From positions 1-64,000 of the IMG/VR virus record IMGVR_UViG_3300014205_009256: a stretch of DNA of 64,000 nucleotides, one strand, 5' to 3'. This stretch comes from a virus (taxonomy: Duplodnaviria; Caudoviricetes). A model generated the notes under the pieces. It ran no database searches, was not told the origin of the DNA, and saw only the letters and a list, made by a program, of their open reading frames with translations. The position numbers and the translations under genes were made by a program. This document shows, piece by piece, positions 1-64,000 of this stretch. Numbering within the stretch: the stretch's first letter is position 1; the number at the start of each line of letters is the position of its first letter.

Positions 1-7531: not shown

Positions 7532-7900
7532 TCAGTTCTGGTTTGGGGAAACGGACAGGCACGCGCCGCTCAGGGGTTGGGCATGACGCCACACCTCGCC
7601 GCAGAGGGCGATGAACTCGTCGTTGGTCAGTGTTCCCTTGGCGCGATTGACGCTGCGCTCCAGCACCTGCGTGTTCTCGATGCGGTGCTCCCCGCCGCGA
7701 CACACGGGAACGATGTGGTCGAGGGAGGCGGTTTCGGGAGTCAGCGCCCGGGCAGTCAGGGCACAGCGATACTGCTGGCGCAGCAGCAGTTGCAGGATCG
7801 CCTGCGGGTTCACGCTGCCATCGGCGACGGATGGCAGGCTTCGGCGGGATCGCCGGCGACGAGGGGCCGATTGCGGAGCGTCTGAAACTTCCTCGGCCAT
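7532..7900 (-). CDS. HNH endonuclease
   Basis: RCALT...SLDHIVP..RGG.H...N.Q......N..K; ATG 7900 preceded by AGGAGG. Confidence 0.8.
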   Translation of the reverse strand: MAEEVSDAPQSAPRRRRSRRSLPSVADGSVNPQAILQLLLRQQYRCALTARALTPETASLDHIVPVCRGGEHRIENTQVLERSVNRAKGTLTNDEFIALCGEVWRHAQPLSGACLSVSPNQN

Positions 7901-8211
7901 CGGCTCGCCTCCTGCGACCGATCCGAGGCCCAGCGACGCCAGCCCGTGCGCGTTCGCTGCTGGTACACCCGCTGAGCCAGCGCCACCGCCATCACCGTCA
8001 TTGCCGCCGGCCAGGTCGATGGCACTGGGCGTCGCTCGCGACTGGAATCCTCCCGTCCCGACCGCAGGATGTTCACCCACGCCCGCGCCATGCTCTGGGC
8101 CTTGCGCTGCCACGGGTCCGCCAACTTCCGGTGGTTGGCCAGGTCGGTTCCGAGCCGCGTCAGCATGGGGTTGATTGTGTTCTGCCATATCGGGTTCTCC
8201 ATCACGGGCAT
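7810..8211 (-). CDS. hypothetical protein overlapping the HNH gene
   Basis: 133-aa ORF with phage-like Trp-rich segments; overlaps the HNH ORF by about 90 bp. Confidence 0.5.
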   Translation of the reverse strand: MPVMENPIWQNTINPMLTRLGTDLANHRKLADPWQRKAQSMARAWVNILRSGREDSSRERRPVPSTWPAAMTVMAVALAQRVYQQRTRTGWRRWASDRSQEASRWPRKFQTLRNRPLVAGDPAEACHPSPMAA

Positions 8212-8480
8212 CTCGTTTTTCTCACGAAGGAAAGAGAGTCATGGTCGGTTGGCGTTCCCGCGGCCATCTCCGGCCGAGGATCGCCAGGGAGGAACCGTTC
8301 CCCCCGTCGGCTCTCTGCCACTTTGGCACCCCCGCGCCGTTGGCCCCACGGCGCGACCCAGGCGGGGTTGGGCCGGATGGCTAAGGCGATACAACGGACG
8401 CGACGTGGGGCAACACGTGGCCAACGGTGCGTACCCGTGCGGCCACGCCCAGGTACGCACCGGCGTGGCCATGCCGAAGA

Positions 8481-8715
8481 TTCACCCTTTCACCCACCCC
8501 CTCACACACACACGCATAAATACGCGGGCGGGCGTCGCGCGAGGGGGTGGGGGTGAAAGAGAGAAAGAAGAAGAGAGAGTTGTTGTTGTTCTCTTTATTT
8601 CCGCTTTTTTCGCGGGTCTGAAGTTTCACCCTCAGGGGGTGAAGCTTGGGTGAAGCATGGGGAGTCTTGAGGCAGTTCGGAGCTCTCATCTTTCACCCCC
8701 GTCCGGAGTTTCACC
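8481..8715. repeat. iteron-like GGTGAA cluster, putative replication origin of element 1
   Basis: Eight GGTGAA/TTCACC copies in both orientations around a GC-poor core, at the primase 3' end. Confidence 0.55.
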
Positions 8716-10974
8716 GCCAAGATTCCCCGCGCCGGCCAGGCGGTAAGAACGCACGGGCCAACCCGCCCTTGGCGTCGTCACCATCTCGACTTCGCCTTGC
8801 TGCACCAGCGTGTCCATCAGGCTGGAGAAGACCTTGGCCTCCATCTTCATGCGTTTCAGCAGCACGCTGTGCGGCAGTTCCTGTCCCGGCGCGCCGCGCA
8901 ACTTCTCGACCGCCTTGAGGCACTCGGCGTGGAACGGGTTCTCGGCGACATGCCCGGCGGCCATGAACAGCATCCGGCGCGTCTGGTGCATCACAAATTC
9001 AGACGCCCATTCGACGGCGGCGAGGCTGATGCGCGGTGCCTGGTGGTTCTCGCTGATCGCGTACAACAGCGCCAGCTTCCGCACCTGCTCGCTGACGCGG
9101 CCCCACACTGTCGTGCCGACCGAATCACTGCGACCCTCGGCCGCCGAGTATTCCGCTTCGGCCTGCTGGCGCGTTTCAACCAGGCGGCGGCGGGCCTCGT
9201 CGCTGTGCTCGACGACCGTGGGCACTGGATGGAACTCCTCCAGATTGCCCGTGCCGGGTCGGTAGTCCGCCCACCACTTGGCCGTGGCCAGGATGCTCGG
9301 CGGCACATCACGGATGCTCGGCTCCTGACCCTCTGGTCGCGGCCCGGATTCGAGGATGATCATGCGGGCGAAAAAGCCGTTGGTGAGCATCCGCTCGGAG
9401 AGCGCCTCGTAATAGTGGTTCGGGATCGCGGTGCCGAAGATGACGAGGCCGGGCTGGTCGATGACGCCGGGCGCTTCCTTGCCCGCCTTGCGGCGCATGG
9501 GAAAGACGCTGTTGGCTGACGAGTACATCGTCAGCAGCGTCGACATGATCGCCTCGTGGCGGGCGTCCTTGGCCTTATTGATCGACTGAAGCATCCCGTC
9601 GATCTCGTCGGTCTGGAAGAGCATGCTCGGCGTCTGGAACAGCGCGTCCTGGATGCCTTCGCCGCTGGCAAAGCGCTCACCAAGGCCATTCGCAAGGCCG
9701 ACCTCATAGAGGATGCGGGTGTTCACCTTACGCGGCCAATCCTTGCCCGCCGACGAATGCGCCAAGCCCAGCAGGTAGATGTTGGTGCGGTTGTCGCCGG
9801 GGTCGCGGACCTTGCGCCCGGCAAGGAACGCCTGGAGCGAGAGCGCCCCAGCGAACGCCATGACCGGATTGGGGTACGGCGCAATCGCCATGCAGTAGTC
9901 CATCACCTCGTTGACGAAGCCCGGCATGCGCATCATCTCGGCAGGCATCGGGCCGGGATCGGGAATCTCCGGGGCGCGCGGGGTGCCGGCCGAGCAATCG
10001 CCGGAGCCGGGCGTCATGTTTAGGATGCCGGAGAGGTCCACGCCGTGGTCGTCGTCGGGCATCGCGCCGCCGTAGCCGGCCAGACGCAAGGCGCGGGCGG
10101 CATCTTCGTAGCGCCCGCCGTGGTTGAGCAGCGCGAAGACCGAGAACGGCGAGTAGGCGCGATTGGGCTCGAAGGGGTCGGCGCTGGCGCTGAACACGTA
10201 GAACACGCGGTCCTTGAGTGTGGCCGACCAGCCCGACTCTTTCCCTGGCCGCCGCCAATATTCGTTGACGCCCTCGCGGACCCTCGTCCACCCGGCCTGC
10301 GTCAGCACATCACGTACATCGCCTCGCTGGTTGAAATCATCGCCTGGCCGATCGGCGCAGCCGCAGGCACCCGGCGCTGCCGGGGTGCTGGGCGTCACCG
10401 CAACGGTTCGCGGCGGCAGATCCACCACCGGCGGCACATACTCGTTGAGCTCCCACGCCGCCTGCAGCAGCACGTCGCGCTCGGCTTCGGCGAGCACGGG
10501 CGGACGGGCCAGATCGCCCTGGAGGAGCACGTAACCCGGCGTCGGGGCGCACAGGAACAGCCCGCCGTCACCGCGCGTCTCGATGAGCGTGACGACCTTG
10601 CCGTCGCGCTGGCGCTGGGCCAGTTTCATGTTGCCGCAGACGCCGGCCTGGCAGCGGTAGAAGACATGGCGGCCGTCGCGCTGCGTGCGCTCGATCACCA
10701 GCTTCGCCAGCAGGTCCGGTGCGACGCGGGCCGCCCAGGCATCAAAGAGTTCCCCGCCGGCGTCGAAGTCGATCATCTCGGCGTGGCCGGAGACGGCTCC
10801 GCAGATGATGCACAGCGCGTCCGGCCTATTGGCCAGCCACGCCGACAGCTCCGCCTCGGTCGGCAGGCGCTCGCGGTAGCGCTTCCACTGGCCGACGCTT
10901 GGGCGTTTCTCGGCGCGGCGGGCCGGCAGCACGCACAGGCCGGCCTGCAGATATTGTCTGGCAAGATCATCCAC
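8686..10974 (-). CDS. bifunctional primase/polymerase (Prim-Pol) with DUF3987-like C-terminal NTPase/helicase region
   Basis: N-terminal YLQAGLCVLP..EKRP..W, DFD and H/ETRG..G motifs; C-terminal LAHSSAGK and DEIDG. Confidence 0.85.
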   Translation of the reverse strand: MDDLARQYLQAGLCVLPARRAEKRPSVGQWKRYRERLPTEAELSAWLANRPDALCIICGAVSGHAEMIDFDAGGELFDAWAARVAPDLLAKLVIERTQRDGRHVFYRCQAGVCGNMKLAQRQRDGKVVTLIETRGDGGLFLCAPTPGYVLLQGDLARPPVLAEAERDVLLQAAWELNEYVPPVVDLPPRTVAVTPSTPAAPGACGCADRPGDDFNQRGDVRDVLTQAGWTRVREGVNEYWRRPGKESGWSATLKDRVFYVFSASADPFEPNRAYSPFSVFALLNHGGRYEDAARALRLAGYGGAMPDDDHGVDLSGILNMTPGSGDCSAGTPRAPEIPDPGPMPAEMMRMPGFVNEVMDYCMAIAPYPNPVMAFAGALSLQAFLAGRKVRDPGDNRTNIYLLGLAHSSAGKDWPRKVNTRILYEVGLANGLGERFASGEGIQDALFQTPSMLFQTDEIDGMLQSINKAKDARHEAIMSTLLTMYSSANSVFPMRRKAGKEAPGVIDQPGLVIFGTAIPNHYYEALSERMLTNGFFARMIILESGPRPEGQEPSIRDVPPSILATAKWWADYRPGTGNLEEFHPVPTVVEHSDEARRRLVETRQQAEAEYSAAEGRSDSVGTTVWGRVSEQVRKLALLYAISENHQAPRISLAAVEWASEFVMHQTRRMLFMAAGHVAENPFHAECLKAVEKLRGAPGQELPHSVLLKRMKMEAKVFSSLMDTLVQQGEVEMVTTPRAGWPVRSYRLAGAGNLGGETPDGGER

Positions 10975-10989
10975 GCGAGCGGTTCCCTC

Positions 10990-11169
10990 TTACGAGCAAC
11001 CCGTGGTTGTGCCGCACCCCAGGCACACGTAGCAGGTGCCGGCGCGCACGGTCGCGCCGCTGCACTGGCCGCAACGCGGCCCTTGCGATGGCGGCTGGGG
11101 CGGACGTGGGGTCGTGGTTGTGGACTTGGCCGGTGCGCTGGGCTTTGTTGTCGTGGGCTGTTGTTCCAT
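10990..11169 (-). CDS. small zinc-ribbon protein resembling the class II RNR (NrdJ) C-terminal tail
   Basis: CGQCSGATVRAGTCYVCLGCGTTTGCS-stop; ATG 11169 with GAGGA RBS. Confidence 0.65.
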   Translation of the reverse strand: MEQQPTTTKPSAPAKSTTTTPRPPQPPSQGPRCGQCSGATVRAGTCYVCLGCGTTTGCS

Positions 11170-11256
11170 TGAGTTCCTCATGCACATGGCGGGCGATGTC
11201 GTGATGATGAGGCCTGCCCCGCGCCGCATTGTGGGGTCCGGCCGAACGAAGACCAT

Positions 11257-11721
11257 TCAGGCCGCCGCGCCACGTCTGAGGCGCTCGCGGATGTCATCGC
11301 ACAGAGTGAAGGTGAGCTTGGCCGGGGTGCCATTGCGCGGCGGCACCCGGTGCATGACGAAATACTGGTCATCCGCAGGGATGTGCCGCCCGTACTTGGC
11401 CGACTCGTGTTCTGCAGCCGCACGCAGAGACCGTAGGAAATCGGCGTAGCGGCACCCCAGCGCCGTACACATCACGACGTAGGGAGTGTGCATCTCGCAC
11501 TGCTCCAGATGGTCGGCGGCCGCATCGACATCCGCCTGCGACCAGGCGTCGGAATTGGCCGGCGTCACGACCCCATGCTGGATCAGCAGTTCCAGCATAG
11601 GCGGCCGACAGTCGTACCCGCGGGCCTGCAACTGGCTGCACGCAGCCGCCAAGGTCATGCGGAGTTGAGGCTTGGCCTTCAATTCAACAACTTCCTCGAA
11701 CGTGAGTCCGATACGCTGCAT
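11257..11721 (-). CDS. hypothetical protein
   Basis: 154 aa, co-oriented and tightly packed in the replication operon. Confidence 0.65.
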   Translation of the reverse strand: MQRIGLTFEEVVELKAKPQLRMTLAAACSQLQARGYDCRPPMLELLIQHGVVTPANSDAWSQADVDAAADHLEQCEMHTPYVVMCTALGCRYADFLRSLRAAAEHESAKYGRHIPADDQYFVMHRVPPRNGTPAKLTFTLCDDIRERLRRGAAA

Positions 11722-11735
11722 GGTGATCTCCTTGG

Positions 11736-13460
11736 TCAGAATGGGATGTCGTCGTCGGCGGGCACGTACTCCGGCTCATCCTGCGTCGCTTCGGCCACGG
11801 GCAGTTCCCCCAGGTCGGCGGGATCGGGCTTGGGGCCGAGCTCGCACTTGACGATCCGCGTGTACTTTTCGCCCGTGACGCTGCGGACGGTGATCGACAG
11901 CGCCGGGGCCAGCGCCCCGGCCTCGGCCAGCGCGACAGCGTTGTCGACGTTCTCGGGCACCGGCAGGTGCGAGCGGAGCTTCCACCACGCCTCGGCCTTG
12001 CCCCGGGCATAGCCGGTGTGTTCGAAGCACACCCACTCGCTGCGGTAGTCGTTGAAGCCGACGCGGTAGTCGACCCGCATGGTCCGCGGGTGCCCCTCGG
12101 GCGCGTCGCGCTTCACATGTACGCTGTAGCCAACCTCGCTGACGGCATGCTGCGTCTCGGTGATCTCCCCGGAGAGAATCCCGGCGGTGGAGGCTTCCTG
12201 TTCGTGCTGGCCACGCTTGGGCGGCGGGAACTCATAGCCGCACTCCGGGCAGAGGCTGTAGGCGGCGTGGATCACCGCCTGGCACTGCGGGCACTCCTTG
12301 GCGGGCGCTTCCCCAGCGCCGCCGCTGCGGTCCTTGATTTCCAGGGCGTCGACCGGGCCGTGGCGGAGGATGTTGCCGCCGAAGTCCAGGACCAGGCAGT
12401 TGTCCTTCGAGGGGTCCAGCCGGAAACCTCGACCCACCATCTGGTAGTAGAGGCCCGGCGAGTTGGTCGGGCGCAAGAGCGCCACGCAGTCGATGTTGGG
12501 CGCGTCAAAGCCGGTGGTCAGGACGTTGACGTTGACGAGGTACTTGAGCTGCCCGTCCTTGAACTTCTTGAGGAACTCGGCCCGCTCGAACGGCAACGTG
12601 TCGCCGCTGACAAACCCGCACGGCTGGCCCATCTCGCCCAGCACCTTTTGGACGTGCAGGGCATGCTGCACGCCGGCAGCGAAGATTAGCACCGAGTGGC
12701 GGTCGGCGGTCTGGTCGAGGATCTCGCGGCAGGCCGAGCGCACCAGGGACTCATCGTCCATGAGCGCCTCGACCTCGCCGGCGATGAACTCCCCGCCCCG
12801 GACGTGCAGGTTGGTCGTGTCGACTTTGCGTTTGCCCGCCTTGGTCTTCAGCGGGCACAGATACCCCTGCACGATCAGCTCGCGCACTCCGACTTCGTAG
12901 CAGACGTGGTTGAGCAGGTTCTCCGAACCGCAGATCAGGCCCGTCGACATGCGGTACGGTGTGGCGGTCAGGCCCACCAGGCGGACGTTGGGATTCACCA
13001 CGCGGGCGTCGGCCAGGAACGTGCGGTACATCCCCTCGCCGTCGGGCGGGAGCATGTGCGCCTCGTCGATGAGGATCAGATCGAAGCGATCCAGTTCGGC
13101 GGCGCGGCGAAAGACGCTCTGGATGCCCGCCACGATGATCGGGTGCTCGGTGTCGCGGCTCTTGAGTCCCGCCGAATACACGCCGATGCGGTTCCACAGG
13201 TCGGGAGCCATCGCGTGGAGCTTGTCCGCGGCCTGCTCGAGCAGTTCCTTCACGTGCGCCAGGATCAGCACCCGCCCGTTCCACTGCTGCACCGCATCCC
13301 GGCAGATCGTCGCCATCACCGGCGTCTTGCCCCCGGCCGTGGGGATGACCACGCAGGGGTGATCATCCCGCCGGCGCAGGTGGTCGTAGATGGCGGCGAC
13401 CGCCTCGGCCTGGTACGGGCGCAAGGTGATCGCGCCAGAAGTTGGGGTGGACACGGTCAT
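11736..13460 (-). CDS. SF2 DEAD/DEAH helicase (RadD/YejH-like) with C-terminal zinc finger
   Basis: PTAGGKT, DEAH, TATP, QMVGRG and CPQC...CPEC motifs. Confidence 0.92.
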   Translation of the reverse strand: MTVSTPTSGAITLRPYQAEAVAAIYDHLRRRDDHPCVVIPTAGGKTPVMATICRDAVQQWNGRVLILAHVKELLEQAADKLHAMAPDLWNRIGVYSAGLKSRDTEHPIIVAGIQSVFRRAAELDRFDLILIDEAHMLPPDGEGMYRTFLADARVVNPNVRLVGLTATPYRMSTGLICGSENLLNHVCYEVGVRELIVQGYLCPLKTKAGKRKVDTTNLHVRGGEFIAGEVEALMDDESLVRSACREILDQTADRHSVLIFAAGVQHALHVQKVLGEMGQPCGFVSGDTLPFERAEFLKKFKDGQLKYLVNVNVLTTGFDAPNIDCVALLRPTNSPGLYYQMVGRGFRLDPSKDNCLVLDFGGNILRHGPVDALEIKDRSGGAGEAPAKECPQCQAVIHAAYSLCPECGYEFPPPKRGQHEQEASTAGILSGEITETQHAVSEVGYSVHVKRDAPEGHPRTMRVDYRVGFNDYRSEWVCFEHTGYARGKAEAWWKLRSHLPVPENVDNAVALAEAGALAPALSITVRSVTGEKYTRIVKCELGPKPDPADLGELPVAEATQDEPEYVPADDDIPF

Positions 13461-13465
13461 GATGG

Positions 13466-13873
13466 TCAGTTGTTCTCCGGCGAAAACCCCGCCCCGCAGA
13501 GCAGGCAGCGGGAGAGCGGCATCTCGGCCAGGTCGATCTCCAACCGGGGCGGCACGGCCAATTCCCGCCGGCGGGTGACCAAGAGGTCGATCTGGCTGTC
13601 GTCCTCGTACACCCCGGCGTGCTGGAGCGCATCGAGCACGGGCTTTTGGATGTTGTCTAAGTCGCGCCGGCGGCGGTCGGGCGGGAACGCGTCCATCGCC
13701 AGGGCGATGCGCCCGCCCGTAGGTGGCTTACGCGGCCCGTTGCCCCGGCCCCCGGCCAGGAGGGCGCAGACGTTCGTGCGGAACGTCCGGCCCTCCCGGC
13801 TGATCACGGTGCGACCCCGGAAATGCCGCCAGTAGTGGTTCACCGACGGCGGATAGGGCAGCGTGATCACCAC
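13466..13873 (-). CDS. rusA: RusA-family Holliday junction resolvase
   Basis: LPYPPSVNHYW, RRDLDN..K...DAL...GVY.DDSQI motifs. Confidence 0.88.
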   Translation of the reverse strand: MVITLPYPPSVNHYWRHFRGRTVISREGRTFRTNVCALLAGGRGNGPRKPPTGGRIALAMDAFPPDRRRRDLDNIQKPVLDALQHAGVYEDDSQIDLLVTRRRELAVPPRLEIDLAEMPLSRCLLCGAGFSPENN

Positions 13874-14100
13874 CGCACCTCCCGCTTGGCCCAGTCGGTG
13901 TTGGCGACCTTCATGACCAGGCTGCCGATGATTACCATCGCGAGCATGACCGGGCCGTACAGGAGGCAGAAGAACGCCCAGAAGATGCGGTCGGCCTGGG
14001 TCCACTTGCCGAAGGAGCCGCGATAGTCACGGCGCACCACGATGTAGGAGATCGGGGCGGTGATCGCCCAGAGAATCAGCCAGAAGACAAGAGAAGTCAT
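13867..14100 (-). CDS. small membrane protein (two hydrophobic segments)
   Basis: 77 aa, two TM-like stretches, RBS AAGG. Confidence 0.6.
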   Translation of the reverse strand: MTSLVFWLILWAITAPISYIVVRRDYRGSFGKWTQADRIFWAFFCLLYGPVMLAMVIIGSLVMKVANTDWAKREVRW

Positions 14101-14153
14101 GGCATTGCCTTTCGTGTTGGAGGTTCAGAGGGACAGTTGTCAGCTTCCGAGGG

Positions 14154-14618
14154 TCATCGCTTCCACGGCGGCGTGTTGCTGGTGACCGGGGCCTGCTGGG
14201 GCTGGCCCACTGCCGGCGCGGCCGTCTTGGGCTCGAAGCCCTTGATCTCGTTGGTGAGTTCCCCGGTGTCCTCGCGCTTCTTGCACTTGATGGTGATCAG
14301 GAGCGGCAGGTTGTGCAGTTCGACGCTGTCGCGCGGCTGCATGACGCCCACGGCATGGCAGATCGCCGACAGTTCGCTCCTGGCGATCTTCACCGCCGTG
14401 GCGTTGGCGTTGTTGAGGTTGAGCCGCGCCCAGACGACCCGGTTCTTGTACTCGCCGTCCAGGATCGTGAAGGTGAACTGCAGGTAACTGCCGCCGCCGT
14501 TCTTGGTCGGCTTCATCTCCGACTCGGTGATGGCGGCCAGGTACTTGCCCGCGGGCAGGGGCTCGAAGCTGCTGGTCGGTTCGACTTCGTTCGCGTTGAA
14601 TGTGCCGAGATTGGCCAT
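14154..14618 (-). CDS. DUF669 family protein (phage ssDNA-binding-like)
   Basis: FEPLPAGKY...SEMK.TKNG.G.YL...GEYKNR..W..LN; position after Sak4-like ATPase. Confidence 0.85.
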   Translation of the reverse strand: MANLGTFNANEVEPTSSFEPLPAGKYLAAITESEMKPTKNGGGSYLQFTFTILDGEYKNRVVWARLNLNNANATAVKIARSELSAICHAVGVMQPRDSVELHNLPLLITIKCKKREDTGELTNEIKGFEPKTAAPAVGQPQQAPVTSNTPPWKR

Positions 14619-14621
14619 GGG

Positions 14622-15461
14622 TCAGTTCTCCTTGCTGGGGTTGGTGTTCTGCTCAGCGCCCACCAGGCGCATGGTCGGCCTGGCGGCGTTTCCGATGGGT
14701 TCCGGGTTCTGGATGAGGGCCTGCATCAGCGCCGGCCACGAGAGCGGCAGTTCCGCCGGCAGGCTGTAGCGGTTCTTGGCCACGCAGGCCGGGCTGCCGA
14801 CGGTGCGCAAGATGCGCTCGCCGCCGTCCTTGCCCAGACCGGCGGCGATGGTGCGGTCGCGGCCGAAGCCGCCGTCCTCGGTCTTGGTGATGATCTTCCG
14901 CGTGGCAAACAGCACCGCGTCGGACCATTCGGTCAGCAGCGCCGTCACATGCTTGTGCAGGCGCGGCGAGTACCGGTCGTAAGCGGCGTGCTCGGGGTCC
15001 TCGAACTTCTCGACCTTCGCGTGGGCCAGGAGGATCACGCACATGCCGCGCTGGGTGCGGAGCGTGTTCAGGTCCGTCAGCAGGCGACGCCAGTGGGTGA
15101 GGGCGTGGGTGTAGCCCCGGGCGTAGCCGCCATCGACCTTCTCGATGCTGGTGACGCCGTACTGTTCGCACAGCACGTCCCACACCAGGCGCTCGAGCCA
15201 GTCGGCCGAGTCGATCACCACGGTCTCGAAGTCGTGTTGCTCCTGGATGAGCGTGCGGAGCGCCGTGTCGACATCGCCCAGGTTCTTGGCCAGCGGGAAA
15301 CTGGCGCAGTCGATCTGGTCGAGGCCGTCTTCGGTGGGGATGAAGATCGGCGTGGGGGCAGCGGCGGCGGTGGTCGACTTGCCGATGCCCTCAGTCCCGT
15401 AAATGAGCAGGCGCGGCGGGGAATGCTTGCGCCCGCGATGGATGTTCTGGATCATGGTCAT
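14622..15461 (-). CDS. AAA_24 ATPase (Sak4-like single-strand annealing protein)
   Basis: IYGTEGIGKST Walker A, VVIDS Walker B, KNRY motif. Confidence 0.88.
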   Translation of the reverse strand: MTMIQNIHRGRKHSPPRLLIYGTEGIGKSTTAAAAPTPIFIPTEDGLDQIDCASFPLAKNLGDVDTALRTLIQEQHDFETVVIDSADWLERLVWDVLCEQYGVTSIEKVDGGYARGYTHALTHWRRLLTDLNTLRTQRGMCVILLAHAKVEKFEDPEHAAYDRYSPRLHKHVTALLTEWSDAVLFATRKIITKTEDGGFGRDRTIAAGLGKDGGERILRTVGSPACVAKNRYSLPAELPLSWPALMQALIQNPEPIGNAARPTMRLVGAEQNTNPSKEN

Positions 15462-15478
15462 CAGAAGGTCTCCTGTGG

Positions 15479-15781
15479 TTAGTTGAGGTACTCGGGCATC
15501 AGCCAGGTCATGGCCATGCGGCCGCTGACGCTGCACGGACGCGCCGGGCCGTTGCGCACCTGCCCGTCGGCGCGGATTTCGGGCAGGCGCTTGTGCGCCT
15601 TGATCCCGATCCGCGCCTCGATCTCGCGGGCCGTCAGGCCGGGGTGGTGCCGGACGACCGCCAGGCACATCTCACGCTGGTGGTGCGCCAGGCCGCAGGC
15701 CCGCAGGTGCCGCCCGGCCAGCGCCGAGGTCGGCGGATCGCAGTTGCGATGGTTGCAGTGATGCTTGCAGTGCATGTTCAT
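15479..15781 (-). CDS. small HTH protein
   Basis: PGLTAREI...KRLPE...G...C.VSG; GGAG RBS. Confidence 0.65.
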   Translation of the reverse strand: MNMHCKHHCNHRNCDPPTSALAGRHLRACGLAHHQREMCLAVVRHHPGLTAREIEARIGIKAHKRLPEIRADGQVRNGPARPCSVSGRMAMTWLMPEYLN

Positions 15782-15842
15782 TGCTCCGTAAAGCTGGTGG
15801 ATCTGTCGTTGACACATCCCGTCGCGCTGGCCAGCGGGGGAA

Positions 15843-15920
15843 AGGCAGGTGCGGGAGTCGAACCCGCCGTTCCGAGGCGAAAGGCTTATGAGGCCCCGCG
15901 CCGGAATGCCCGGCCCTGCC
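15843..15920 (-). tRNA. degenerate tRNA-like element, anticodon CAT
   Basis: Acceptor GGCAGG/CCTGCC, perfect T arm GCGGG-TTCGACT-CCCGC, anticodon loop CTCATAA; weak D arm, 13-nt variable region, no encoded CCA. Confidence 0.6.
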
Positions 15921-15988
15921 AGATGCGCCCGGGGTGGCCGTCGCTGAAGGACTCGCCACAAACCAAGCGGGCGCGGAGAGATGCTTGG

Positions 15989-16861
15989 TTACGCCACGTC
16001 CAGCATGCGGATGCCCTCGTAGCCGGTGGGCCACTCGTCATGCTGACGGCAGGCCAGGAGCCGCCGGATCGCCGCCTCGTTCTCCTGCCTGGCGATGGCC
16101 AGGGTGTCGTCGGTGACGCGCCACACGCCGCAGCGGTACGGCTCCTTCTTCTCCACCGCGATGAGGTGGACCGGCACCATCAGGCCGTCGAGGACCTGGG
16201 CGAGCACCGCCTGGTAGAAGGCCATCTGCTTGTGGTAGCCGTAGCGCTTCGAGTCGGCCTCGAACCAGGTCAAATCATCGGTGGTCTTGAGGTCGACGAT
16301 GCCGCGATGGGGATGGAGCCAGTCGATGCGAATCTGGCATGGCGTGCCGCAGTACTCAGCGCGGACGACGCCTTCGGAGCGCCCGTAGAGCAGCAGGTCC
16401 ACAGCCTCGTTGTTCATGGCCACGCCGCTGGCCATCTGTTCGATCAGGTCCACCTGGTCGTGGGAGAGCACTGGCTTGCCCTGCGATTCGGCCCAGGCGC
16501 GGAATGCCTGCGTGGTCGCGCCGTAAGGCTTGCCGGTCTGCGGGTTGATCGGTCCGCCCAGGGCGAAGGCGGCCGCGTAGGCATCTCGGCCTTCGAGGAT
16601 GCGCACGTGCGCCGCCCGGCCGATCAGGTAGCTGGCCGAATCGCTGTCGGCCAGCAGCCCGATAGCCTTCTTGCGATGCAGCCAGGGGCACTTGATGAAG
16701 TCCAGCAACTGGTGGCTGCTGAGGAAGCGGTCCGCCTTGGCGTGGTAATCCGCGGCGGATTCGACTTCCAGAATGCTCAGGTCGATGTTGACTTCCATGT
16801 TCTCGCTCACGTTGCTGTTCTCCGTGTCAAGTGCCCCTGGCTCTCTGGCCATATGAGTCAA
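15989..16861 (-). CDS. PD-(D/E)XK exonuclease (RecE/DUF3799-like)
   Basis: IGRAAH, IRIDW...IVDLKTT, Y.Y..QMAFY motifs; true start may be ATG 16798. Confidence 0.85.
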   Translation of the reverse strand: MTHMAREPGALDTENSNVSENMEVNIDLSILEVESAADYHAKADRFLSSHQLLDFIKCPWLHRKKAIGLLADSDSASYLIGRAAHVRILEGRDAYAAAFALGGPINPQTGKPYGATTQAFRAWAESQGKPVLSHDQVDLIEQMASGVAMNNEAVDLLLYGRSEGVVRAEYCGTPCQIRIDWLHPHRGIVDLKTTDDLTWFEADSKRYGYHKQMAFYQAVLAQVLDGLMVPVHLIAVEKKEPYRCGVWRVTDDTLAIARQENEAAIRRLLACRQHDEWPTGYEGIRMLDVA

Positions 16862-17491
16862 TTACCCGGCGCTGGCGGGTTTTGTCGGAGAAGGTTGGCC
16901 GACGTACAGACCCAGCCCCTTCTCCGCGAAGAACGCCCGCAACCGCACCAGGTGGTTCTCGTAGAAAGTGGCCTGCGCCACGCCCATCGCGCGGGCGACG
17001 TGCGAGATAGGAAGGGTCTGCAGCAACTCCGCCGCCCGTCGCAGGTCCGGCGGGAGCTCTTCGAGCACGGCCTGCACGTCAAGGCGCAGGTGAGTGCGCT
17101 CCTCGGCGTTCCGCCGGTACTTGCCCGACCGGATGTCCTGATCGTCCTGGTCGACGGTGTCGAGTCGCTGGACAGGCGTCTCGCCGTCGCCGGCGGCGAT
17201 GTCCTCGTTGAGCGAGCAGTCCTCACGCCGATAGTCCCGCACGTCCGACTCGCGGTAGCGGACCAGGTTCTGGCCCTTGCGGTCGATGACGCAGGTGACG
17301 AACAGCTTGAAGCTGGACCTGCTGGAGTCGTACTTCTTCAGGCGTTCCAGCAGGTCCACGAGCATCGCCTGCCGGATGTCCTCGAAGTCGTCGGCGGTGA
17401 AGCCAGCCTTGCCGACCAGTTCCGCCGCCTTGATGTTGACCATGTCCAATGCGAAATCCTCGAAATCATGAAGAAGCTTGTTGGTGTCCAC
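16862..17491 (-). CDS. sigma-70/ECF-like protein
   Basis: Region-2-like D.EDI.Q...DL......YD..R..F; C-terminal region-4-like HTH; paralog at 54202. Confidence 0.75.
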   Translation of the reverse strand: MDTNKLLHDFEDFALDMVNIKAAELVGKAGFTADDFEDIRQAMLVDLLERLKKYDSSRSSFKLFVTCVIDRKGQNLVRYRESDVRDYRREDCSLNEDIAAGDGETPVQRLDTVDQDDQDIRSGKYRRNAEERTHLRLDVQAVLEELPPDLRRAAELLQTLPISHVARAMGVAQATFYENHLVRLRAFFAEKGLGLYVGQPSPTKPASAG

Positions 17492-17671
17492 TGGGGACCT
17501 CCCGTTGGCCGGGAGGCGTCGCGTGGATGCCGACAGAGGCTGCGATCACTTGCGCTGGAGGCGTTGCAGGATTGCCGCTTCTGCGGCACCCACAACGCCT
17601 CCACTAAGTGGCCGGTTAGTTGTCAGGTACTCGGATACGTTTCGATCACATGGATGGGCCGCCAGCCCCGA

Positions 17672-18001
17672 TCAGGCGCACACCTCCTCCAGGGTCATCC
17701 GGAACGGAAGACCGCGCTGAATCTCGATGCACGGGACCACGCCGTCGCCCAGCGCCTCCAACTGGGCCAGCAGGTCGCGGACTTGGGCCTTGAGCGCGAA
17801 GTCGGCCTTCGCCGACTCCGCACGCGGCCCGTTCTCCCCGCCGAACTTGATCTCACGGATGATGCGCGGGCGCGGATCGAGCACCGGCTGGCCGGCGCGG
17901 ACGACCAGGCCTTCGATGCGGCCGTAGTTCACCCACTGCATCAGTTCGATAAGCTTCCGCTGAGGGGGAGTCGCGCCGTCTTTCCAACCAGGAGCAACCA
18001 T
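17672..18001 (-). CDS. conserved hypothetical protein (GGENGPRAE motif)
   Basis: Paralog of 53710..54029; first gene of the replication operon. Confidence 0.75.
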   Translation of the reverse strand: MVAPGWKDGATPPQRKLIELMQWVNYGRIEGLVVRAGQPVLDPRPRIIREIKFGGENGPRAESAKADFALKAQVRDLLAQLEALGDGVVPCIEIQRGLPFRMTLEEVCA

Positions 18002-18109
18002 CGTTACTGTCCTTTCCGCGGGTTGGCAGGGGTGAGCACCACGCCCGCCCGTGCAACCGCGATGGGGGCAGTAAAAGGGATGGATTTCCGGCGCAACGAT
18101 CGCGCAACG

Positions 18110-18145
18110 AAAAAAGCGGCTCAGAAATGCTCGTTCTGAGCCGCT
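18110..18145 (-). terminator. rho-independent terminator
   Basis: Perfect 12-bp IR agcggctcagaa (18115-18126) / ttctgagccgct (18134-18145) followed by a T run on the minus strand. Confidence 0.75.
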
Positions 18146-18195
18146 GTCGCGGGGAAACACGCTGAAAATTCTTCAGAAACCCGTGTGGCGCAACT

Positions 18196-20385
18196 TCAAA
18201 CTTTCACGTTGCGCTGCTTTGGGGTGCGGATTTCGGTCGTGATCGCATCCATGATCTGGAGCACCTCGTCGTTGGCCAGCCCCTTGGCCTTGGTGATCCA
18301 CGCCTTGTAGCTGTCCACCTTCACGCGACACGCCCGTCCAGACTCGCCGTTAGACTCGATTTCACCGGCCTGCACAGCTCTGGAAATCGTGCCCTTGTCT
18401 GGTGATTCCTCTTTGCCCAGGACACGCTGTGTGGCACGCAGGACTTGCGCCTGCGTGGCCCAGGCAAATGCATCGCCAACTGGCCGCTCGACTACGGTGA
18501 CCGGCACGCGTACCTGTCGTTCCATCCCGTACTTGACGAACCGCACATCCAGCGTGGCGGGAGCCCCGGGCACGGAGAAGGGAGCGCTCGTGCCGGGGCA
18601 CAGATCGACTTGGCCCGAGGCCTCCGATGCGTCAAACAGGGTTCCCGAGGGGGCAGCGCACAGGCCGCGCGCGATCCCAATGCCCTCGTTGCGGATCGTC
18701 ACCGTACCATTCTCACGAGTCGCCACCAGGTACGGCCACAGAGGCAGCCCGAACTGCTTGAGCATCGCATCGTCCAACGCGGCAGCGTCGGCCACGGTTG
18801 ATTTGAGCACCTTGCCTCCATCCCCGACCGAGGAGGGCACTCGTCCCTCGGTTAGGAGCCGCAACGCCGCAGGCATGCCGGTAAGATTCGACGGCAAGGT
18901 CTTCGCGGCCGCCATGCACCAGTTGAGTTTGCCAAGAAGTTCATCGCACGAACCCTTTGTGGCCTTCAAGCGTTCGTGTAGGACGCCCACTAATTTCCAC
19001 AGGATGGCGGCGAAGCAGTCCGGCGACAAATCCTTCGGCTTCCAGCGGAGGCTATAGACCCTCACCTCATCACCGCCGGGATCGACGTCCCATGACTCAA
19101 GTTCATGGTCGATGGCCCAGGCAAGAATCGCCGTTTCAGCGCACGGCCGGCTCGGGGCATCGATGAGCTGCACCCGCTCCACCAGCGCCTCTGCCACAAC
19201 GCCCCCGAGTTGCAGTGTCTGCGCGTCGGCCCGACAAGCGTCAAGGAGCGCCGCCGATTCCCTGGGGCTGCGGGCGATCAGTTCGCCAACCCGCATCTTG
19301 ACATCGTCGGTAATGCCCACTGTGGGAAGAAGCTGGTTCAGGGCGCGCAGGTGCGGCTGCCACTTGTTCCACGGCTCGCCCAGGTTAAGCGCGTCGAAGA
19401 ATTGCTGGCGCGCCGCAGTGCTGAGCATCACGTCGCGGAACGGCGTCAAATCAACGTTGTCGGGGAACAAACCCAAATCGACATCCAGTTCATCCAGAGA
19501 GCGCGGCGTATGGGTGTAGTAGTCCGCGTCCAGAATCGCGCCCTCGGCCGTGTCCACCAACCGGTAGAACACGCGGGCTTGTTCCTCCGCCGTTTTGGGC
19601 TCGGTTTTGTAACTGATCTTGGGAAACCGCAGCCGCAGCGATCCGCTCAACCCGCGGATGAAGAACCGCACCTGGATGGGGTAGTTCAGGCAGCCGTCCC
19701 GCACCTCGATGTCCGAGTCAAAGGACTCGATCCGCGCCTCCGGATCAACCTGAATCTCGCGTAGGCGATCCGCCTGCGGGTCGATGTACTGGCGGCTCTG
19801 GAAAAGCGCGTGGTCGATGCTCCGGTATTCCTGCCCCGAGGGATCGGCGAAACGCAGCATGTACAGCCGATCGACGAAGCGGTCGAAGCACAGCTTGCGG
19901 AGCTTGGCCAGATCGAACTCGCGCTTGGTCACGGCGTCTTTGGGAACATGCAGAAACGCTGCGTTGAAGTCGTTGAGCCGCTCATCCGTGATCCGCCGCC
20001 CGCCTCCGGTCGCCTTGAACCGCAGCAGTCCGTTCTCATCCCGCGCATAATGAACGCTGACCGTATCAACGATCACGTCCTGCCAGGCGAACCACAAGGG
20101 CCGGCGATTGTCGTAGTCATATGCCCGAACCGACAACTCATCCTGTAGCCCCAGCACCACGTGCAAGGCATCGGTCGCGGTCGACTTTGTCCAGGCGAAG
20201 ACGCCGAAGCGTATCTGCGGCGTCAGCCACGCAGATTCCAGGCCCGCGCGAAGCGCGGGGTAATCGAATGGGACGTTCGTCTGGTACGACTGGATGGTGA
20301 TTTCACGCTGGTCGAGGATGCCGTCGGCGCGCGGCGGAGTTGCCAGGTGCTGAATGTGGTCCCGAGGTTCGTATGAAGCCGCCAT
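18196..20385 (-). CDS. 729-aa protein: unknown N-terminal region plus C-terminal wHTH-like domain (C1)
   Basis: Last ~85 aa homologous to the C-terminus of 20499..21467. Confidence 0.8.
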   Translation of the reverse strand: MAASYEPRDHIQHLATPPRADGILDQREITIQSYQTNVPFDYPALRAGLESAWLTPQIRFGVFAWTKSTATDALHVVLGLQDELSVRAYDYDNRRPLWFAWQDVIVDTVSVHYARDENGLLRFKATGGGRRITDERLNDFNAAFLHVPKDAVTKREFDLAKLRKLCFDRFVDRLYMLRFADPSGQEYRSIDHALFQSRQYIDPQADRLREIQVDPEARIESFDSDIEVRDGCLNYPIQVRFFIRGLSGSLRLRFPKISYKTEPKTAEEQARVFYRLVDTAEGAILDADYYTHTPRSLDELDVDLGLFPDNVDLTPFRDVMLSTAARQQFFDALNLGEPWNKWQPHLRALNQLLPTVGITDDVKMRVGELIARSPRESAALLDACRADAQTLQLGGVVAEALVERVQLIDAPSRPCAETAILAWAIDHELESWDVDPGGDEVRVYSLRWKPKDLSPDCFAAILWKLVGVLHERLKATKGSCDELLGKLNWCMAAAKTLPSNLTGMPAALRLLTEGRVPSSVGDGGKVLKSTVADAAALDDAMLKQFGLPLWPYLVATRENGTVTIRNEGIGIARGLCAAPSGTLFDASEASGQVDLCPGTSAPFSVPGAPATLDVRFVKYGMERQVRVPVTVVERPVGDAFAWATQAQVLRATQRVLGKEESPDKGTISRAVQAGEIESNGESGRACRVKVDSYKAWITKAKGLANDEVLQIMDAITTEIRTPKQRNVKV

Positions 20386-20498
20386 CCGCGTTCCTCACTC
20401 AAGGTATTCGATCCGGTCGCCACGCCGTCGGCAACAGCTCGCCGCTCCCGGCACCCGACAATGGCCCGGCTCGAACCTTGCGTCTGGGGTACGCAGGA

Positions 20499-21467
20499 TC
20501 AGCAGCGGTTCGATATTTCGCCGATGACAGCGTTGCGTACCTGGTCGAGTTCGTCCTTGGCCAGTTCACGGCTCTTACCGAGCCAGGCAATAAAGCTCTT
20601 AGTATCCACCATGCTCGCCCGGCCGGATTTCTGGTTCGTGGCAATCTCTCCGTTGCGGCACGCCCGCGAAAGGACACCGGCGTTCAGGCCGGAGTCCTGG
20701 CCGAGCACCTGGTTCGTGGCCCTGACCAACTCAATCTGCCGCGCCCAAGCGTAACGATCCTCACTCGGCGCGCGAGTGGGGGTGCCTACGGGTTGAGCCT
20801 GCAGCATTACAGCCGTTTGGCACTGCGACGGTGGTGAATGGAGTAGCGCGACATTTGATCCGGTCTCAACCAGGGCCGACATGGGCGTGGGAGCGGGCAC
20901 TTCGACGCTGGTTGCTGGCGCGCTCGCCTGCGTTGATCCCTCGTTCTTCCGCCAAGGGTAGGTTGGTGCCTGCGGCGGCGTGGCGGCAGCTTGCCGCGCG
21001 CGGACCAGGCCGTAGGGTGTGGCCGAGACGGCCGTCCGCATTCCCGATCCGCTCGGCATCCCCGGCGTCCAGCCGTCATAATCCTTTTTCTCGATGAGCC
21101 CGAGTGAGGCGGCTTCGGAGACGGCCGCCATCGCTTCGAAGTTCACCCGCTGCACGTCCCACGTGGTGTGGCACAAACCGATCATCTGGGTCATCAGCAG
21201 TTCGATACGATCCACATCCACCCATCGTCGGGATTGAAGGCGCGGTCCGCCGAATCCGAAGGGAAGATGCGTGGGATTAAAGCGCGATATCTGCCCCAGC
21301 GCCGCGGTCAGCATGGTCACCGCGTGCGGCATCTCACCCCCGTGTCGGCCGGCCTTCCCACGTCGGGTCAGCTCGTACGCGCACGCCAGATCGTTCAGAA
21401 TCTCCGGCGTGACCTGCGGGTCATCCGTGTCGATGCGGCAAGCCTCCAAGAAGAGTTCAACGGACAT
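20499..21467 (-). CDS. 322-aa protein: N1 domain, linker, C1 wHTH-like domain
   Basis: N-terminal ~160 aa homologous to the N-terminus of 48329..51172; C-terminus homologous to 18196..20385. Confidence 0.8.
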   Translation of the reverse strand: MSVELFLEACRIDTDDPQVTPEILNDLACAYELTRRGKAGRHGGEMPHAVTMLTAALGQISRFNPTHLPFGFGGPRLQSRRWVDVDRIELLMTQMIGLCHTTWDVQRVNFEAMAAVSEAASLGLIEKKDYDGWTPGMPSGSGMRTAVSATPYGLVRARQAAATPPQAPTYPWRKNEGSTQASAPATSVEVPAPTPMSALVETGSNVALLHSPPSQCQTAVMLQAQPVGTPTRAPSEDRYAWARQIELVRATNQVLGQDSGLNAGVLSRACRNGEIATNQKSGRASMVDTKSFIAWLGKSRELAKDELDQVRNAVIGEISNRC

Positions 21468-21568
21468 TCACAGCACCTCGTTCCCAACTCACCACTGCAA
21501 ATCTTCCAGATCGGTGCCTTCGCTCAACGCAGGCACCGTGGGCCGATGCGCGCGCGGATCGGCCCAGG

Positions 21569-22330
21569 TCAAAACAGCATTTGGGACCGTTGCCGCAGCA
21601 GTAGCCCGGTCTCCTCAAGACGGATGCGCATCGCCTCCGCCGACACCTCAAATGTGGCGGCCAGCGGCCGCACGAACATCTCCATCAGGGCGCTGGCGGC
21701 GGTGAACTGGTCGGCCCGGCCTGCATCGCTCCGCTGGTTAATCTCGCTGCGCACGGTTTCCTCGCCGTATTCCTCCCACAGATCCTCCAGGCACACCGGC
21801 TCCAGGCTGCCGCGCCAGGCCTGCCAGCCGGCGCGAAGCAGGTCGGCGGGCATGAGCAGGTGCGCGGCGAAGTAGTCGGCCTGCCATTCCACGGGCTTCT
21901 TGGCCTCCGTGGACCGGCACACATACACCGGCTTGCCATCGGCACCAAACAGCTTCGACTGGTCGGGATTCTCTAGGAAGTATGCCCGGTGCAGCCGCCA
22001 GTGCCCCGTCTCGTGGGCCAGCGTGTACCGATAGCGCCCCAGCATCCGGGGGTGGGCGGTGGGATCGAGACTCGAATCCACGCGAACGGTCTTGTCGTTA
22101 ATCCAGAGCGCGCCCAGCACATCGCCGATCCCGAAGCGTTTCTTGAGGTCGTCGATCTCGAAGATGAGCTTGAGATGACACTCGAGAATGTCATCGACGG
22201 GCACCGGGGGGGCCGTCACCGCCTTGAAGCGCTCGCCGTACTCCGCCAACAGCAGCGCCGCCTCGTCCTGGAGCTGCTCCTTGGTGCGGTAAGGCACATC
22301 GCTTCGCGGGATTGCCGATCGCCGGGCCAT
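21569..22330 (-). CDS. ImmA/IrrE-family metallopeptidase
   Basis: R.RYTLAHETGH (HExxH), VEWQADYFAAHLLMP, FEVS..A..IRL. Confidence 0.92.
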   Translation of the reverse strand: MARRSAIPRSDVPYRTKEQLQDEAALLLAEYGERFKAVTAPPVPVDDILECHLKLIFEIDDLKKRFGIGDVLGALWINDKTVRVDSSLDPTAHPRMLGRYRYTLAHETGHWRLHRAYFLENPDQSKLFGADGKPVYVCRSTEAKKPVEWQADYFAAHLLMPADLLRAGWQAWRGSLEPVCLEDLWEEYGEETVRSEINQRSDAGRADQFTAASALMEMFVRPLAATFEVSAEAMRIRLEETGLLLRQRSQMLF

Positions 22331-22334
22331 CGCT

Positions 22335-22694
22335 TCAACCTTCCTTCTCCTTGAGCTTCCTGGCCTTGTCCACCAGTTGCCGCAACTGCTCGGCCGTGAG
22401 ACCGCTGGCCTCACGCAGCAGCTCTGGCATCTGCGTGGGCTGTTTCTGGATGATCTTCGGCAGGTCCTCGGGCACGCGGCCCGCCAGCGCGATCAGTTCA
22501 TCCGCATTCTCGCCGAGAATCTCGGCCATCTTCTTGACCCGCTCTGCGGTCGGCGGGTCGATGTTGCCTTGCTCGACCTGCGAAAGGTAGGTCGGGCTCA
22601 CGCCCACCTGGTCCGCGAACTTCCGCAGGCTGATCCCCTTGGCCATGCGCTTTTCCCGCAGCACGTCGCCGAAGGGTTTCTGTTTGCCGCTCAT
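22335..22694 (-). CDS. XRE-family HTH regulator (ImmR/CapH-like)
   Basis: FGDVLREKR..KGISLRKFA..VGVSPTYLSQVE; adjacent to the ImmA-like gene. Confidence 0.92.
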   Translation of the reverse strand: MSGKQKPFGDVLREKRMAKGISLRKFADQVGVSPTYLSQVEQGNIDPPTAERVKKMAEILGENADELIALAGRVPEDLPKIIQKQPTQMPELLREASGLTAEQLRQLVDKARKLKEKEG

Positions 22695-22734
22695 GATCCG
22701 TGCCTCTTCTTCTTTCCGTGACGGCCAATGAGTG

Positions 22735-22774
22735 TACGCTGTTTACTTTACACGCACACTGCTGAGCTTGTCAA
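22735..22774 (-). promoter_or_regulatory. XRE promoter with operator-like 13-mer
   Basis: TTGACA (22774-22769)-N18-TAAAGT (22750-22745); 13-mer tacgctgtttact at 22735-22747 is identical to 32515-32527. Confidence 0.65.
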
Positions 22775-22803
22775 CATCGCATCGCTGTTCCGCCGCACCG
22801 GCC

Positions 22804-25692
22804 TCAGTAGTACTCCCGGATGTAGGCATACGCCCGGTCGAACAACTCCTGATCCTGGTGGAGCTTGTACTTGAGGAGCGTTTTTCGCAGCGCCTGCTTC
22901 ACTTCACGCTCCCCGGCACTCGTGGCCTGCCAACCGTCAAACCGCACCACGCGAACGATCTCGTCGATGTCGGCGACGATCCGCTCGACCATCACTGGCG
23001 TGTTGGCGTTCTTCGCCTCGCTGAACAGGTCGGTCAGTGCCGCCTTCGCGCGATCCTGGTCTTCCTCGGGGGTAACCGTCTTCTCGGCCGCGATCACATC
23101 CTTGGCCAGTTCGAGCAACTGCTTTAGGAACTCCTTGCTGTTGAGCAGGCCCTGTTCGTGGCGCTCACGCAGTCGCTCCAGCCGCTCGCCCAGGGCCACG
23201 AATTTCGGGTCACCTTTGTGCTTGCGGAGCCGCGCCACGATCTTGATCTCGACCTCCTTGGTCTTGGTGGGGTCCTTTGACGCGACCAATCCCTCGAGCA
23301 CCTCCGCATCCATCACCAGCGTTTCCAGATCGTCGCGCACGGACTCCATGTGGACGTTCTCGTGGATCAACTCGATGGTCTTGGCCCCGAGAGCATGCCA
23401 CAGCAGCTTGCCATTGCCGCTGGGCGGCTTGACCGACTCGTACACCTGCGTCAGCCAGCGGAAGTCGGTCGTATACGGCTTGAGGCACACATCGGGCGAC
23501 AGCGCCTCCCACAGCCGCGCCACGACCGAGTAGTCCGCGGCAAAGGCGTCGCGTGTCTCGTTGTTGGGCAAGCAATCCTGCGCCGCGATCAGGCCCTCGT
23601 ATCCCCCCAGCGCCCGATCCACGCCGGGGAAATACGCCAGGCACTTGGCCACGGCGTCGGGCAACTGCTTCTTCAGTTCGTCCAGGTTCGTGATGACCTG
23701 GAGCACGGCCTTCTCATCGAAGTCCAGCGCCTTGGCGACATCATCGAAGATGCCCAGGTAGTCCACGATCAAGCCATGCGTCTTGTTCGGGAACGGACGG
23801 TTCGTCCGGCAGATCGCCTGGAGCAGATTGTGGTCCCGCATGGGCTTGTCCAGGTACATCACCTGGAGGATCGGCGCATCGAAGCCGGTCAGCAGACGCG
23901 ACGTGACGATCAGGAACTTCAGCGGATCGGCCGGGTCGCGGAAACGGTCCAGCAGCTTCTCCTCCGCATCCCTGCTCAACTCCGGCAGACCGAAGTCGCC
24001 AGGCTGGTTCATCACGACGGCGCTGGCCTCCGGGCCGATCAACTCATCCATCACCTTCTTGTAGAGCACGCAGCATTCACGGTCGAACGTCACCACCTGG
24101 GCCTTGAACCCGTTGGGCTCCACCTTCTCCTTGTAGTGCCGCACGACATGCTCGACGATGGCCCGCACCCGCTCCGGGGCCTTTACCAGCACAGCCATCT
24201 TCGCGGCGCGCTTGGCCAGATCATCACGGTCCTGTTCGCTCAAATTGCCGGTGATCTTGCTGTACGCCTCGTCGATGGCGGCCTGGTCGATCTTGAGCTT
24301 GGGCTCCACCGCTTCAAAATGCAGCGGCAACGTCGCCTTGTCCCGGATGGAGTCCTGGAACGAGTACCGGCTAAGGTAGCCCTTGGCATCTTCGGGCGCT
24401 CCGAACGCCCAGAACGTGTTGCGGTCCCGCGTGTTGATCGGCGTGCCCGTCAGCCCGAACAGGAACGCCCGGGGCAGCGCATCGCGCATTCGCCGCCCCA
24501 GGTCGCCTTCCTGGGTGCGGTGCGCCTCGTCCACCAGCGCGATGATGTTGGGGCGGTCGTTGAGTACACCGTCGGCCTCGCCGAACTTGTGGATCGTCGT
24601 GATGATGACCTTGCGCACGTCCTGCTGGAGCAGTTGCTGGAGTTCGCCGCGCGTCGAAGCGCCCACCAGGTTGGCGATGTCGGCGGCGTTGAACGTGGCG
24701 GTGATCTGCGTGTCCAGGTCAATCCGGTCCACGACGATGACCACTGTCGGGTTGCCCAACTGCGGGTGCATCCGCAGCTTCTGCGCTGCAAAGACCATCA
24801 GCAACGACTTGCCGCTGCCTTGGAAGTGCCAGATCAGCCCTTTGCGCGTCGTGCCCTTCACCACGCGTTCCACGATCAGGTTCGCGCCTTCGTACTGCTG
24901 ATACCGGCAGATCACCTTGTTCCGCCGCTGCTTCTTGTCCGTGGCGAACACCGTGAAATTCTGCAGGAGGTCGAGCACCACGGCCGGCCGCAGCATGGAC
25001 TCAACCGACTTACGGACATCGGCCAGCGCGCCCTCGCCGTCGCCGCTCTGCTGACGCCACGGCCCCCACATCTCGATCGGCATGCGGATGGAGCCGTAGC
25101 GATAGACCTTGCCCTCCGTGGCAAAGGAGAAGACATTCGGCACGAACATCGCCGGTACGGACTGCTCGTAGTTGTCATGCACGTCGGCGGCACCATCTAC
25201 CCACGTCACAGCCGGGCGCACCGGCGTCTTGGCCTCGCCGATGACCAGCGGGAACCCGTTCACAATCAAGACCACATCGAACCGTTTCTCAACCTGGCCG
25301 ACCTGGTAGGTCCACTGGTTGGTGACGATGAACCGGTTGTTGGCGGGGTTGTCGAAATCGATCAGGCGAATCGGCGTGTGCTCATTGTTCGCCCCGAACG
25401 GCATCGTCTTCTCGTTCCGCAGCCACGCGGCAAGAGTCTCATTGGCCCGCACCAGGCCGTCCGTCTGCACGGCCAGGGGCATGGCGCGGAGCCGGTAGAG
25501 GACTTCATCGGCGCGGTCGGGCTGCTGCGCGATCTCCGGATTGAGGCGGATCAGCGCATCACGCACCATCGACTCAACAAACACCTCTCCCGGCTGCCGG
25601 GGTAGCGAGGCCGAAACGGCATACTGCCAACCGTGGCCTTTGCAGGCATCAATCACCATCTGCTCTACGGCGTTAGATTCATTGAAACTCAT
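22804..25692 (-). CDS. hsdR: type I restriction enzyme R subunit
   Basis: D..L.VNG.PL...EAK nuclease motif, QGSGKS, DEAH, LTGFD. Confidence 0.95.
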   Translation of the reverse strand: MSFNESNAVEQMVIDACKGHGWQYAVSASLPRQPGEVFVESMVRDALIRLNPEIAQQPDRADEVLYRLRAMPLAVQTDGLVRANETLAAWLRNEKTMPFGANNEHTPIRLIDFDNPANNRFIVTNQWTYQVGQVEKRFDVVLIVNGFPLVIGEAKTPVRPAVTWVDGAADVHDNYEQSVPAMFVPNVFSFATEGKVYRYGSIRMPIEMWGPWRQQSGDGEGALADVRKSVESMLRPAVVLDLLQNFTVFATDKKQRRNKVICRYQQYEGANLIVERVVKGTTRKGLIWHFQGSGKSLLMVFAAQKLRMHPQLGNPTVVIVVDRIDLDTQITATFNAADIANLVGASTRGELQQLLQQDVRKVIITTIHKFGEADGVLNDRPNIIALVDEAHRTQEGDLGRRMRDALPRAFLFGLTGTPINTRDRNTFWAFGAPEDAKGYLSRYSFQDSIRDKATLPLHFEAVEPKLKIDQAAIDEAYSKITGNLSEQDRDDLAKRAAKMAVLVKAPERVRAIVEHVVRHYKEKVEPNGFKAQVVTFDRECCVLYKKVMDELIGPEASAVVMNQPGDFGLPELSRDAEEKLLDRFRDPADPLKFLIVTSRLLTGFDAPILQVMYLDKPMRDHNLLQAICRTNRPFPNKTHGLIVDYLGIFDDVAKALDFDEKAVLQVITNLDELKKQLPDAVAKCLAYFPGVDRALGGYEGLIAAQDCLPNNETRDAFAADYSVVARLWEALSPDVCLKPYTTDFRWLTQVYESVKPPSGNGKLLWHALGAKTIELIHENVHMESVRDDLETLVMDAEVLEGLVASKDPTKTKEVEIKIVARLRKHKGDPKFVALGERLERLRERHEQGLLNSKEFLKQLLELAKDVIAAEKTVTPEEDQDRAKAALTDLFSEAKNANTPVMVERIVADIDEIVRVVRFDGWQATSAGEREVKQALRKTLLKYKLHQDQELFDRAYAYIREYY

Positions 25693-25695
25693 GGA

Positions 25696-26958
25696 TCAGC
25701 TCCTACGCATCGATGTACCCGCCAGACACTGTTCCCGAAGCGTCCGCCGCATCCGGTCGGCACATTCTCTATGCGCCATGGTTCGGTTCTGACCTGCCGT
25801 GATGTCGTTGACCATGCGCACGAATCTGGTTTGCTCGTCTTTTGGGGGAATTGGCATGTACAGGCGAGCGAAACGGTCTGCCCCAAGATGGGCAATTGAG
25901 GTGGTCTGACTCGCGACGGCCGCGAACACCCCCGCGTAGAACGCGTGTCGCAGGTAAGCAAACGCGAAGTCTTCGAGCAACCGAGGACCTGCTCGGAACC
26001 TAACCAGCGTGTTCTGAAAGCAGCAATCCCTTATCTCTCCGTTGAACACCGCGCAGCGTCCGACGAGTTCCCGACTTTGGCCTTCATTCAGAAGGATGTC
26101 ACCCGGCTTCAGCGCGAACGTCTTAAAATCGCCGTCATCAAAATCCATCTCGAGCACATCAGTCAGGTCGAGATACCCGTCGAACACATTCGCTACCCGA
26201 AGGTATGGCTTGGTGTGCGATCCCGACTGGTACTTTGGTGCGCGTTGTCGCCCCAATTGGACCTCACCAGCGTCACCGATCCGAACGACATCCCATTCAA
26301 CAGGCACCGGCCCCAGCGGCGAGGTCTTGGTACGCCCTGGAGCAGCCGCGTGAACAAAGCAAGAACGGAGGATTGTTCGTCGCGCTGTATCCGCCTGTGC
26401 GACGGCGGCATCGATACGCTCTGCCACCTCTGTCGCGGCCCATAGAATTTCAGCAATGCGGCACTGCTGATCCTTTGGCGGCAGTGGAAACTCCTGTCGG
26501 CGCAGCACGCTCCAGTTGATGGTCGGAGACAGTGAACCGACCGAGATCGACAACGCCCGGTCCATGAACATGCTGCTTTGCATCAGGAACGGCAGGAAGT
26601 CCTTGTCGATAACGTCTTCGCGCGCACGGATGACCATCGCGTGCGCCGAGCAGATGCCGTCGAATTCGGCGACAGCGACCTTTCGCTGATAGACGCGACG
26701 GCGTCCAAAGATGATGTCGCCGGTCCTGAACCGGAGCTTCGTGGCCTCGACATCGTCTGGCGTGCCCCAGCGCCGTATTTTCAGAGACTCGGTGTCGAGA
26801 TGTTCCAAGCCGACGTAGTACTCAGTGTCCGCATCGCCTGGTTCGACGCGCTCGCCGATCGACTCAGCGATCTCGTCGAACCTCGCCATGCGCCAGCCGG
26901 CAGGAAGCGCGGCGGTCACGGGTGCGTTCGTCGGGGATGTTGGTTTCGCGGTCTTCAC
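25696..26958 (-). CDS. hsdS: type I RM specificity subunit
   Basis: Two TRDs separated by conserved LPP..QQ.RI / IPP..EQ.RF helices. Confidence 0.92.
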   Translation of the reverse strand: MKTAKPTSPTNAPVTAALPAGWRMARFDEIAESIGERVEPGDADTEYYVGLEHLDTESLKIRRWGTPDDVEATKLRFRTGDIIFGRRRVYQRKVAVAEFDGICSAHAMVIRAREDVIDKDFLPFLMQSSMFMDRALSISVGSLSPTINWSVLRRQEFPLPPKDQQCRIAEILWAATEVAERIDAAVAQADTARRTILRSCFVHAAAPGRTKTSPLGPVPVEWDVVRIGDAGEVQLGRQRAPKYQSGSHTKPYLRVANVFDGYLDLTDVLEMDFDDGDFKTFALKPGDILLNEGQSRELVGRCAVFNGEIRDCCFQNTLVRFRAGPRLLEDFAFAYLRHAFYAGVFAAVASQTTSIAHLGADRFARLYMPIPPKDEQTRFVRMVNDITAGQNRTMAHRECADRMRRTLREQCLAGTSMRRS

Positions 26959-27003
26959 AATGCGGTTCCTGCTTTTGCGTGGATCACGACGGTCTGTTGC
27001 GTG

Positions 27004-28770
27004 TCACTTCAGCCGTTTGTCGACCCACTTCCACTTCTTGTAGGCGATCTCCATGCAGCGGTTGTAGGCGGTGTTTGTCCTGAGGAATGCGAACGAGCCC
27101 TCGGCAACCTTGTCGGCGTAGGCCGAGTCCCGGATCAGGTCGGACAGCATCATGCGGACGCGAGTCGTCGCGATCTGCGACAGCAGCGCTGTGTAATCGG
27201 CGGGAACGGCCATGCCCTGGCCGAAGGCGTCGGCGTGGTCCGGCAGCTCCGGATCGTTGAGGATGCCCTGGCACAGGAGCGCCCAGACCAGGTTGCGTGC
27301 CCGCAACACGAACTCGTATTTGTTCCGGCCCTTGTCGACGATCTCATTCACGAGCTTCCGGAGGCGGAAGTGAATCTTGTAGCACAGGATGATGTGTCGC
27401 GAGTCGGCCTTTAGGCGGGATGGGTTGAATACCTGGGCGTAGATTCGGTCGTCCTCAAACACCTCCCTGATCCGCGAGAGCTTGTCGATGGCCCCGTCGG
27501 AGACGAGGAAGGTATGGGCAAGGCGGACCAGCTCGACGGCCTTGCCTTCAGTGATGCCCTGTTCCTCCATCTCCTCGTAGCTGAGATTGGCAAAGGCCTC
27601 CTCCTGGCGCTCATAGTAGATGCCCAGGTCCGAGCGGAACTTGTCCTGCAGCTCGAGCTGGATCAGGTCGTTAGCGTGCAGGTTCCAGGGCTCGACGGGG
27701 TTCTGGCGGTTGTTGTTGATGGTCACCGGGGTGACAAACTCCGGCGTGGCGTTGGTGATCACGCGGCACATCACCCGCAGGTCTTCAAGTCGGGGCCGCT
27801 GTTCCGCCAGGCGGGGGTTGTCCTTGTTCGCGTTCATGAACTCGTTGAAGGTTGTAACAGTCTGGGCACCGTTCAGGAGGCGTGGCGCGGTGACGCGATA
27901 CTGCCCATCCACCCGCTCCACCTTCTCGGCAAACATCGTGATGCCGTTGTGGTTGAACGCGAAGACGGCGGGTTTCTCAGTGCCATCAAGAACGATCTGC
28001 TTGAGCGCGCGGGACAGCGCACGGTTGACGGCCTCAGAGCTGCCCAGGCCGTAGCGGATGTTCCGTTCGAAGAATCGCTGCCCCATGTCACGGTGGATCG
28101 TGTTCAGATCGATCAGCCGAATGAAGCCGATGTGCATCACTTGACCATCGGGGCCGGGCTGCGTGATGAGATCGGTCAGCGGCAGATCGTAGACCCTTGT
28201 CTGGCGCATGTCGGCCACTGGCCCGACCTTGCCATCGACCGACCGGAACTCCACGACCAACGTCACCTGTCGGTTGGCGAAGAACTGGTCGACCAGGTAC
28301 TTCTTGTTCTCCAGATCTTCGCGCAGCTTGTCGAGCACCTGACTGCGCTCGGCCTCCGCCGGGTCTCCAGTGAAAACGAAGCGGAAGCACACCTGATCGA
28401 TCAAGGCGCGGTTGTCGATCATGCAGCTGCGGAGCTGCAGGAGAAGCTGATTCTTGTTGTCGTCCTGGTTGGGCGTCAGGAAGATTCGCTCCATGCCCAC
28501 GTCAATCAGCCGCTGGAGCGTTGGCTTGAACTGGGCATGCGATGGCGAGTACTTGAACTGGTACAGATAGAGATTACGCCTGTCGGGATCGAAGTGGAAC
28601 CCATCCAGGCCATAGTCGTTGCCGCCGAACGCGACCTGGTTCACCGCTTTCTCGCGGGACAACCCGCACTCCCGCTGGAGGTAGAGCAGGCCGAAGTAGT
28701 CGTTGCGCACCCCGCCACAGGTTGCCTTGAGGTCGGAGCAGGCTTGGTCGATCATCCGGTCGGTGATCAT
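27004..28770 (-). CDS. AIPR family protein (abortive infection phage resistance)
   Basis: FERNIR..LG, F...NGIT, LLNGAQT and N.QNPV motifs. Confidence 0.85.
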   Translation of the reverse strand: MITDRMIDQACSDLKATCGGVRNDYFGLLYLQRECGLSREKAVNQVAFGGNDYGLDGFHFDPDRRNLYLYQFKYSPSHAQFKPTLQRLIDVGMERIFLTPNQDDNKNQLLLQLRSCMIDNRALIDQVCFRFVFTGDPAEAERSQVLDKLREDLENKKYLVDQFFANRQVTLVVEFRSVDGKVGPVADMRQTRVYDLPLTDLITQPGPDGQVMHIGFIRLIDLNTIHRDMGQRFFERNIRYGLGSSEAVNRALSRALKQIVLDGTEKPAVFAFNHNGITMFAEKVERVDGQYRVTAPRLLNGAQTVTTFNEFMNANKDNPRLAEQRPRLEDLRVMCRVITNATPEFVTPVTINNNRQNPVEPWNLHANDLIQLELQDKFRSDLGIYYERQEEAFANLSYEEMEEQGITEGKAVELVRLAHTFLVSDGAIDKLSRIREVFEDDRIYAQVFNPSRLKADSRHIILCYKIHFRLRKLVNEIVDKGRNKYEFVLRARNLVWALLCQGILNDPELPDHADAFGQGMAVPADYTALLSQIATTRVRMMLSDLIRDSAYADKVAEGSFAFLRTNTAYNRCMEIAYKKWKWVDKRLK

Positions 28771-30308
28771 GGTCTCGTTCCTTTCCTTCCTGGACCTGCG
28801 CCAACCGCAACGTTCTCGCCGAGCGTGTTGAGGAGGTCGTTCATCGAACTGCGCAGCGCCAATGAGCTTTCGCGCCATGCCCGGACGGCCGTGGCCAATG
28901 CGTCAGCACCTTGGTTAGCGCCGCCCGTGTCGGTTGTCTTGCCGTTCGCGGGCCGAATGTACAGGGGGATACTGAGGTTGCAGTCCTGCTGGCGGATCTC
29001 GTCAATGCCAACGAGGCGGGAGAACCCGTCAACGGCCGTCTCCGGGCGCTGGTAGGCATCCACGATCTGCTGAATGTGCTCGTCGGTGAGGAAGCTCTGG
29101 CTGCGCTGGCGGGTAACCTCATCGACCGCATTAATAAACAGCACCTTGCCGCGCAGCGCCTTGGGCTTGGCGGTGCGGCAGATGACCACGCACGCCTCCA
29201 TCGGTGAGTTGTAGAACAGGTTCGGCCCCAAGCCGAGGACGCACTCGATCACGTCGTGCTCGACCAGCTTGACCCGCATGTCGTGCTCTTCGTTGCGGAA
29301 GAGGACGCCATGAGGGAAGAGGATGGCGCAGCGGCCAGTCTTAGGCTTGAGGCTGACGATGATGTGCTGCCAGAAGGCGTAGTCGGCTCGGCCCTGTGGG
29401 GGCGTGCCATAGATATTTCGCCGCCAAGGGTCGGCGGACCACTTGTCGCGGTCCCATTGCTTGATGGAGTACGGGGGATTGGCGAGGACCATGTCGAACT
29501 GCCGGAGGCGGTCGCCTTCCACAAGTTTCGGATCGGCAAGGGTGTCGCCGCGCACGATCTCGAAGTCTTCGATGCCGTGCAGAAACATGTTCATCCGCGC
29601 GATGGCGGACGTCATGAGGTTCCGCTCCTGGCCGTACAACCTGACGGTGCGCCATTCCTTCTTCCGGCGGCGGAGGTGTGTCACGCTGGACAACAGCATG
29701 CCGCCAGAGCCACAGGTGGGGTCGTAGATCGACTCGCCTGGACGGGGCTGCAGCATCTCGGTCATCAGGTGGACGACCGTGCGGTTGGTGTAGAACTCAG
29801 CGGCAGTGTGGCCGGAGTCATCGGCGAACTTCTTGATTAGGTACTCGTAGCCGTTCCCCAGCTCATCCTCGGGCAGGTTGGCGATGGACAGGGTCAGCGT
29901 CGAGAAGTGTTCAACCAAGTCCTTCAGTGTGTCGTCGGAGAGCCGGTCCTTGTTGGTCCACTGAGCGTCGCCGAAGATGCCGTAGAGCTTCTCGGGGTTG
30001 GCCTTTTCGATTGACCGCATCGCCGACTGAATCGACGCGCCGACATTGCTGCCGGCGGCTCTCACGGCCTTCCAGTGCGCCTTGGGCGGCACCTGGAAGC
30101 GGTGGTTCTCGGCGAACTGCGCGAAGGCAACGTCGCCGCCGGACTGGTCGAGCGCCTTCTGGTACTCCTCGTCGTAAACGTCGCACAACCGCTTGAAGAA
30201 CAACAGCGGGAAGATGTACTGCTTGTAGTCGCCGGCGTCGATGTAGCCGCGCAGGAGCGTGGCCGCGCCCCAAAGGTAGGACTCGAGTTGCCCTTGGTTG
30301 ATTCTCAT
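28767..30308 (-). CDS. hsdM: type I RM methyltransferase subunit (NPPY)
   Basis: YDPTCGSGGML, ANPPY, GEFYT-like AEFYT. Confidence 0.95.
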   Translation of the reverse strand: MRINQGQLESYLWGAATLLRGYIDAGDYKQYIFPLLFFKRLCDVYDEEYQKALDQSGGDVAFAQFAENHRFQVPPKAHWKAVRAAGSNVGASIQSAMRSIEKANPEKLYGIFGDAQWTNKDRLSDDTLKDLVEHFSTLTLSIANLPEDELGNGYEYLIKKFADDSGHTAAEFYTNRTVVHLMTEMLQPRPGESIYDPTCGSGGMLLSSVTHLRRRKKEWRTVRLYGQERNLMTSAIARMNMFLHGIEDFEIVRGDTLADPKLVEGDRLRQFDMVLANPPYSIKQWDRDKWSADPWRRNIYGTPPQGRADYAFWQHIIVSLKPKTGRCAILFPHGVLFRNEEHDMRVKLVEHDVIECVLGLGPNLFYNSPMEACVVICRTAKPKALRGKVLFINAVDEVTRQRSQSFLTDEHIQQIVDAYQRPETAVDGFSRLVGIDEIRQQDCNLSIPLYIRPANGKTTDTGGANQGADALATAVRAWRESSLALRSSMNDLLNTLGENVAVGAGPGRKGTRP

Positions 30309-30913
30309 TCTGCCGCCTTGAACATTTCAGCGTAAACGGCAACGCGTGCCTTGCTCTCCCGCATCCGCTTGGCTAGCGCGAATACACGATTTGTGAGGTC
30401 CGATGGCCGAAGATGGTTGACCAACCACCGAGAGTCGAAATCAGCATTGCCCTTCGCGGAGAGATCGATCTGTAGTCGGACATCATCGTCGTCTTTCAGC
30501 GTCTCGTAAGCGGGCTTGGGGCGGCCCGGCTTGCCCTTCCGAGAGGCGGCCTGCGCCGTGTAAGCGGCCTTGATGTTGTCGCTGCCGTCGATGAACCAGA
30601 TACGGTCCCAACGCGGGCTCCAGATTGCCAGGCACAATGCGGGCTGCCGATCGACGTACATCCGGCGCAGTCCCTGGACGGTCGCGATGTGATCGGCTCC
30701 ATCGTCTTGCACGGCCTTGGCCTGAACGGGGATGGGCAACAAGTCGGTGTTTGCTCCCTCCAGAATCAAGAGGTCGATTTCGTCGTCATTCCAATATGGC
30801 TTTGCCACGTACAGACCAAAGGCCACAAGCTGGGCGGCAACACGTGCCTCGCCGGCAAGACCAGACCATGTGTTCTTGAGCGCCGGGATACGGCTGATTG
30901 GTTTAGCCATCAC
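30305..30913 (-). CDS. PD-(D/E)XK nuclease-like protein (DUF4365-like)
   Basis: G..GE..V, D.EIDL, VQAK motifs. Confidence 0.65.
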   Translation of the reverse strand: MMAKPISRIPALKNTWSGLAGEARVAAQLVAFGLYVAKPYWNDDEIDLLILEGANTDLLPIPVQAKAVQDDGADHIATVQGLRRMYVDRQPALCLAIWSPRWDRIWFIDGSDNIKAAYTAQAASRKGKPGRPKPAYETLKDDDDVRLQIDLSAKGNADFDSRWLVNHLRPSDLTNRVFALAKRMRESKARVAVYAEMFKAAE

Positions 30914-32477
30914 TCAGCCCTGCCTTTCGTAACAGCCCCGCGAGCTTGTCCTCGGCCGAGTAGGCAGCGTCTAGAGCAGTCTTCAAATCGGTGATGGCCT
31001 GGCCAACTGTCACCGTGTCGCTGGCGACTACTGGCTCGACGTAGCGGGGGATATTGAGATTGAAATCGTTGGCGCGGATGTCATCGAGCGTGACCACTTT
31101 GGCAGCGCCGGCGCTGTCGGCGTACCCCTCGTACCAGTGATAGATGCGTTCGACGTGTTCGGGCAGAAGTTCGTTCTGCTGGCGGCCCTTCTTGAACTCC
31201 CGCGATGCATCGATGAACAGGACGCGTTGGCGGCGATCTTTCGGCCGCCGCGCACGGAATACCATGATGCACGCGGCCAAGCCCGCGCCGTAGAACAGGT
31301 TTGGAGCGAGGCCGATCACGGCATCAAGGATGTCCAACTCGATGATCTTCTGGCGAATTCTTCCCTCCGCGCCCATGCGGAACAGCGCCCCGTGCGGCAG
31401 CACTACGGCCATCCGCCCCGTCTTCGGAGCCATCGACTTGATCATGTGCTGGACCCATGCGAAGTCTCCGCTTTTGCTGGGCGGCATGCCCGCGAAGTTG
31501 CGGCCATAGGGGTCGCTGGCCCAGACCTCTTCACCCCACTTCTCCAGGGAGAACGGCGGATTGGCGATCACGCAGTCGAACGTCATCAGACGGTCGCCGG
31601 CATAGAACGCCGGCTCGCGGAGCGTGTCGCCACGCACGATCTTGAAGTCCTCCACGCCGTGGAGCAGCAGGTTCATCCGAGCGATGGCCGACGTCGTGAG
31701 ATTCTTTTCCTGCCCGTACAGCTTGCCGTAGAGGGTCTTGACGTTGCCGCCCGCGGCGCGGACGTGGTGGATGGCCTCCAGCAGCATCCCGCCAGTACCG
31801 CACGCGGGGTCGTAGATCAGGTCGCGCTCCTTGGGGTCCAGGATGTTGATGAGGAGCCGGACGACCGAGCGCGGGGTGTAGAACTCCCCGGCCTTCTTGT
31901 TCGTGGCATCCGCGAACTTCTTGATCAAATACTCATAGGCCTGGCCGAGGATGTCGGCCTGTGCTTGGCGGTTGCCCAGAGAGAGACGGGAGAAGTGCTC
32001 GATCAGATCCCGGAGCAATGCATCCGACAGGCGGTCCTTGTTGGTCCAGTTGGCGTCACCGAAAATGCCGTAGAGGGTGTCGGGGTTGGCCTTCTCGATC
32101 TCGCGCAGCGCCCGCTGCAGGGCTTGGCCGATGTTGGCGGTCTTCGCCCGGACGTCACTCCAGTGGCAGCCCTCGGGAATCTGGAAGCGGTGGTTCTCCG
32201 GGAACAAGGCGAACTGCTGGTCGCCGCCCGACAGGTCCATCGCCTCGGCCAGTTCGTCGTCGTAGACGTCGGAAATGCGCTTGAAGAACAGCAGCGGGAA
32301 GATGTAGGTCTTGAAATCGGCAGCATCCACCGGACCACGAAGGATGTTGGCGGCCTCCCACAGATGGCTGGAGAGCGCCGAGAGCGTCACCTCGGCCGGA
32401 ACAGAAGCCGGTGCCGCCGGGGTCCTGCCATTGCCGTTTGTGCCCTTGGCCAAGTTGCCTGCTCCTCTCTGATTCAC
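30903..32477 (-). CDS. hsdM: type I RM methyltransferase subunit (NPPF)
   Basis: GEFYTPRSVV, YDPACGTGGML, ANPPF. Confidence 0.95.
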   Translation of the reverse strand: MNQRGAGNLAKGTNGNGRTPAAPASVPAEVTLSALSSHLWEAANILRGPVDAADFKTYIFPLLFFKRISDVYDDELAEAMDLSGGDQQFALFPENHRFQIPEGCHWSDVRAKTANIGQALQRALREIEKANPDTLYGIFGDANWTNKDRLSDALLRDLIEHFSRLSLGNRQAQADILGQAYEYLIKKFADATNKKAGEFYTPRSVVRLLINILDPKERDLIYDPACGTGGMLLEAIHHVRAAGGNVKTLYGKLYGQEKNLTTSAIARMNLLLHGVEDFKIVRGDTLREPAFYAGDRLMTFDCVIANPPFSLEKWGEEVWASDPYGRNFAGMPPSKSGDFAWVQHMIKSMAPKTGRMAVVLPHGALFRMGAEGRIRQKIIELDILDAVIGLAPNLFYGAGLAACIMVFRARRPKDRRQRVLFIDASREFKKGRQQNELLPEHVERIYHWYEGYADSAGAAKVVTLDDIRANDFNLNIPRYVEPVVASDTVTVGQAITDLKTALDAAYSAEDKLAGLLRKAGLSDG

Positions 32478-32514
32478 ATCGTGACCGGCGCTCCGTTCGA
32501 GCGAGCAGCGACCA

Positions 32515-32527
32515 TACGCTGTTTACT
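32515..32527 (-). promoter_or_regulatory. operator-like 13-mer upstream of the RM operon
   Basis: tacgctgtttact, 38 bp upstream of the hsdM start; identical copy 41 bp upstream of the XRE start. Confidence 0.6.
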
Positions 32528-32692
32528 AAACGATGACAAGTGTACCGCGCCCGGTTATCATCCGCTAGTGCTGGGGGCGATACCCGGCCAGAATTGTGCC
32601 CGCGGGCCGGTGCGAGGCAGCGCCCCAGAATAGCGTCGGGGCGTTCAGTAGGACGGCGGGCGCGCGCGACGACATCGCGAGGAGACGAACGA

Positions 32693-34107
32693 ATGAAACT
32701 TGACCAGCTTCTCAATTTCAAGCCATTGGGCTTCATCGATTCACCCATCGGCAAACTGGCTGTTTTCGCCATCTCCGTCAAGGACATGGAGTCGGTGCGC
32801 GCCAAGTCTGTCCGGGACACTGACCCTCAGGAAGTGGTTCGTCGTCTTCTCCCCTGCATCCTGCACAAAGCGGACGCGTTGAAGGACGACGGGAGCAAGC
32901 CTGACGCGCCAGGATTGACCGATGAACAGATTCGCGGCTTGCCGGCCGACGTCGTCGAGGCGGCGTTGGGGCTCTTCATCGAACACTCGGAACACCTCTA
33001 TCGGGCATTCGTCTCGAAGACGACCACCGGCGAGAAAGGTGAGCACATCACCTCCCTGGATTACGGTGACGTGCAACACCCCAAGAAGGACGGGGAGTCG
33101 AATGTCGCGTACCTCCACCGTCTCCTTGTGCTCGAGGAAGAGGAGCTGAAACGACAGTATGAGAAACTAGCGGGACCGCTGATGGGAGTGGCGCGTTTTC
33201 CGATGGCCTGGCACAGAATATAAAAAACACGCTGCTTCTCGGCGACACGATGGCCAAGGCCTATGAGGCAATGCGCGCACCCGTGATGCCTGATCTGTCT
33301 AAGCTCATTGCGAAGCCTCTGGATATCCCGCACATCTCCACGGCTCCCAGCCTGCCCTCGATAGATTACGCGGCAATGGCCAAGAGCGCCGAGGAGGCGC
33401 GCTGGGCTCCGTTTCGAGCCGTAAACCAGCGCCTCGACCAACTCATCGAATTCGCCCGAGGTTCCGGCGAGTTCGCTGTGCAGATGAATCAGACGCAGAC
33501 GCAGATTGCCGCCGAGATCAAGGCGTCAAGCGACGAATCCACGAAGATTGGCGAGGAGTCGCTGAAGGTCGCGACTGCATCCTTGAAGGTGGGGGAGGAG
33601 TCGCTGAAGGTCGGGACCGCGTCCCTGAAGATCAGCGAGGATTCGGTGAAAGCTGCCAAAGACTCGCTGAAAGTTGCACGTCTTGGATTTTGGACGACGA
33701 TAGTCGTGGTCCTCCTCACCGTGATGGGCCTTGGGATAACCGCGGCAAGCTGGTGGGGCTCAGATGGGACTGCACGCAAAGCGGACGAGCATGCTGCGGG
33801 CATCATCGGCGGACTCTCGGACCTGAAGACGGTCGTGGTGGACGAGGGGAAGGCATCCTCGCGTGGAATGACCGCGCTTCTGGATGAGCTGAAGGCGGGC
33901 CGTTTGGAGCAAAGCAAGAGGCTGGACGCAGTGCTAGCCCAACAGACGAAACTCTTCGAGTACCAGACCACCCAGCGCGCTACCGACCAGGCGATGATCG
34001 AGACCATGAGCAAACGCATCACCCAACTCGAAGAGGAGATTCGGAAACTACAGCTTCAGAGCACGTCGAGACCAGCGCAGACCGCCCCGTCGAACGCGGG
34101 AAAGTAA
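32693..34107 (+). pseudogene. probably one frameshifted gene for a coiled-coil membrane protein (ORFs 32693..33223 and 33250..34107)
   Basis: One extra T in the cgttttcc run near 33195 joins both ORFs (...ARFSDGLAQNIKNTLLLGDTMAK...); heptad repeats and a TM segment in the C-terminal part. Confidence 0.5.
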
Positions 34108-34213
34108 CACCGCAGATGGCGCGGCCGTGCTCATGCTGAGAGTGGTTCGGCTAGGGTTGCTCCAAGGGAGTTCTCCCCAATGGTACGGATCAAACGTACC
34201 GACCAGTTAACGC

Positions 34214-34250
34214 AGAACCCCGCACCAGAGAGGTCGCGGGGTTCTTGCTT
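34214..34250 (+). terminator. rho-independent terminator-like hairpin
   Basis: agaaccccgc (34214-34223) / gcggggttct (34236-34245) followed by tgctttt. Confidence 0.6.
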
Positions 34251-34481
34251 TTGGGCCAGTATTCGCAAGGGTTTACGCGCGGAGTTCGTCGCCCCGCCTA
34301 TCGTGAGATAGCGCCGAGTGCGACCGCGCGAGCGCCGATCTGCACGATCTTTTAGGGTGTGGCCCGACAACTATCAAACTATCGCCGGGGGCACCACTGC
34401 CAGTTAACAACCCGGTTGCCATCGCTCATCCGTAGCAACCCCGCAAAACCAAGCACTACCAGCGAAGTCCTCGGCAGTTTT

Positions 34482-37400
34482 CTATATCCGTTCGACTGTC
34501 GGCCCCTCGGAGCCAATGGCTGAGAACCGATAAAAAATAGCGCGGTCTCCAAAGTGGCGGAATTTCTGGCGGGCCAATTGAAATAGTTTGGCATCGCAAG
34601 TCGAGATTATAAATTGTCGCTTCTCTCGCTCGTCCTGAAGGAGTCCAAGAAGGAGATCCAAAAATGCGTATGTGTTAAGATCATCAAAGTGCGTTACAGG
34701 ATCATCCAAGAATACGGGGGCCAAACTGGACCAATTCTGAGAGATACACGCGGTCAGGAATAGACCAAGTAATAGTGTTTGCTGCTGTGACTGACTAAAG
34801 TAGTCGGTTGGGCGGTACTTCTTATTGTTGCGATTGACTTGCACCTTTATTGTGCCTTGCACACTTTCGATGTCGATATCGTCGAAACCGTACACCGCCC
34901 GAAGTCGTTGTTGGATGACTGATGCACGCGGCCCATACTCCTGTGTAAACCGAGCAATGGCTTTGTGTTGCTGCTGAGAAAGCACCTGGTGTATGGAACC
35001 GAAGTGTTGCAGCCACGGCTCTATTTTCGTCTTTTCTTTACGCAACCTCTCCACTTCAGTTTGCCGCGTTCTTATTGTATCTCGCACATTCCCCAATGCG
35101 GCAGCGGTCATGGCGGCATCTACTGCCATTTCCAAATCGCGTGTCGTGTCCCGTAGCGATTCCAGTTCTGCCTGTGTACGAGTTCGGGCACGTACAATCT
35201 CCAATATGGACTCTTCCGTCACAGGTTCCGTAAGATTGAGATCCGCAAGTCGGCCAACAAGCCGGCTCCATTTCTCTCGCAAGGTCGCATGTTGCAGACG
35301 CAACGTCGCCAATTCCTGGTCCATCGTCTTACGTTCGTCAACGCATTGACGTATCGAGCCATCTACAACCGACAAGCGGGCTTGGAGGTTCTTCACTGCC
35401 GTTCGGTGATTTGAAACGTCACTATGGGCCTGCCGTCCCTGCTCCACCAAAACAGCGTCGCCCGAATCCAATGGCGCTCGACTGAATCTCGCATCATCAG
35501 TAAGCAGCTTGATCTCATCTCGTAAAAGTATCATCCTGGCATCGTAGTCTCTGAGCGTGCGTTCCAGAGCAACGACCACATTGGCCGCGCTCTCGCACGC
35601 GGCGGCTGACTGTGCAGACTTCATTTTCGCGGTCTCGGATGATTCTCTCAGGCCAAGAAGCGTCGCCTCGTCTACAGCAATTTGGTGATGTAGCTGCGCT
35701 ATTGCTGACTGCGCTTCCCCATCAACAACAATCCCAACGGATCTGGCCGACGCCAAAATTGCGTTCGTATCAGTCTTAACTTCCATGAGGTCCGATCGCA
35801 CCGTCTCAAGTCTTTCCTCCGTCATTCTTTGCTCGTCCTTGATGCCCGTAATCTGAGCATGCATCCGCTTCACCGCCTCCGCAACCACAAGTAATTCTTC
35901 CCTAGCCGAACTCGCCTCGTCCGATTGAAGTCGCTGCGAAATACGGCTCAACAGATGATCCTTCGACTCATGCTCTTCGCCGCATAGTGGACATATCCCA
36001 TCAACTATGTGGGATTGCAGAGCCAAGAGTAAGCTTTTGAACTCGGATTGATTCTGCTCCGTTTGGGCGACCGTACGCGCTAGTATTTGCTCTTCTGATT
36101 GGGCCTTGGCAAGAAGATGGTGCAATTGATCCGCTTTCGTCGCAGCCAAATCGCGTGTAGTAATGAGAGTCTGAACAAGAGTTTCCAAACGCTTCTGTCT
36201 GTCGAGATTGGCCTGCAACCTAAGCAAATCAGTGGCAATTCTGCCTAACTGCGATAGTGCCCCCTCTTGCTTGGTGACGCGTTCTCCCATTTGCGTAACT
36301 TCACCTTGCACTCTTTGCTGATCAATCTGTGCGCGAGCCACTTCCTGTCGAGCGTTGTAAAGCTCGGCTTGAGCGCGCCCAATTGTATCTGTCAATAATT
36401 TGCGGTCCTGAAGGAATCGTGCATAATCAGATCGCTTCTCTTGGCACCAATCCCATGCTTCGGCAAGCTGCAACGCGGAAGCTAATTGCGATTGCTCATT
36501 TGACAATTGTTTTGCACACTCATCACGTTCTGTAGCCCGTTGCCGCGCATTGGCGTCGAGCGTGGAACGCCGGTGTCCGCCGTCCTTGAGATGTTCGTCA
36601 ACCCTCTTTAATTCGGCGTGAGTGTCTTTGTTCTCGGCCAGTTCATGCGAAAGTGACGAGAGACGGTCGCGATAGCTCTGCGTCTGGGCGATACGAGACT
36701 CAAGTGCTGCACGCCAACCGCGAAGCACGGTGGCATCCGGTTTCTCGTCGGGTTTTGCTATGCCTTGCTCTTGGAGTCGCCCTTGAAGTTGAGCAAGTTC
36801 ATCATCCAATGTAGCGACATTACCTGCGGCCTCTGCAGAGCGTTGCAGTTTCGCTATATTATTTTTGTCTTGTGCAATTAAGTCCTCCAGAGCCTCCAGA
36901 GCATTGCTTTTGCTGACTAGCTCGCTATTGATAACTTCTTGAACTCCGAGTGACTTGCTTAACGCATTCGTGTAATCGTCAAACGCCAGCATACGCGAAA
37001 CAATTTCCGCTGGAAGACGGCAGTCATTTTGAAACTCCCGCATAAGTTCCTGTTGCTCTTGGCTAAACAGATGTGTTGCCCGGAACAAACTAACCATGTG
37101 TTCGATTCGGCTCGAAGACTGGAGGCCGGTCACCGCTGAAAGCACCGCTTTACGATCCGCCATATTATTGTCAAGTAGGGCATTCTTTCTTTCCGCAAGT
37201 TTGCGTGACAACTTTAAAGTGTGATCCCCTTGGACAACCTGCAAATCAACAGCACCATCTTCACCAGAGGCGTCGAGATGCTGTGTTAGGCGAAGAAACC
37301 TTGCATCGTCGGCAGGTTCAAATCTCCCGATTCCGCCCGTTACCGCAAAATCAATGGCATCAAAGAAGGAAGTCTTGCCAAAACCGTTAGGGCCATACAG

Positions 37401-38111
37401 GACTGTCACAGCACTTCCAATATCAAATTCCTGTGTCTCACGGTAAGCGCGGAAGTTGCGAATGGCCACGCTCTTCAACTGAATTGGCGATGCCGTTTCA
37501 CCAACAATTTGCGGTTGTAACTCGGGAGTTGGTCCCAATGAATGCGGTTCGCCAAATTGCCCAATGAGACAGTCCTGCACGATTCGCCCTGCACTTCTAG
37601 TGTGTGGGGCAACAAGATACCTCGCCAAATCAGTGGGCATCCCATATTGATGAAGCAGTGCCAATGCGGACGGAGGACGCAACGAAACATCGTGAAGTGG
37701 TGTCAACGGCAGGAATGGCAAGCGTGACACTGATGGTGGTACGTGAGATGATAATCGCAGAACGAACTTTCGACAGAAAAATACGTCCGTCTCAATCTGC
37801 GACCACAACCGCTCAATGCCTTTGAGTTCCGGGTTTATGCAGAGCACAAAGGCCAAGTCGAATCTGTCCCACTCACCTTTGGATTCCCTGTATTTACGTT
37901 TGAATGCTCCAATCAGTGATTCGTAGCTCGCCATCAGGTCGGAGCCAGCAAATCCGAAGGCGGTCCTCAAGTACTGGGTGCTTAACAACAAGAGTGGTTG
38001 TTGCGCATCGTCCACGGCGAGCTTCTCGGTCTTTGCGCCGGGAAGAACGCTTTTCAAATGCTCCGTTAGGGCGTCTTGGGTTGCCATCGTATCACGAGGA
38101 AAGGGCGTCAT
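34482..38111 (-). CDS. Rad50/SbcC-like SMC ATPase with an extra ~200-aa N-terminal domain (LmuB-like)
   Basis: GPNGFGKTS Walker A, long coiled coil, CPLCG zinc hook, FSQSQ signature, VFLDDP Walker B. Confidence 0.88.
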   Translation of the reverse strand: MTPFPRDTMATQDALTEHLKSVLPGAKTEKLAVDDAQQPLLLLSTQYLRTAFGFAGSDLMASYESLIGAFKRKYRESKGEWDRFDLAFVLCINPELKGIERLWSQIETDVFFCRKFVLRLSSHVPPSVSRLPFLPLTPLHDVSLRPPSALALLHQYGMPTDLARYLVAPHTRSAGRIVQDCLIGQFGEPHSLGPTPELQPQIVGETASPIQLKSVAIRNFRAYRETQEFDIGSAVTVLYGPNGFGKTSFFDAIDFAVTGGIGRFEPADDARFLRLTQHLDASGEDGAVDLQVVQGDHTLKLSRKLAERKNALLDNNMADRKAVLSAVTGLQSSSRIEHMVSLFRATHLFSQEQQELMREFQNDCRLPAEIVSRMLAFDDYTNALSKSLGVQEVINSELVSKSNALEALEDLIAQDKNNIAKLQRSAEAAGNVATLDDELAQLQGRLQEQGIAKPDEKPDATVLRGWRAALESRIAQTQSYRDRLSSLSHELAENKDTHAELKRVDEHLKDGGHRRSTLDANARQRATERDECAKQLSNEQSQLASALQLAEAWDWCQEKRSDYARFLQDRKLLTDTIGRAQAELYNARQEVARAQIDQQRVQGEVTQMGERVTKQEGALSQLGRIATDLLRLQANLDRQKRLETLVQTLITTRDLAATKADQLHHLLAKAQSEEQILARTVAQTEQNQSEFKSLLLALQSHIVDGICPLCGEEHESKDHLLSRISQRLQSDEASSAREELLVVAEAVKRMHAQITGIKDEQRMTEERLETVRSDLMEVKTDTNAILASARSVGIVVDGEAQSAIAQLHHQIAVDEATLLGLRESSETAKMKSAQSAAACESAANVVVALERTLRDYDARMILLRDEIKLLTDDARFSRAPLDSGDAVLVEQGRQAHSDVSNHRTAVKNLQARLSVVDGSIRQCVDERKTMDQELATLRLQHATLREKWSRLVGRLADLNLTEPVTEESILEIVRARTRTQAELESLRDTTRDLEMAVDAAMTAAALGNVRDTIRTRQTEVERLRKEKTKIEPWLQHFGSIHQVLSQQQHKAIARFTQEYGPRASVIQQRLRAVYGFDDIDIESVQGTIKVQVNRNNKKYRPTDYFSQSQQQTLLLGLFLTACISQNWSSLAPVFLDDPVTHFDDLNTYAFLDLLLGLLQDEREKRQFIISTCDAKLFQLARQKFRHFGDRAIFYRFSAIGSEGPTVERI

Positions 38112-39882
38112 TGAACCCTCCTGATATATCGTTTGCAGTATTTGCGGTCCGAAACAGCGTCAACAGATTCTGGTAGCCAAAATGAAACATTCCGCTCCAC
38201 GGATCAGTAATGTCGCGGTCAGTTTGCACCTGCTGCGCCAGCCGCGTGAGGAAGTTGCCGTAGACTTGAAGCCATTCCGTGTTGTCAGGATCACGGGTTA
38301 CGAGAAGCATAGGTCGGTTTGGTGATAGCGCGAGTTGTTGCGCGTGCGTAATGCATTTCTCATGAGTCTGCCCGGTAACTGCGAGAACATCTACTACAAC
38401 GCCTCGAATTTCGATGGACGCGTGTACGCTACCAACACCCACCGACAACACCTCGAAGCCGACACGCAGAATATCGACTGAGTTGAGAACGTGTTGCAAA
38501 GCGCTGGATTCCGCGTCCCGCCATTCGTCTGCCGTTGCCGCTGTCGCTCCTTGGGTCGCCATCTTTATTACGTGATTTACGTCCATGGCGCTGATAGATC
38601 TCAACGACAGAACATTGCTCCCATGAGCGTCAGCGACTTGGGCCACAAGAGGCGCGTTCCCATATTGGTCCGAGAGCTTGGGAATCTCGTCAAGCTCGTC
38701 ATTAAACCATTTCACGCAGGCTGGCACCTCGGCTCCGGGCGCTCGAACATCCCGTTGACCACCCACTGGATAAACCCGTGCATACTCCAATGGCAGTGCG
38801 CGTCCTCCTGCGCCAGGAACTAGTGAGCCAGGGTTGACTAACGCGAAGGAGTGGATGCATGCACCTCCTTCACGAAAGTAATTGTCACATAACGTATTCA
38901 GTATCTCGCTGCCACCTCGATACCGCGTGCCGGCGGCGGCATAGGTTGGAACGCACGTCGGATCACAAAACCCCGAACGATTTGAGAAAACCACACTGCA
39001 ACCACCGTAGGTCGTCACACGCGATGGTTTTGGAGCGCCCGCGTTGTTTGCAAAAACGATCCCGGCTCGATCTCGCAGGGCGTTAGGAAATTGTGTCTGA
39101 TCGAAGAAACGTGTCACTTCGGTCAGGAATGCTGTATGGGATGGCTTCTTGTTGCGTTGAATGACAAAAAGCCAAGACAGAGGCAACTGGCAGCCGATCG
39201 CCTCGTCATGGATCGCCCGCAGTAACCAGTCGGGAGCTCTGAGCATATCAATAGTAGATACCCAGTCAAAGCAGATGAGCGTACCGAAGCGAAATGGTGT
39301 TTCGTTGTCCAATAGTCCCTTGAACAAGAAAATGGAATGCCCCTTAAACATGTACTGGTAGTTGGTGTCCATTTCCGGCCAAGCAGGATGCAGCTTAGGT
39401 TGAACCCATCGTTCAACAACACCTTCAGCGGATTTGATCCACGTGACTGCGCAGTTAACCCATTCATCCGTTTGAACATGAACAGGACCGTTACGACCTT
39501 CGTCAACGTGCGTATTTTCCTCATTCAGTATCTGTGTATATTCTTCGCGGGTTAGAGCGTCGACACCTCCCACCACGACAGTAGCACAGGGCCACTCTGC
39601 CTCGGAAATGGCGTCTTCAATTAATTGGATACCATCAATGCCGGGGATTGAGTATTCAGGAAATAGCGTAAAGTGTGTTTTTTCGCAATGGTGAGATGGA
39701 TTCTTGGAAATGGCCAGCACCTCTCTGATCATAGCCATCTGTTGTGGTTTTGATTCTACTGTGCAACGAAAAGGCTCCGCCGCTGTTAGTGTGACATATG
39801 GCTGCGCTACCACAACGCCAACGCGATCCGCTGGCAGTATCACGCCACGCAGGGAAAGATCGATTGTCTCGATGTGGATCAT
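38092..39882 (-). CDS. carbon-nitrogen hydrolase (nitrilase)-fold protein, putative defence effector
   Basis: Triad-like motifs LFPEYS (E), VQPKLHP (K), LICFDW (C); overlaps the ATPase gene by 20 bp. Confidence 0.7.
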   Translation of the reverse strand: MIHIETIDLSLRGVILPADRVGVVVAQPYVTLTAAEPFRCTVESKPQQMAMIREVLAISKNPSHHCEKTHFTLFPEYSIPGIDGIQLIEDAISEAEWPCATVVVGGVDALTREEYTQILNEENTHVDEGRNGPVHVQTDEWVNCAVTWIKSAEGVVERWVQPKLHPAWPEMDTNYQYMFKGHSIFLFKGLLDNETPFRFGTLICFDWVSTIDMLRAPDWLLRAIHDEAIGCQLPLSWLFVIQRNKKPSHTAFLTEVTRFFDQTQFPNALRDRAGIVFANNAGAPKPSRVTTYGGCSVVFSNRSGFCDPTCVPTYAAAGTRYRGGSEILNTLCDNYFREGGACIHSFALVNPGSLVPGAGGRALPLEYARVYPVGGQRDVRAPGAEVPACVKWFNDELDEIPKLSDQYGNAPLVAQVADAHGSNVLSLRSISAMDVNHVIKMATQGATAATADEWRDAESSALQHVLNSVDILRVGFEVLSVGVGSVHASIEIRGVVVDVLAVTGQTHEKCITHAQQLALSPNRPMLLVTRDPDNTEWLQVYGNFLTRLAQQVQTDRDITDPWSGMFHFGYQNLLTLFRTANTANDISGGFNDALSS

Positions 39883-40086
39883 TGCCAGCTGTTTCCCATG
39901 GGAAGGCGGTATCTTCAGAAAGGGAACGCCTGCCCACCTTGTTAAGTCAACACCCCCAGCTAAGTACCGCATCGCTGGTTGACAGGCATTGTAATAGGAA
40001 AACCGGTCTTTGACAGGTAGAGGGAGCGGCCCATGCTGACCAAGGGCAGGTCGTTGCGGGCGTCGCCATGCAACGGCAGCCGCTGC

Positions 40087-40320
40087 TTAGACAGACGGTT
40101 TCACGTCAACGTATTCCGCTAGGCGAAGGGCCTTTCTGATCTCGGTCCCGTATGACTCGTTGATGCCGGCCGCGATAGCGATGGTTTTGCATGCAACCCC
40201 CGCAGCTGCAATTTCCCGAGCATACTTGATGCCGAAGAGGTGGATCATGACGACATGGTCTCCATCCGGAGCATTGTGGTACATGGCGTGCAACTGAGAT
40301 GCTAATTCTTGTAAGGTCAT
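40087..40320 (-). CDS. small HTH-like protein translationally coupled to the type ISP gene
   Basis: 77 aa, MIHLFGIKYA...AGI..SY.TEI.K; ATGA overlap. Confidence 0.7.
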   Translation of the reverse strand: MTLQELASQLHAMYHNAPDGDHVVMIHLFGIKYAREIAAAGVACKTIAIAAGINESYGTEIRKALRLAEYVDVKPSV

Positions 40321-43300
40321 GCGGGTCTCTCATTCAGCGCCGGTAATGCGTTGACGATCTTCATGGTTTCGATGCTGACGCGTGTGACACGGGCGATCAG
40401 ATCGACGATGTAGCGCGGGTTGTCGTGTTCCCTGCACCAGTCGTTGGGATCGTTGACGATGCCGCTGTCCTTGTCGCGGGTGACTTGATACCGCTCCATG
40501 ATCCATTCGAGGGCGGGCTTGCCGTTGACCACATACTCATATGCCTCCAGCGGTATGTGCGAAATGGTGAGATGGCTGTTGTAGATGATCCGCGTCTTGT
40601 CGTATTTGTCACCCGCCTCTTTCTGCTCGGCACTGGGGCGGGCGAAGGTCATCTTCTTCACTTTGAAAAGCTCGTCGGGGTCGAGAGCCAGTTTGTCCAC
40701 GTTCTCCACCAGCGGCCACGGCTCGACGGTTTCGTAATTCAAATGCCACTCGGCCAGTGACCGGCCCGCCTTGCTGAATGCCCAGAAATCTTCCGTCTCT
40801 TTCGTCAGCGGAATGCGCGGCAGCATCTTCTTCAGGTCAGCCGCGAAACGCTCCCGATATTCAGGACTGTGCAGAATGCCATAGACGTAATAGAAGATGT
40901 CCTCTTTGCTCACCTTTTTGCCGTAAGCATTGCGGAACGTTTTCAGTATCCCATCCGTGATCGCATCCCGACGACGATAGCCGTCAATGATCTCGCCGTC
41001 ATCGAAGCCCAGCTTGCCGATGTCTTCGACCTTCTCGTAGAGGTAGAGGGGGAAGCATTGACCTTTTGAAATCAGTTCGTAGTCCGGCAGTGTGTCCACC
41101 ATCAACGTCGAGAACTCTTTTGTAGACCCACGGCTGTCAACGCTTATAGCAAGGTTCGGATGTCGTCCTTGAGGAAACAGCGAAGGGATGCGCGCCGGAT
41201 ATTCATTTAATGTTCTGTCATAATAAAGCCATTGCTTGGCATAAGGCCGATAGATGCTTTGAAGTGCCGCGTCAGACCGAAACTCGATTGTGTTGCCGGA
41301 TACAAGGTCGTTCTTAAGCCCGCGTGACCAAGAGATGCGTTTGGGGTCGGTACATATCGCCGAATTGATCGCATCGGCTCGCTTCGATTTATCCATGCCT
41401 ACGATAATCTCGGAAACGACTATCAAGTCGGCGGAGTATGTATCGAGCATGCGCCGTACATTGGCATTGAGCGCTTCCCTGCCGAAGTTGTAACACCACT
41501 TGTCTCTGGCCGTTAGCAGCCCTTGTGTGTAGTCAGCAAAATACGGTGTACCTGTCTCGTCGCGCTTGTTGCCCAAAGGAGTGAACAACTCGAACGCCGG
41601 ATCGCGTTGGTTGATCCAGTCGTGTTCGGGATTGGGTTTGATCTTCGTCCACTTGGCTTGCTTGGCGAGGCCGTCGATGCTGGCGAAGCGACGGATGATT
41701 TTGAGTTTTTCATCGCGGCTGAGGTAGTCGCCGATGTCGTGGTAGTGAAGTTTGCACTTGCTCTTGTGGGCGGGGTTTTTGATAAGGAGTGTGATGGCGA
41801 TGGGAGCGCGGGAGCCGGAGCCAAAGATTTTGCCGCCTTCCTGTCGGGAGGTTTCGCCGGAAGTGCGCTGATTGCCGCGCAAGTTGAAAATATAGACGCT
41901 GGTGAATTCGTCGGCGAGGCAGGCGCGGAGGCCATCCATGTTATTGGCGTCGATGAATGAGCCGTTCGTGACGAAGCCGACGACGCCCTTGTCATTGATA
42001 CGGTCGCTGGCCCAGCGGATGGCGCGGATATAGCTGTCGTATAGGTTTTTGACGTTTGGGGCGTTCGATTTGTCAGCGTAGGTTCCGCGGATCCGGGAGT
42101 CGAGGGCCGGGTAATCAAGATTGGCGTTGTCGTCGTTCGCGCTCTGCTGCTGAGCCGAGTACGGCGGATTGGCGATGACAACCCGGATGGGGCTTTGTTG
42201 CTGGCGCTTCGCGCGTTTGGAGTTTTCGGGGAAAGTGCCGGCGATCTGGCCTTGTTTGGCTTCGTAAAGTTGGAAGGTATCTGTGAGCACAATCCCCTCA
42301 AAGGGTTCGTATTGCGTCTTTTTCTCGTCCGTGGTCATCAGGCCGTGGAAGGTTTCTTCGATGTTGATGGCGGCGATGTAGTAGGCGAGGAGGACGATTT
42401 CGTTGGCGTGGAGTTCGTTCTTGTATTTGTGGAGGAGTTTGTCGGGGGGGATGAGGCCGGATTGCAGGAGGCGGACAAGGAACGTGCCGGTTCCGGTGAA
42501 GGGGTCGATGATGTGGACATCTTTTTCACCAAGCCCGGAGTTGAACTCGTCGCGGAGAATGTCCTGTACGGAATGGATGATGAAATCGACGACCTCAACG
42601 GGGGTATAGACGATGCCCAGCCGTTCGGCCATGCGGGGGAAGGCGTTCTTGAAAAACTCTTCGTACAGTTCGATGACGACTTTCTGGCGGGCTTCGGCGT
42701 TGTCCAGACCCTTGGCGCGGTCGCGGACGGATTCGTAAAACTTTTCGAGGGTGGAAGCTTCCTTCTCGATGGACTTTTCATGCAGAAGGTCCAGCATTTT
42801 CTGCATCGACTGGCTGACGGGGTTGTGGGCTGTGAAAGTGTAGTGGGCGAACAGCGCATCGAAGACGGGTTTGGTGATCGAATGCTGCGCGAGCATTTCG
42901 ATGGCATCTTCACGCGAGACGGCGGGGTTGAGGTTTTGTTGCAGACCTTGGAGAAACTCGGCGAAGGCCTGTTTATGCGGCGAATGCTTGTCGTCGATGA
43001 GTGCTTTGATGCGGGTGATATGTTGTTCGGCGATGCGGGCAATGTCACGGGCCCAGGTTTCCCAATAGGCACGGTCGCCGCACTTCTTGACCATCTTGGC
43101 GTAGATGGCGTCTTTCCATTCGTCGAGGTGGGGGAAGGCGAATGCGCCCTGAATCTCGCGGAGCTTGGGTTTGGAATCACCTGATGATTTCGGCGTGTCA
43201 GATGCCTCACGCGGGTCGCCCACGCCGATGACTTGGATGTTGTCGGGGCGGTTTCTGTTCAGTTCGATCTGGTTGATGGTGGCATTGAAGCGGTCGTCAT

Positions 43301-45266
43301 GGGCGCGAAGGGCTTGGAGGACTTGCCAGACGACTTTGTATTTCTCGTTGTTTTTGAGGGCATCTTCGGGCTTCATGTCGGCGGGGATGCCGATGGGCAG
43401 GATGATGTAGCCGAAGCGTTTGCCTTCGGCGCGACGCATGACCCGGCCGACGGATTGGACAACGTCGATGACGGAATTTCGGGGATTGAGGAACATGACC
43501 GCGTCGAGTGCGGGGACATCGACGCCTTCCGAAAGACAGCGGGCATTGGAAAGGATGCGGCAGGTGTTGGCGGGCGATTCGGCTTTGAGCCAGTCCAGTA
43601 AAGCGCCGCGTTCAAGGGCGTTGTAGGTGCCATCCACATGGTCGGCTTCGACGACAAGTAGATTGTCGGCGTCGGGGTGTTCTTCTTTGTAGGCGTCGAT
43701 GATCTGGCCAAACTTGGCGACAAAGGCCTCGGAGTCTTTGATGGAGCGTGAAAAGGCGACGGCGCGGCGCATGGGTTGGACATCGCCTTGGAAGTCAACA
43801 TCGGCGCTGGCGGCTTCAAATCGCTTTTCGAGGCCGTTCCAGCAGCCGGTGATACGGGTCGCATCGTCGAGATTGAGTTCGCTGTTTTTGTCGGCGATTT
43901 GTTTCTGGAAAGTTTCCGCAACGTATTTTTCATCTACGGCAAGGACGAGGACTTTGTAGTCGGACAGGAGGGATTTGCCGACTGCTTGACCGAATCCGAG
44001 GCGGTGGAGTTCCAGACCGAACAGGGCCGGGTCATCCATCGAGGCGAGTTCGGCGGCGGCGTCTTTGGCTTTTGATTTGGCATCGTCGCCGTAGATGCGA
44101 GGGGTGGCGGTCATGTAGAGGCGCTTGGCCGATTTGATGAAGTTCGCATCGTGGACTTTAACGAAATGGGATTCGTCTTCGCCGGTGAGAGTGACGCCGG
44201 TGGTGCGGTGGGCTTCGTCGCAGATGATGAGGTCGAAGTCGGGCAGGCCTGATTTCTGGGCTTGGGAGACGGCATCAATGGATTGGTAGGTTGAAAACAC
44301 GACGGTCATTTGTGAGTCGGCCTTGGGCTTGGCGGACTTGCTGGTGAGGATTTTGTATTGGGTGACAAGTTGCCGGGCGTTGGTGGTAGCGGGGAAGGCG
44401 AGGTCGTGGACGGTGATATCTTCGTTGTCGTCCTTGGACTTTTCACGGCGCTTGCCGATGTTGATGTCCGAGCAGACAGCGAGGGCGTGAATCGGATGCT
44501 CGGCTTCGGCGGTCCACTCGCGGAGAGATTGTGAAAGCAGAGATAGCGAGGGGACAAGGAACAGGATTCGCCCGCTGGGTGCGAGGGTTTCGGCGATCTT
44601 GAGCGACGTGAAGGTTTTGCCGGTGCCGCAGGCCATGATGAGTTTGCCTCGGTCGGCAGTGGCCAGGCCTTGGATCACATCGTCAAGCGCATGTTTCTGA
44701 TGTTCGCGGAGCTTCTTTTTGGGCAGGAGTTCGAGGTCTTGCGGGCGTTTGGCATCAAAGCGGGACCAGTTGATGGGACTTGCTTCAAGGTCGTGGATGC
44801 TCAGGCGGGTAACGGGTTTGGTCTGATGGTTGAGTGCATCTTCGGCGTTCGTTCCCCATTTGTCGGTGGTTGAGACGATGATGCCGGATGTGAACTGTTC
44901 CCGGCCCATGGCTGTGAAGAATGAGTCAATGTCGCCCTTGGCGAGGGTGTGTTCGGGGAGGTAGAACTTGCATTGGATGGCGATGTATTCACCGGTGGCG
45001 CGATCGCGTGCGACAAGGTCGATGCCAACATCGCCGACGTTGCCTTTGTCGGGCCATTCGTTCCACATCCAGACTTTGGAGAAGCGATCAGCGTAGATGG
45101 GATCGAGTTCAAAGAACCGGACCATCAGGCGTTCAAAGCGGTCGCCAAGATCGCGGTTGGTTCGTGCTTCGGTGCGGAGTTGGTCGAGGATTCTGTTGAG
45201 ATTTGTGCTCAAAGTTGCCTGCCATCCATGGTCGGGTCCATCGGTGTCACTTTCATTCATGACCAC
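40317..45266 (-). CDS. type ISP restriction-modification enzyme (LlaGI/LlaBIII-like: Mrr-like nuclease, SF2 helicase, N6-MTase, TRD)
   Basis: GIDLVA...IQCKF, MACGTGKT, DEAH, IDPFTGTG, ANPPY in one 1649-aa ORF. Confidence 0.93.
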   Translation of the reverse strand: MVMNESDTDGPDHGWQATLSTNLNRILDQLRTEARTNRDLGDRFERLMVRFFELDPIYADRFSKVWMWNEWPDKGNVGDVGIDLVARDRATGEYIAIQCKFYLPEHTLAKGDIDSFFTAMGREQFTSGIIVSTTDKWGTNAEDALNHQTKPVTRLSIHDLEASPINWSRFDAKRPQDLELLPKKKLREHQKHALDDVIQGLATADRGKLIMACGTGKTFTSLKIAETLAPSGRILFLVPSLSLLSQSLREWTAEAEHPIHALAVCSDINIGKRREKSKDDNEDITVHDLAFPATTNARQLVTQYKILTSKSAKPKADSQMTVVFSTYQSIDAVSQAQKSGLPDFDLIICDEAHRTTGVTLTGEDESHFVKVHDANFIKSAKRLYMTATPRIYGDDAKSKAKDAAAELASMDDPALFGLELHRLGFGQAVGKSLLSDYKVLVLAVDEKYVAETFQKQIADKNSELNLDDATRITGCWNGLEKRFEAASADVDFQGDVQPMRRAVAFSRSIKDSEAFVAKFGQIIDAYKEEHPDADNLLVVEADHVDGTYNALERGALLDWLKAESPANTCRILSNARCLSEGVDVPALDAVMFLNPRNSVIDVVQSVGRVMRRAEGKRFGYIILPIGIPADMKPEDALKNNEKYKVVWQVLQALRAHDDRFNATINQIELNRNRPDNIQVIGVGDPREASDTPKSSGDSKPKLREIQGAFAFPHLDEWKDAIYAKMVKKCGDRAYWETWARDIARIAEQHITRIKALIDDKHSPHKQAFAEFLQGLQQNLNPAVSREDAIEMLAQHSITKPVFDALFAHYTFTAHNPVSQSMQKMLDLLHEKSIEKEASTLEKFYESVRDRAKGLDNAEARQKVVIELYEEFFKNAFPRMAERLGIVYTPVEVVDFIIHSVQDILRDEFNSGLGEKDVHIIDPFTGTGTFLVRLLQSGLIPPDKLLHKYKNELHANEIVLLAYYIAAINIEETFHGLMTTDEKKTQYEPFEGIVLTDTFQLYEAKQGQIAGTFPENSKRAKRQQQSPIRVVIANPPYSAQQQSANDDNANLDYPALDSRIRGTYADKSNAPNVKNLYDSYIRAIRWASDRINDKGVVGFVTNGSFIDANNMDGLRACLADEFTSVYIFNLRGNQRTSGETSRQEGGKIFGSGSRAPIAITLLIKNPAHKSKCKLHYHDIGDYLSRDEKLKIIRRFASIDGLAKQAKWTKIKPNPEHDWINQRDPAFELFTPLGNKRDETGTPYFADYTQGLLTARDKWCYNFGREALNANVRRMLDTYSADLIVVSEIIVGMDKSKRADAINSAICTDPKRISWSRGLKNDLVSGNTIEFRSDAALQSIYRPYAKQWLYYDRTLNEYPARIPSLFPQGRHPNLAISVDSRGSTKEFSTLMVDTLPDYELISKGQCFPLYLYEKVEDIGKLGFDDGEIIDGYRRRDAITDGILKTFRNAYGKKVSKEDIFYYVYGILHSPEYRERFAADLKKMLPRIPLTKETEDFWAFSKAGRSLAEWHLNYETVEPWPLVENVDKLALDPDELFKVKKMTFARPSAEQKEAGDKYDKTRIIYNSHLTISHIPLEAYEYVVNGKPALEWIMERYQVTRDKDSGIVNDPNDWCREHDNPRYIVDLIARVTRVSIETMKIVNALPALNERPA

Positions 45267-45430
45267 GTTCTATCCAATAAAAGAGATTAGTCAACCATTC
45301 TACCCACGAACCCGGTAGTTAACAGATAGAGGAATCTGCATCGTGCCGATTCCCGACATTCTGTTGCCAGGCAGCGCCCCGGTCCCCAAGGGAAGGTCGT
45401 TGCGGGCATCGCCTCTCATGGAGAGCGCCG

Positions 45431-45643
45431 ATGGCTACCCGCACTGATCCGACCGACCCCGCCAATCTCACCTCCAGCGAACGCCTCACGGAAGTCGCCG
45501 CAATTCTCGCGGCGGGCATCATCCGCCTGCGCCGGCGCGCTGCGCTATCTGCCGCTCAAGGCGATTCACAGATTCCTCCGGAATCCGGCCAGAATGGCCT
45601 TGATGTCTGTCCCGAATTCCGGCTTCATGGACAACGTGGTTAA
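45431..45643 (+). CDS. small hypothetical protein upstream of DUF2924
   Basis: P..LT..ERL.EVA.ILA.G..RL, typical of DUF2924-recombinase loci; GGAG RBS. Confidence 0.7.
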   Translation: MATRTDPTDPANLTSSERLTEVAAILAAGIIRLRRRAALSAAQGDSQIPPESGQNGLDVCPEFRLHGQRG

Positions 45644-45664
45644 CGCCACAGATAGGAGTTTCCA

Positions 45665-46168
45665 ATGACGATGACTATGAAAAGCGAACTGGCGGCCCTG
45701 GTGCAGATGACGCCGCGTCAGCTCCGCGACAAATACATGGAACTGTTCGGCGAACCCAGCCGGTCGGGCAACAAAGATTTCCTGCGCAAACGACTGGCCT
45801 GGCGGCTGCAATCGCTGGCCGAGGGCACGCTATCTGAGCGGGCACGGCAGCGGGCGGTGGAATTGGCCCATCATGCCGACATTCGTATGACGATGCCACG
45901 TCCGCCGCAGACCACCGCCGGTGCGGCCACAACGACCAAAACCGCCCCGACGCGCCGTGACGAACGTGTGCCCATTCCCGGCACCGAATTGACTCGCGAA
46001 TACAAGGGGCGTTTGATCACCGTCATGGTGCTGGCCAAGGGGTTTGAGTGGGATGGCAAGGTGTACCGGTCCCTCAGCGCCGTGGCCAAGGCGGTGACCG
46101 GGTCGCATTGGAGCGGCCACCTGTTCTTCAACCTGAGCAATGGAGTGTGCGATGTCGAAAAAGCGTAA
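45665..46168 (+). CDS. DUF2924 domain protein
   Basis: LR.KY.ELFGE...L..RLAWRLQ; PGT.L.REYKG; G..Y.SLSAVA..VTG.HWSG..FF. Confidence 0.9.
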   Translation: MTMTMKSELAALVQMTPRQLRDKYMELFGEPSRSGNKDFLRKRLAWRLQSLAEGTLSERARQRAVELAHHADIRMTMPRPPQTTAGAATTTKTAPTRRDERVPIPGTELTREYKGRLITVMVLAKGFEWDGKVYRSLSAVAKAVTGSHWSGHLFFNLSNGVCDVEKA

Positions 46169-47726
46169 CAGTGCGTCCGAGACAGCAACCAAGGCGCAGG
46201 TCCGATGCGCGATTTACACCCGCAAGTCGTCGGAAGAAGGCCTGGAGCAGGATTTCAACTCGCTGGATGCCCAACGCGACAGTGGCGAAGCGTACATCGC
46301 GGCGCAGAAACACGAGGGGTGGGTCTGCCTGCCCGATCGATACGACGATGGCGGTTTCACCGGCGGCAACATGGATCGCCCCGCCGCTCAGCGACTGGTG
46401 AAGGACATTGAAGCCGGCAAGGTGGATTGTGTGATTGTCTATAAGGTAGATCGCCTGTCACGCTCGCTGGCGGACTTCGCCCGGTTGATGGATGTCTTCG
46501 AAAAGCACCATGTCACCTTCGTATCCGTCACCCAGGCCTTCAATACCACCCACAGCATGGGAAGGTTGACCCTTAATATCCTACTCTCGTTCGCGCAGTT
46601 CGAGCGTGAAATCATCTCTGAGCGCACACGCGACAAGATCGCGGGCGCACGGCGTAAGGGGAAATTCGCCGGCGGCAGGCCCATCCTCGGCTACGACATC
46701 GTCCGCACCCCCAGCGGGTCTAAGTTGGTGGTGAACAACGCGGAAGCCAAATGCGTCCGTGAAATCTTCGGGTTGTACCTGCAACATCAGTCACTCATCC
46801 CCACCGTGAAAGAGATGGCCAACCGGGGGTGGACCACCAAGCTGTGGCAGACGAAGAAAGGCCGGTCGGTCGGCGGCCGGGCATTCGACAAGAACCTGCT
46901 GTACCACCTGCTGACCAACGTGGTGTACGTCGGCAAGATACGCCACCACGACCAAGTTTACGCGGGCGAGCATGACGCCATCGTTGATGAGCAGACATGG
47001 CAGCGCGTCCAGTCCATGTTGCAACACAACGGTCGGACAGGTGGGAGCGAACCGAGGAACAAGCATGGTGCGTTGCTGCGGGGCATCCTGCGCTGCGTCC
47101 CCTGCAACTGCTCGATGGTTCATACGTTCACATGCCGCCAGACCAAACGGTATCGGTATTACGTCTGCCTCAAGGCGCAGAAACGCGGCTGGCACACCTG
47201 CCCGACCAAGTCTGTCCCCGCCGGGGAGATTGAAAAGTTCGTCATCGACCAGATCAGGTCGGTCGGACGCGACCCCACCGTGTTGGCAGAGACACTTCGC
47301 CAGGCGAAGGGCCAGAACAGCCGGAATCTGGCCGATCTGCAGGCGCAGGAGCAGGCCCTTCAGCGGGAATTGGGCCAGTGCAACACCTCGCTGAAGAAAC
47401 TCGCCGCTGGCAGCGATGAGCCGACCACAGTGGCGGCGCTGGCGGATGTGCAGGATCGCATGCGCCGCGCCGAACAGCGCCTCACCGAGATTCGCCAGCA
47501 GATCGGGACGCTGAGCGGCGAAGTGGTCGACGAACGTGAGGTCGCCACCGCGTTATCAGTCTTCGACCCGGTGTGGGATACGCTCAGCCCGCGCGAGCAG
47601 GCCCGCATCGTCAACCTGCTGGTCGAGCGGGTCGACTACGACGGCGAAAATGAAACGGTCGCGGTGACCTTCCGCCCCAATGGCATCAAAACGCTTGCGC
47701 AGGAAATTAACGAGGTAGCAGCATGA
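46152..47726 (+). CDS. large serine recombinase (resolvase, recombinase and zinc-ribbon domains)
   Basis: CAIYTRKS, SLDAQ, YKVDRLSRS, CVPC...YYVC...C, coiled coil. Confidence 0.95.
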   Translation: MSKKRNSASETATKAQVRCAIYTRKSSEEGLEQDFNSLDAQRDSGEAYIAAQKHEGWVCLPDRYDDGGFTGGNMDRPAAQRLVKDIEAGKVDCVIVYKVDRLSRSLADFARLMDVFEKHHVTFVSVTQAFNTTHSMGRLTLNILLSFAQFEREIISERTRDKIAGARRKGKFAGGRPILGYDIVRTPSGSKLVVNNAEAKCVREIFGLYLQHQSLIPTVKEMANRGWTTKLWQTKKGRSVGGRAFDKNLLYHLLTNVVYVGKIRHHDQVYAGEHDAIVDEQTWQRVQSMLQHNGRTGGSEPRNKHGALLRGILRCVPCNCSMVHTFTCRQTKRYRYYVCLKAQKRGWHTCPTKSVPAGEIEKFVIDQIRSVGRDPTVLAETLRQAKGQNSRNLADLQAQEQALQRELGQCNTSLKKLAAGSDEPTTVAALADVQDRMRRAEQRLTEIRQQIGTLSGEVVDEREVATALSVFDPVWDTLSPREQARIVNLLVERVDYDGENETVAVTFRPNGIKTLAQEINEVAA

Positions 47727-48151
47727 CCACAACACAAACGAGTCTGACCGTCGAAACCAAGGTTCATTTCACGCAGGCGCGGCGCGGGCGCAAACAAATC
47801 GGCGTTTGCCAAACATCCGACCCGGCACCGGTCGTCGCTGGCCGGGTTCCACGCCTATCCCGGCTCATGGCGCTGGCGATTCGCTTCGACGGCCTGCTGG
47901 CGCGTGGCGAAGTCCGCGATTATGCCGACCTGGCCCGCCTCGGCCACGTCACCCGCGCCCGCGTGACTCAGATCATGAACCTGCTGAATCTTGCGCCGGA
48001 TATCCAGGAGGCGATTCTGTTTCTCCCGCCCATGGGAGCCGGAAAAGACCCAATCAAGGAATGGGAAGTACGGCCGATCGCGGCCACGCCGGTTTGGCGC
48101 AACCAACGAAGGTTCTGGGCAACCCTCCGTGCCCAGTCGCGTCTCGACTGA
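47723..48151 (+). CDS. HTH protein coupled to the recombinase (candidate directionality factor)
   Basis: DLARLGHVTRARVTQIMNLL.LAPDIQE; ATGA overlap with the recombinase. Confidence 0.7.
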   Translation: MTTTQTSLTVETKVHFTQARRGRKQIGVCQTSDPAPVVAGRVPRLSRLMALAIRFDGLLARGEVRDYADLARLGHVTRARVTQIMNLLNLAPDIQEAILFLPPMGAGKDPIKEWEVRPIAATPVWRNQRRFWATLRAQSRLD

Positions 48152-48328
48152 TCAACCCGACCCCCTTCAATTTTGCGGTAGTCACAGCTGTTGCTCGTGT
48201 TTTCCACATCTCCGATAATGCCGAGTTGGGCCAAGGCGCTCTCAAGTCCAGTGGAGTTGGGAGTTTGGATGCCCAGCGTGAGTGTTCCGCCATAGCGCAT
48301 GGCTGGTACTGGGATACGAGGAACGTGA

Positions 48329-51172
48329 ATGTCCAACGAGGATCATGAGCTGCCAGATGACGTGCTGCTGGAAATATGCCGCGTGTCGAGGGACCACACG
48401 GAATTCAGTGACGAATTGCTCGCCGACCTCCGTGCGGTGTCGCGTCTGGTCGGCAAAGGCCCCTCTCCTCAAGGAACTCAACTACCGCATGCGGTGTCGT
48501 TAATGATCGCAGCTGTGGCGAAACTGCCACAGTTCAACCCAAAACACCTGCCCTTCGGTTACGACGGGCCGACCATTCAGTCGCACGGATGGATCGAACG
48601 GGAATCGCTGGAACGATTGGCAAAGCAGATCGCCGGTCTCCGATGGGCCGACACCGAACCTGCTGCCGTGGCCAACGAGGTCGCCAATGCCGTCAGTGAG
48701 GCTGTCAAACTGGGCTTCCTGGATGAGAAGGACTACGACGCGTGGCAGCCCGGCATGGCATCGGGATCGGGTTGGCGGTCGGCCCTTTCCGTTACGGCGT
48801 ACGGCGTGACCAAGGCGCGATCCGCATCCAATGGCAATGGTTCCAAGCAGCAGAAGTCTCCCGCCACCAACAAACCCCAGGTTTTCTACTTGATCTGTTC
48901 TTCGTCCAAGCCACCAACGCTCGGTCAAGGCACGGTGTTCTACAAGACCACCGACGGCACGGTTGCACAATCGCTGTGTCGCCTCTTCGCCAAGGAATAT
49001 GGAGGCAACGGGGCGCAGCATCACTTTGCGGCCGCGCCAGGCGCGGAGGTGTCGTTAGACGATCAGATACTGCTCGATGAAGTCTTGGACGAGCTTGAGA
49101 TATACGAAGATCCAGACCGTGGCGTTTACGATCCGCCGCCGACCCAGGAGACGATGGACCGCGTGCAGTTTGCTCATCGCGCCACCACATGGGAGGCGAT
49201 GATCCAATCGCGGCCGTCGGCCCTCGCCCCCGCCGAGAACGTTAGACCCGGTCCGAGGGTAAGCCCGGAGCCTACAGTCAGTATCACGCCTCCGTTCTCG
49301 GATTCCGAGGAACTGAATGCCGTGTTCGCGGACACCAATCAGTGTCTTCAGGCATTGCGGGCGATTGGCGGTCACTACAACTATCTGACCTCGCTCGAAC
49401 GAGCCGGCAAAGTGCGCGGCTTGAGAGGGCCGGTGGACGGGATGCAGTTCGCGAGCGAGGATGATCGTCGCGCCTGCGACGATGTCGAAAAACAAATCAG
49501 CGCCGCTGTAAAGGTCTTGTGGAAGCCTCTGGCCCGAGTCTTGGCGTGGGGGCGCGACCAGCGGCTGGAGCTCCCTTTCGATGCGGGCGACTTGACCTCG
49601 CAGATACCATGTTCGTGGTGGGATGAGGGTGAGGATCGCGGCTATTACGAATATTACGCATGTACATGTGAGCATTACCAAGGGGCGCTGGATCAGGTAT
49701 CCAAGGCCGTCACCGTCGTGGCGCGAAAAGACTCGGTGGCACACATCGTCATCGAGTCATTTCCACCTGCCCCGCCTGACGCAATAGCCGACGTAACCAT
49801 GTTGACATTGCGTGAACGGCAGATCGTGCTCGATACCCTGAGGAAGGCAACGCCCGACTTCACGGTGGTGTTCAGTGTTCTCTATGAAGCTCACCTCCCG
49901 CCCTCCGACCTGATCCTGTTCCAGCGACAACGTGATTCGCTCCAGGCGCAGTTTCCGGGATGGAGGGTGAGCGGCTGCCAAAGTGAAGACCTCGCCACGT
50001 TCAAGGCGATGTCGAACTCAGAAGACATCATCCAGCGAGTAATCGCCATGCGGGAACCAAACAAAGATGAGCGACAACCCCCTAAGACAACAACCGACGA
50101 CCAGACAACACTGGAATCCGCTCACAGCCATGTCGTCTCATTGCACGCGCATACGAAAATGCCGGATAGACATGCGGCGCAAAATGCTACTTGTGACCAA
50201 GGAATATCTATGGGGATCGGCACATCGCCGTCGCTTGCAAATGAGTACCTCACAGGTGTAGCACGCTGGGCGAATCAGATTGACTCCTCACAATTGCGAT
50301 TAGCATTGCGCGATCGCCTCACAAAAGCCTTGGCCCACGTTTGCCTCGCTATGAGTCTGGTGGATGACCTCGACGCGTTCGAAGAGAGCAGGCCGGAAAC
50401 CGGTTCCCTGATGTGCGAGGACACGACCACTGGCGTTACGGTCTTCTCTGACGATGACTTGCAGAGCCGATACACTGGCTTGGAGAAGGACCTTGTGGCC
50501 AGCGTCTCCAAAGCAAACGCCACCTATCAGATCGTTGCTGCTTCCCGGGATATTCCTGCTACAGCGAAGGATAGCACGGAGTACCTACTGAAGTGGCTTT
50601 TTCATATGAAGCTGGAACGAACTGCTCATCCTGCATCGCCGCGCGATGAATACTGGCACGATGGTGCTGTGACTCCGCCCTGGGGACAATTCTGGGTACT
50701 CGAAATCCGGCTGTTGCTTCGTCTCAGGTTGATCCAGGTTTCCGAGCATCTGATGCACGAGCGTGAGCAACTGAGTAAGCATGAACCGGCGAGTGATCCA
50801 GCCAAAGGGGCCGAGGCGCCCGGTTCCAGCGCCACGCACGTCGATGCGCGTAACGGCGATGGTTTGAAGGATGGCCCGGATCACGCTGAAACGGATTCGC
50901 ATTCTGATACCGAGATCGAACAGCTAGAAACCACGACCCCGCCGCTAAACATGGGGACCGGACAGTGGGTGACCAACAAAGTGGCCGCTACCCTTGAAGG
51001 AATAAAAGCCTCCAGCCTGGCCGACTACCGTAAAACCAGCAAGAAAGGAATCAAGAATCAATCCGGGAGGCTGGGCCGGGATTGCCACGGCAGAATATGG
51101 CGTCGTCCGGGCACGCCGCATGCTCACGTATGGTATTGGAAACAATCCCTTATCGGCTCTAACACGACATAG
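48329..51172 (+). CDS. 947-aa modular protein: N1, M, unique region, C2 wHTH-like domain
   Basis: N1 shared with 20499..21467; M and C2 shared with 51251..53488. Confidence 0.82.
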   Translation: MSNEDHELPDDVLLEICRVSRDHTEFSDELLADLRAVSRLVGKGPSPQGTQLPHAVSLMIAAVAKLPQFNPKHLPFGYDGPTIQSHGWIERESLERLAKQIAGLRWADTEPAAVANEVANAVSEAVKLGFLDEKDYDAWQPGMASGSGWRSALSVTAYGVTKARSASNGNGSKQQKSPATNKPQVFYLICSSSKPPTLGQGTVFYKTTDGTVAQSLCRLFAKEYGGNGAQHHFAAAPGAEVSLDDQILLDEVLDELEIYEDPDRGVYDPPPTQETMDRVQFAHRATTWEAMIQSRPSALAPAENVRPGPRVSPEPTVSITPPFSDSEELNAVFADTNQCLQALRAIGGHYNYLTSLERAGKVRGLRGPVDGMQFASEDDRRACDDVEKQISAAVKVLWKPLARVLAWGRDQRLELPFDAGDLTSQIPCSWWDEGEDRGYYEYYACTCEHYQGALDQVSKAVTVVARKDSVAHIVIESFPPAPPDAIADVTMLTLRERQIVLDTLRKATPDFTVVFSVLYEAHLPPSDLILFQRQRDSLQAQFPGWRVSGCQSEDLATFKAMSNSEDIIQRVIAMREPNKDERQPPKTTTDDQTTLESAHSHVVSLHAHTKMPDRHAAQNATCDQGISMGIGTSPSLANEYLTGVARWANQIDSSQLRLALRDRLTKALAHVCLAMSLVDDLDAFEESRPETGSLMCEDTTTGVTVFSDDDLQSRYTGLEKDLVASVSKANATYQIVAASRDIPATAKDSTEYLLKWLFHMKLERTAHPASPRDEYWHDGAVTPPWGQFWVLEIRLLLRLRLIQVSEHLMHEREQLSKHEPASDPAKGAEAPGSSATHVDARNGDGLKDGPDHAETDSHSDTEIEQLETTTPPLNMGTGQWVTNKVAATLEGIKASSLADYRKTSKKGIKNQSGRLGRDCHGRIWRRPGTPHAHVWYWKQSLIGSNTT

Positions 51173-51250
51173 AAAATCATCGACTCAATACTGGTGATCT
51201 AACACCGCAACGCTCCTTCACATACCGACCTCCAGAACTGGCAGACAAAT

Positions 51251-53488
51251 ATGAGCGGTGAACAAATAGAGACTGTTGATGAGAGACACATGATGGCATT
51301 TCGGGCCGCATGCCGATCGTTGATGGATGGTCTGAAACAACGTGCTGACGCATATTGCATGTTCGGCACGCCTTGCGATTGGTTTCGTACTCAAAGGAAC
51401 TATCGCGTATTTGAAATCCGGGCGCACGTCGGCGGGGACAATCACTTGGTCGAATGTGTGAAGCCTCTCATGACGGAGCTTGAGGAACTGGAGAAACAAC
51501 TAGAGTCTTGGCGCGACTATGAGGCTCAATTGCGCCGCGCAGCAACGGTAACGGTGACCAGAGAAAAGGGATGTTACATCGGGGGCTCCGATCTTCCTCC
51601 CGATGTTTGGAATGCTTTCACATATCAACTTGAGGGCGAGCCAGCCATCACAAACTATTCCACTTGGGTCGAACATGAATCGCATTCCCTCCGAAGTTGT
51701 ATCATCGAGAAGGACTGCAGAAGCCATGTACTCCACGACGATTTTATTGAGTATCTTTCGACATGGCTTGGCGACGCAGATTCTTCGGCCACAGACAATA
51801 GCAAATCAGAAGGTTCAGGCATGTATCTTCATGCGTGCCTGGGCCACAACACAGACTTGTCGACATCCTCGGTATTCTACTTCGTTGATAATCCGTTGAT
51901 TGGTCAATCACTCCAGGAACTATTCCAAAAGGAATACGGAAGCGATGGCAGCAATACCAAATTCTACACAAGCCATGCAAGTAAGCTGAGTGACGCAGAT
52001 CGAATTTTGTTGGATGAAGCCTGCGATATAGTGAGCGTTTACTCTGAGCCGGATCCGGGCGTATATGATCCACCACCTACTCGTTCAATGCATCGTCGGT
52101 CCCAATATGCCGTCCGCGCACGAACTTGGGAAGCGATGTTGAACGCCAAGAAAGCAACGTCTGGGCATAAGGACGTGGGGCATTCAACGCGGAACGGCGT
52201 GGAGAGCGAGGGCCGCGACAATACCACAACACCACACCATGAATCCCAGCAGCCCTCAACCGATGCCAACGCCACAAACAACGAGGCTGGCGTCAGAGAT
52301 GCTATTCAGCAGATGGCGGGCATCTGGGAGAAGTTGAGATTGGCCGCCACAGCACTCATAGGTGCTTCGGAAACGACCTCAGCCGCACCAACGCTGGAAA
52401 TCCAGAAATATCAGGATGCACTAAGTCAAGGAAATGTGTCTTTGGATGGTAGTGGCGAATTTTCGCTTGTTGGACAACACCTTCCACCACATCTTAAAGA
52501 GCATTGTCAGAGTTCGCTCTTGGATCTGCAGCACAAGATGGAGCCATTGACCACACGGCACAACGCGTATCCATTGTGCAAGGACATCACGAAAACAGCT
52601 CGTGAGGCATTGGCCGGATGCATGGCATTAGAAATAGCTTTGGCACTCATCGTGACGAAACCCGGCGAATCGCAGATACCGAAAGAGGAGTGGCGAATAG
52701 CAGGCCACACCGCTTTGATGATTCTTGCGCAAGCATATTACAAGATTCTGGAAAGCGCCATCTCTGGAGCGATGTGTACCTCGCTCGATTTGGAGTTGAA
52801 TCAATCGTATCTATGGACGACGAACAACATCTCGGCACTTCTGCAAGACCATGAAGATCTAAAGGACTTTCCAACCACATTTACACCTATATTCCGCGAC
52901 TTGTATCCATCAACGATTCGAGATTGCGACTGGGAAGACATGGTCGCCCCTGAGGCCGAAGCATTTCTCAGCACAGTGCAGCAATATGTTCTCGGCAAAG
53001 GTGTATATGAACTAACCGAAGGTTCAGCAGGTGGGACTTTCGTCCGCATTTTTCAGTCTTCAGCACAAACCGCAATGGAGCATGCAGAGGCATATCGCAA
53101 GCGAATGCAAACCACATTTCAACGCGTGCTTGATCGTGCCGCTCAACAGCAGCTTGCGGTGCCGGCGTCGGGTCATGATGAACGTCGGTCAGATTCACAG
53201 CATGAGATCGAGACATTGGCAAGTACGACTCCGGCCCTTAACACAAGCAACGGCCAGTGGATTAGCAATAAAGTGGCTGCAAAGCTAGATGGGGTTACTC
53301 CCGCAAGTCTTACGGACTATCGCAAACCAAGCAAGAATGGCATTAGGGATGCCAACAAAATGCTAGGCTGTGATTGTCACGGGAGAATCTGGCGACGAGC
53401 GGGTACGCCACAAGCTCATGTCTGGTATCTGAGATCCACACTCGTGACAAATCGACAGATAAATCGGGGAAAAACCGGGGATTCCTAG
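51251..53488 (+). CDS. 745-aa modular protein: unique region, M, unique region, C2 wHTH-like domain
   Basis: M (KEYG...ILLDE...GVYDPPPT...TWEAM) and C2 (GQW..NKVAA.L.G...SL.DYRK...DCHGRIWRR.GTP.AHVWY) shared with 48329..51172. Confidence 0.82.
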   Translation: MSGEQIETVDERHMMAFRAACRSLMDGLKQRADAYCMFGTPCDWFRTQRNYRVFEIRAHVGGDNHLVECVKPLMTELEELEKQLESWRDYEAQLRRAATVTVTREKGCYIGGSDLPPDVWNAFTYQLEGEPAITNYSTWVEHESHSLRSCIIEKDCRSHVLHDDFIEYLSTWLGDADSSATDNSKSEGSGMYLHACLGHNTDLSTSSVFYFVDNPLIGQSLQELFQKEYGSDGSNTKFYTSHASKLSDADRILLDEACDIVSVYSEPDPGVYDPPPTRSMHRRSQYAVRARTWEAMLNAKKATSGHKDVGHSTRNGVESEGRDNTTTPHHESQQPSTDANATNNEAGVRDAIQQMAGIWEKLRLAATALIGASETTSAAPTLEIQKYQDALSQGNVSLDGSGEFSLVGQHLPPHLKEHCQSSLLDLQHKMEPLTTRHNAYPLCKDITKTAREALAGCMALEIALALIVTKPGESQIPKEEWRIAGHTALMILAQAYYKILESAISGAMCTSLDLELNQSYLWTTNNISALLQDHEDLKDFPTTFTPIFRDLYPSTIRDCDWEDMVAPEAEAFLSTVQQYVLGKGVYELTEGSAGGTFVRIFQSSAQTAMEHAEAYRKRMQTTFQRVLDRAAQQQLAVPASGHDERRSDSQHEIETLASTTPALNTSNGQWISNKVAAKLDGVTPASLTDYRKPSKNGIRDANKMLGCDCHGRIWRRAGTPQAHVWYLRSTLVTNRQINRGKTGDS

Positions 53489-53495
53489 GAATCCC
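53462..53495. promoter_or_regulatory. perfect 18-bp palindrome plus 11-bp-phased direct repeats, operator candidate
   Basis: gggattcctaggaatccc (53478-53495); aaYcgggga at 53462 and 53473. Confidence 0.5.
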
Positions 53496-53709
53496 TGCTT
53501 CGATTTCGTCAACCATTCGCCGGAGACTGCATGCGGAAGGTAAGCAATGGGCTTGCCTGGACACAACCGCATGGGAGTCTTATCCATGACAACGCAACGA
53601 TTCGAGACCGGCAGGAAAGTCGGGTCTGAAAGAGCACAGACCAAGTTGCTCCCCATATCTTCGGGTTCCGATTCCGTACCACCTGTTCGGATCGGCGGTG
53701 CTGTAAGCA

Positions 53710-54029
53710 TGCATGAACTGCCAGAGCCGGCGCGTTGGCTGATCGAGCGTGGTCAGCACATCGGTTTCGGCAGTGTCACCTTCGTCACGCGCTGCGGTCA
53801 GCCGGACCTTAGCCGGCCCCATCATGTCACGCGCACAGTAAGAGTGGACGGCGGAGAGAACGGTCCTCGTGCGGAGGCCTGCCTCTCCAACTTCGTGCTA
53901 TGCCGGCAGCATGTCGCTGTGGCCAATCAGATCGCCATGCTTCCGGACAACACATGCGTGCGGGTGAAGTTCGCCCACGGACTGCCGGCCAACTCCATCG
54001 ACATCGAAGAGGACCATCAAGCAGCGTAA
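53710..54029 (+). CDS. conserved hypothetical protein (GGENGPRAE motif)
   Basis: Paralog of 17672..18001. Confidence 0.72.
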
Positions 54030-54201
54030 CTCGGCGTAGCCAAACCACACAGACACAGCGTAACGACCGGTCGTGAAACGAAGGCGTTGCGGGTGTCGCG
54101 GGCAACCGCGAACTCGCAGCGCCTTTTCCATTGCGCGAATTCCCGGCAATCACCGACGACACCCACCAGCGCTTCTCCCCCACGGCCGGGGGAGCAGCAA
54201 C

Positions 54202-54951
54202 ATGAATCAAGAACGAGATGACCGCTTTACACCAGCGGATGCAGAAATCGTCAAACGCAAAGCACGAAACATGTTCGGCCAGCACGGATGGAACAGGCAG
54301 GACGTGGAAGACATCGAGGCGGAACTGATCTTCCACATCTGGAAGCAAAGCCCTCGCCACGATCCGGCACAGGGCCCACGCGAACGGTTCATCAAAAAAA
54401 TCACCAAGAACAAAATGCTCAACCTGATCGAGGCCCGAAAAGCGAAGAAGCGTGACGGTCGGCGCAACGTGCTTCTTGACGACGCCATTGAAGGAGCCGT
54501 CCTCGATGGCCGCAACGATCCAGCCAAGATCGACACGCAGATCGCTGTGCGCGCGGTGATCGCGCAACTGACACCAGAACTGCGTCAGGTGGCTTTGCTC
54601 CGGCAGGAGCACAGCGAACGCGACTTGGAAAAGCTGCTCAACCTCACGCGAGCCCAGGTGCGCACCCGCATCCACCAGTTAGCCAACATTTTCAGAAATT
54701 CTGGCCTCGCGCCAGATTCCGACAACCATTCTCCAACCGAACCCGGTAGTGATTTACAGAGCCCAATACATGATTCAGGAGACCGCTCATGCAAACCACA
54801 ATCACCCGTTTCACATTCGGCAACGCCGTTCCCATGGCCGAAGTCGAGGCGACGTTGCGTTTGTCGTTGCTGGCCATCACCAGCATGTTCGGTGACGACC
54901 GAGTGCGAAGTGAAGTCAGCATCACCGTCGATAGCGAAGAGCGATTTTTGA
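54202..54951 (+). CDS. sigma-70/ECF-like protein (C-terminus overlaps the next gene)
   Basis: D.EDIE.EL.....K...DP..G...F; paralog of 16862..17491; 163-bp overlap with 54789..55094 suggests a lost stop codon. Confidence 0.7.
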   Translation: MNQERDDRFTPADAEIVKRKARNMFGQHGWNRQDVEDIEAELIFHIWKQSPRHDPAQGPRERFIKKITKNKMLNLIEARKAKKRDGRRNVLLDDAIEGAVLDGRNDPAKIDTQIAVRAVIAQLTPELRQVALLRQEHSERDLEKLLNLTRAQVRTRIHQLANIFRNSGLAPDSDNHSPTEPGSDLQSPIHDSGDRSCKPQSPVSHSATPFPWPKSRRRCVCRCWPSPACSVTTECEVKSASPSIAKSDF

Positions 54952-55094
54952 TCATCGAAGCCACGCCGGGCATCAGCCAGGCGCTGACGCAGGTGTTCGG
55001 CGCGTACATCCGTCAGGAATTTGGGGCCGACGCCATCAACCCGGTTAGGTCATCTGCCGTGAATGCACCGGCACTTATAGGAGCGTGCCGATGA
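54789..55094 (+). CDS. conserved hypothetical protein
   Basis: 101 aa, GGAG RBS, ATGA-type coupling to the primase. Confidence 0.7.
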   Translation: MQTTITRFTFGNAVPMAEVEATLRLSLLAITSMFGDDRVRSEVSITVDSEERFLIIEATPGISQALTQVFGAYIRQEFGADAINPVRSSAVNAPALIGACR

Positions 55095-57568
55095 CCACAC
55101 TGGATACAGCGATTGAATATTGTCGACGGGGGTGGTCGGTCGTTCCGATCCCCTATCGCAGCAAAAACCCCGGCTACACTGCCTGGCAGCAATCCCGCTT
55201 CAAGGAAGATGAACTTGCCGATCAATTTGGCGGTCAGCCAAAGAACATCGGCGTACTGCTGGGCGAGCCATCCGGTTGGCTGATCGACACCGACCTGGAC
55301 CACCCGCGCGCGGTGGAACTGGCAGACCAGCTTCTGCCGCCCACCAACGCCATCTTCGGCAGGCCGGGAAATCCGCGTTCCCACCGGTTGTATGTGGCGA
55401 AGTCGCCCGTGGCGACGAAGAAGCATCGCAGCAAATCCGCCGGCATGATCGTGGAACTGCGGTCGACCGGCCTTCAAACGGTGTTTCCACCCAGCGTTCA
55501 TGAATCGGGCGAACCGATCACGTGGGAACAGGATGACCCGCAACCTGCCGAGGTCGATCCGCAAATCTTGCTCGACGCCATACAGAAGTTGGCGGATACG
55601 GTGAAGATCGAACTGGGCGAACGCGCGACACCCAAGGCCCCCAAGCCTTCACCGGCGAAGCCCAGGGCCACCAACCATCCCCCTCGGTCAAAGGACGCCA
55701 TCGCCTCGTGCGTCGACGCGATGCTCCGCATGACCATGACCGATCACAACGATGGTTCGGGGCGGTTGTTCGCGGCGGCGTGTCGCGTCGTGGAACACAA
55801 TCTGTCTGATTTGGATGGTGTTGCCGCCATCCGCGACTATGCCCGGCAGCGTCCCTTCCCAACCGACTGGACCGATTCCCAAATCGTCGACCGCATCCGT
55901 GACGCCGAAGCCAAGACCCAACGCGGTGTCATTCGCCGCGTCCATGATGACGATGACAAGCCCACCATCCTGATCACCACCGACGAGTACCACGTCGTCT
56001 GCGAAACCATCGCCGCCATGACGGACGATCCGGACATCTACCAGCGCGGCGGCATGCTCGTCCGCGTGCTACGCGATAAACAGCCTCAGGACGGCATCGT
56101 GCGCAGCAGTGGGTCGGCGACCATTGCGGCGTTACCGACGGCCTGCCTGCGTGAACGAATGACCAAGTTCGTCCGCTTCACCAAACTCGTCCGCCAGGGC
56201 GATACCATCACCGAGGTCGCCGCGCATCCCACAACCTGGCTTGTCGCCGCGATGGATGCCCGCAACGACTGGCCGGGCATACGGCATCTGATGGCGGTTT
56301 CGGACTCGCCCATCATCCGGCCCGATGGATCGATCTGGCAGACCCCGGGTTATGACCCAGCGACCGGCGTTCTGTACGAACCATCCGAACAGTTTCCGCC
56401 GATCCCGGACATGCTGACCGCCGAAGACGCCCAGCGCGCGATGCAAAACCTGCTGGAGGTCGTCGGCGATTTTCGCTTTGAAAGCCCCGATCACCGGGCT
56501 GCCTGGCTGGCCGCATTGCTCACGCCCCTGGCCCGATTCGCATTCCTCGGCCCGTCGCCCCTCTTCCTCATCGACGCCAATGTGCGCGGAGCCGGTAAAG
56601 GTCTGCTGGTTCAGGTGATCTCATGGATCGTGCTGGGGCGCGAGATGCCGGTGTTCAGCTACGCCCATGACTCCGAGGAGATGCGTAAGAAGATCACGTC
56701 CATCGCCATCGCCGGCGATCGGCTGGTGTTACTCGATAACCTCGAAGGCAACTTCGGCAACGATGCGCTGGATCGGGCGCTGACCAGCACGCGATGGAAG
56801 GATCGCATCCTCGGCAAGAGCGAACTGGTGGACCTGCCGCTTATGCCCGCGTGGTACGGCACCGGCAACAACGTCGCGGTCGCGGCCGACACCACGCGGC
56901 GCATCATCCACATTCGATTGGATGTGCTGGAAGAACACCCCGAGGATCGTCAGGATTTTCAGCACCCCAACCTCCTGCAATGGGTACGCCAGAATCGCGG
57001 CGCGCTGCTGTGCAATGCGATCACCATTCTGGCCGCGTATTGCCGCGCCGGCAGGCCTGCTCAGAACCTATCCCCATTCGGCAGCTTCGAGGGTTGGTCG
57101 AGCATCGTCCGCGAGGCGGTCGTGTGGGCCGGCCTGCCCGACCCGTGCCGCACACGCACACGTCTGGTGGAGTTCTCGGATACAACCTCCGACGCCATCG
57201 GCCAGCTTGTTCGCGCCTGGCAGGTGTATGACCCCGGTGATCAGGGCCTGGTCGCATCCGACCTGCTGGCGGCGCTCTACCGGCGGGACTTCCAGCCCAG
57301 CGACGACGCCAGTGTCGCCATGCGTGCGGCCATCGAGAACTTCGTCGGCTGTCCGCCGGGCAAAGTCCCCAACGCACGGCAACTCGGCAACAAACTTCGC
57401 GGAGCGCGCCGGCGCGTGATCGCCGGGTTCATGCTGGATACCAACCCCGATGAGCAGCACCGTAACGGCGCTGTGTGGCATGTTCATGCCGCCGAAGGGC
57501 AGAGTGATTTGCGACTCTGCGACTCTGGCGAGTCTTTTTCCACCCCCTTCGCGCGAGAGAGGGAATGA
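55091..57568 (+). CDS. Prim-Pol primase with C-terminal P-loop helicase-like domain
   Basis: YCRRGWSVVPIP..SKNP, DTDLD, H.LY, ELRS...QTV.PPS.H; ANVRGAGKG Walker A-like, LLDN. Confidence 0.85.
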   Translation: MTTLDTAIEYCRRGWSVVPIPYRSKNPGYTAWQQSRFKEDELADQFGGQPKNIGVLLGEPSGWLIDTDLDHPRAVELADQLLPPTNAIFGRPGNPRSHRLYVAKSPVATKKHRSKSAGMIVELRSTGLQTVFPPSVHESGEPITWEQDDPQPAEVDPQILLDAIQKLADTVKIELGERATPKAPKPSPAKPRATNHPPRSKDAIASCVDAMLRMTMTDHNDGSGRLFAAACRVVEHNLSDLDGVAAIRDYARQRPFPTDWTDSQIVDRIRDAEAKTQRGVIRRVHDDDDKPTILITTDEYHVVCETIAAMTDDPDIYQRGGMLVRVLRDKQPQDGIVRSSGSATIAALPTACLRERMTKFVRFTKLVRQGDTITEVAAHPTTWLVAAMDARNDWPGIRHLMAVSDSPIIRPDGSIWQTPGYDPATGVLYEPSEQFPPIPDMLTAEDAQRAMQNLLEVVGDFRFESPDHRAAWLAALLTPLARFAFLGPSPLFLIDANVRGAGKGLLVQVISWIVLGREMPVFSYAHDSEEMRKKITSIAIAGDRLVLLDNLEGNFGNDALDRALTSTRWKDRILGKSELVDLPLMPAWYGTGNNVAVAADTTRRIIHIRLDVLEEHPEDRQDFQHPNLLQWVRQNRGALLCNAITILAAYCRAGRPAQNLSPFGSFEGWSSIVREAVVWAGLPDPCRTRTRLVEFSDTTSDAIGQLVRAWQVYDPGDQGLVASDLLAALYRRDFQPSDDASVAMRAAIENFVGCPPGKVPNARQLGNKLRGARRRVIAGFMLDTNPDEQHRNGAVWHVHAAEGQSDLRLCDSGESFSTPFARERE

Positions 57569-57632
57569 ATATGAAAGTAATAGTAAATATGGAGACGGGC
57601 GGAAACACACTCGCCAGACTCGCAGAGTCGCA
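57510..57632. repeat. 24-bp inverted repeat around an AT-rich core, putative origin of element 2
   Basis: 57510-57533 and 57609-57632 match 23/24 as inverted repeats; built from CGACTCTG units. Confidence 0.65.
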
Positions 57633-57936
57633 GAACCCATCGTTAGCGCCCCCGTCGCGGCACGTTGGCGCACGGGGCGCAAGGGCGCGCAGGTCGGCCT
57701 GCGCGGCCATCCGGGGCCCACCACAGACAGGGGCCAACGTGGGCCAAAAATGCCGTAAATACGGCTACATATCGAGATATTACGATATATTTCTGATTAA
57801 ATGACAAAATGATAAGTCTATATGTAATAGGTACTTGGAAACACTTTTTGCCTCCTGACGCCAGCGGGAACGCCAACCGCGTTAGACAGACTTTCTTGAG
57901 GCAATAAAAAAATATCTCTTTCTTTCTGGCAAACTT

Positions 57937-58509
57937 ATGAATCATCGAATGTTACAACCGATTTCCGACCCGCCCGCGCTGTTGACATTTGCGCTAAAAC
58001 GCCAGTTTTCGTTGATGTTTTGTTGGTGGGAGGGCTGGTCGCTGGCGCGGATGGCGTTTGAGCACGGCATCAGCCGCGCCCGCGTCGCGGCGATCCTGGC
58101 GCAGGTCGGCTGTCGCGCGAGCCAACGACCGAATCGCTTGTTCCGGGGGCGGGGGCGTTGTCCCGATTCCCGGCGTGGTGTTCCCGCCGCGCGTATCGCA
58201 CAAGCCCGCGCCATGCTCCTGCACCCCAAGGCACCGCGTCTGACCGTGCGGCAGCGCGCCGCGACCGCATGGACGGCGATGGGCGTTTCGTCGCGCGACA
58301 TCGCCAAGCGCATGGGCGTGACGGGCCAGCGTGTCAGAAGCATTCTCACAGTGGCGGAGATGCGTTTGCATCGGCACGCAAGCGCCCCCGCCGGTCCAGA
58401 CACCCTTCTCACCGACAACACTCCCATGCCGACGTTGCGCTGGGACGGTCTACTCAAATCCCTTACCGGGCAGCACGCTGCCCACCTGGAGCATGAACAT
58501 GCAGATTGA
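57937..58509 (+). CDS. double-HTH (sigma region 4/LuxR-like) protein
   Basis: GWSLARMA..HGISRARV..IL and LT.RQR......G.S..DIA..MGVT..RV..IL; start uncertain. Confidence 0.65.
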   Translation: MNHRMLQPISDPPALLTFALKRQFSLMFCWWEGWSLARMAFEHGISRARVAAILAQVGCRASQRPNRLFRGRGRCPDSRRGVPAARIAQARAMLLHPKAPRLTVRQRAATAWTAMGVSSRDIAKRMGVTGQRVRSILTVAEMRLHRHASAPAGPDTLLTDNTPMPTLRWDGLLKSLTGQHAAHLEHEHAD

Positions 58510-59872
58510 ACTTCGTCCCATCGATTCCATTCGACCCTATCCCGGCAACCCGCGTGACAACGACGGCGCGGTGGATGCCGTGGCCAACTCGCTGAAAGAG
58601 TTTGGCTTTCGCCAACCGATTGTGGTCGATGCCGACGGCGTCATCATCGTCGGGCACACCCGTTACAAGGCGGCGCTCAAACTCAATCTCAAACAGGTGC
58701 CGGTTCACGTCGCCACTGATCTCACGCCCGCACAGGTGAAGGCGTACCGTATCGCGGACAACGCAACGGGCGAGATCGCCAAGTGGAATTACGAACTGTT
58801 GCCGATTGAGTTGTCGGGTTTGTCGGAGATGAACTTCGACCTCAACTTGCTCGGCTTCGACCCCGAGGAACTGGCACGCCTCACTTCCGGCGATGTGCAA
58901 CAAGGCCTGACCGATCCCGACGATGTTCCGTTGCCGCCCGACGCGGCGACCACGCAACCGGGCGATCTTTGGATACTCGGCAACCATCGTCTGCTCTGCG
59001 GCGACAGTAGCAAGCCCGAAGACCTCGACCGGTTGCTCGACGGCACGGACATTCATCTTGTGAACACCGATCCGCCCTATAACGTCAAGGTCGAACCGCG
59101 CTCCAACAACGCCATCGCCGCCGGTCTGTCCTCGTTCCAGGCGACCAACACGCAGCCCAACTTCCGGGACAACTTCCGGGGGCACCATCAGAGTTTCGAC
59201 GTGGCGCGGCAGGGACCGAAGAAGGCGACGGGCAAAAAGCTGCGAGCCAAGGACCGACCGCTGGCGAACGACTTTGTCAGCGACGCCGACTTCGACCAGA
59301 TGCTCGACGACTGGTTCGGCAACATGGCGCGCGTGCTTCTGCCCGGCCACGGGTTCTACATCTGGGGCGGCTACGCGAATCTCGGCAATTACCCGCCGTA
59401 CCTGAAGAAGCATGAACTGTATTTCAGCCAGGGCATCGTGTGGGATAAACAACACCCCGTGTTGACAAGGAAGGATTTCATGGGGGCGTTTGAGATTTGC
59501 TTCTACGGCTGGCGGGAAGGGGCTGCCCATCGTTACTACGGCCCGAACAACGCGACGGACCTGTGGCATGTGAAGAAAATTCCTCCTCAGCAGATGGAAC
59601 ATTTGACGGCCAAGCCGGCGGAACTGGCGGTGCGTGCGATGCAGTATTCATCCCTGGCTGGCGAGAACGTCCTCGACCTGTTCGGCGGCAGCGGTTCCAC
59701 GCTGATCGCGGCGGAACAGACCGGGCGCCACGCCTACGTCATGGAATTGGACACGCTGTATTGCGATGTCATCGTCGACCGCTTTCAGCGATTCACCGGT
59801 CAAGCCGGCGTGCTGCAGCGCACCGGCGATTCCCCCATTGCCATGAAGGCCCGCGAGGAGGCGATGCGATGA
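58499..59872 (+). CDS. ParB-like domain fused to N6/N4 DNA methyltransferase (orphan)
   Basis: NTDPPY, LDLFGGSGS; highly similar to 6111..7520. Confidence 0.92.
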   Translation: MQIELRPIDSIRPYPGNPRDNDGAVDAVANSLKEFGFRQPIVVDADGVIIVGHTRYKAALKLNLKQVPVHVATDLTPAQVKAYRIADNATGEIAKWNYELLPIELSGLSEMNFDLNLLGFDPEELARLTSGDVQQGLTDPDDVPLPPDAATTQPGDLWILGNHRLLCGDSSKPEDLDRLLDGTDIHLVNTDPPYNVKVEPRSNNAIAAGLSSFQATNTQPNFRDNFRGHHQSFDVARQGPKKATGKKLRAKDRPLANDFVSDADFDQMLDDWFGNMARVLLPGHGFYIWGGYANLGNYPPYLKKHELYFSQGIVWDKQHPVLTRKDFMGAFEICFYGWREGAAHRYYGPNNATDLWHVKKIPPQQMEHLTAKPAELAVRAMQYSSLAGENVLDLFGGSGSTLIAAEQTGRHAYVMELDTLYCDVIVDRFQRFTGQAGVLQRTGDSPIAMKAREEAMR

Positions 59873-60360
59873 GGACCTATCCGACGCCCCGGGGGTCTAT
59901 TTCACCATTCGGTTATCGCCGGATCACTTGCAAGGATCGCAAAAAGCGATTTGAGCATGTCATCGTGTGGGAACGGCACCACGGACCCGTGCCATCGGGC
60001 ATGGAACTGCACCACATCAACGGCGACAAACTCGACAACCGCATCGAAAATCTGATGTTGGTCAATCGCCTGGAACACAAGCGAATTGAAAGCGGGTGCT
60101 ACCGAGTCGATGGGCGATGGTGGAAACGCTGCCGCCGGTGTCGCTGGTATCGCTCGGTCGACACGGAATTCTATACCTATCCCGGCAGCAATGGTGTCAT
60201 GGGATTGTGCAAGCGGTGTGCCGTTGAAGTGGCGATGCAAAACAAACGACGCCGAACGCAACGACGCCAACGCCATCAGATCGAAACGGGTTCAATGCCG
60301 GCCCCGGAGAAAACCTCAACCCCCGCAAGGGTTGAGGTGGATATGGCAGGTGCAAAATGA
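59869..60360 (+). CDS. HNH endonuclease (HNH_3-like)
   Basis: H..VWE...G..P...LHHINGDKLDNRIENL.....EH; C-terminal CRRC...C..C. Confidence 0.85.
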   Translation: MRTYPTPRGSISPFGYRRITCKDRKKRFEHVIVWERHHGPVPSGMELHHINGDKLDNRIENLMLVNRLEHKRIESGCYRVDGRWWKRCRRCRWYRSVDTEFYTYPGSNGVMGLCKRCAVEVAMQNKRRRTQRRQRHQIETGSMPAPEKTSTPARVEVDMAGAK

Positions 60361-60362
60361 TG

Positions 60363-60710
60363 TCAGTACGGCAATTCAGCCAGGAAGCAAAATTCGATCA
60401 TGGCGTCTTCAAACAGCGCCTTGGACGCGGGGTAACTGCGCCGGCCCCGCGTCACCACACAGGTTCGCTCCTTCATGAATTCCAGCGCCACGTTGACCTG
60501 TGTGAAAGGCGCGTCGATGGCCTGGACGAGCGGGTCGAGCGCCACGCCTTCGTCCGCATGTTCTTCAATGGCATGTGCGACGGCTTCGTAGATCGCCCGC
60601 GTGCAGCGGTGGCTGTACGAACGACCGGTGCTGGGGAACACGACCGTGCGGATCAGGTGGTCGTCTTTCACGTCGAAACTGACCTGTCGATCTCGTTGAC
60701 GTGTAGGCAT
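60363..60710 (-). CDS. conserved hypothetical protein
   Basis: Paralog of 5752..6108. Confidence 0.75.
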   Translation of the reverse strand: MPTRQRDRQVSFDVKDDHLIRTVVFPSTGRSYSHRCTRAIYEAVAHAIEEHADEGVALDPLVQAIDAPFTQVNVALEFMKERTCVVTRGRRSYPASKALFEDAMIEFCFLAELPY

Positions 60711-60719
60711 GATGATCTC

Positions 60720-60971
60720 CTATCTGGTCTGAACGATGCCGATGTTGAACTCACGACCGTCCTTCATGCGCACCACAACACCGAAGTCGCTGACTTCCGG
60801 GGGCACCCCCGGAAGTTTGCCTGTCTCGGCGAAGGTGCTCACGCAGTCGATGCCGGTTTGGTAGTCCAGCAGCGGGTACGGCACGGGTATCTGCTGATCG
60901 TCGGTGAAGTCGGCGATGGTGATCGCCGCCAGCAGGTCGTACAAAAGTTGTTGCATGTCTTGGGGTGTCAT
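60720..60971 (-). CDS. small hypothetical protein
   Basis: 83 aa, RBS GAGG, same slot as 5533..5748 but unrelated in sequence. Confidence 0.6.
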   Translation of the reverse strand: MTPQDMQQLLYDLLAAITIADFTDDQQIPVPYPLLDYQTGIDCVSTFAETGKLPGVPPEVSDFGVVVRMKDGREFNIGIVQTR

Positions 60972-60980
60972 GGCGAGACC

Positions 60981-61436
60981 TCACTTGGCATTGATGGTGA
61001 ACAGGCCGCGATCCGTTTTGGTGAACCGGCTGCCCCCGGAAGGGCCCTTGGTCGTGATCTCGCGGAGGATCGCGCTGTAGAGCGTGGCGGCCGGCGTTTT
61101 GCCCTTGGTCTGCCACATGCCCTTGTCGAGCATGGTCTGGACGATGTCTTTGCAGTGCATGGGTTCGCCCTTGTCTTTGAGGACCTGGGCGGCGGCGTCG
61201 AGGCCGCTGACCTTTTTCACCTTGGGCGGCTTGGGTGTTTTGCTTCCGGGGGCCTTGGGCTGCTTGCTCGCCTTCATCGCCTGGTCGATCGGCACACGGT
61301 CGGCAGCGACGGCGTGGGCGTTGGCGGCGGCGTCCTTCGCACGCACCGCTTCGACTGCCGCCTTGGTGTCGACGGGCTTGGCCTTGGGCTTCTTGCTCGT
61401 GGCGGGTTTCTTCGTGGTGGTTTTCTTGGACTTCAT
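60981..61436 (-). CDS. Lys/Ala-rich protein with HARE-HTH-like winged helix
   Basis: Paralog of 4960..5523. Confidence 0.8.
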   Translation of the reverse strand: MKSKKTTTKKPATSKKPKAKPVDTKAAVEAVRAKDAAANAHAVAADRVPIDQAMKASKQPKAPGSKTPKPPKVKKVSGLDAAAQVLKDKGEPMHCKDIVQTMLDKGMWQTKGKTPAATLYSAILREITTKGPSGGSRFTKTDRGLFTINAK

Positions 61437-61496
61437 GATGGAATCTCCTATGGCCGTGTTGGGGCTGGCCGGGCCCGTGGTTTCCGGGGGCGGGGG

Positions 61497-61778
61497 TTAC
61501 AGGCCGACTTCGTCGGCCAGACGGTTGAACTGTTCAGGCCCGCCGAGGGTCTGAATCAGCAGTTCGCTGAACCATTGAACCTGTCGCTGCACGTTGGCGT
61601 CGTTGACGTGGGCCGGCTGGAGGTACGCGATGATCGTGGCGATGGCCTGCGGCGAGAGGTTGTCGCGCAGCGCGTCGGTCAGCAGGTCTTGCGGTTGGGG
61701 ATCGTCGGGAACGCTGACGCGGACGGTGGTGCCGTCGGGTCGCGTGTGCGGGTACGTTTTGGTCTTCGACTTGGTCAT
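61497..61778 (-). CDS. small hypothetical protein
   Basis: 93 aa, AGGAG RBS. Confidence 0.65.
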   Translation of the reverse strand: MTKSKTKTYPHTRPDGTTVRVSVPDDPQPQDLLTDALRDNLSPQAIATIIAYLQPAHVNDANVQRQVQWFSELLIQTLGGPEQFNRLADEVGL

Positions 61779-61808
61779 GACAATCTCCTGCGTATGTGGT
61801 TCGGGGGT

Positions 61809-62012
61809 TCAGACATGGTTGCGGCGGGCTTCAGTGCGCTTGATGCGCCGGTCCAGTTCGCTGGTGACCTGTCCCAATTCGCTTCGGGTCTGTTCGAGCT
61901 TGCGCGTCCAACGGCGCTGGCGGCAGGTCCAGACCTGGCTGACCAACTCGTCGCAGCGTCGGCACAGGTCATGGTCGTTGAGGTCTCGAAGGTTGGTGGT
62001 GTCTCTGGTCAT
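61809..62012 (-). CDS. small coiled-coil hypothetical protein
   Basis: 67 aa, GGAG RBS. Confidence 0.55.
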   Translation of the reverse strand: MTRDTTNLRDLNDHDLCRRCDELVSQVWTCRQRRWTRKLEQTRSELGQVTSELDRRIKRTEARRNHV

Positions 62013-62036
62013 GGCGTGCTCCGGTGGTGGGTGGCT

Positions 62037-62306
62037 TCAGTCCTGAAAGCGTTGCATGTCCCGGAAGTAGTCGTGGACCATGCTGTTGGTGCCGTTACAT
62101 CCGTCGGTGCGTTGCTGGACCTCGACGGCGACCTTGAACAAATCTTCGTCGCCGACGGCGGCGGGCAGTTCCCACGTTTTCCAGACCTGCTGGTGCCGGT
62201 CAGGGTTGCGCAAAACGCTGTCGATGCGGATGGTGGGGCCGCCCGGCGCTTTCTCGATGGTGAGGTGGCCGGCGGCTCCTTCAAATTCGATTCGCGTGAT
62301 CAACAT
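62037..62306 (-). CDS. conserved hypothetical protein
   Basis: Paralog of 4285..4554. Confidence 0.8.
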   Translation of the reverse strand: MLITRIEFEGAAGHLTIEKAPGGPTIRIDSVLRNPDRHQQVWKTWELPAAVGDEDLFKVAVEVQQRTDGCNGTNSMVHDYFRDMQRFQD

Positions 62307-62345
62307 GGTGGTCTCCTGCATGGGTGGGTTCGCGTTCTTACAGGA

Positions 62346-62379
62346 CACATTCAGCCATCGGGGTGGCGGAACATCAAGG
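62346..62379 (-). promoter_or_regulatory. conserved promoter-like module, copy 3 (TTGATG-N16-CTGAAT-GTG)
   Basis: Minus strand gccttgatgttccgccacccgatggctgaatgtg, upstream of the small-gene cluster. Confidence 0.6.
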
Positions 62380-62461
62380 CCTAAATCCAGTAATTCCAGC
62401 TATTTAATATGTACGCGGACGGGCGGGCCGGTCATGCAAAACTCGGTCCAAACGCCGCAGA

Positions 62462-62656
62462 ATGGAGCCGAAAATCGACCCGAATTCTCTCACCCTTACG
62501 GACATGGCCAAGCTGCTGGCGGCGGCGGGCGGCAAACGCATCACCGTCGAGCAGGTCCAGGCGGATGTGGACGCCGGCGCGCCGGTCGGCGCTGACGGCC
62601 GCATGAACCTCGTGCATTACACCGCGTGGCTGCTTCAGAAAGTCCAAGGCCAATGA
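62462..62656 (+). CDS. small HTH-like protein preceding the terminase
   Basis: Paralog of 1..222; ATGA overlap with the next gene. Confidence 0.72.
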   Translation: MEPKIDPNSLTLTDMAKLLAAAGGKRITVEQVQADVDAGAPVGADGRMNLVHYTAWLLQKVQGQ

Positions 62657-64000
62657 CCCCCGGAAGTCACCAACTCGATCCCCGGAATCTGCGCGTGGCC
62701 GAAGCCGTGCGATTGCTCAACGCCACGCCGCTGGGCGAGGTGGTGCAACCGCATGTGGTCTATCGCCATCTGAACCGGGCGGCGTACAAGATCGGCGACG
62801 GCAAACGCATCGACCTGGTGCGCTATGCCGCATGGCTGTTCCATGCAAGACATGAACCTTCCGTGGGTGAACCCGGTTGGACCGAGAGTAATTACGAATC
62901 CCACAAAGATGCGGTCAACGCGCGCAGCCGCGCCAGTTCCGAATCGTCGCGCGACATCGCAAGTGAGGGCTGGGTCCATCCCCCGATGAACCCGGATCGC
63001 AAGGCAGTGTGCTGCTCCAGCTTCCGGGGGTTCTGCGAACAGTATTTTCCGCAGACCTTTCATCTGGCGTGGTCGCAGGACCATCTGAAGGTGATCGCCA
63101 AGATCGAGAATGCGGTTCTGGGCGGCGGGCTGTTTGCGATGGCGATGCCGCGCGGGTCGGGCAAAACGACGTTGTGCGAGACGGCGTGTCTGTGGGCGAT
63201 GGTATATGGCCATCAGGAGTTCGTAGCGCTGATCGGGTCGGATGAAGATCACGCAGCGGACATGCTGGATGCGATCAAGAGTGAACTGGAGAACAACGAT
63301 CTGCTGGAGGAGGATTTTAGTGAAGTGTGCGGGCCGATTCGCGCTTTGGAGGGGATTCATCAGCGGGCGGCCGGTCAGTTGTATCAAGGCGCGCGGACGC
63401 ATGTGGGCTGGACGGCGAAGGAGATTATTCTGCCGACGGTGCCGGGCAGCCCCGGATCGGGTGCCATCATTCGTGTGGCAGGCATCACCGGTCGCATCCG
63501 TGGTATGAAGTTCAAGCGGCCCGACGGCAAGAGCGTGCGGCCGTCTCTGGTGTTGTTGGATGATCCGCAGACCGACGAATCGGCACGCAGCCCCAGTCAG
63601 TGCGCGACGCGCGAGCAGATTCTGGCCGGCGCGATCCTCGGCCTGGCCGGACCCGGGCACAAGATCGCGGGACTGATGACGCTGACGGTGGTGCGACCCG
63701 ATGATATGGCCGACCGGATTCTGGACCGAGATAAGCATCCGCAGTGGCAGGGAGAGCGGACGAAGATGGTCTATGCCTTCCCCGCCCCCGGAAGTAAGGG
63801 CGAAAAACTCTGGCAGCAATATGCGCAAGTCCGCGCCGAGGGCCTGCGGAATGATCGCGGCGTCGAGGATGCGACGGAGTTCTATCGCAAACATCAGGAC
63901 CAGATGGACGAGGGCGTCGAGGTCGCCTGGCCGGAACGTCACAACCCCGACGAGTTGAGCGCGATCCAGCACGCGATGAATCTCAAACTCGATCAGGGCG
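62653..64000 (+). CDS. phage terminase large subunit-like ATPase (partial, runs off the window)
   Basis: Translated by hand: MTPGSHQLDP...AMAMPRGSGKTT (Walker A)...LVLLDDPQ (Walker B); open to the window end, so absent from the ORF track. Confidence 0.8.
   Translation, partial: MTPGSHQLDPRNLRVAEAVRLLNATPLGEVVQPHVVYRHLNRAAYKIGDGKRIDLVRYAAWLFHARHEPSVGEPGWTESNYESHKDAVNARSRASSESSRDIASEGWVHPPMNPDRKAVCCSSFRGFCEQYFPQTFHLAWSQDHLKVIAKIENAVLGGGLFAMAMPRGSGKTTLCETACLWAMVYGHQEFVALIGSDEDHAADMLDAIKSELENNDLLEEDFSEVCGPIRALEGIHQRAAGQLYQGARTHVGWTAKEIILPTVPGSPGSGAIIRVAGITGRIRGMKFKRPDGKSVRPSLVLLDDPQTDESARSPSQCATREQILAGAILGLAGPGHKIAGLMTLTVVRPDDMADRILDRDKHPQWQGERTKMVYAFPAPGSKGEKLWQQYAQVRAEGLRNDRGVEDATEFYRKHQDQMDEGVEVAWPERHNPDELSAIQHAMNLKLDQG

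Follow-up and report, generated by a model that had tools for sequence, protein, structure and literature searches.

Phage regulators and the temperate phage proteins of Planctomycetota

The question raised by this locus is what two adjacent phage proteins that differ in everything but their C-terminal ends might do together. Both are encoded on the minus strand of element 1, the first of two related elements that stand side by side in a single Caudoviricetes record, of which we analysed positions 1 to 64 000 (the window). W322 (322 aa, 20499..21467) consists of an N-terminal domain (N1), a linker and a C-terminal domain (C1), and W729 (729 aa, 18196..20385), which belongs to a conserved family of ~730 aa, carries a different N-terminal module (N729) joined to C1. 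The start codons of both are consistent with those of homologues. When the two proteins were compared with each other by BLASTP, a single segment of ~95 residues aligned significantly (residues 215–318 of W322 with 624–719 of W729; 39% identity, E 8e-20) and nothing was alignable outside it, in agreement with the initial annotation, which had described them as unrelated save for their C-terminal ends.

The C1 copies (residues ~238–322 of W322, 20502..20756; residues ~640–729 of W729, 18199..18468; both minus strand) have the same predicted recognition helix and wing residues (SRA, GEI, N, SGRA). A recent tandem duplication as the source of the common end was rejected, because the copies share only ~40% identity and both are more similar to their respective orthologues in the related locus L003 (54% and 70%) than to each other. 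Among 1.84 billion representative proteins, C1 was found in 64 clusters (E < 1e-10) with carrier proteins of 88–885 aa, and always at the C-terminus.

C1 is predicted to be a winged helix-turn-helix domain

An AF2 model of W322 from the single sequence was uninformative (pLDDT 46), and the prediction was therefore repeated with a 54-sequence alignment, yielding a model (pLDDT 83) in which two domains are predicted with confidence and the linker between them (residues 170–232) is disordered. In this model C1 (residues 238–320, pLDDT ~95) runs strand-helix-helix-hairpin-helix-helix, and contains the strand, helix, turn, recognition helix and beta-hairpin wing of a winged helix-turn-helix (HTH). 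A structure search of the Atlas with residues 232–304, the query being the Atlas's own low-confidence model, placed HTH_17/MerR_1 clusters in 7 of 10 rows (TM 0.74–0.78 by hit). Pfam HTH_17 (PF12728, gathering score 27 bits) matched 7 of 15 members of the W729 family, in all cases below threshold (best E 0.0074). W322 and W729 themselves gave no Pfam match at E ≤ 0.1, and a six-frame search of the whole record with PF12728 returned nothing at E ≤ 10. The sole match of the C1 profile to PDB sequences was marginal (ArgR N-domain, E 0.074), and the full W322 model had no Foldseek match in the PDB at E ≤ 0.001. An excisionase/MerR-type winged HTH had been suggested at the outset, with structure prediction and search as the proposed check; the AF2 model, the Atlas rows and the weak HTH_17 matches in relatives bear this out, and C1 is modelled with a winged-HTH fold of excisionase/MerR (HTH_17) type.

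The pair occupies a conserved slot ahead of the sigma-factor operon

Upstream of the pair and co-directional with it (21569..22694, minus strand) lie an XRE repressor-like gene (22335–22694, Pfam HTH_3) and an ImmA/IrrE-type M78 peptidase gene (21569–22414, Pfam Peptidase_M78). The XRE gene has a near-consensus promoter, TTGACA-18-TAAAGT, at 22745–22774, and the XRE, ImmA, W322 and W729 genes run in one direction as a single unit that is closed by an intrinsic terminator with a 12-bp stem and T-run (18109..18145, minus strand); a hairpin and T-run stand in the same place in most C1 loci. Downstream begins the recombination/replication operon, also on the minus strand. Its first gene encodes a small protein, GGENG (109 aa, 17672..18001), which has no family match and whose homologues align from the ATG at 18001. 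It is followed by a phage sigma-factor-like gene (16862..17491), recognised by a weak Sigma70_r2 match and conserved synteny, and then by recombination and replication genes. The location described initially, between XRE/ImmA and the replication-operon switch, is therefore correct. An Rfam scan of 17000–23000 gave only a chance sub-threshold miRNA match. As defence cargo, the window carries a type I R-M system with AbiU, Lamassu and a type ISP enzyme, and L003 carries other defence genes.

The arrangement recurs in every readable related locus (~20), where the slot protein lies directly 5' of the sigma operon and, in most, of GGENG (where detected). The occupant is usually one N1 protein and sometimes a pair with the same C-terminal end; tandem pairs, by which the system was originally defined, thus exist but are a minority form. 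The XRE and M78 genes are found directly 5' in element 1 and L012 and are an optional neighbour, and in L028 a divergent XRE gene faces the N1 gene.

A constant N-terminal domain with exchangeable C-terminal classes

Profile searches with N1 (residues 1–165, 20973..21467, minus strand) recovered at least 99 proteins of 308–1451 aa, mostly from Planctomycetota metagenome-assembled genomes. N1 is constant in these proteins, and the last ~100 residues are exchanged among at least seven unrelated C-terminal classes. Most of these resemble HTH or winged-helix domains: weak matches to HTH or Trans_reg_C were obtained for C4 and C7 (C7 being weakly Trans_reg_C-like), and C3 and C6 have a winged-helix appearance as judged by eye. 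N1 itself bears a modest resemblance to the winged helices of PadR, MarR and TubR, with VIA Z scores of 6–7.5 over ~80–100 residues, a range common for VIA (in the wide VIA search with the W322 model, the match list was filled by N1). Against Atlas clusters N1 reached TM 0.58–0.60 by hit (0.58 for the PadR row), its Foldseek matches had E ≥ 0.085, and no Pfam or NCBIfam match places it in PadR or MarR by sequence. A two-copy N1 complex prediction scored 0.00, which is evidence neither way.

N729 (residues 1–625, 18511..20385, minus strand) is likely a regulatory or sensor domain. Residues 27–292 of W729 resemble unnamed 225-aa Atlas clusters (TM 0.71–0.73); a profile of the W729 family found nothing meaningful among PDB sequences, and W729 has no match in Pfam, PHROG, NCBIfam or PADLOC. 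With PADLOC models at E ≤ 0.01, W322, W729 and the two element 2 proteins W947 and W745 were all without match. The N1/N729 regulators thus fall outside the families of Pfam, NCBIfam, PHROG and PADLOC, and our literature search found a description neither of the N1 regulator family nor of planctomycete phage regulators, in keeping with the first impression that this is not a described system.

The initial annotation had pictured swappable N-terminal sensors feeding one DNA-binding domain, and had proposed collecting homologues and cataloguing their N-terminal parts. The catalogue shows that these parts are modular and that the slot position is strictly conserved. Across the family, however, it is the C-terminus that is exchanged and N1 that stays constant, and N1 looks like a winged helix and not obviously like a sensor.

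Class-specific boxes begin at the stop codon

A repeat search revealed a 27-bp near-palindrome, GCGCAAC-N13-GTTGCGC (18188..18214), that spans the W729 stop codon (18196–18198) and recurs at the same place in C1 loci. Beyond it lie tandem boxes, GTTGCGC-N4-GTTGCGC (18091..18110, minus strand), with an 11-bp period and at the −35 position of the GGENG–sigma promoter. In an alignment of seven loci the tandem boxes are invariant, the remaining intergenic DNA being ~49% identical, and they stand exactly 18 nt 5' of a conserved ACT. The ACT belongs to a −10-like hexamer, TTTACT (18070..18075, minus strand; nATACT in relatives), which was assigned by eye from its conserved alignment position. The adjacent intergenic DNA, to which the initial annotation had pointed as a binding region, does therefore hold a conserved operator-like cluster.

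Other classes have other boxes, which likewise start at the stop codon of the gene: G..CACC for C3 and GATTC-N4-GAATC for C2. We counted boxes in a 252-nt stretch that reaches from 12 nt ahead of the stop codon to 240 nt beyond it. GTTGCGC/GCGCAAC occurs in 3–5 copies in 12 of 12 C1 loci (L012 has mainly GCTGCGC, which differs by one base), in zero copies in the C3 and C2 loci and, among the C4 loci, in one copy in L020. G..CACC occurs 2–5 times in five C3 loci versus 0–1 times in C1 loci, and the 4–5 boxes of C3 loci span the ~60–90 bp from stop codon to operon start. Box clusters were absent elsewhere in the 5–22 kb of each locus. Window-wide, GTTGCGC is not enriched (17 found versus 20 expected), and allowing one mismatch made the count uninformative; what stands out is the conserved clustering at the junction.

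In these loci, box type tracks the C-terminal class and not the similarity of the neighbouring sigma and GGENG proteins. For example, in the C3 locus L026 the sigma and GGENG proteins are 60–63% and up to 76% identical, respectively, to their C1-locus counterparts; in another C3 locus, L019, the sigma protein shares 63% identity with the one from a C4 locus. Since the boxes adjoin C1-coding DNA, inheritance of both in a single recombination block would be enough to associate class with box. What argues for a functional link, in which C1 would be a sequence-specific binder of the adjoining boxes, is that the boxes are invariant and repeated and that the similarities of sigma and GGENG are discordant with them.

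Boxes of this kind could also be iterons, with the slot protein an origin-binding replication initiator and its swaps a change of replicon specificity, as in lambda O/ori. We consider this improbable. The repeats are indeed iteron-like, with 11-bp phasing and an adjoining T-rich stretch, the site adjoins the replication module, and the cumulative GC skew has its maximum near 16–18 kb. N1 also had low-scoring structural rows (TM 0.30–0.35) with clusters of HTH_36 ('phage O protein family') and of Replic_Relax, and a weak match to an Orc1 winged helix (E 0.085). These structural matches are weak, however, the element already has a PrimPol/DUF3987 primase-helicase, and the junction of element 2 (~53.5 kb) has no comparable change in GC skew nearby. 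The exact 18-nt spacing to a −10-like element ahead of GGENG and sigma, and the sigma-54 activator-domain variants that fill the same slot (see below), also speak against an initiator.

The least probable reading is that the pair is accessory cargo, for defence or exclusion, for example, and that the common C-terminus is a protein–protein docking domain. The slot does adjoin the defence genes mentioned above, AbiJ_NTD3 is present in some N1 proteins, and the W729 N-terminus gave weak rows to DUF4747 and GAPS4b_N (TM 0.43–0.44). Against this, the slot is filled in every related element whereas cargo is variable, PADLOC gave no matches, the C-terminal classes are mostly HTH-like or winged-helix-like, and class-specific boxes adjoin the gene.

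Element 2 carries an equivalent pair of a different class

The initial annotation had noted an equivalent pair in element 2, and this was found on the plus strand as W947 (947 aa, 48329..51172; N1-X-middle-C2) and W745 (745 aa, 51251..53488; (N745)-X-Y-C2). The two have their own common C-terminal domain, C2 (54–58% identity), which is distinct from C1, as well as a common middle block. Over the first ~170 residues of each, W947 and W322 are homologous (39% identity, E ~1e-38). Over the W745 stop codon lies a palindrome, GGGATTCC-TA-GGAATCCC (53478..53495), a candidate C2 operator that by score doubles as a terminator-like hairpin. The only other C2-like locus is L028, with GATTCG-CA-CGAATC just 3' of the stop codon, and the C2 class rests on these two loci. 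One C2-like protein (P0164) was found through the N1 search; viral_contigs held no C2 relatives, and a search of 5.8 billion proteins returned only the query itself. Element 1 is thus of class C1 and its neighbour of class C2.

A proposed gate for the lytic operon

We consider it probable that, in this temperate phage of planctomycete type, W322 and W729 are transcription factors specific to their element that gate the lytic operon through C1 and class-matched boxes. The C1 domains of both proteins would recognise the adjoining GTTGCGC boxes, arranged as the palindrome over the W729 stop codon, then the terminator, then the tandem pair at the −35 of the operon promoter. Because these boxes sit at the promoter of the GGENG/sigma/replication operon, the two proteins would gate entry into the phage replicative programme. 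W322, with its winged-helix-like N1, disordered linker and DNA-binding domain, would be the canonical member, and W729 would add a second input by bringing N729 to these boxes. Across related phages the boxes would be exchanged jointly with the C-terminal DNA-binding domain, giving each element a private regulator–operator pair. The common domain and its fold class, the conserved gene order, the conservation of the boxes and their covariation with class are observed; from these features we infer that C1 is the box-binding protein and that N729 has a sensing role, as we do the sign of regulation discussed below.

The sign is informed by two related prophages, L032 and L033, in which the slot protein combines an N729 module (51% and 44–45% identity) with a Sigma54_activat AAA+ domain (103 and 93 bits) and a C-terminal HTH. 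Direct repeats begin at or shortly past the stop codon in these loci, ~70–110 bp upstream of sigma-54-like promoter elements. Their sigma-54 contact loop is divergent, reading GHGISGV (by eye) in place of GAFTGA, and in Pfam searches the AAA+ domain was found only in these N729 homologues and not in W729 or W322. Of the 'sensor plus DNA-binding activator' first proposed, one part is thereby strengthened, in that an N729-type module forms the regulatory part of these sigma-54-type activators; activation by W322 and W729 is a proposal. Furthermore, a sigma-70-like promoter with more than 8/12 matches was present in none of 18 junctions scanned, versus 10/12 for the XRE promoter, although the consensus used may not be that of Planctomycetota. 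Within the gating explanation, the poor junction promoters, the AAA+ fusions, the XRE-to-W729 unit and the divergent XRE gene of L028 lead us to favour activation slightly over repression.

Alternatively, the N1 protein with its exchangeable C-terminus may be the immunity repressor of the lysogen, binding the tandem boxes to occlude the early promoter and the palindrome to block read-through; swaps would then cause heteroimmunity, and W729 would be a second repressor or modulator. We regard this as rather unlikely. In element 1 the pair is co-transcribed after XRE and ImmA, so that derepression would raise repressor levels on induction. The activator-type AAA+ domain of the homologous L032 and L033 slot proteins and the poor sigma-70 matches at all 18 junctions (with the same proviso on consensus) also count against it. 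Several features suit a repressor nevertheless: the boxes overlap the −35 and spacer region and in C3 loci fill the distance from stop codon to operon start; neighbouring related elements have different classes (C1 and C2), as heteroimmune prophages do; and DNA-binding domain and boxes are swapped between otherwise close backbones, a pattern typical for immunity regions. No other regulator stands between recombinase module and operon in many elements, and in element 2, L005, L013, L014 and L021–L023, which lack another repressor candidate near the slot, repression fits at least equally well. There is precedent in the C repressors of the P2 family: the operators of P2 C are direct repeats over the promoter (PMC2995052), and the family, whose direct-repeat operators lie at the early promoter, has heteroimmune variants (PMC1904268, PMC2995052).

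Returning to gating by a transcription factor, we tentatively suggest, as a possibility, a more specific and undescribed lysis–lysogeny logic in planctomycete phages. The constant N1 would touch the host transcription machinery, the exchangeable DNA-binding domain would provide a private operator, and in some elements a second protein, with the large sensor module N729, would act at the same operator, two independent signals being integrated at one promoter to decide on entry into the replicative programme driven by the sigma factor.

Temperate phages of Planctomycetota have hardly been studied. Our comparison provides a regulator family, predicted operators for four DNA-binding classes and a conserved regulatory junction ahead of the phage sigma-factor operon. 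The family offers a natural series of protein–DNA specificity swaps on a common scaffold, even between two related side-by-side prophages that differ in their specificity module (C1 versus C2), and so a means to study how phage regulatory specificity evolves. It may serve to annotate prophage control regions in Planctomycetota and possibly as a source of orthogonal regulator–operator pairs.

Comparison with known systems

At the level of the domain, C1 has the secondary-structure order of HTH_17 (PF12728, in a clan with MerR_1), namely strand, helix, turn, helix, beta-hairpin wing and helix. It differs in a longer first helix and turn, in an extra and strongly conserved C-terminal helix (Q-x-R-N-A-I-I-G-E-I), and in always forming the C-terminal end of larger multi-module proteins; no member scores above the Pfam threshold.

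ImmR/ImmA of ICEBs1 and phi105 are repressor–protease modules divergent from the genes they regulate. The XRE and M78 pair upstream in element 1 and L012 recalls them, but here the pair is optional, lies outside the family and is co-directional with the regulated genes. The NtrC-family enhancer-binding proteins have the layout of the L032 and L033 proteins, with N729 as the regulatory N-domain; W729, in contrast, lacks the AAA+ domain and has N729 joined straight to C1, and the GAFTGA loop of its relatives is divergent. PhoB/OmpR-type activation acts at pho-box-like direct repeats. The likeness here lies in a pair of 7-bp boxes, 4 bp apart (11-bp period), at the −35 of a promoter without a good −35 hexamer, and in the weakly Trans_reg_C-like class C7, although C1 is not of OmpR type, a receiver domain is missing and activation is our proposal.

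The C repressors of P2, P2 Hy dis and WPhi and the lambdoid imm regions resemble the present family in that DNA specificity and repeated operators change jointly between similar phages. They have no sequence or fold kinship with the N1 proteins, which are large (308–1451 aa), carry their DNA-binding domain at the C-terminus and have a sign of regulation that we can only propose. In the family described here, the N-terminal domain stays constant and the DNA-binding domain is replaced as a whole by unrelated ones.

A tandem pair with a common C-terminal winged helix

Two minus-strand ORFs of element 1, one of two related phage-like elements in the window, encode the 322-aa protein W322 (20499-21467) and the 729-aa protein W729 (18196-20385), exactly as in the initial annotation. 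These had been called unrelated save for the last ~85 aa, and BLASTP indeed returned a single significant segment over the last ~100 residues (39% identity, E 8e-20), with nothing else alignable. Neither protein matched any Pfam, PHROG, NCBIfam or PADLOC model. A profile built from both copies of the common domain (C1) and searched against 1.84 billion cluster representatives recovered 81 proteins; 64 of these (88-885 aa) have E<1e-10, and every one of the 64 carries C1 at its extreme C-terminus.

With 54 homologues in the alignment, AlphaFold2 gave a W322 model of pLDDT 83. In it a confident N-terminal domain, N1 (residues 1-165), is joined by a disordered linker (170-232) to a confident C1 (238-320), which is ordered as strand, helix, helix, beta-hairpin, helix, helix. 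Searched alone against the ESM Atlas, the C1 structure retrieved HTH_17/MerR_1 clusters in seven of ten rows (TM 0.74-0.78, normalised by hit), which bears out the annotated excisionase/MerR-type winged HTH as a fold. By sequence C1 stays below the HTH_17 family threshold, with sub-threshold Pfam matches in 7 of 15 members of the W729 family (best E 0.0074); C1 is therefore HTH_17/MerR-like by fold, yet no formal Pfam member. W322 and W729 do not differ in the residues of the predicted recognition helix and wing, which would allow the two to read the same DNA. Each C1 copy of a pair is closer to its orthologue in the related locus L003 than to its partner; judged by sequence, the two copies of a pair are old paralogues.

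A conserved slot ahead of the sigma operon

In element 1 the pair is preceded on the same strand by genes for an XRE-type HTH protein and an M78/ImmA-type peptidase, and followed by the gene of a small protein, GGENG (motif GGENGPRAE), and a sigma-70-like gene. Further 3' lie DUF3799 (PD-(D/E)XK nuclease), AAA_24, DUF669, RusA, helicase, PrimPol/DUF3987 and ParB-methylase genes. Element 2 follows the same plan on the plus strand: DUF2924, a large serine recombinase and a 142-aa protein come first, then a 947-aa and a 745-aa protein, GGENG, sigma, PrimPol and ParB-methylase. The two large proteins are the equivalent pair that the annotation had placed in this slot; they have a C-terminal domain of their own, C2 (54-58% identity), and a middle block in common, and the 947-aa protein and W322 have homologous N-termini. 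Beyond the window, which covers bases 1-64000 of a 78.3-kb IMG/VR provirus record, element 2 runs on into terminase, portal, protease-capsid and tape-measure genes and is thus a real prophage. Past its ParB-methylase, element 1 instead carries an IS110-family transposase (2601-3758, minus strand, and leftwards), then amidoligase and GATase genes, without terminase or portal there, and so may be a truncated remnant or another kind of element.

GGENG proteins (17672-18001, minus; 53547-54029, plus; motif GGENGPR(A/P)E) have homologues in most related loci and gave no match in a family search; where detected, the gene is the first after the regulatory junction, ahead of sigma. A sub-threshold Rfam mir-124 match in the sigma gene leader region (17476-17538, plus; 26.7 bits, gathering score 49) is almost certainly due to chance.

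A check of positional conservation among homologues, covering 7 viral contigs, 15 genome contigs and 3 others, found the slot kept: in every related locus with readable context the slot protein lies directly 5' of the GGENG (where detected)-sigma operon, and wherever context is visible it lies 3' of the DUF2924, serine recombinase and 142-aa genes. XRE, ImmA or defence cargo between recombinase module and slot gene is present in some loci and absent in others; that the pair is itself accessory or defence cargo is very improbable. Most elements have a single N1 protein; element 1, element 2 and L003/L009 have pairs, both members being of the same C class in 3/3 cases.

The cargo region between the two elements holds a complete Lamassu pair (34482-39972, minus; LmuB, 1209 aa, PADLOC 1013 bits; LmuA, 626 aa, 645 bits). 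A type I R-M locus (HsdR, HsdS, HsdM; 22804-32477, minus) has an AIPR/AbiU-like gene embedded in it (27004-28878; PADLOC AbiU, 1e-26), and a 1649-aa type ISP restriction-modification enzyme (40317-45266, minus; Mrr_cat_2, helicase, ISP coupler, methylase and Type_ISP_C domains) adjoins the element 2 recombinase module.

N1 is constant and the C-terminus exchanged

Swappable N-termini had been proposed, and C1 proteins do carry N1-like (32 clusters), W729-like (20) and many singleton N-terminal parts. Family-wide, however, the swapped part is the C-terminus. N1, modestly like PadR/MarR/TubR-type winged helices (VIA Z 6-7.5, Atlas TM 0.58-0.60), retrieved at least 99 proteins of 308-1451 aa in a profile search, most of them encoded in metagenome-assembled genomes of Planctomycetota and Phycisphaerae. 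When 103 N1 proteins were clustered by their last 110 residues, they fell into classes C1 (52 proteins), C3 (18), C4 (13), C5 (6), C2 and C6 (3 each) and C7 (2), with 7 singleton C-termini. Inspected by eye, C3 and C6 look like winged helices and C4 like an HTH; C4 has near-threshold matches to HTH_24, IclR and MarR, and C7 a weak Trans_reg_C match. Because N1 proteins split in this way, what the family keeps constant is N1, and what it exchanges is the predicted C-terminal DNA-binding domain. Blocks X and Y, an AbiJ_NTD3 domain and a long middle region are shuffled between the two. AbiJ_NTD3 (PF18860, 1.6e-54 in P0167) lies between N1 and a C5 end in some N1 proteins; those linked to it (P0167, P0168, P0175, P0176) measure 1100-1450 aa.

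Class-specific boxes at the stop codon

The W729 stop codon lies within a 27-bp near-palindrome, GCGCAAC-N13-GTTGCGC (18188-18214). Next come a terminator with a 12-bp stem (18115-18145) and, directly after the T-run, two GTTGCGC boxes of 11-bp period (18091-18108), exactly 18 nt ahead of the conserved ACT in a -10-like hexamer; the start codon of GGENG follows at 18001. The GCGCAACG repeats and terminator are confirmed at this junction, and comparison with other loci extends both: seven aligned C1 loci have the same arrangement, with invariant boxes in intergenic DNA otherwise ~49% identical.

Boxes were counted over 252 nt around the stop codon, starting 12 nt on its 5' side and ending 240 nt on its 3' side. 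Twelve C1 loci have 3-5 copies of GTTGCGC/GCGCAAC (in L012 mostly the one-base variant GCTGCGC) and 0-1 of G..CACC; five C3 loci have none of the former and 2-5 tandem copies of the latter, beginning at or overlapping the stop codon in 5/5. Element 2 (C2) has neither, nor do C4 loci, except for one GTTGCGC/GCGCAAC copy in L020. GATTC-N4-GAATC palindromes mark the stop codon of the C2 locus and of L028, its only relative, and two C4 loci have another, different motif in common. C1 box clusters recur nowhere else within 5-22 kb of each locus.

Some association of class and box is expected from linkage alone, as the boxes adjoin DNA encoding the C domain. We nevertheless infer a functional association, because the boxes are invariant and repeated, and sigma and GGENG are excluded as covarying partners: in the C3 locus L026, sigma and GGENG match their counterparts in C1 loci at 60-63% and up to 76% identity, respectively; a C4 locus has a sigma that shares 63% identity with the one in L019 (C3); and the nearest relatives of the L008 (C1) sigma come from C3 and C4 loci. 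In these comparisons box type goes with the C class and not with the neighbouring genes.

Activation or repression

The W322/W729 family probably comprises element-specific transcription factors gating the lytic operon, and within this reading we lean modestly towards activation over repression, on four grounds. First, two genomes out of 401 Planctomycetota sampled have in the slot a prophage-encoded enhancer-binding-type protein (L032, G194:C1:2698000-2717900; L033, G225:C77:3000-15257), in which the N-terminal module of W729 (N729; 51% and 44-45% identity) precedes a Sigma54_activat AAA+ domain (103 and 93 bits against a cut-off of 20.2), with an AAA lid and a Fis-like HTH behind it. N729 thus stands in place of an enhancer-binding activator's regulatory N-domain; the GAFTGA loop is divergent. 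Direct repeats begin at or shortly past the stop codon of these genes, with sigma-54-like promoter elements (by eye) 70-110 bp beyond and the phage sigma-factor operon downstream. Second, the best sigma-70-like promoter scores at most 8/12 in 18/18 junctions scanned (element 1 XRE promoter, 10/12). Third, the tandem 7+4-bp boxes at the -35 position resemble pho-box-type activator sites. Lastly, XRE, ImmA, W322 and W729 form one co-directional unit of element 1 with a terminator at its end, and the N1 gene of L028 lies opposite a divergent XRE; either layout would fit a cascade from repressor through slot activator to sigma.

The main rival, a pure immunity repressor, is a distinctly less probable but serious reading. 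In favour of repression, many elements show no other regulator near the slot, and the boxes overlap core promoter positions. DNA-binding domain and operator are swapped between close relatives, and two related elements of different classes lie side by side, both typical of immunity regions. In P2-type C repressors, direct repeats at the early promoter are the binding sites (PMC1904268, PMC2995052). It is quite unlikely that the slot protein is an origin-binding initiator.

Comparison with known systems

A literature search found no description of the N1/C1 regulator family; the family, its N1 and N729 modules, the predicted stop-codon-anchored operators and the same-class pairs appear undescribed. 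Exchange of DNA-binding modules with covarying operators is a known principle, so N1/C1 regulators constitute no new category. C1 has the fold of HTH_17/MerR winged HTH domains but falls outside them by sequence, and the AAA+ domain of NtrC-type enhancer-binding proteins is present only in the L032 and L033 relatives. Heteroimmune repressor-operator modules follow a like evolutionary logic, with unrelated proteins.

What the first reader, a model, noticed from the sequence alone, without database searches (positions are those of the whole stretch)
34482..39882. Two-gene Lamassu/ABC-3C-like system: nitrilase-fold effector plus Rad50-like ATPase with fused extra domain
The ATPase core starts only at about residue 208 (IQLKSVAIRNFRAY). 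The preceding domain (37485-38111, with IETDVFFCRKFVL) resembles ABC-3C middle components (LmuC-like), suggesting an LmuC-LmuB fusion. The coupled upstream gene has an intact E-K-C nitrilase triad plus a C-terminal extension. An amidase-type effector with unknown substrate in a fused architecture is unusual.
Basis: partly seen in the sequence, partly recalled or inferred. Interest (0 to 1): 0.7.

Follow-up and report, generated by a model that had tools for sequence, protein, structure and literature searches.

The report
Two-gene Lamassu system, nitrilase-type effector
These two overlapping genes are an intact but ordinary copy of an already catalogued, never tested kind of Lamassu anti-phage system. 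A Rad50-like DNA-sensing ATPase carries its usual small partner protein fused to its front end and is paired with an amide-cleaving (nitrilase-fold) killing enzyme whose target is unknown.

Summary

- **lmuA** (38092-39882, minus strand, 596 aa) and **lmuB** (34482-38111, minus strand, 1209 aa) overlap by 20 nt. Both match dedicated full-length PADLOC Lamassu models: LmuA 645 bits, LmuB 1013 bits.
- **Effector:** LmuA residues 16-360 have the nitrilase/C-N hydrolase fold (Z 16-18). The family-invariant residues E76, K163, E170 and C204 align with the catalytic residues of genuine CN_hydrolases. Pfam's own model does not detect the domain.
- **Fusion:** LmuB residues 1-190 are a fused long-type LmuC. 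All 30 homologues tested hit Pfam MComp1, the family that also holds the LmuC of the validated Bacillus cereus B4077 Lamassu.
- **Architecture:** the fused two-gene layout is the rule for this family. I found it in more than 30 loci across many phyla, and nothing else is conserved around them.
- **Setting:** this copy lies in a low-GC defence island, next to a Type ISP enzyme and a Type I R-M/AIPR operon, inside a provirus record from a landfill metagenome.
- **Mechanism (inferred):** LmuB with its fused LmuC holds LmuA as an inactive monomer. Sensing DNA ends releases LmuA, which oligomerises and becomes active. The substrate is unknown.

This scan has already found and worked up the same kind on other DNA several times. 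Verdict: new member of a known kind.

The parts
38092..39882 (-). lmuA, the effector gene (596 aa including the stop codon). The longer ORF reaching 39972 is probably not used.
   Evidence: PADLOC LmuA PDLC03850, 645 bits, residues 31-624 of the long ORF against positions 1-603 of 604. At least 329 homologous clusters, about 600 aa each, start at MxHVETVDL.
38731..39882 (-). LmuA N-terminal nitrilase/C-N hydrolase-fold domain (residues 1-384). Catalytic candidates: E76 (39655-39657), K163 (39394-39396), E170 (39373-39375), C204 (39271-39273).
   Evidence: AF2 model, mean pLDDT 83. Foldseek against PDB aliphatic amidases, AmiF and Nit2, E 6e-8 to 1e-5. VIA-align Z 16-18 over residues 16-360. 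Global hhalign against 14 PF00795 domains, Prob 88.7, E 2.9e-7, with the four residues in the catalytic columns. Residues invariant in 38 sequences. Coordinates checked.
38095..38730 (-). LmuA C-terminal domain (residues 385-596): helices, a beta-sheet and a poorly modelled loop that contains conserved acidic residues. Presumed to dock onto LmuB and to drive oligomerisation.
   Evidence: Matches only the C-terminal part of its own PADLOC model, positions 387-603. No Pfam hit. Secondary structure. Its role is inferred from Lamassu structures.
38092..38111 (-). 20-nt overlap between the lmuA stop codon and the lmuB start codon (translational coupling).
   Evidence: Sequence. Most homologous loci show a similar short overlap, about 14-40 nt.
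34482..38111 (-). lmuB, a long Rad50/SbcC-like ABC ATPase with a fused N-terminal LmuC-like domain (1209 aa).
   Evidence: PADLOC LmuB PDLC03861, 1013 bits, residues 9-1209 against positions 8-1211 of 1213. Pfam AAA_23 and SMC_N over 212-1185.
37542..38111 (-). Fused middle-component (MC1, long-type LmuC) domain, LmuB residues 1-190, followed by a low-confidence linker to residue 209. Conserved motifs ETDVxFCRKF and RLPFLPL...RP.
   Evidence: Pfam MComp1 PF20289: 24.7 bits here (cut-off 27.3), hit by 30 of 30 homologues with best E 7.6e-8, and 31.3 bits in the Bradyrhizobium homologue. The B. cereus B4077 LmuC scores 52.4 bits for MComp1, and its motif aligns to ours. The domain is found almost only at the N-terminus of proteins of about 1200 aa.
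37371..37394 (-). Walker A motif GPNGFGKT (LmuB residues 240-247).
   Evidence: Motif G-x-N-G-x-G-K-T-S; G240, N242, G243, G245, K246, T247 and S248 are invariant in 33 family members.
35982..35993 (-). Zinc-hook CPLC (LmuB residues 707-710) at the apex of the coiled coil.
   Evidence: CxxC invariant in 33 family members. A single CxxC is typical of long LmuB and SbcC.
34593..34802 (-). C-terminal head motifs of LmuB: signature-like YFSQSQQ (1104-1110), Walker B PVFLDD (1132-1137, with Asp where the catalytic Glu normally sits), and ISTCD (1169-1173, with Cys at the H-loop position).
   Evidence: S-x-S-Q, DD and STC are invariant in 33 family members. The assignment rests on motif order and spacing, not on a solved structure; a PDB sequence search of this part gave nothing.
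39988..40016 (-). Sigma-70-like promoter candidate CTGTCA-17-TACAAT, about 105 nt upstream of lmuA.
   Evidence: Consensus scan only: 7 sites found against 4.9 expected in the region, so this is weak evidence.

Best explanation
This is an intact two-gene Lamassu (ABC-3C) defence module of the long type.

Shown here:
- LmuB is a Rad50/SbcC-like ABC ATPase with long coiled coils and a CxxC zinc hook.
- Its usual small partner, LmuC (Pfam MComp1), is fused to its N-terminus.
- LmuA combines a nitrilase-superfamily domain, with a complete Glu-Lys-Glu-Cys catalytic set, and a family-specific C-terminal domain.
- The two genes overlap and travel together as a self-contained cassette.

Inferred from solved short Lamassu complexes and from nitrilase enzymology:
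- In uninfected cells a LmuB dimer, with its fused LmuC domains, holds LmuA by its C-terminal domain as an inactive monomer.
- When LmuB meets free DNA ends or replication intermediates of a phage or plasmid, ATP-dependent rearrangement releases LmuA.
- Released LmuA oligomerises. Nitrilase-fold enzymes are active only as oligomers, so assembly would switch on C-N bond hydrolysis of an essential amide-bearing molecule, either a metabolite or a protein side chain.
- The result would be growth arrest or death of the infected cell (abortive infection).

The substrate is unknown.
For: - Full-length PADLOC LmuA and LmuB matches.
- Nitrilase fold and catalytic residues.
- MComp1/LmuC homology of the fused domain.
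- Conserved Walker A, Q-loop, zinc hook and signature motif.
- The same two-gene arrangement, with the gene ends overlapping or abutting, in more than 30 loci from Acidobacteriota, Nitrospira, Verrucomicrobiota, Pseudomonadota, Omnitrophota and others, with no other conserved neighbour.
- Location in a low-GC defence island beside a Type ISP enzyme and a Type I R-M/AIPR operon.
- Sequestration of monomeric LmuA, DNA-end sensing and activation by oligomerisation are shown for short Cap4-type Lamassu (PMC12663957; bioRxiv 10.1101/2025.03.14.643221 and 10.1101/2025.06.23.660979).
- Oligomerisation is required for nitrilase activity, and a nitrilase domain serves as an abortive-infection effector in DRT1 (PMC13275509).
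Against: - No member of this subtype has been shown to defend. I found no such test in the library, and the Lamassu entries I read in the test table of Millman et al. are hydrolase-protease and Mrr types.
- All mechanistic structures are of short Lamassu. In long Lamassu, LmuA and LmuC are predicted to bind near the LmuB heads, so the geometry of sequestration may differ.
- The Walker B catalytic position is Asp and the H-loop position is Cys throughout the family. ATP turnover may therefore be slow or used differently.
- The nitrilase domain is too divergent for Pfam CN_hydrolase, so its chemistry could be atypical.
- No expression data are available.
Confidence: 0.85

Rival explanations
1. 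The module is a housekeeping DNA-repair or chromosome-maintenance complex, an SbcC/Rad50-like ATPase with an accessory amidase, and not an immune system.
For: LmuB resembles SbcC/Rad50 in length, zinc hook and motifs. Long Lamassu is proposed to descend from SbcCD.
Against: - There is no SbcD/Mre11 nuclease partner.
- Distribution is sporadic: 46 loci among the species genomes scanned, spread over many phyla with no conserved neighbours.
- GC is 51-52% against 59-65% in the flanks.
- The module sits among R-M systems in a provirus record.
- Both proteins match dedicated Lamassu models over their full length.
Confidence: 0.03
2. It is a Lamassu system, but the nitrilase-fold domain does not kill by hydrolysis. 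It could act as an acyl- or amido-transferase, as Lnt does within the same superfamily, that modifies a target. It could make a toxic product, or it could serve mainly as an oligomerisation scaffold.
For: The nitrilase superfamily includes N-acyltransferases (established knowledge). The domain is not detected by Pfam CN_hydrolase. The DRT1 authors also consider an unorthodox, toxin-generating route.
Against: The complete Glu-Lys-Glu-Cys set is invariant across the family. The closest folds are soluble amidases, Nit2 and the glutaminase domains of NAD synthetase, not Lnt.
Confidence: 0.1
3. The system acts mainly against plasmids or competing mobile elements on behalf of the prophage-like element that carries it, not as a general anti-phage abortive-infection system.
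For: The type II Lamassu DdmABC eliminates plasmids. The window is an IMG/VR provirus record with two phage-like replication modules.
Against: This differs from the best explanation only in the target spectrum. No other IMG/VR contig, sequenced phage or plasmid record carries the family, so carriage by mobile elements is not typical of it.
Confidence: 0.02

Closest known systems
Long-type Lamassu (LmuA-LmuC-LmuB) as classified in PNAS 2025 (PMC12663957). The validated example is the hydrolase-protease system of Bacillus cereus B4077 (Millman et al. 2022 preprint, 10.1101/2022.05.11.491447).
   Same: The SMC part of LmuB is about 1000 aa with a single CxxC zinc hook. The LmuC is of the MComp1 family. 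LmuA is an N-terminal enzyme domain plus a larger mixed alpha/beta C-terminal domain. The gene order effector - MC - ATPase is kept.
   Different: Here LmuC is fused to LmuB, giving two genes instead of three or four. The effector is nitrilase-fold, which is not among the effector domains listed in that classification. Walker B reads DD and the H-loop position is Cys, whereas that paper describes standard Walker motifs for long LmuB.
PADLOC-DB v2.0.0 Lamassu models PDLC03850 (LmuA, 604 positions) and PDLC03861 (LmuB, 1213 positions)
   Same: Both window proteins match end to end, at 645 and 1013 bits. The LmuB model includes the fused N-terminal domain.
   Different: None in architecture. The window proteins are divergent members, at most 54% identical to any other LmuA found. 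From memory only, DefenseFinder may call this subtype 'Lamassu-Amidase'.
Short Lamassu: V. cholerae DdmABC, the Salmonella LmuACB complex and the type I Bacillus LmuAB
   Same: The logic is the same: an SMC-like sensor plus an effector that is held inactive and then released. The two-gene type I also lacks a separate lmuC.
   Different: Short LmuB is about 600 aa. Type I lost LmuC, whereas here it is fused. The effector there is a Cap4 nuclease that tetramerises to cut DNA. Here the effector is an amidase-type enzyme with no predicted action on DNA.
DRT1 (class 3 UG/Abi reverse transcriptase fused to a nitrilase domain; PMC13275509)
   Same: It uses a nitrilase-superfamily domain with the catalytic tetrad as the abortive-infection effector. 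Activity is tied to oligomeric state, and the substrate is unknown.
   Different: The sensor is a reverse transcriptase that makes protein-primed DNA, not an SMC-like ATPase. The nitrilase domain is fused to the sensor and is not a separate, released subunit.
SbcCD / Rad50-Mre11
   Same: An ABC ATPase head split by long coiled coils with a CxxC zinc hook, which recognises DNA ends. Long LmuC is reported to resemble the SbcD C-terminal domain.
   Different: There is no Mre11/SbcD phosphoesterase. The partner is an amidase-fold protein. I did not recover an SbcD match for the fused domain.

Membership tests
Lamassu / ABC-3C defence systems | SMC/Rad50-like ABC ATPase (LmuB) with a split head, coiled coil and Walker A | tested here: met
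   Pfam AAA_23 and SMC_N over 212-1185. PADLOC LmuB models, best 1013 bits over the full length. Walker A, Q-loop and CxxC conserved.
Lamassu / ABC-3C defence systems | Adjacent LmuA: a variable N-terminal effector domain plus a C-terminal domain, in the same operon | tested here: met
   PADLOC LmuA PDLC03850, 645 bits over the full length. 20-nt overlap with lmuB. The pairing is conserved in more than 30 loci.
Lamassu / ABC-3C defence systems | Middle component (LmuC/MC) | tested here: met
   Present as an N-terminal fusion. Pfam MComp1 is hit by 30 of 30 homologues and is above the cut-off in the Bradyrhizobium homologue. The window copy itself scores 24.7 bits, below the 27.3 cut-off.
Lamassu / ABC-3C defence systems | Protection against phage or plasmids that depends on the ATPase and the effector | not testable with these tools
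   I found no experimental report for this subtype.
Long-type Lamassu (PMC12663957) | Long LmuB (about 1000 aa SMC part), a single CxxC, and long-type LmuC and LmuA C-terminal domain | tested here: met
   The SMC part is 1000 aa (residues 210-1209). There is one invariant CxxC. Long-LmuB PADLOC models PDLC03865 and PDLC03868 align from residue 208-212. The LmuC is of the same Pfam family as that of B. cereus B4077. Homology of the LmuA C-terminal domain to other long C-terminal domains was not shown.
Long-type Lamassu (PMC12663957) | Standard Walker B (hhhhDE) | tested here: not met
   The family-invariant motif is hhhDD, and Cys occupies the H-loop position. The assignment is by motif position only.
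Nitrilase (C-N hydrolase) superfamily | Alpha-beta-beta-alpha sandwich fold | tested here: met
   Foldseek gives 151 PDB matches with E <= 1e-3; every match listed is a C-N hydrolase. VIA-align Z 16-18 with 217-259 aligned residues.
Nitrilase (C-N hydrolase) superfamily | Catalytic Glu-Lys-Cys triad, plus a second Glu, in the canonical motifs | tested here: met
   E76, K163, E170 and C204 are invariant and align with the PE, RK, E and CxD columns of 14 PF00795 domains.
Nitrilase (C-N hydrolase) superfamily | Sequence match to Pfam CN_hydrolase PF00795 | tested here: not met
   No hit at E <= 1 for any of 38 members. PF00795 searches of three genomes that carry the module did not pick up their LmuA genes. 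I therefore treat it as a distant, unclassified branch of the superfamily.
Nitrilase (C-N hydrolase) superfamily | Amidase, nitrilase or carbamoylase activity | not testable with these tools
   This needs an enzyme assay.
SbcCD / Rad50-Mre11 repair complex | Partner Mre11/SbcD phosphoesterase nuclease | tested here: not met
   There is no metallophosphatase gene in or next to the operon. The fused domain gave no SbcD match, which is inconclusive for the reported similarity to the SbcD C-terminal domain.

The most novel reading that the evidence does not exclude
The nitrilase-fold LmuA, once released and assembled, may carry out an immune chemistry not yet described. One possibility is deamidation or C-N hydrolysis of an essential amide-bearing cofactor or metabolite, for example the carboxamide of NAD+, or glutamine or asparagine. 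Another is deamidation of a protein side chain. The same unknown substrate might be shared with the nitrilase domain of DRT1 and with nitrilase-like domains fused to STAND NTPases. In addition, the family-invariant Asp at the Walker B catalytic position and Cys at the H-loop position may make this LmuB a one-shot ATP-binding switch instead of a cycling ATPase.
Probability: 0.3. Interest if true: 0.7.

Novelty: new member of a known kind. Interest (0 to 1): 0.33.

Why it matters
This locus adds another intact, divergent example of a Lamassu subtype that detection tools already recognise, so its value as a discovery is small. The subtype does carry an open question. Nobody knows what a nitrilase-type effector destroys when a bacterial immune system fires, and the DRT1 authors ask the same question (PMC13275509). 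A two-gene cassette with a separable effector, activated by oligomerisation, would be a convenient system for finding that substrate. The fusion also gives natural evidence that long-type LmuC works in cis with the LmuB head.

Tried and rejected
- **Pfam and NCBIfam on LmuA:** no hit, even at E <= 1 for 38 members. A PDB sequence profile search of LmuA gave only noise.
- **Other PADLOC models:** no other LmuA model matches the LmuA C-terminal domain, and no LmuC model matches the fused domain.
- **Fold of the fused domain:** Foldseek found nothing at E <= 1e-3. VIA-align's best matches are restriction-endonuclease-like folds at Z 7-8, which is the background level. Neither SbcD nor a solved LmuC was recovered. 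This shows neither presence nor absence of that relationship.
- **Free-standing relatives of the fused domain:** phmmer against 1.84 billion representatives gave 232 hits. Nearly all lie at the N-terminus of proteins of about 1200 aa, and the short hits I inspected are truncated or frameshifted fragments. Pfam MComp1 was found in 1 of 301 Alphaproteobacteria genomes sampled, and that hit is the fused form.
- **ESM Atlas on the LmuA C-terminal domain:** no usable hit.
- **C-terminal head of LmuB against PDB sequences:** noise only.
- **Other collections:** no LmuA relative in PLSDB plasmids, INPHARED phages or other IMG/VR contigs.
- **Sequencing runs:** no RNA holder is listed. The one DNA holder is a landfill metagenome that may be the source of this DNA.
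- **Literature:** the name 'Lamassu-Amidase' was not found in the library. The ABC-3C paper (NAR 2020, PMC7544218) is not held. The supplements of PMC12663957 are not held.
- **tRNA genes:** none in the window.


Full report
**Observation**

The region 34482-39972 holds two long minus-strand ORFs. The downstream one (34482-38111) encodes 1209 aa. The upstream ORF is open to 39972. However, the PADLOC model and all homologues start at the ATG at 39882, which gives a 596-aa protein. The lmuA stop and the lmuB start overlap by 20 nt (38092-38111). GC content is 51-52% in the two genes, 56% in the neighbouring Type ISP gene and 59-65% in the flanks. The cassette therefore looks acquired.

**Identity**

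PADLOC-DB v2.0.0 has dedicated models for both proteins. LmuA model PDLC03850 scores 645 bits over positions 1-603 of 604. LmuB model PDLC03861 scores 1013 bits over positions 8-1211 of 1213, so the model includes the extra N-terminal domain. Other long-LmuB models (PDLC03865, PDLC03868) begin to align only at residue 208-212. Pfam AAA_23 and SMC_N cover 212-1185.

**The effector**

LmuA has no Pfam or NCBIfam hit. None of 38 homologues hits CN_hydrolase even at E <= 1, and a PDB sequence profile search gives nothing. The fold is nevertheless clear.

- An AlphaFold2 model built on a 38-sequence alignment has mean pLDDT 83 and pTM 0.82.
- Foldseek matches aliphatic amidases, the formamidase AmiF, Nit2 and the glutaminase domains of NAD synthetase at E 6e-8 to 1e-5. 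There are 151 matches at E <= 1e-3.
- VIA-align gives Z 16-18 over model residues 16-360, and 202 chains reach Z >= 8.
- E76 (LFPEYS), K163 (VQPKLHP), E170 and C204 (LICFDW) are invariant in the family.
- A global profile-profile alignment of the N-terminal 384 columns against 14 genuine PF00795 domains has Prob 88.7 and E 2.9e-7. I took those domains from three genomes that also carry the module. The alignment places the four residues on the PE, RK, E and C-x-D catalytic columns.

The intact-triad claim therefore holds. The domain is a distant, unclassified branch of the nitrilase superfamily.

Residues 385-596 form a helix-and-sheet domain with a poorly modelled loop rich in conserved acidic residues. 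This domain matches only its own PADLOC model. That description resembles the one given for long-type LmuA C-terminal domains, but I could not show homology.

**The fused domain**

LmuB residues 1-190 hit Pfam MComp1 (ABC-3C Middle Component 1) at 24.7 bits, just under the 27.3-bit cut-off. Three further results support the assignment.

- All 30 homologous N-terminal domains hit MComp1 at E <= 1, with best E 7.6e-8.
- The Bradyrhizobium homologue scores 31.3 bits, above the cut-off, inside a 1209-aa open frame.
- A 75-residue stretch of the free-standing LmuC of the validated B. cereus B4077 long Lamassu scores 52.4 bits for MComp1. I copied it from supplementary file 11 of the Millman et al. 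preprint. Its IEQNKYSSRKLVI aligns to our IETDVFFCRKFVL.

The domain is therefore a long-type LmuC fused in gene order to LmuB. A phmmer search of 1.84 billion representative proteins found it almost only at the N-terminus of proteins of about 1200 aa. The short hits I inspected run into Walker A or end in frameshifted tails, so they are fragments.

The model of this domain has pLDDT 80. It gives only borderline matches, at Z 7-8, and these are dominated by restriction-endonuclease-like folds.

**LmuB motifs**

I examined motif conservation in 33 family members.

- Walker A, the Q-loop Gln, the CxxC zinc hook (707-710) and an S-x-S-Q signature are invariant.
- Walker B reads hhhDD, with Asp where the catalytic Glu usually sits.
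- The H-loop position is an invariant Cys (STCD).

This differs from the standard Walker motifs reported for long LmuB. It suggests slow or single-turnover ATP use. That reading is an inference from motif positions.

**Distribution and context**

LmuA has at least 329 homologous clusters at 90% identity, all unannotated. In the species-representative genomes, 46 loci were found, in Acidobacteriota, Nitrospira, Verrucomicrobiota, Alpha-, Beta- and Gammaproteobacteria, Omnitrophota and others. In more than 30 of them, a gene of about 600 aa is followed by a gene of 1204-1224 aa whose start overlaps or abuts it. None of the window's neighbouring genes recurs in those loci. The two genes are therefore the whole mobile unit. 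No relative was found in plasmid, phage or other IMG/VR records.

The window itself is an IMG/VR provirus record of 78 kb, and its DNA is held by a landfill metagenome run. On the upstream side of the cassette lies a Type ISP restriction-modification enzyme (40317-45266). On the downstream side lies a Type I R-M operon with an AIPR/AbiU-like gene (22804-32477). A DUF2924 gene plus a large serine recombinase sits at 45665-47726. Two inverted phage-like replication modules lie at the two ends of the window.

**Mechanism**

- *Shown for short Cap4-type Lamassu.* LmuB2-LmuC sequesters monomeric LmuA through its C-terminal domain. DNA ends are sensed, and released LmuA tetramerises into the active nuclease.
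- *Shown for nitrilases and for DRT1.* Oligomeric assembly is required for activity. A nitrilase domain can be an abortive-infection effector, and its substrate is still unknown.
- *Inferred here.* The same sequester-release-assemble logic switches on an amidase-type activity against an essential amide-bearing target.
- *Leads only.* ESM Atlas look-alikes of the effector domain include clusters that carry the Pfam family CTD3 (PF20395), a reverse transcriptase, or nSTAND3 plus PUA. These hint that the same effector module is reused in other conflict systems.

**Novelty**

The architecture is already encoded in PADLOC models dated 2023, so the type is catalogued. I found no experimental test of it and no discussion of it in the Lamassu papers held. 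Earlier notes of this scan describe follow-ups of the same two-gene nitrilase Lamassu on at least four other genomes, with the same conclusion. My results on this DNA agree with them independently. Verdict: a new, divergent member (at most 54% identity) of a known but untested kind.

Noticed in passing
window 40087-40320 (-): A 77-aa gene matches Pfam HTH_73 (PF24718) strongly, at 97 bits. Its ATG overlaps the stop codon of the Type ISP gene (ATGA), so it appears translationally coupled to the restriction enzyme. It has no PADLOC match and is absent from the other Lamassu loci.
   Followed up: partly
window 40317-45266 (-): A complete single-polypeptide Type ISP restriction-modification enzyme (Mrr_cat_2, ResIII/helicase, ISP coupler, N6_Mtase, Type_ISP_C) lies directly upstream of the Lamassu genes. 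Its GC skew is strongly positive on the plus strand.
   Followed up: partly
window 22804-32477 (-): A Type I R-M operon with two hsdM genes, hsdS and hsdR. An embedded AIPR-domain gene (27004-28878) matches the PADLOC AbiU model. There is also an unannotated 202-aa ORF (30305-30913).
   Followed up: partly
window 6111-10974 (-) and 55085-59872 (+): Two inverted copies of a phage-like replication module, a Prim-Pol protein plus a ParB_N-DNA methylase fusion, flank the defence island. A DUF2924 gene plus a large serine recombinase sits at 45665-47726. The record is classed as a provirus, and no tRNA gene is present in the window.
   Followed up: partly
window 34593-34718 (-), LmuB residues 1132-1173: Across the family, the Walker B catalytic position is Asp (DD instead of DE) and the H-loop position is Cys. 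This departs from the standard motifs reported for long LmuB and may mean altered ATP hydrolysis.
   Followed up: partly
window 37542-38111 (-), LmuB residues 1-147: The MComp1-like domain model gives its best structural matches to restriction-endonuclease-like folds (NucS, the FokI cleavage domain, N.BspD6I, Can2, NucC), but only at Z 7-8, the background level. The canonical nuclease motif positions are not conserved.
   Followed up: partly
window 33250-34107 (+): A 285-aa ORF of unknown function lies at the boundary where GC drops. It has only weak membrane-protein-like Pfam hits and no PADLOC match. A 79-aa ORF (34131-34370, minus strand) downstream of lmuB also has no match.
   Followed up: partly
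LmuA residues 1-384 (window 38731-39882): ESM Atlas look-alikes of the effector domain include stand-alone proteins of 314-432 aa. They also include clusters fused to the Pfam family CTD3 (PF20395), to a reverse transcriptase, or to nSTAND3 plus PUA. This suggests the divergent nitrilase module is shared among several conflict systems.
   Followed up: no

Follow-up and report, generated by a model that had tools for sequence, protein, structure and literature searches.

Mosaic proteins with exchangeable C-terminal domains and co-varying gene-end boxes in a family of candidate planctomycete prophage regulators

The 64,000-nt stretch of viral DNA analysed here (the window) contains two pairs of proteins, P0001 and P0002 in element 2 and P0003 and P0005 in element 1, which are alike in some segments and differ in others. 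This locus raises the question of whether these proteins arose by exchange of domains and what the exchanged C-terminal domains (tails) recognize. The original prediction described domain-shuffled winged helix-turn-helix proteins, forming a polymorphic regulator or effector system with element-specific DNA recognition.

Module architecture of the two protein pairs

The four window proteins were compared by BLASTP, and the resulting modules are listed in Table 1. The data showed that N1 is common to P0001 (residues 11-181) and P0003 (4-187), with 39% identity over 184 aa (E 4e-41), while M is common to P0001 (186-295) and P0002 (191-300), with 42% identity over 110 aa (E 1e-23) instead of the ~90 aa originally proposed. 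The C2 tails of P0001 (852-942) and P0002 (642-732) were 58% identical over 91 aa (E 4e-31), and C1 joined P0003 (215-318) to P0005 (624-719), with 39% identity over 104 aa (E 8e-20). Among these proteins no match between C1 and C2 was found at E 1e-2, and there were no further common segments beyond N1, M, C1 and C2. These comparisons confirmed that P0001 and P0002 are mosaic proteins; the predicted map of N1-C1, X-C1, N1-M-Y-C2 and Z-M-W-C2 was correct, as was the view that the tail is common within an element and differs between elements. Element 1 carries C1 in two different subtypes, since C1a of P0003 is 67-72% identical to C1 of other proteins and only 39% to C1b of P0005.

Table 1. Positions of the genes, modules and candidate sites in the window
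Feature	Element	Coordinates	Strand	Remarks
Integration module	2	45665..48151	+	DUF2924, large serine recombinase, phrog_14161 small protein; Pfam and PHROG matches
P0001	2	48329..51172	+	947 aa, intact ORF; N1-M-Y-C2, boundaries by BLASTP
P0001 modules	2	N1 48329-48838; M 48869-49228; Y 49229-50878; C2 50879-51172	+	
P0002	2	51251..53488	+	745 aa, intact ORF, lacks N1; Z-M-W-C2
P0002 modules	2	Z 51251-51805; M 51806-52165; W 52166-53170; C2 53171-53488	+	
Candidate C2 operator array	2	53462..53497	.	two direct AAA(T/C)CGGGGA boxes 11 bp apart, then palindrome
Structured leader	2	53519..53592	+	nested hairpin; 3' arm pairs with GGGAG ribosome-binding site before p160
p160	2	53586..54029	+	small conserved protein, GGENGPRxE motif, first gene of downstream operon
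Sigma-70-like factor	2	54073..54951	+	weak Sigma70_r2 and r4_2 matches
C1 box cluster	1	18091..18214	.	four GTTGCGC/GCGCAAC copies flanking intrinsic terminator 18115-18145
P0005	1	18196..20385	-	X-C1b protein, 729 aa
P0003	1	20499..21467	-	N1-C1a protein, 322 aa
ImmA/IrrE metallopeptidase	1	21569-22330	-	Peptidase_M78, E 6e-9
XRE-family HTH	1	22335-22694	-	HTH_3, E 1e-15

The claim that these genes are lower in GC than the core held for P0002, with a GC content of 0.49-0.51 in each module and GC3 of 0.51, and held as a gradient for P0001, in which GC falls from 0.60 at N1 to 0.54 at C2 (GC3 0.65); for comparison, the GC3 of the recombinase and PrimPol genes is 0.76-0.78. It did not hold for the element 1 pair (GC 0.62-0.64). 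The P0001 and P0002 genes adjoin a large defence island.

The shuffling of domains was also evident among about 100 relatives, in which the order and combination of N1, M, W and C1 vary, as in N1-M-W-C1, M-N1-C1, M-N1-W-C1 and M-N1-W-gC. Proteins with N1 range from 168 to 1158 aa, and their C-termini belong to six or more HTH or winged-helix classes, which on visual inspection look like different HTH families (Xis/MerR-, MarR-, XRE- and OmpR-like). Residues 1-302 of P0001 are 69-73% identical to P0011 and to the L007 protein, and the sequences are unrelated beyond this point, so that three heads with 69-74% identity (P0001, P0011 and the L007 protein) carry, after sharp breakpoints, the tails C2, C1 and gB, respectively. 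The X part of P0005 is 59% identical to a partner protein in locus L006. AbiJ_NTD3 was found among the variable middle modules of P0041 and P0047. Kinase and HNH domains occurred only in distant proteins having just the second half of N1.

Pfam and PHROG scans gave no family match above threshold for the four window proteins or for the C, M and p160 segments taken separately. In a word-based homologue search P0002 recovered nothing but itself, and the M profile had no match among PDB sequences at E up to 1. In the AF2 model of P0003 (mean pLDDT 83.7), residues 40-165 of N1 are winged-helix-like and residues 238-303 of C1 are Xis-like. The C1 segment (pLDDT above 90) superposed on Pukovnik Xis (4j2n) with a middling Z of 6.0 and an rmsd of 2.5 A over 54/54 residues. 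The N1 segment matched VanR, AphA-like, TubR, PadR and MarR structures with Z of 6.2-8.0, also middling, and Foldseek E of 0.1 or worse; PadR clusters were among its structure neighbours in the Atlas (TM 0.37-0.41). With regard to PadR and MarR profiles, P0001 and P0003 were free of any Pfam match at E up to 0.1. In the AF2 model of P0002, M (190-300) and W (345-640, helical bundles) were confident, but Z and C2 were not, with pLDDT of C2 below 50. Hence, the proposed winged-helix nature of these proteins was modelled confidently for C1 and N1 only, and poorly for C2. The matches of C2 to DUF1233 stayed below threshold (E 0.032 and 0.098; 14.3 and 12.7 bits against a cut-off of 22), and the C1 copies did not match HTH_17 or DUF1233 at E up to 10. 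HTH_3, HTH_31 and Peptidase_S24 were absent from all four proteins in the Pfam scan. Structure matches of the 745-aa P0002 model were dominated by W; its matches to chemoreceptor and histidine-kinase sensor bundles, with Z of 10-12, are in the range of any helical bundle and are not regarded as homology.

Gene neighbourhood and boxes at the regulator stop codon

N1 is rare, with 109 representative clusters in 1.84 billion proteins. Eleven N1 loci were located in named genomes, ten of them Planctomycetota MAGs and one binned as Nitrospira. These came from a genome scan with a tighter N1 alignment; a scan of viral contigs with a two-sequence alignment, which picked poor patterns, found nothing, an Atlas feature search for N1 yielded no match that could be used, and a literature search on planctomycete prophages with such features returned nothing relevant. 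In the majority of loci N1 occurs in one protein only, the tandem pair being the exception. The position of N1 is constant: on one side are DUF2924, recombinase and phrog_14161 genes or an XRE-ImmA pair, and on the other side p160, sigma, AAA_24, helicase and PrimPol genes. The integration module of element 2 is syntenic in many N1 loci, p160 homologues lie 3' of the regulator in 15 loci, and the synteny of the sigma-70-like factor is kept in all loci. The gene context of the gD, gE and OmpR-like tail classes was seen in one locus each (L024, L008) or in none. In element 1 the XRE and ImmA genes (21569..22694) lie directly upstream of P0003; this trio is repeated in L013, with an XRE protein 91% identical, and the canonical pair precedes the N1 gene also in L010. 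N1-C1 was considered as the ImmR partner of ImmA and dropped, because a canonical XRE gene adjoins ImmA.

Each box type begins at the stop codon of the regulator. A pair of G[TC]TGCGC boxes phased by 11 bp was present in 8/8 C1 loci and in 0/13 others (Fisher p 5e-6, which overstates independence because the loci are related). C1 loci contained 4-6 box copies per 460 bp, as compared to a background of 0.19. Of the 17 copies of GTTGCGC/GCGCAAC in the window, four fall within the 124 bp of the element 1 cluster, including a pair at 18091 and 18102 with a spacing of 11 bp. The layout of two box clusters with a strong separate terminator between them was found in 8/8 C1 loci; by eye, the stretches between the boxes did not appear alignable. 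The promoter-proximal box of these loci is at the place where a -35 element would be expected, 17 bp upstream of a conserved TACTNN; a consensus sigma-70 promoter was not found downstream of the boxes. The gB loci have CCACCT-type boxes in 5/5 cases, as against 0/16 elsewhere (p 5e-5, for related loci and therefore likewise overstating independence), and these are direct repeats at fixed offsets of 0, +10, +33 and +53.

In C2 loci, CCG-NN-GA(T/A) direct repeats with an inverted copy at the stop codon were found in element 2 and in 12/16 other loci, which come from unrelated elements; the core dinucleotide is constant inside a locus and varies among loci. In element 2 the direct boxes lead into a perfect 18-bp palindrome, GGGATTCCTAGGAATCCC (53478-53495), which spans the P0002 stop codon and is single-copy in the window. 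A simple scan flags this palindrome as terminator-like, and several other C2 arrays also resemble small hairpin terminators. C2 occurs also outside N1 proteins and outside this phage family; its relatives were found only by a longer-protein search and a metagenome scan, and C2 was not detected in five genomes with N1 loci, in 401 sampled genomes of the phylum or in the viral contigs searched. An HMM search found no p160 homologues in C2-only loci. The co-variation of C-domain type with downstream repeats, which had been put forward as a test of the original prediction, was thus positive for C1, gB and C2. A given tail and box type pairs with either p160 subtype and with differing heads. Since the first boxes directly adjoin the end of the coding sequence, part of this association could come from simple physical linkage.

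Downstream of the C2 array, the leader of p160 folds with -28.1 kcal/mol (z -2.8), and analogous leaders in L025 and L007 have z of -5.7.

Proposed role of the proteins and alternative explanations

In the best reading of these data P0001 and P0002 represent a hitherto undescribed family of prophage regulators in Planctomycetota. We consider it probable that they are element-specific transcription regulators acting at the early sigma operon, and that tail and cognate boxes move as a specificity cassette. The box co-variation favors the regulator half of the original prediction, with element-specific DNA recognition; the effector half was not borne out, as neither toxin nor enzyme nor secretion domains were detected, and those C-terminal classes that can be recognised are HTH- or winged-helix-like. 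We infer that the variable C-terminal domain, C2 here and C1 in element 1, would bind a short array of cognate boxes, which starts at or across the stop codon of the regulator and would cover the -35 region and the sequence ahead of the following transcription unit. This unit would consist of p160, the phage sigma factor and then the replication genes, so that the regulator could gate the early cascade; activation and repression appear about equally likely. Because the tail and its boxes are physically contiguous, a tail swap by recombination between phages would carry the boxes along as one cassette. Two related prophages residing in one host, as in this contig, with C1 recognizing GTTGCGC and C2 recognizing CCGGGGATTCC, may in this way be mutually insulated. 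N1 could be a winged helix of the PadR type, with DxWxPGMxSGxG as its invariant wing, serving as a common output or partner-binding module, and M, W, X, Y, Z and AbiJ_NTD3 may be exchangeable input modules. Partners that lack N1 and have the same tail (P0002, P0005) might act at the same boxes either as competitors or cooperatively. Given the canonical XRE/ImmA pair upstream in element 1, L013 and L010, the role of primary lysogeny repressor in these elements probably does not fall to the N1 proteins, whose place in the circuit is uncertain there.

A broader version, which we regard as unlikely, is that the family is a programmable sensor-regulator kit. The W four-helix bundles, AbiJ_NTD3, X, Y and Z would sense different cues, possibly infection by a rival phage, N1 would signal to a conserved partner and the N1-less paralogue would compete, with the stop-straddling linkage of tail and boxes selected against cross-talk between co-resident related prophages.

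It is improbable that the proteins are replication initiators, whose N1 and tail winged helices bind iteron-like repeats at an origin before the replication module, in the manner of RepA, RepE or pi. Two winged-helix-like domains occur in one protein, direct repeats are phased at 11-12 bp, and both N1 loci and some unrelated C2 loci are followed by PrimPol, DUF3987 and helicase genes. On the other hand, the arrays are short, comprising inverted copies and no more than 2-3 direct boxes of 7-9 bp, and no AT-rich tract that could serve for unwinding was seen in the sequence beside them. They occupy the position of a promoter, with a terminator on one side and a structured leader and its start codon on the other, and a DNA-binding class ranging from XRE-like to OmpR-like, like the wide span of protein sizes with sensor-like inserts, would be unusual for initiators.

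Quite improbable is the possibility that these are polymorphic conflict proteins of defence, anti-defence or superinfection exclusion, in which variable modules hit rivals or the host and the tail only tethers. The high variability of the middle modules, including AbiJ_NTD3, the foreign composition of P0002 and the defence island next door could be explained in this way. However, the lack of Pfam or PHROG matches in the four window proteins means that no enzymatic, toxin or secretion domain was detected, and no neighbouring immunity gene was seen. Contrary to the hallmarks of polymorphic toxins or effectors, the C-termini are mostly HTH- or winged-helix-like and the downstream gene is the conserved p160. 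Additionally, the genes are fixed at a phage regulatory junction rather than in a cargo slot, and the co-variation of boxes indicates sequence-specific DNA recognition.

The resemblance of the C1 model to phage Xis, the weak matches of C2 to DUF1233, described as a putative excisionase, and the place of the gene after the recombinase operon in loci of the element 2 type could also suggest recombination directionality factors of the adjacent large serine recombinase, with the Xis-like tail binding near att sites. This role is very improbable, because the boxes are internal, beside p160 and away from the element ends, loci of the element 1 type (element 1, L013, L003, L004) have no recombinase adjoining the N1 gene, and many tails are MarR-, XRE- or OmpR-like. 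Moreover, directionality factors of serine integrases are known to work by binding the integrase and not DNA.

That the gene-end repeats are mere intrinsic terminators or chance repeats, with no cognate sites of the tails among them, is just as improbable: the element 2 palindrome and the gC inverted repeats resemble hairpin terminators followed by T runs, but the direct C2 copies, for which hairpin pairing is impossible, vary together with the inverted copy, C1 loci have their separate terminator and keep exact 11-bp phasing amid diverged sequence, and the direct repeats of gB loci keep fixed offsets.

Relation to known regulatory systems

The biology of Planctomycetota phages is almost unexplored, and N1, M, W, C1, C2 and p160 are without a Pfam or PHROG family. 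The locus is a natural example of the re-assortment of regulatory specificity, in which a single crossover could re-address a regulator, as DNA-binding domain and target boxes are joined across the stop codon. Should the predicted binding to the boxes hold, the family would contain several mutually orthogonal regulator/operator pairs, the co-variation table would supply testable protein-DNA pairs, and the presence of two related prophages in one genome without cross-regulation would be explained.

A close parallel is to the lambdoid immunity regions (imm434, imm21, imm-lambda), in which specificity and cognate operators are swapped jointly among related phages, giving insulated control in hosts with several prophages. 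In contrast to them, the exchange in the N1 family cuts within the gene, so that only the C-terminal domain and the stop-codon boxes move and the head stays; N1 proteins are large and multi-domain, without a CI-type peptidase domain, and their tails come from several unrelated HTH classes. The ImmR/ImmA pair of ICEBs1 and phi105 and the DdrO/IrrE pair are matched by the XRE and M78 genes before some N1 genes, but N1 proteins are not XRE repressors and lie downstream of the pair, which element 2 lacks. In the excisionase/MerR winged HTH group (HTH_17, DUF1233; Pukovnik Xis, P2 Cox, 186 Apl), Xis is superposed by the C1 model with the middling Z given above, and the predicted binding of C1 and C2 to phased direct repeats would be similar to that of Xis, Cox and Apl, proteins that in some cases also regulate transcription. 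However, C1 and C2 are below Pfam thresholds, are C-terminal modules of long proteins and have boxes which are not at att sites. Finally, lambda CII and the PhoB/OmpR activators use direct repeats that replace the -35 element, and C1 loci similarly have two 7-bp boxes with an 11-bp period, the promoter-proximal one giving TTGCGC at -35 spacing from the weak TACTNN. In its layout, and not in its sequence, this candidate site is like a pho box or the TTGC-N6-TTGC sites of CII.

Modules and tails of the N1 proteins

The putative regulators of the two elements had been predicted to be mosaics of exchanged modules, and every shared block of that original prediction was reproduced by pairwise BLASTP. 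The N1 module of the 947-aa element 2 protein P0001 (N1-M-Y-C2) matched that of the 322-aa element 1 protein P0003 (N1-C1a) with 39% identity over 184 aa (E 4e-41). P0001 shared with its 745-aa partner P0002 (Z-M-W-C2) the M module (42%, 110 aa, E 1e-23) and the C2 tail (58%, 91 aa, E 4e-31), and P0003 shared the C1 tail with its 729-aa partner P0005 (X-C1b; 39%, 104 aa, E 8e-20). The similarity between C1 and C2 was below detection in this comparison.

An N1 profile found only 109 clusters among 1.84 billion representative proteins, and N1 genes were located on ten viral and eleven genome contigs, the latter being named Planctomycetota MAGs in 10 of 11 cases and binned as Nitrospira in one. 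The proteins range from 168 to 1158 aa in length, with N1 N-terminal or internal. M is found on either side of N1 depending on the protein, and W and C1 recur in other combinations. Ser/Thr kinases and one HNH protein (drawn from P0090, P0095, P0103, P0104, P0107, P0108 and P0110) end in the second half of N1 only, the part with the wing and the nearly invariant DxWxPGMxSGxG motif; this half is thus a small domain mobile on its own. Among the C-terminal ~100 residues of the family, at least six unrelated classes can be told apart, with sequence likeness to Xis/MerR-, MarR-, XRE- and OmpR-type DNA-binding domains. A middle module of two N1 proteins longer than 1100 aa, the P0041-like protein of locus L008 and P0047, is AbiJ_NTD3 (E 1e-50), which ties the variable region of the family to abortive-infection proteins.

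Tail exchange is visible at sharp breakpoints. Residues 1-302 of P0001 have 69% identity with the L007 protein and 73% with P0011, and the sequences are unrelated beyond; the latter two proteins are 74% identical over ~810 residues, and more than 90% directly before their break, after which P0011 has a C1 tail and the L007 protein a gB tail. Hence, three closely related heads bear three tail classes. The C2 tail was also found in four other database proteins and 17 metagenome loci, none of them with N1, M, W or the p160 and sigma neighbours; some of these loci adjoin DUF3987 or helicase genes, and C2 is therefore common to further element families.

Genomic setting and composition

The window, derived from an IMG/VR provirus record, contains two phage-like elements, collinear with each other and oppositely oriented. 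The position of the N1 gene is identical in all loci: it follows either DUF2924-recombinase-phrog_14161 or XRE-ImmA, and p160, sigma, AAA_24, helicase and PrimPol genes lie 3' of it. Most loci encode one N1 protein, and the tandem pair is limited to the two window elements and L006, where the X-C1b protein precedes an M-N1-W-C1a protein, in the reverse order to element 1.

Coordinates of the features in the window and in compared loci
Feature	Location	Strand	Description
Element 1	from ~22.7 kb	-	XRE HTH, ImmA/IrrE peptidase, P0003 (N1-C1), P0005 (X-C1), p160 homologue, sigma-like gene, AAA_24, helicase, PrimPol/DUF3987, ParB-methylase
XRE gene	22335-22694	-	element 1
ImmA gene	21569-22330	-	element 1
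p160 homologue	17672-18001	-	element 1
848-aa ORF	15593-18139	+	
Defence island	between elements 1 and 2		type I R-M, AIPR, ABC-3C-like system, type ISP enzyme
Element 2	from ~45.6 kb	+	DUF2924, large serine recombinase, phrog_14161 small protein, P0001, P0002, p160, sigma-70-like factor, PrimPol, ParB-methylase
P0001	48329-51172		element 2
P0002	51251-53488		element 2
Palindrome	53478-53495		element 2
Nested hairpin leader	53519-53592		element 2; z -2.8
p160	53586-54029		element 2
Nested hairpin leader	L025:880-952		z -5.7
Nested hairpin leader	L007:6235-6300		z -5.65
XRE-ImmA pair	L013:6689-7876		
gD repeats	L024:4925-4960		
P0041-like protein	L008:1461-4769		AbiJ_NTD3

The XRE-ImmA-N1 trio recurs in L013, with the XRE protein 91% and ImmA 64% identical to those of the window, and the L013 ORFs upstream of it gave no match to the restriction-modification genes of the window. 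Hence, the XRE-ImmA pair seems to be part of the phage element, with which it travels, and not of the type I R-M operon. The N1 proteins probably form a second tier beneath this pair. The element 1 regulator genes are on the same strand as this pair, with no terminator seen between them, which makes their co-transcription possible.

The small protein p160 was kept in 15 loci, with invariant-looking GGENGPRxE and HGLP motifs, and matched no Pfam or PHROG family. As its gene is always the first past the boxes and immediately 5' of the sigma factor, it might be an anti-sigma factor or co-factor.

P0002 is compositionally foreign, with GC of ~0.50 and GC3 of 0.51 versus 0.76-0.78 in neighbouring core genes, and it forms the sharpest compositional break inside element 2; the GC of P0001 declines toward its 3' end. 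The GC3 break suggests that the whole P0002 gene and the 3' part of P0001 were recently acquired. The 848-aa ORF, antisense to conserved minus-strand genes of element 1 including the p160 homologue and the sigma-like gene, gave no family matches; high in GC, it is probably spurious.

Repeats downstream of the putative regulator genes

The DNA from the regulator stop codon to the next gene was compared among loci sorted by tail class. The proposed co-variation of tail type with downstream repeats was borne out by class-specific boxes in the C1, gB and C2 loci. The box G[TC]TGCGC was present in 8/8 C1 loci (4-6 copies per 460 bp versus a background of 0.19), as inverted copies at the stop codon and two direct copies exactly 11 bp apart just 5' of p160; this phased pair occurred in all eight C1 loci and in 0/13 others (Fisher p 5e-6, with related loci, so that the samples are not independent). 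By eye, the sequence between the C1 boxes was not visibly alignable. The gB boxes, (G/A)(T/C)(C/A)CACCT at offsets of 0, +10, +33 and +53 relative to the stop codon, were found in all five gB loci and in none of 16 others (p 5e-5, again for related, non-independent loci), and those of L007 agree with its new tail. One tail and box type was found with both p160 subtypes and various heads.

In 12 of the 16 C2 loci examined, an array starts no more than a few bases from the stop codon and consists of direct CCG-NN-GA(T/A) boxes, two or three at a spacing of ~12 bp, with an inverted copy after them. All copies within a locus have one core dinucleotide (TC, TA, CG, TG or CC), which varies between loci. 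In the element 2 array, which fits this plan, AAATCGGGGAA is followed by AAACCGGGGAT and leads into the perfect palindrome GGGATTCCTAGGAATCCC, of which the window has no second copy. The gC loci have inverted repeats of TGCAGTTGCAG type, the single gE locus has four copies of CCGTGA, and direct GGTCAGGAC repeats span the stop codon in the single gD locus. The gD repeats specify the GQD repeats at the C-terminus of the protein itself, so these candidate boxes are partly coding.

Predicted folds and proposed mode of control

The AlphaFold model of P0003 (42-sequence alignment, mean pLDDT 83.7) was confident except for the linker. Its N1 residues 40-165 resembled PadR/MarR/TubR winged helices (Z 6-8), and C1 residues 238-303 superposed on mycobacteriophage Pukovnik Xis (Z 6.0, rmsd 2.5 Å, over the whole 54-residue Xis chain). 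Because these Z values are middling, a PadR/MarR/TubR-like winged helix for N1 and a Xis-like fold for C1 are likely, short of proof. In the P0002 model, confidence was high for the small alpha/beta unit M and the helical bundles of W, and low for Z and C2; the sole family signal for C2, to a family of putative excisionases, stayed below threshold.

The boxes are flanked on one side by the end of the preceding transcription unit, closed in element 1 by a strong terminator, and on the other by a structured leader, a nested hairpin with a 3' arm that pairs to the ribosome-binding site of the following gene. This architecture is common to element 2, unrelated C2 loci and gB loci, with differing stem sequences, and suggests that the leader hairpin gates translation of the first early gene. 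Judging from these sequence comparisons, there is a fairly good chance that the N1-family proteins are element-specific transcription regulators, activators or repressors, which gate the early sigma operon. It is unlikely that they are instead excisionases, iteron-binding initiators or conflict effectors, or that the boxes are only terminators; none of these readings accounts for the fixed promoter-side position together with class-specific direct repeats.

As to the sign of such regulation, no consensus sigma-70 promoter was found in the box region, and the promoter-proximal box of C1 loci gives TTGCGC 17 bp 5' of a conserved TACTNN. This layout is reminiscent of activator-dependent promoters, while the diversification of specificity, most typical of immunity repressors, points the other way.
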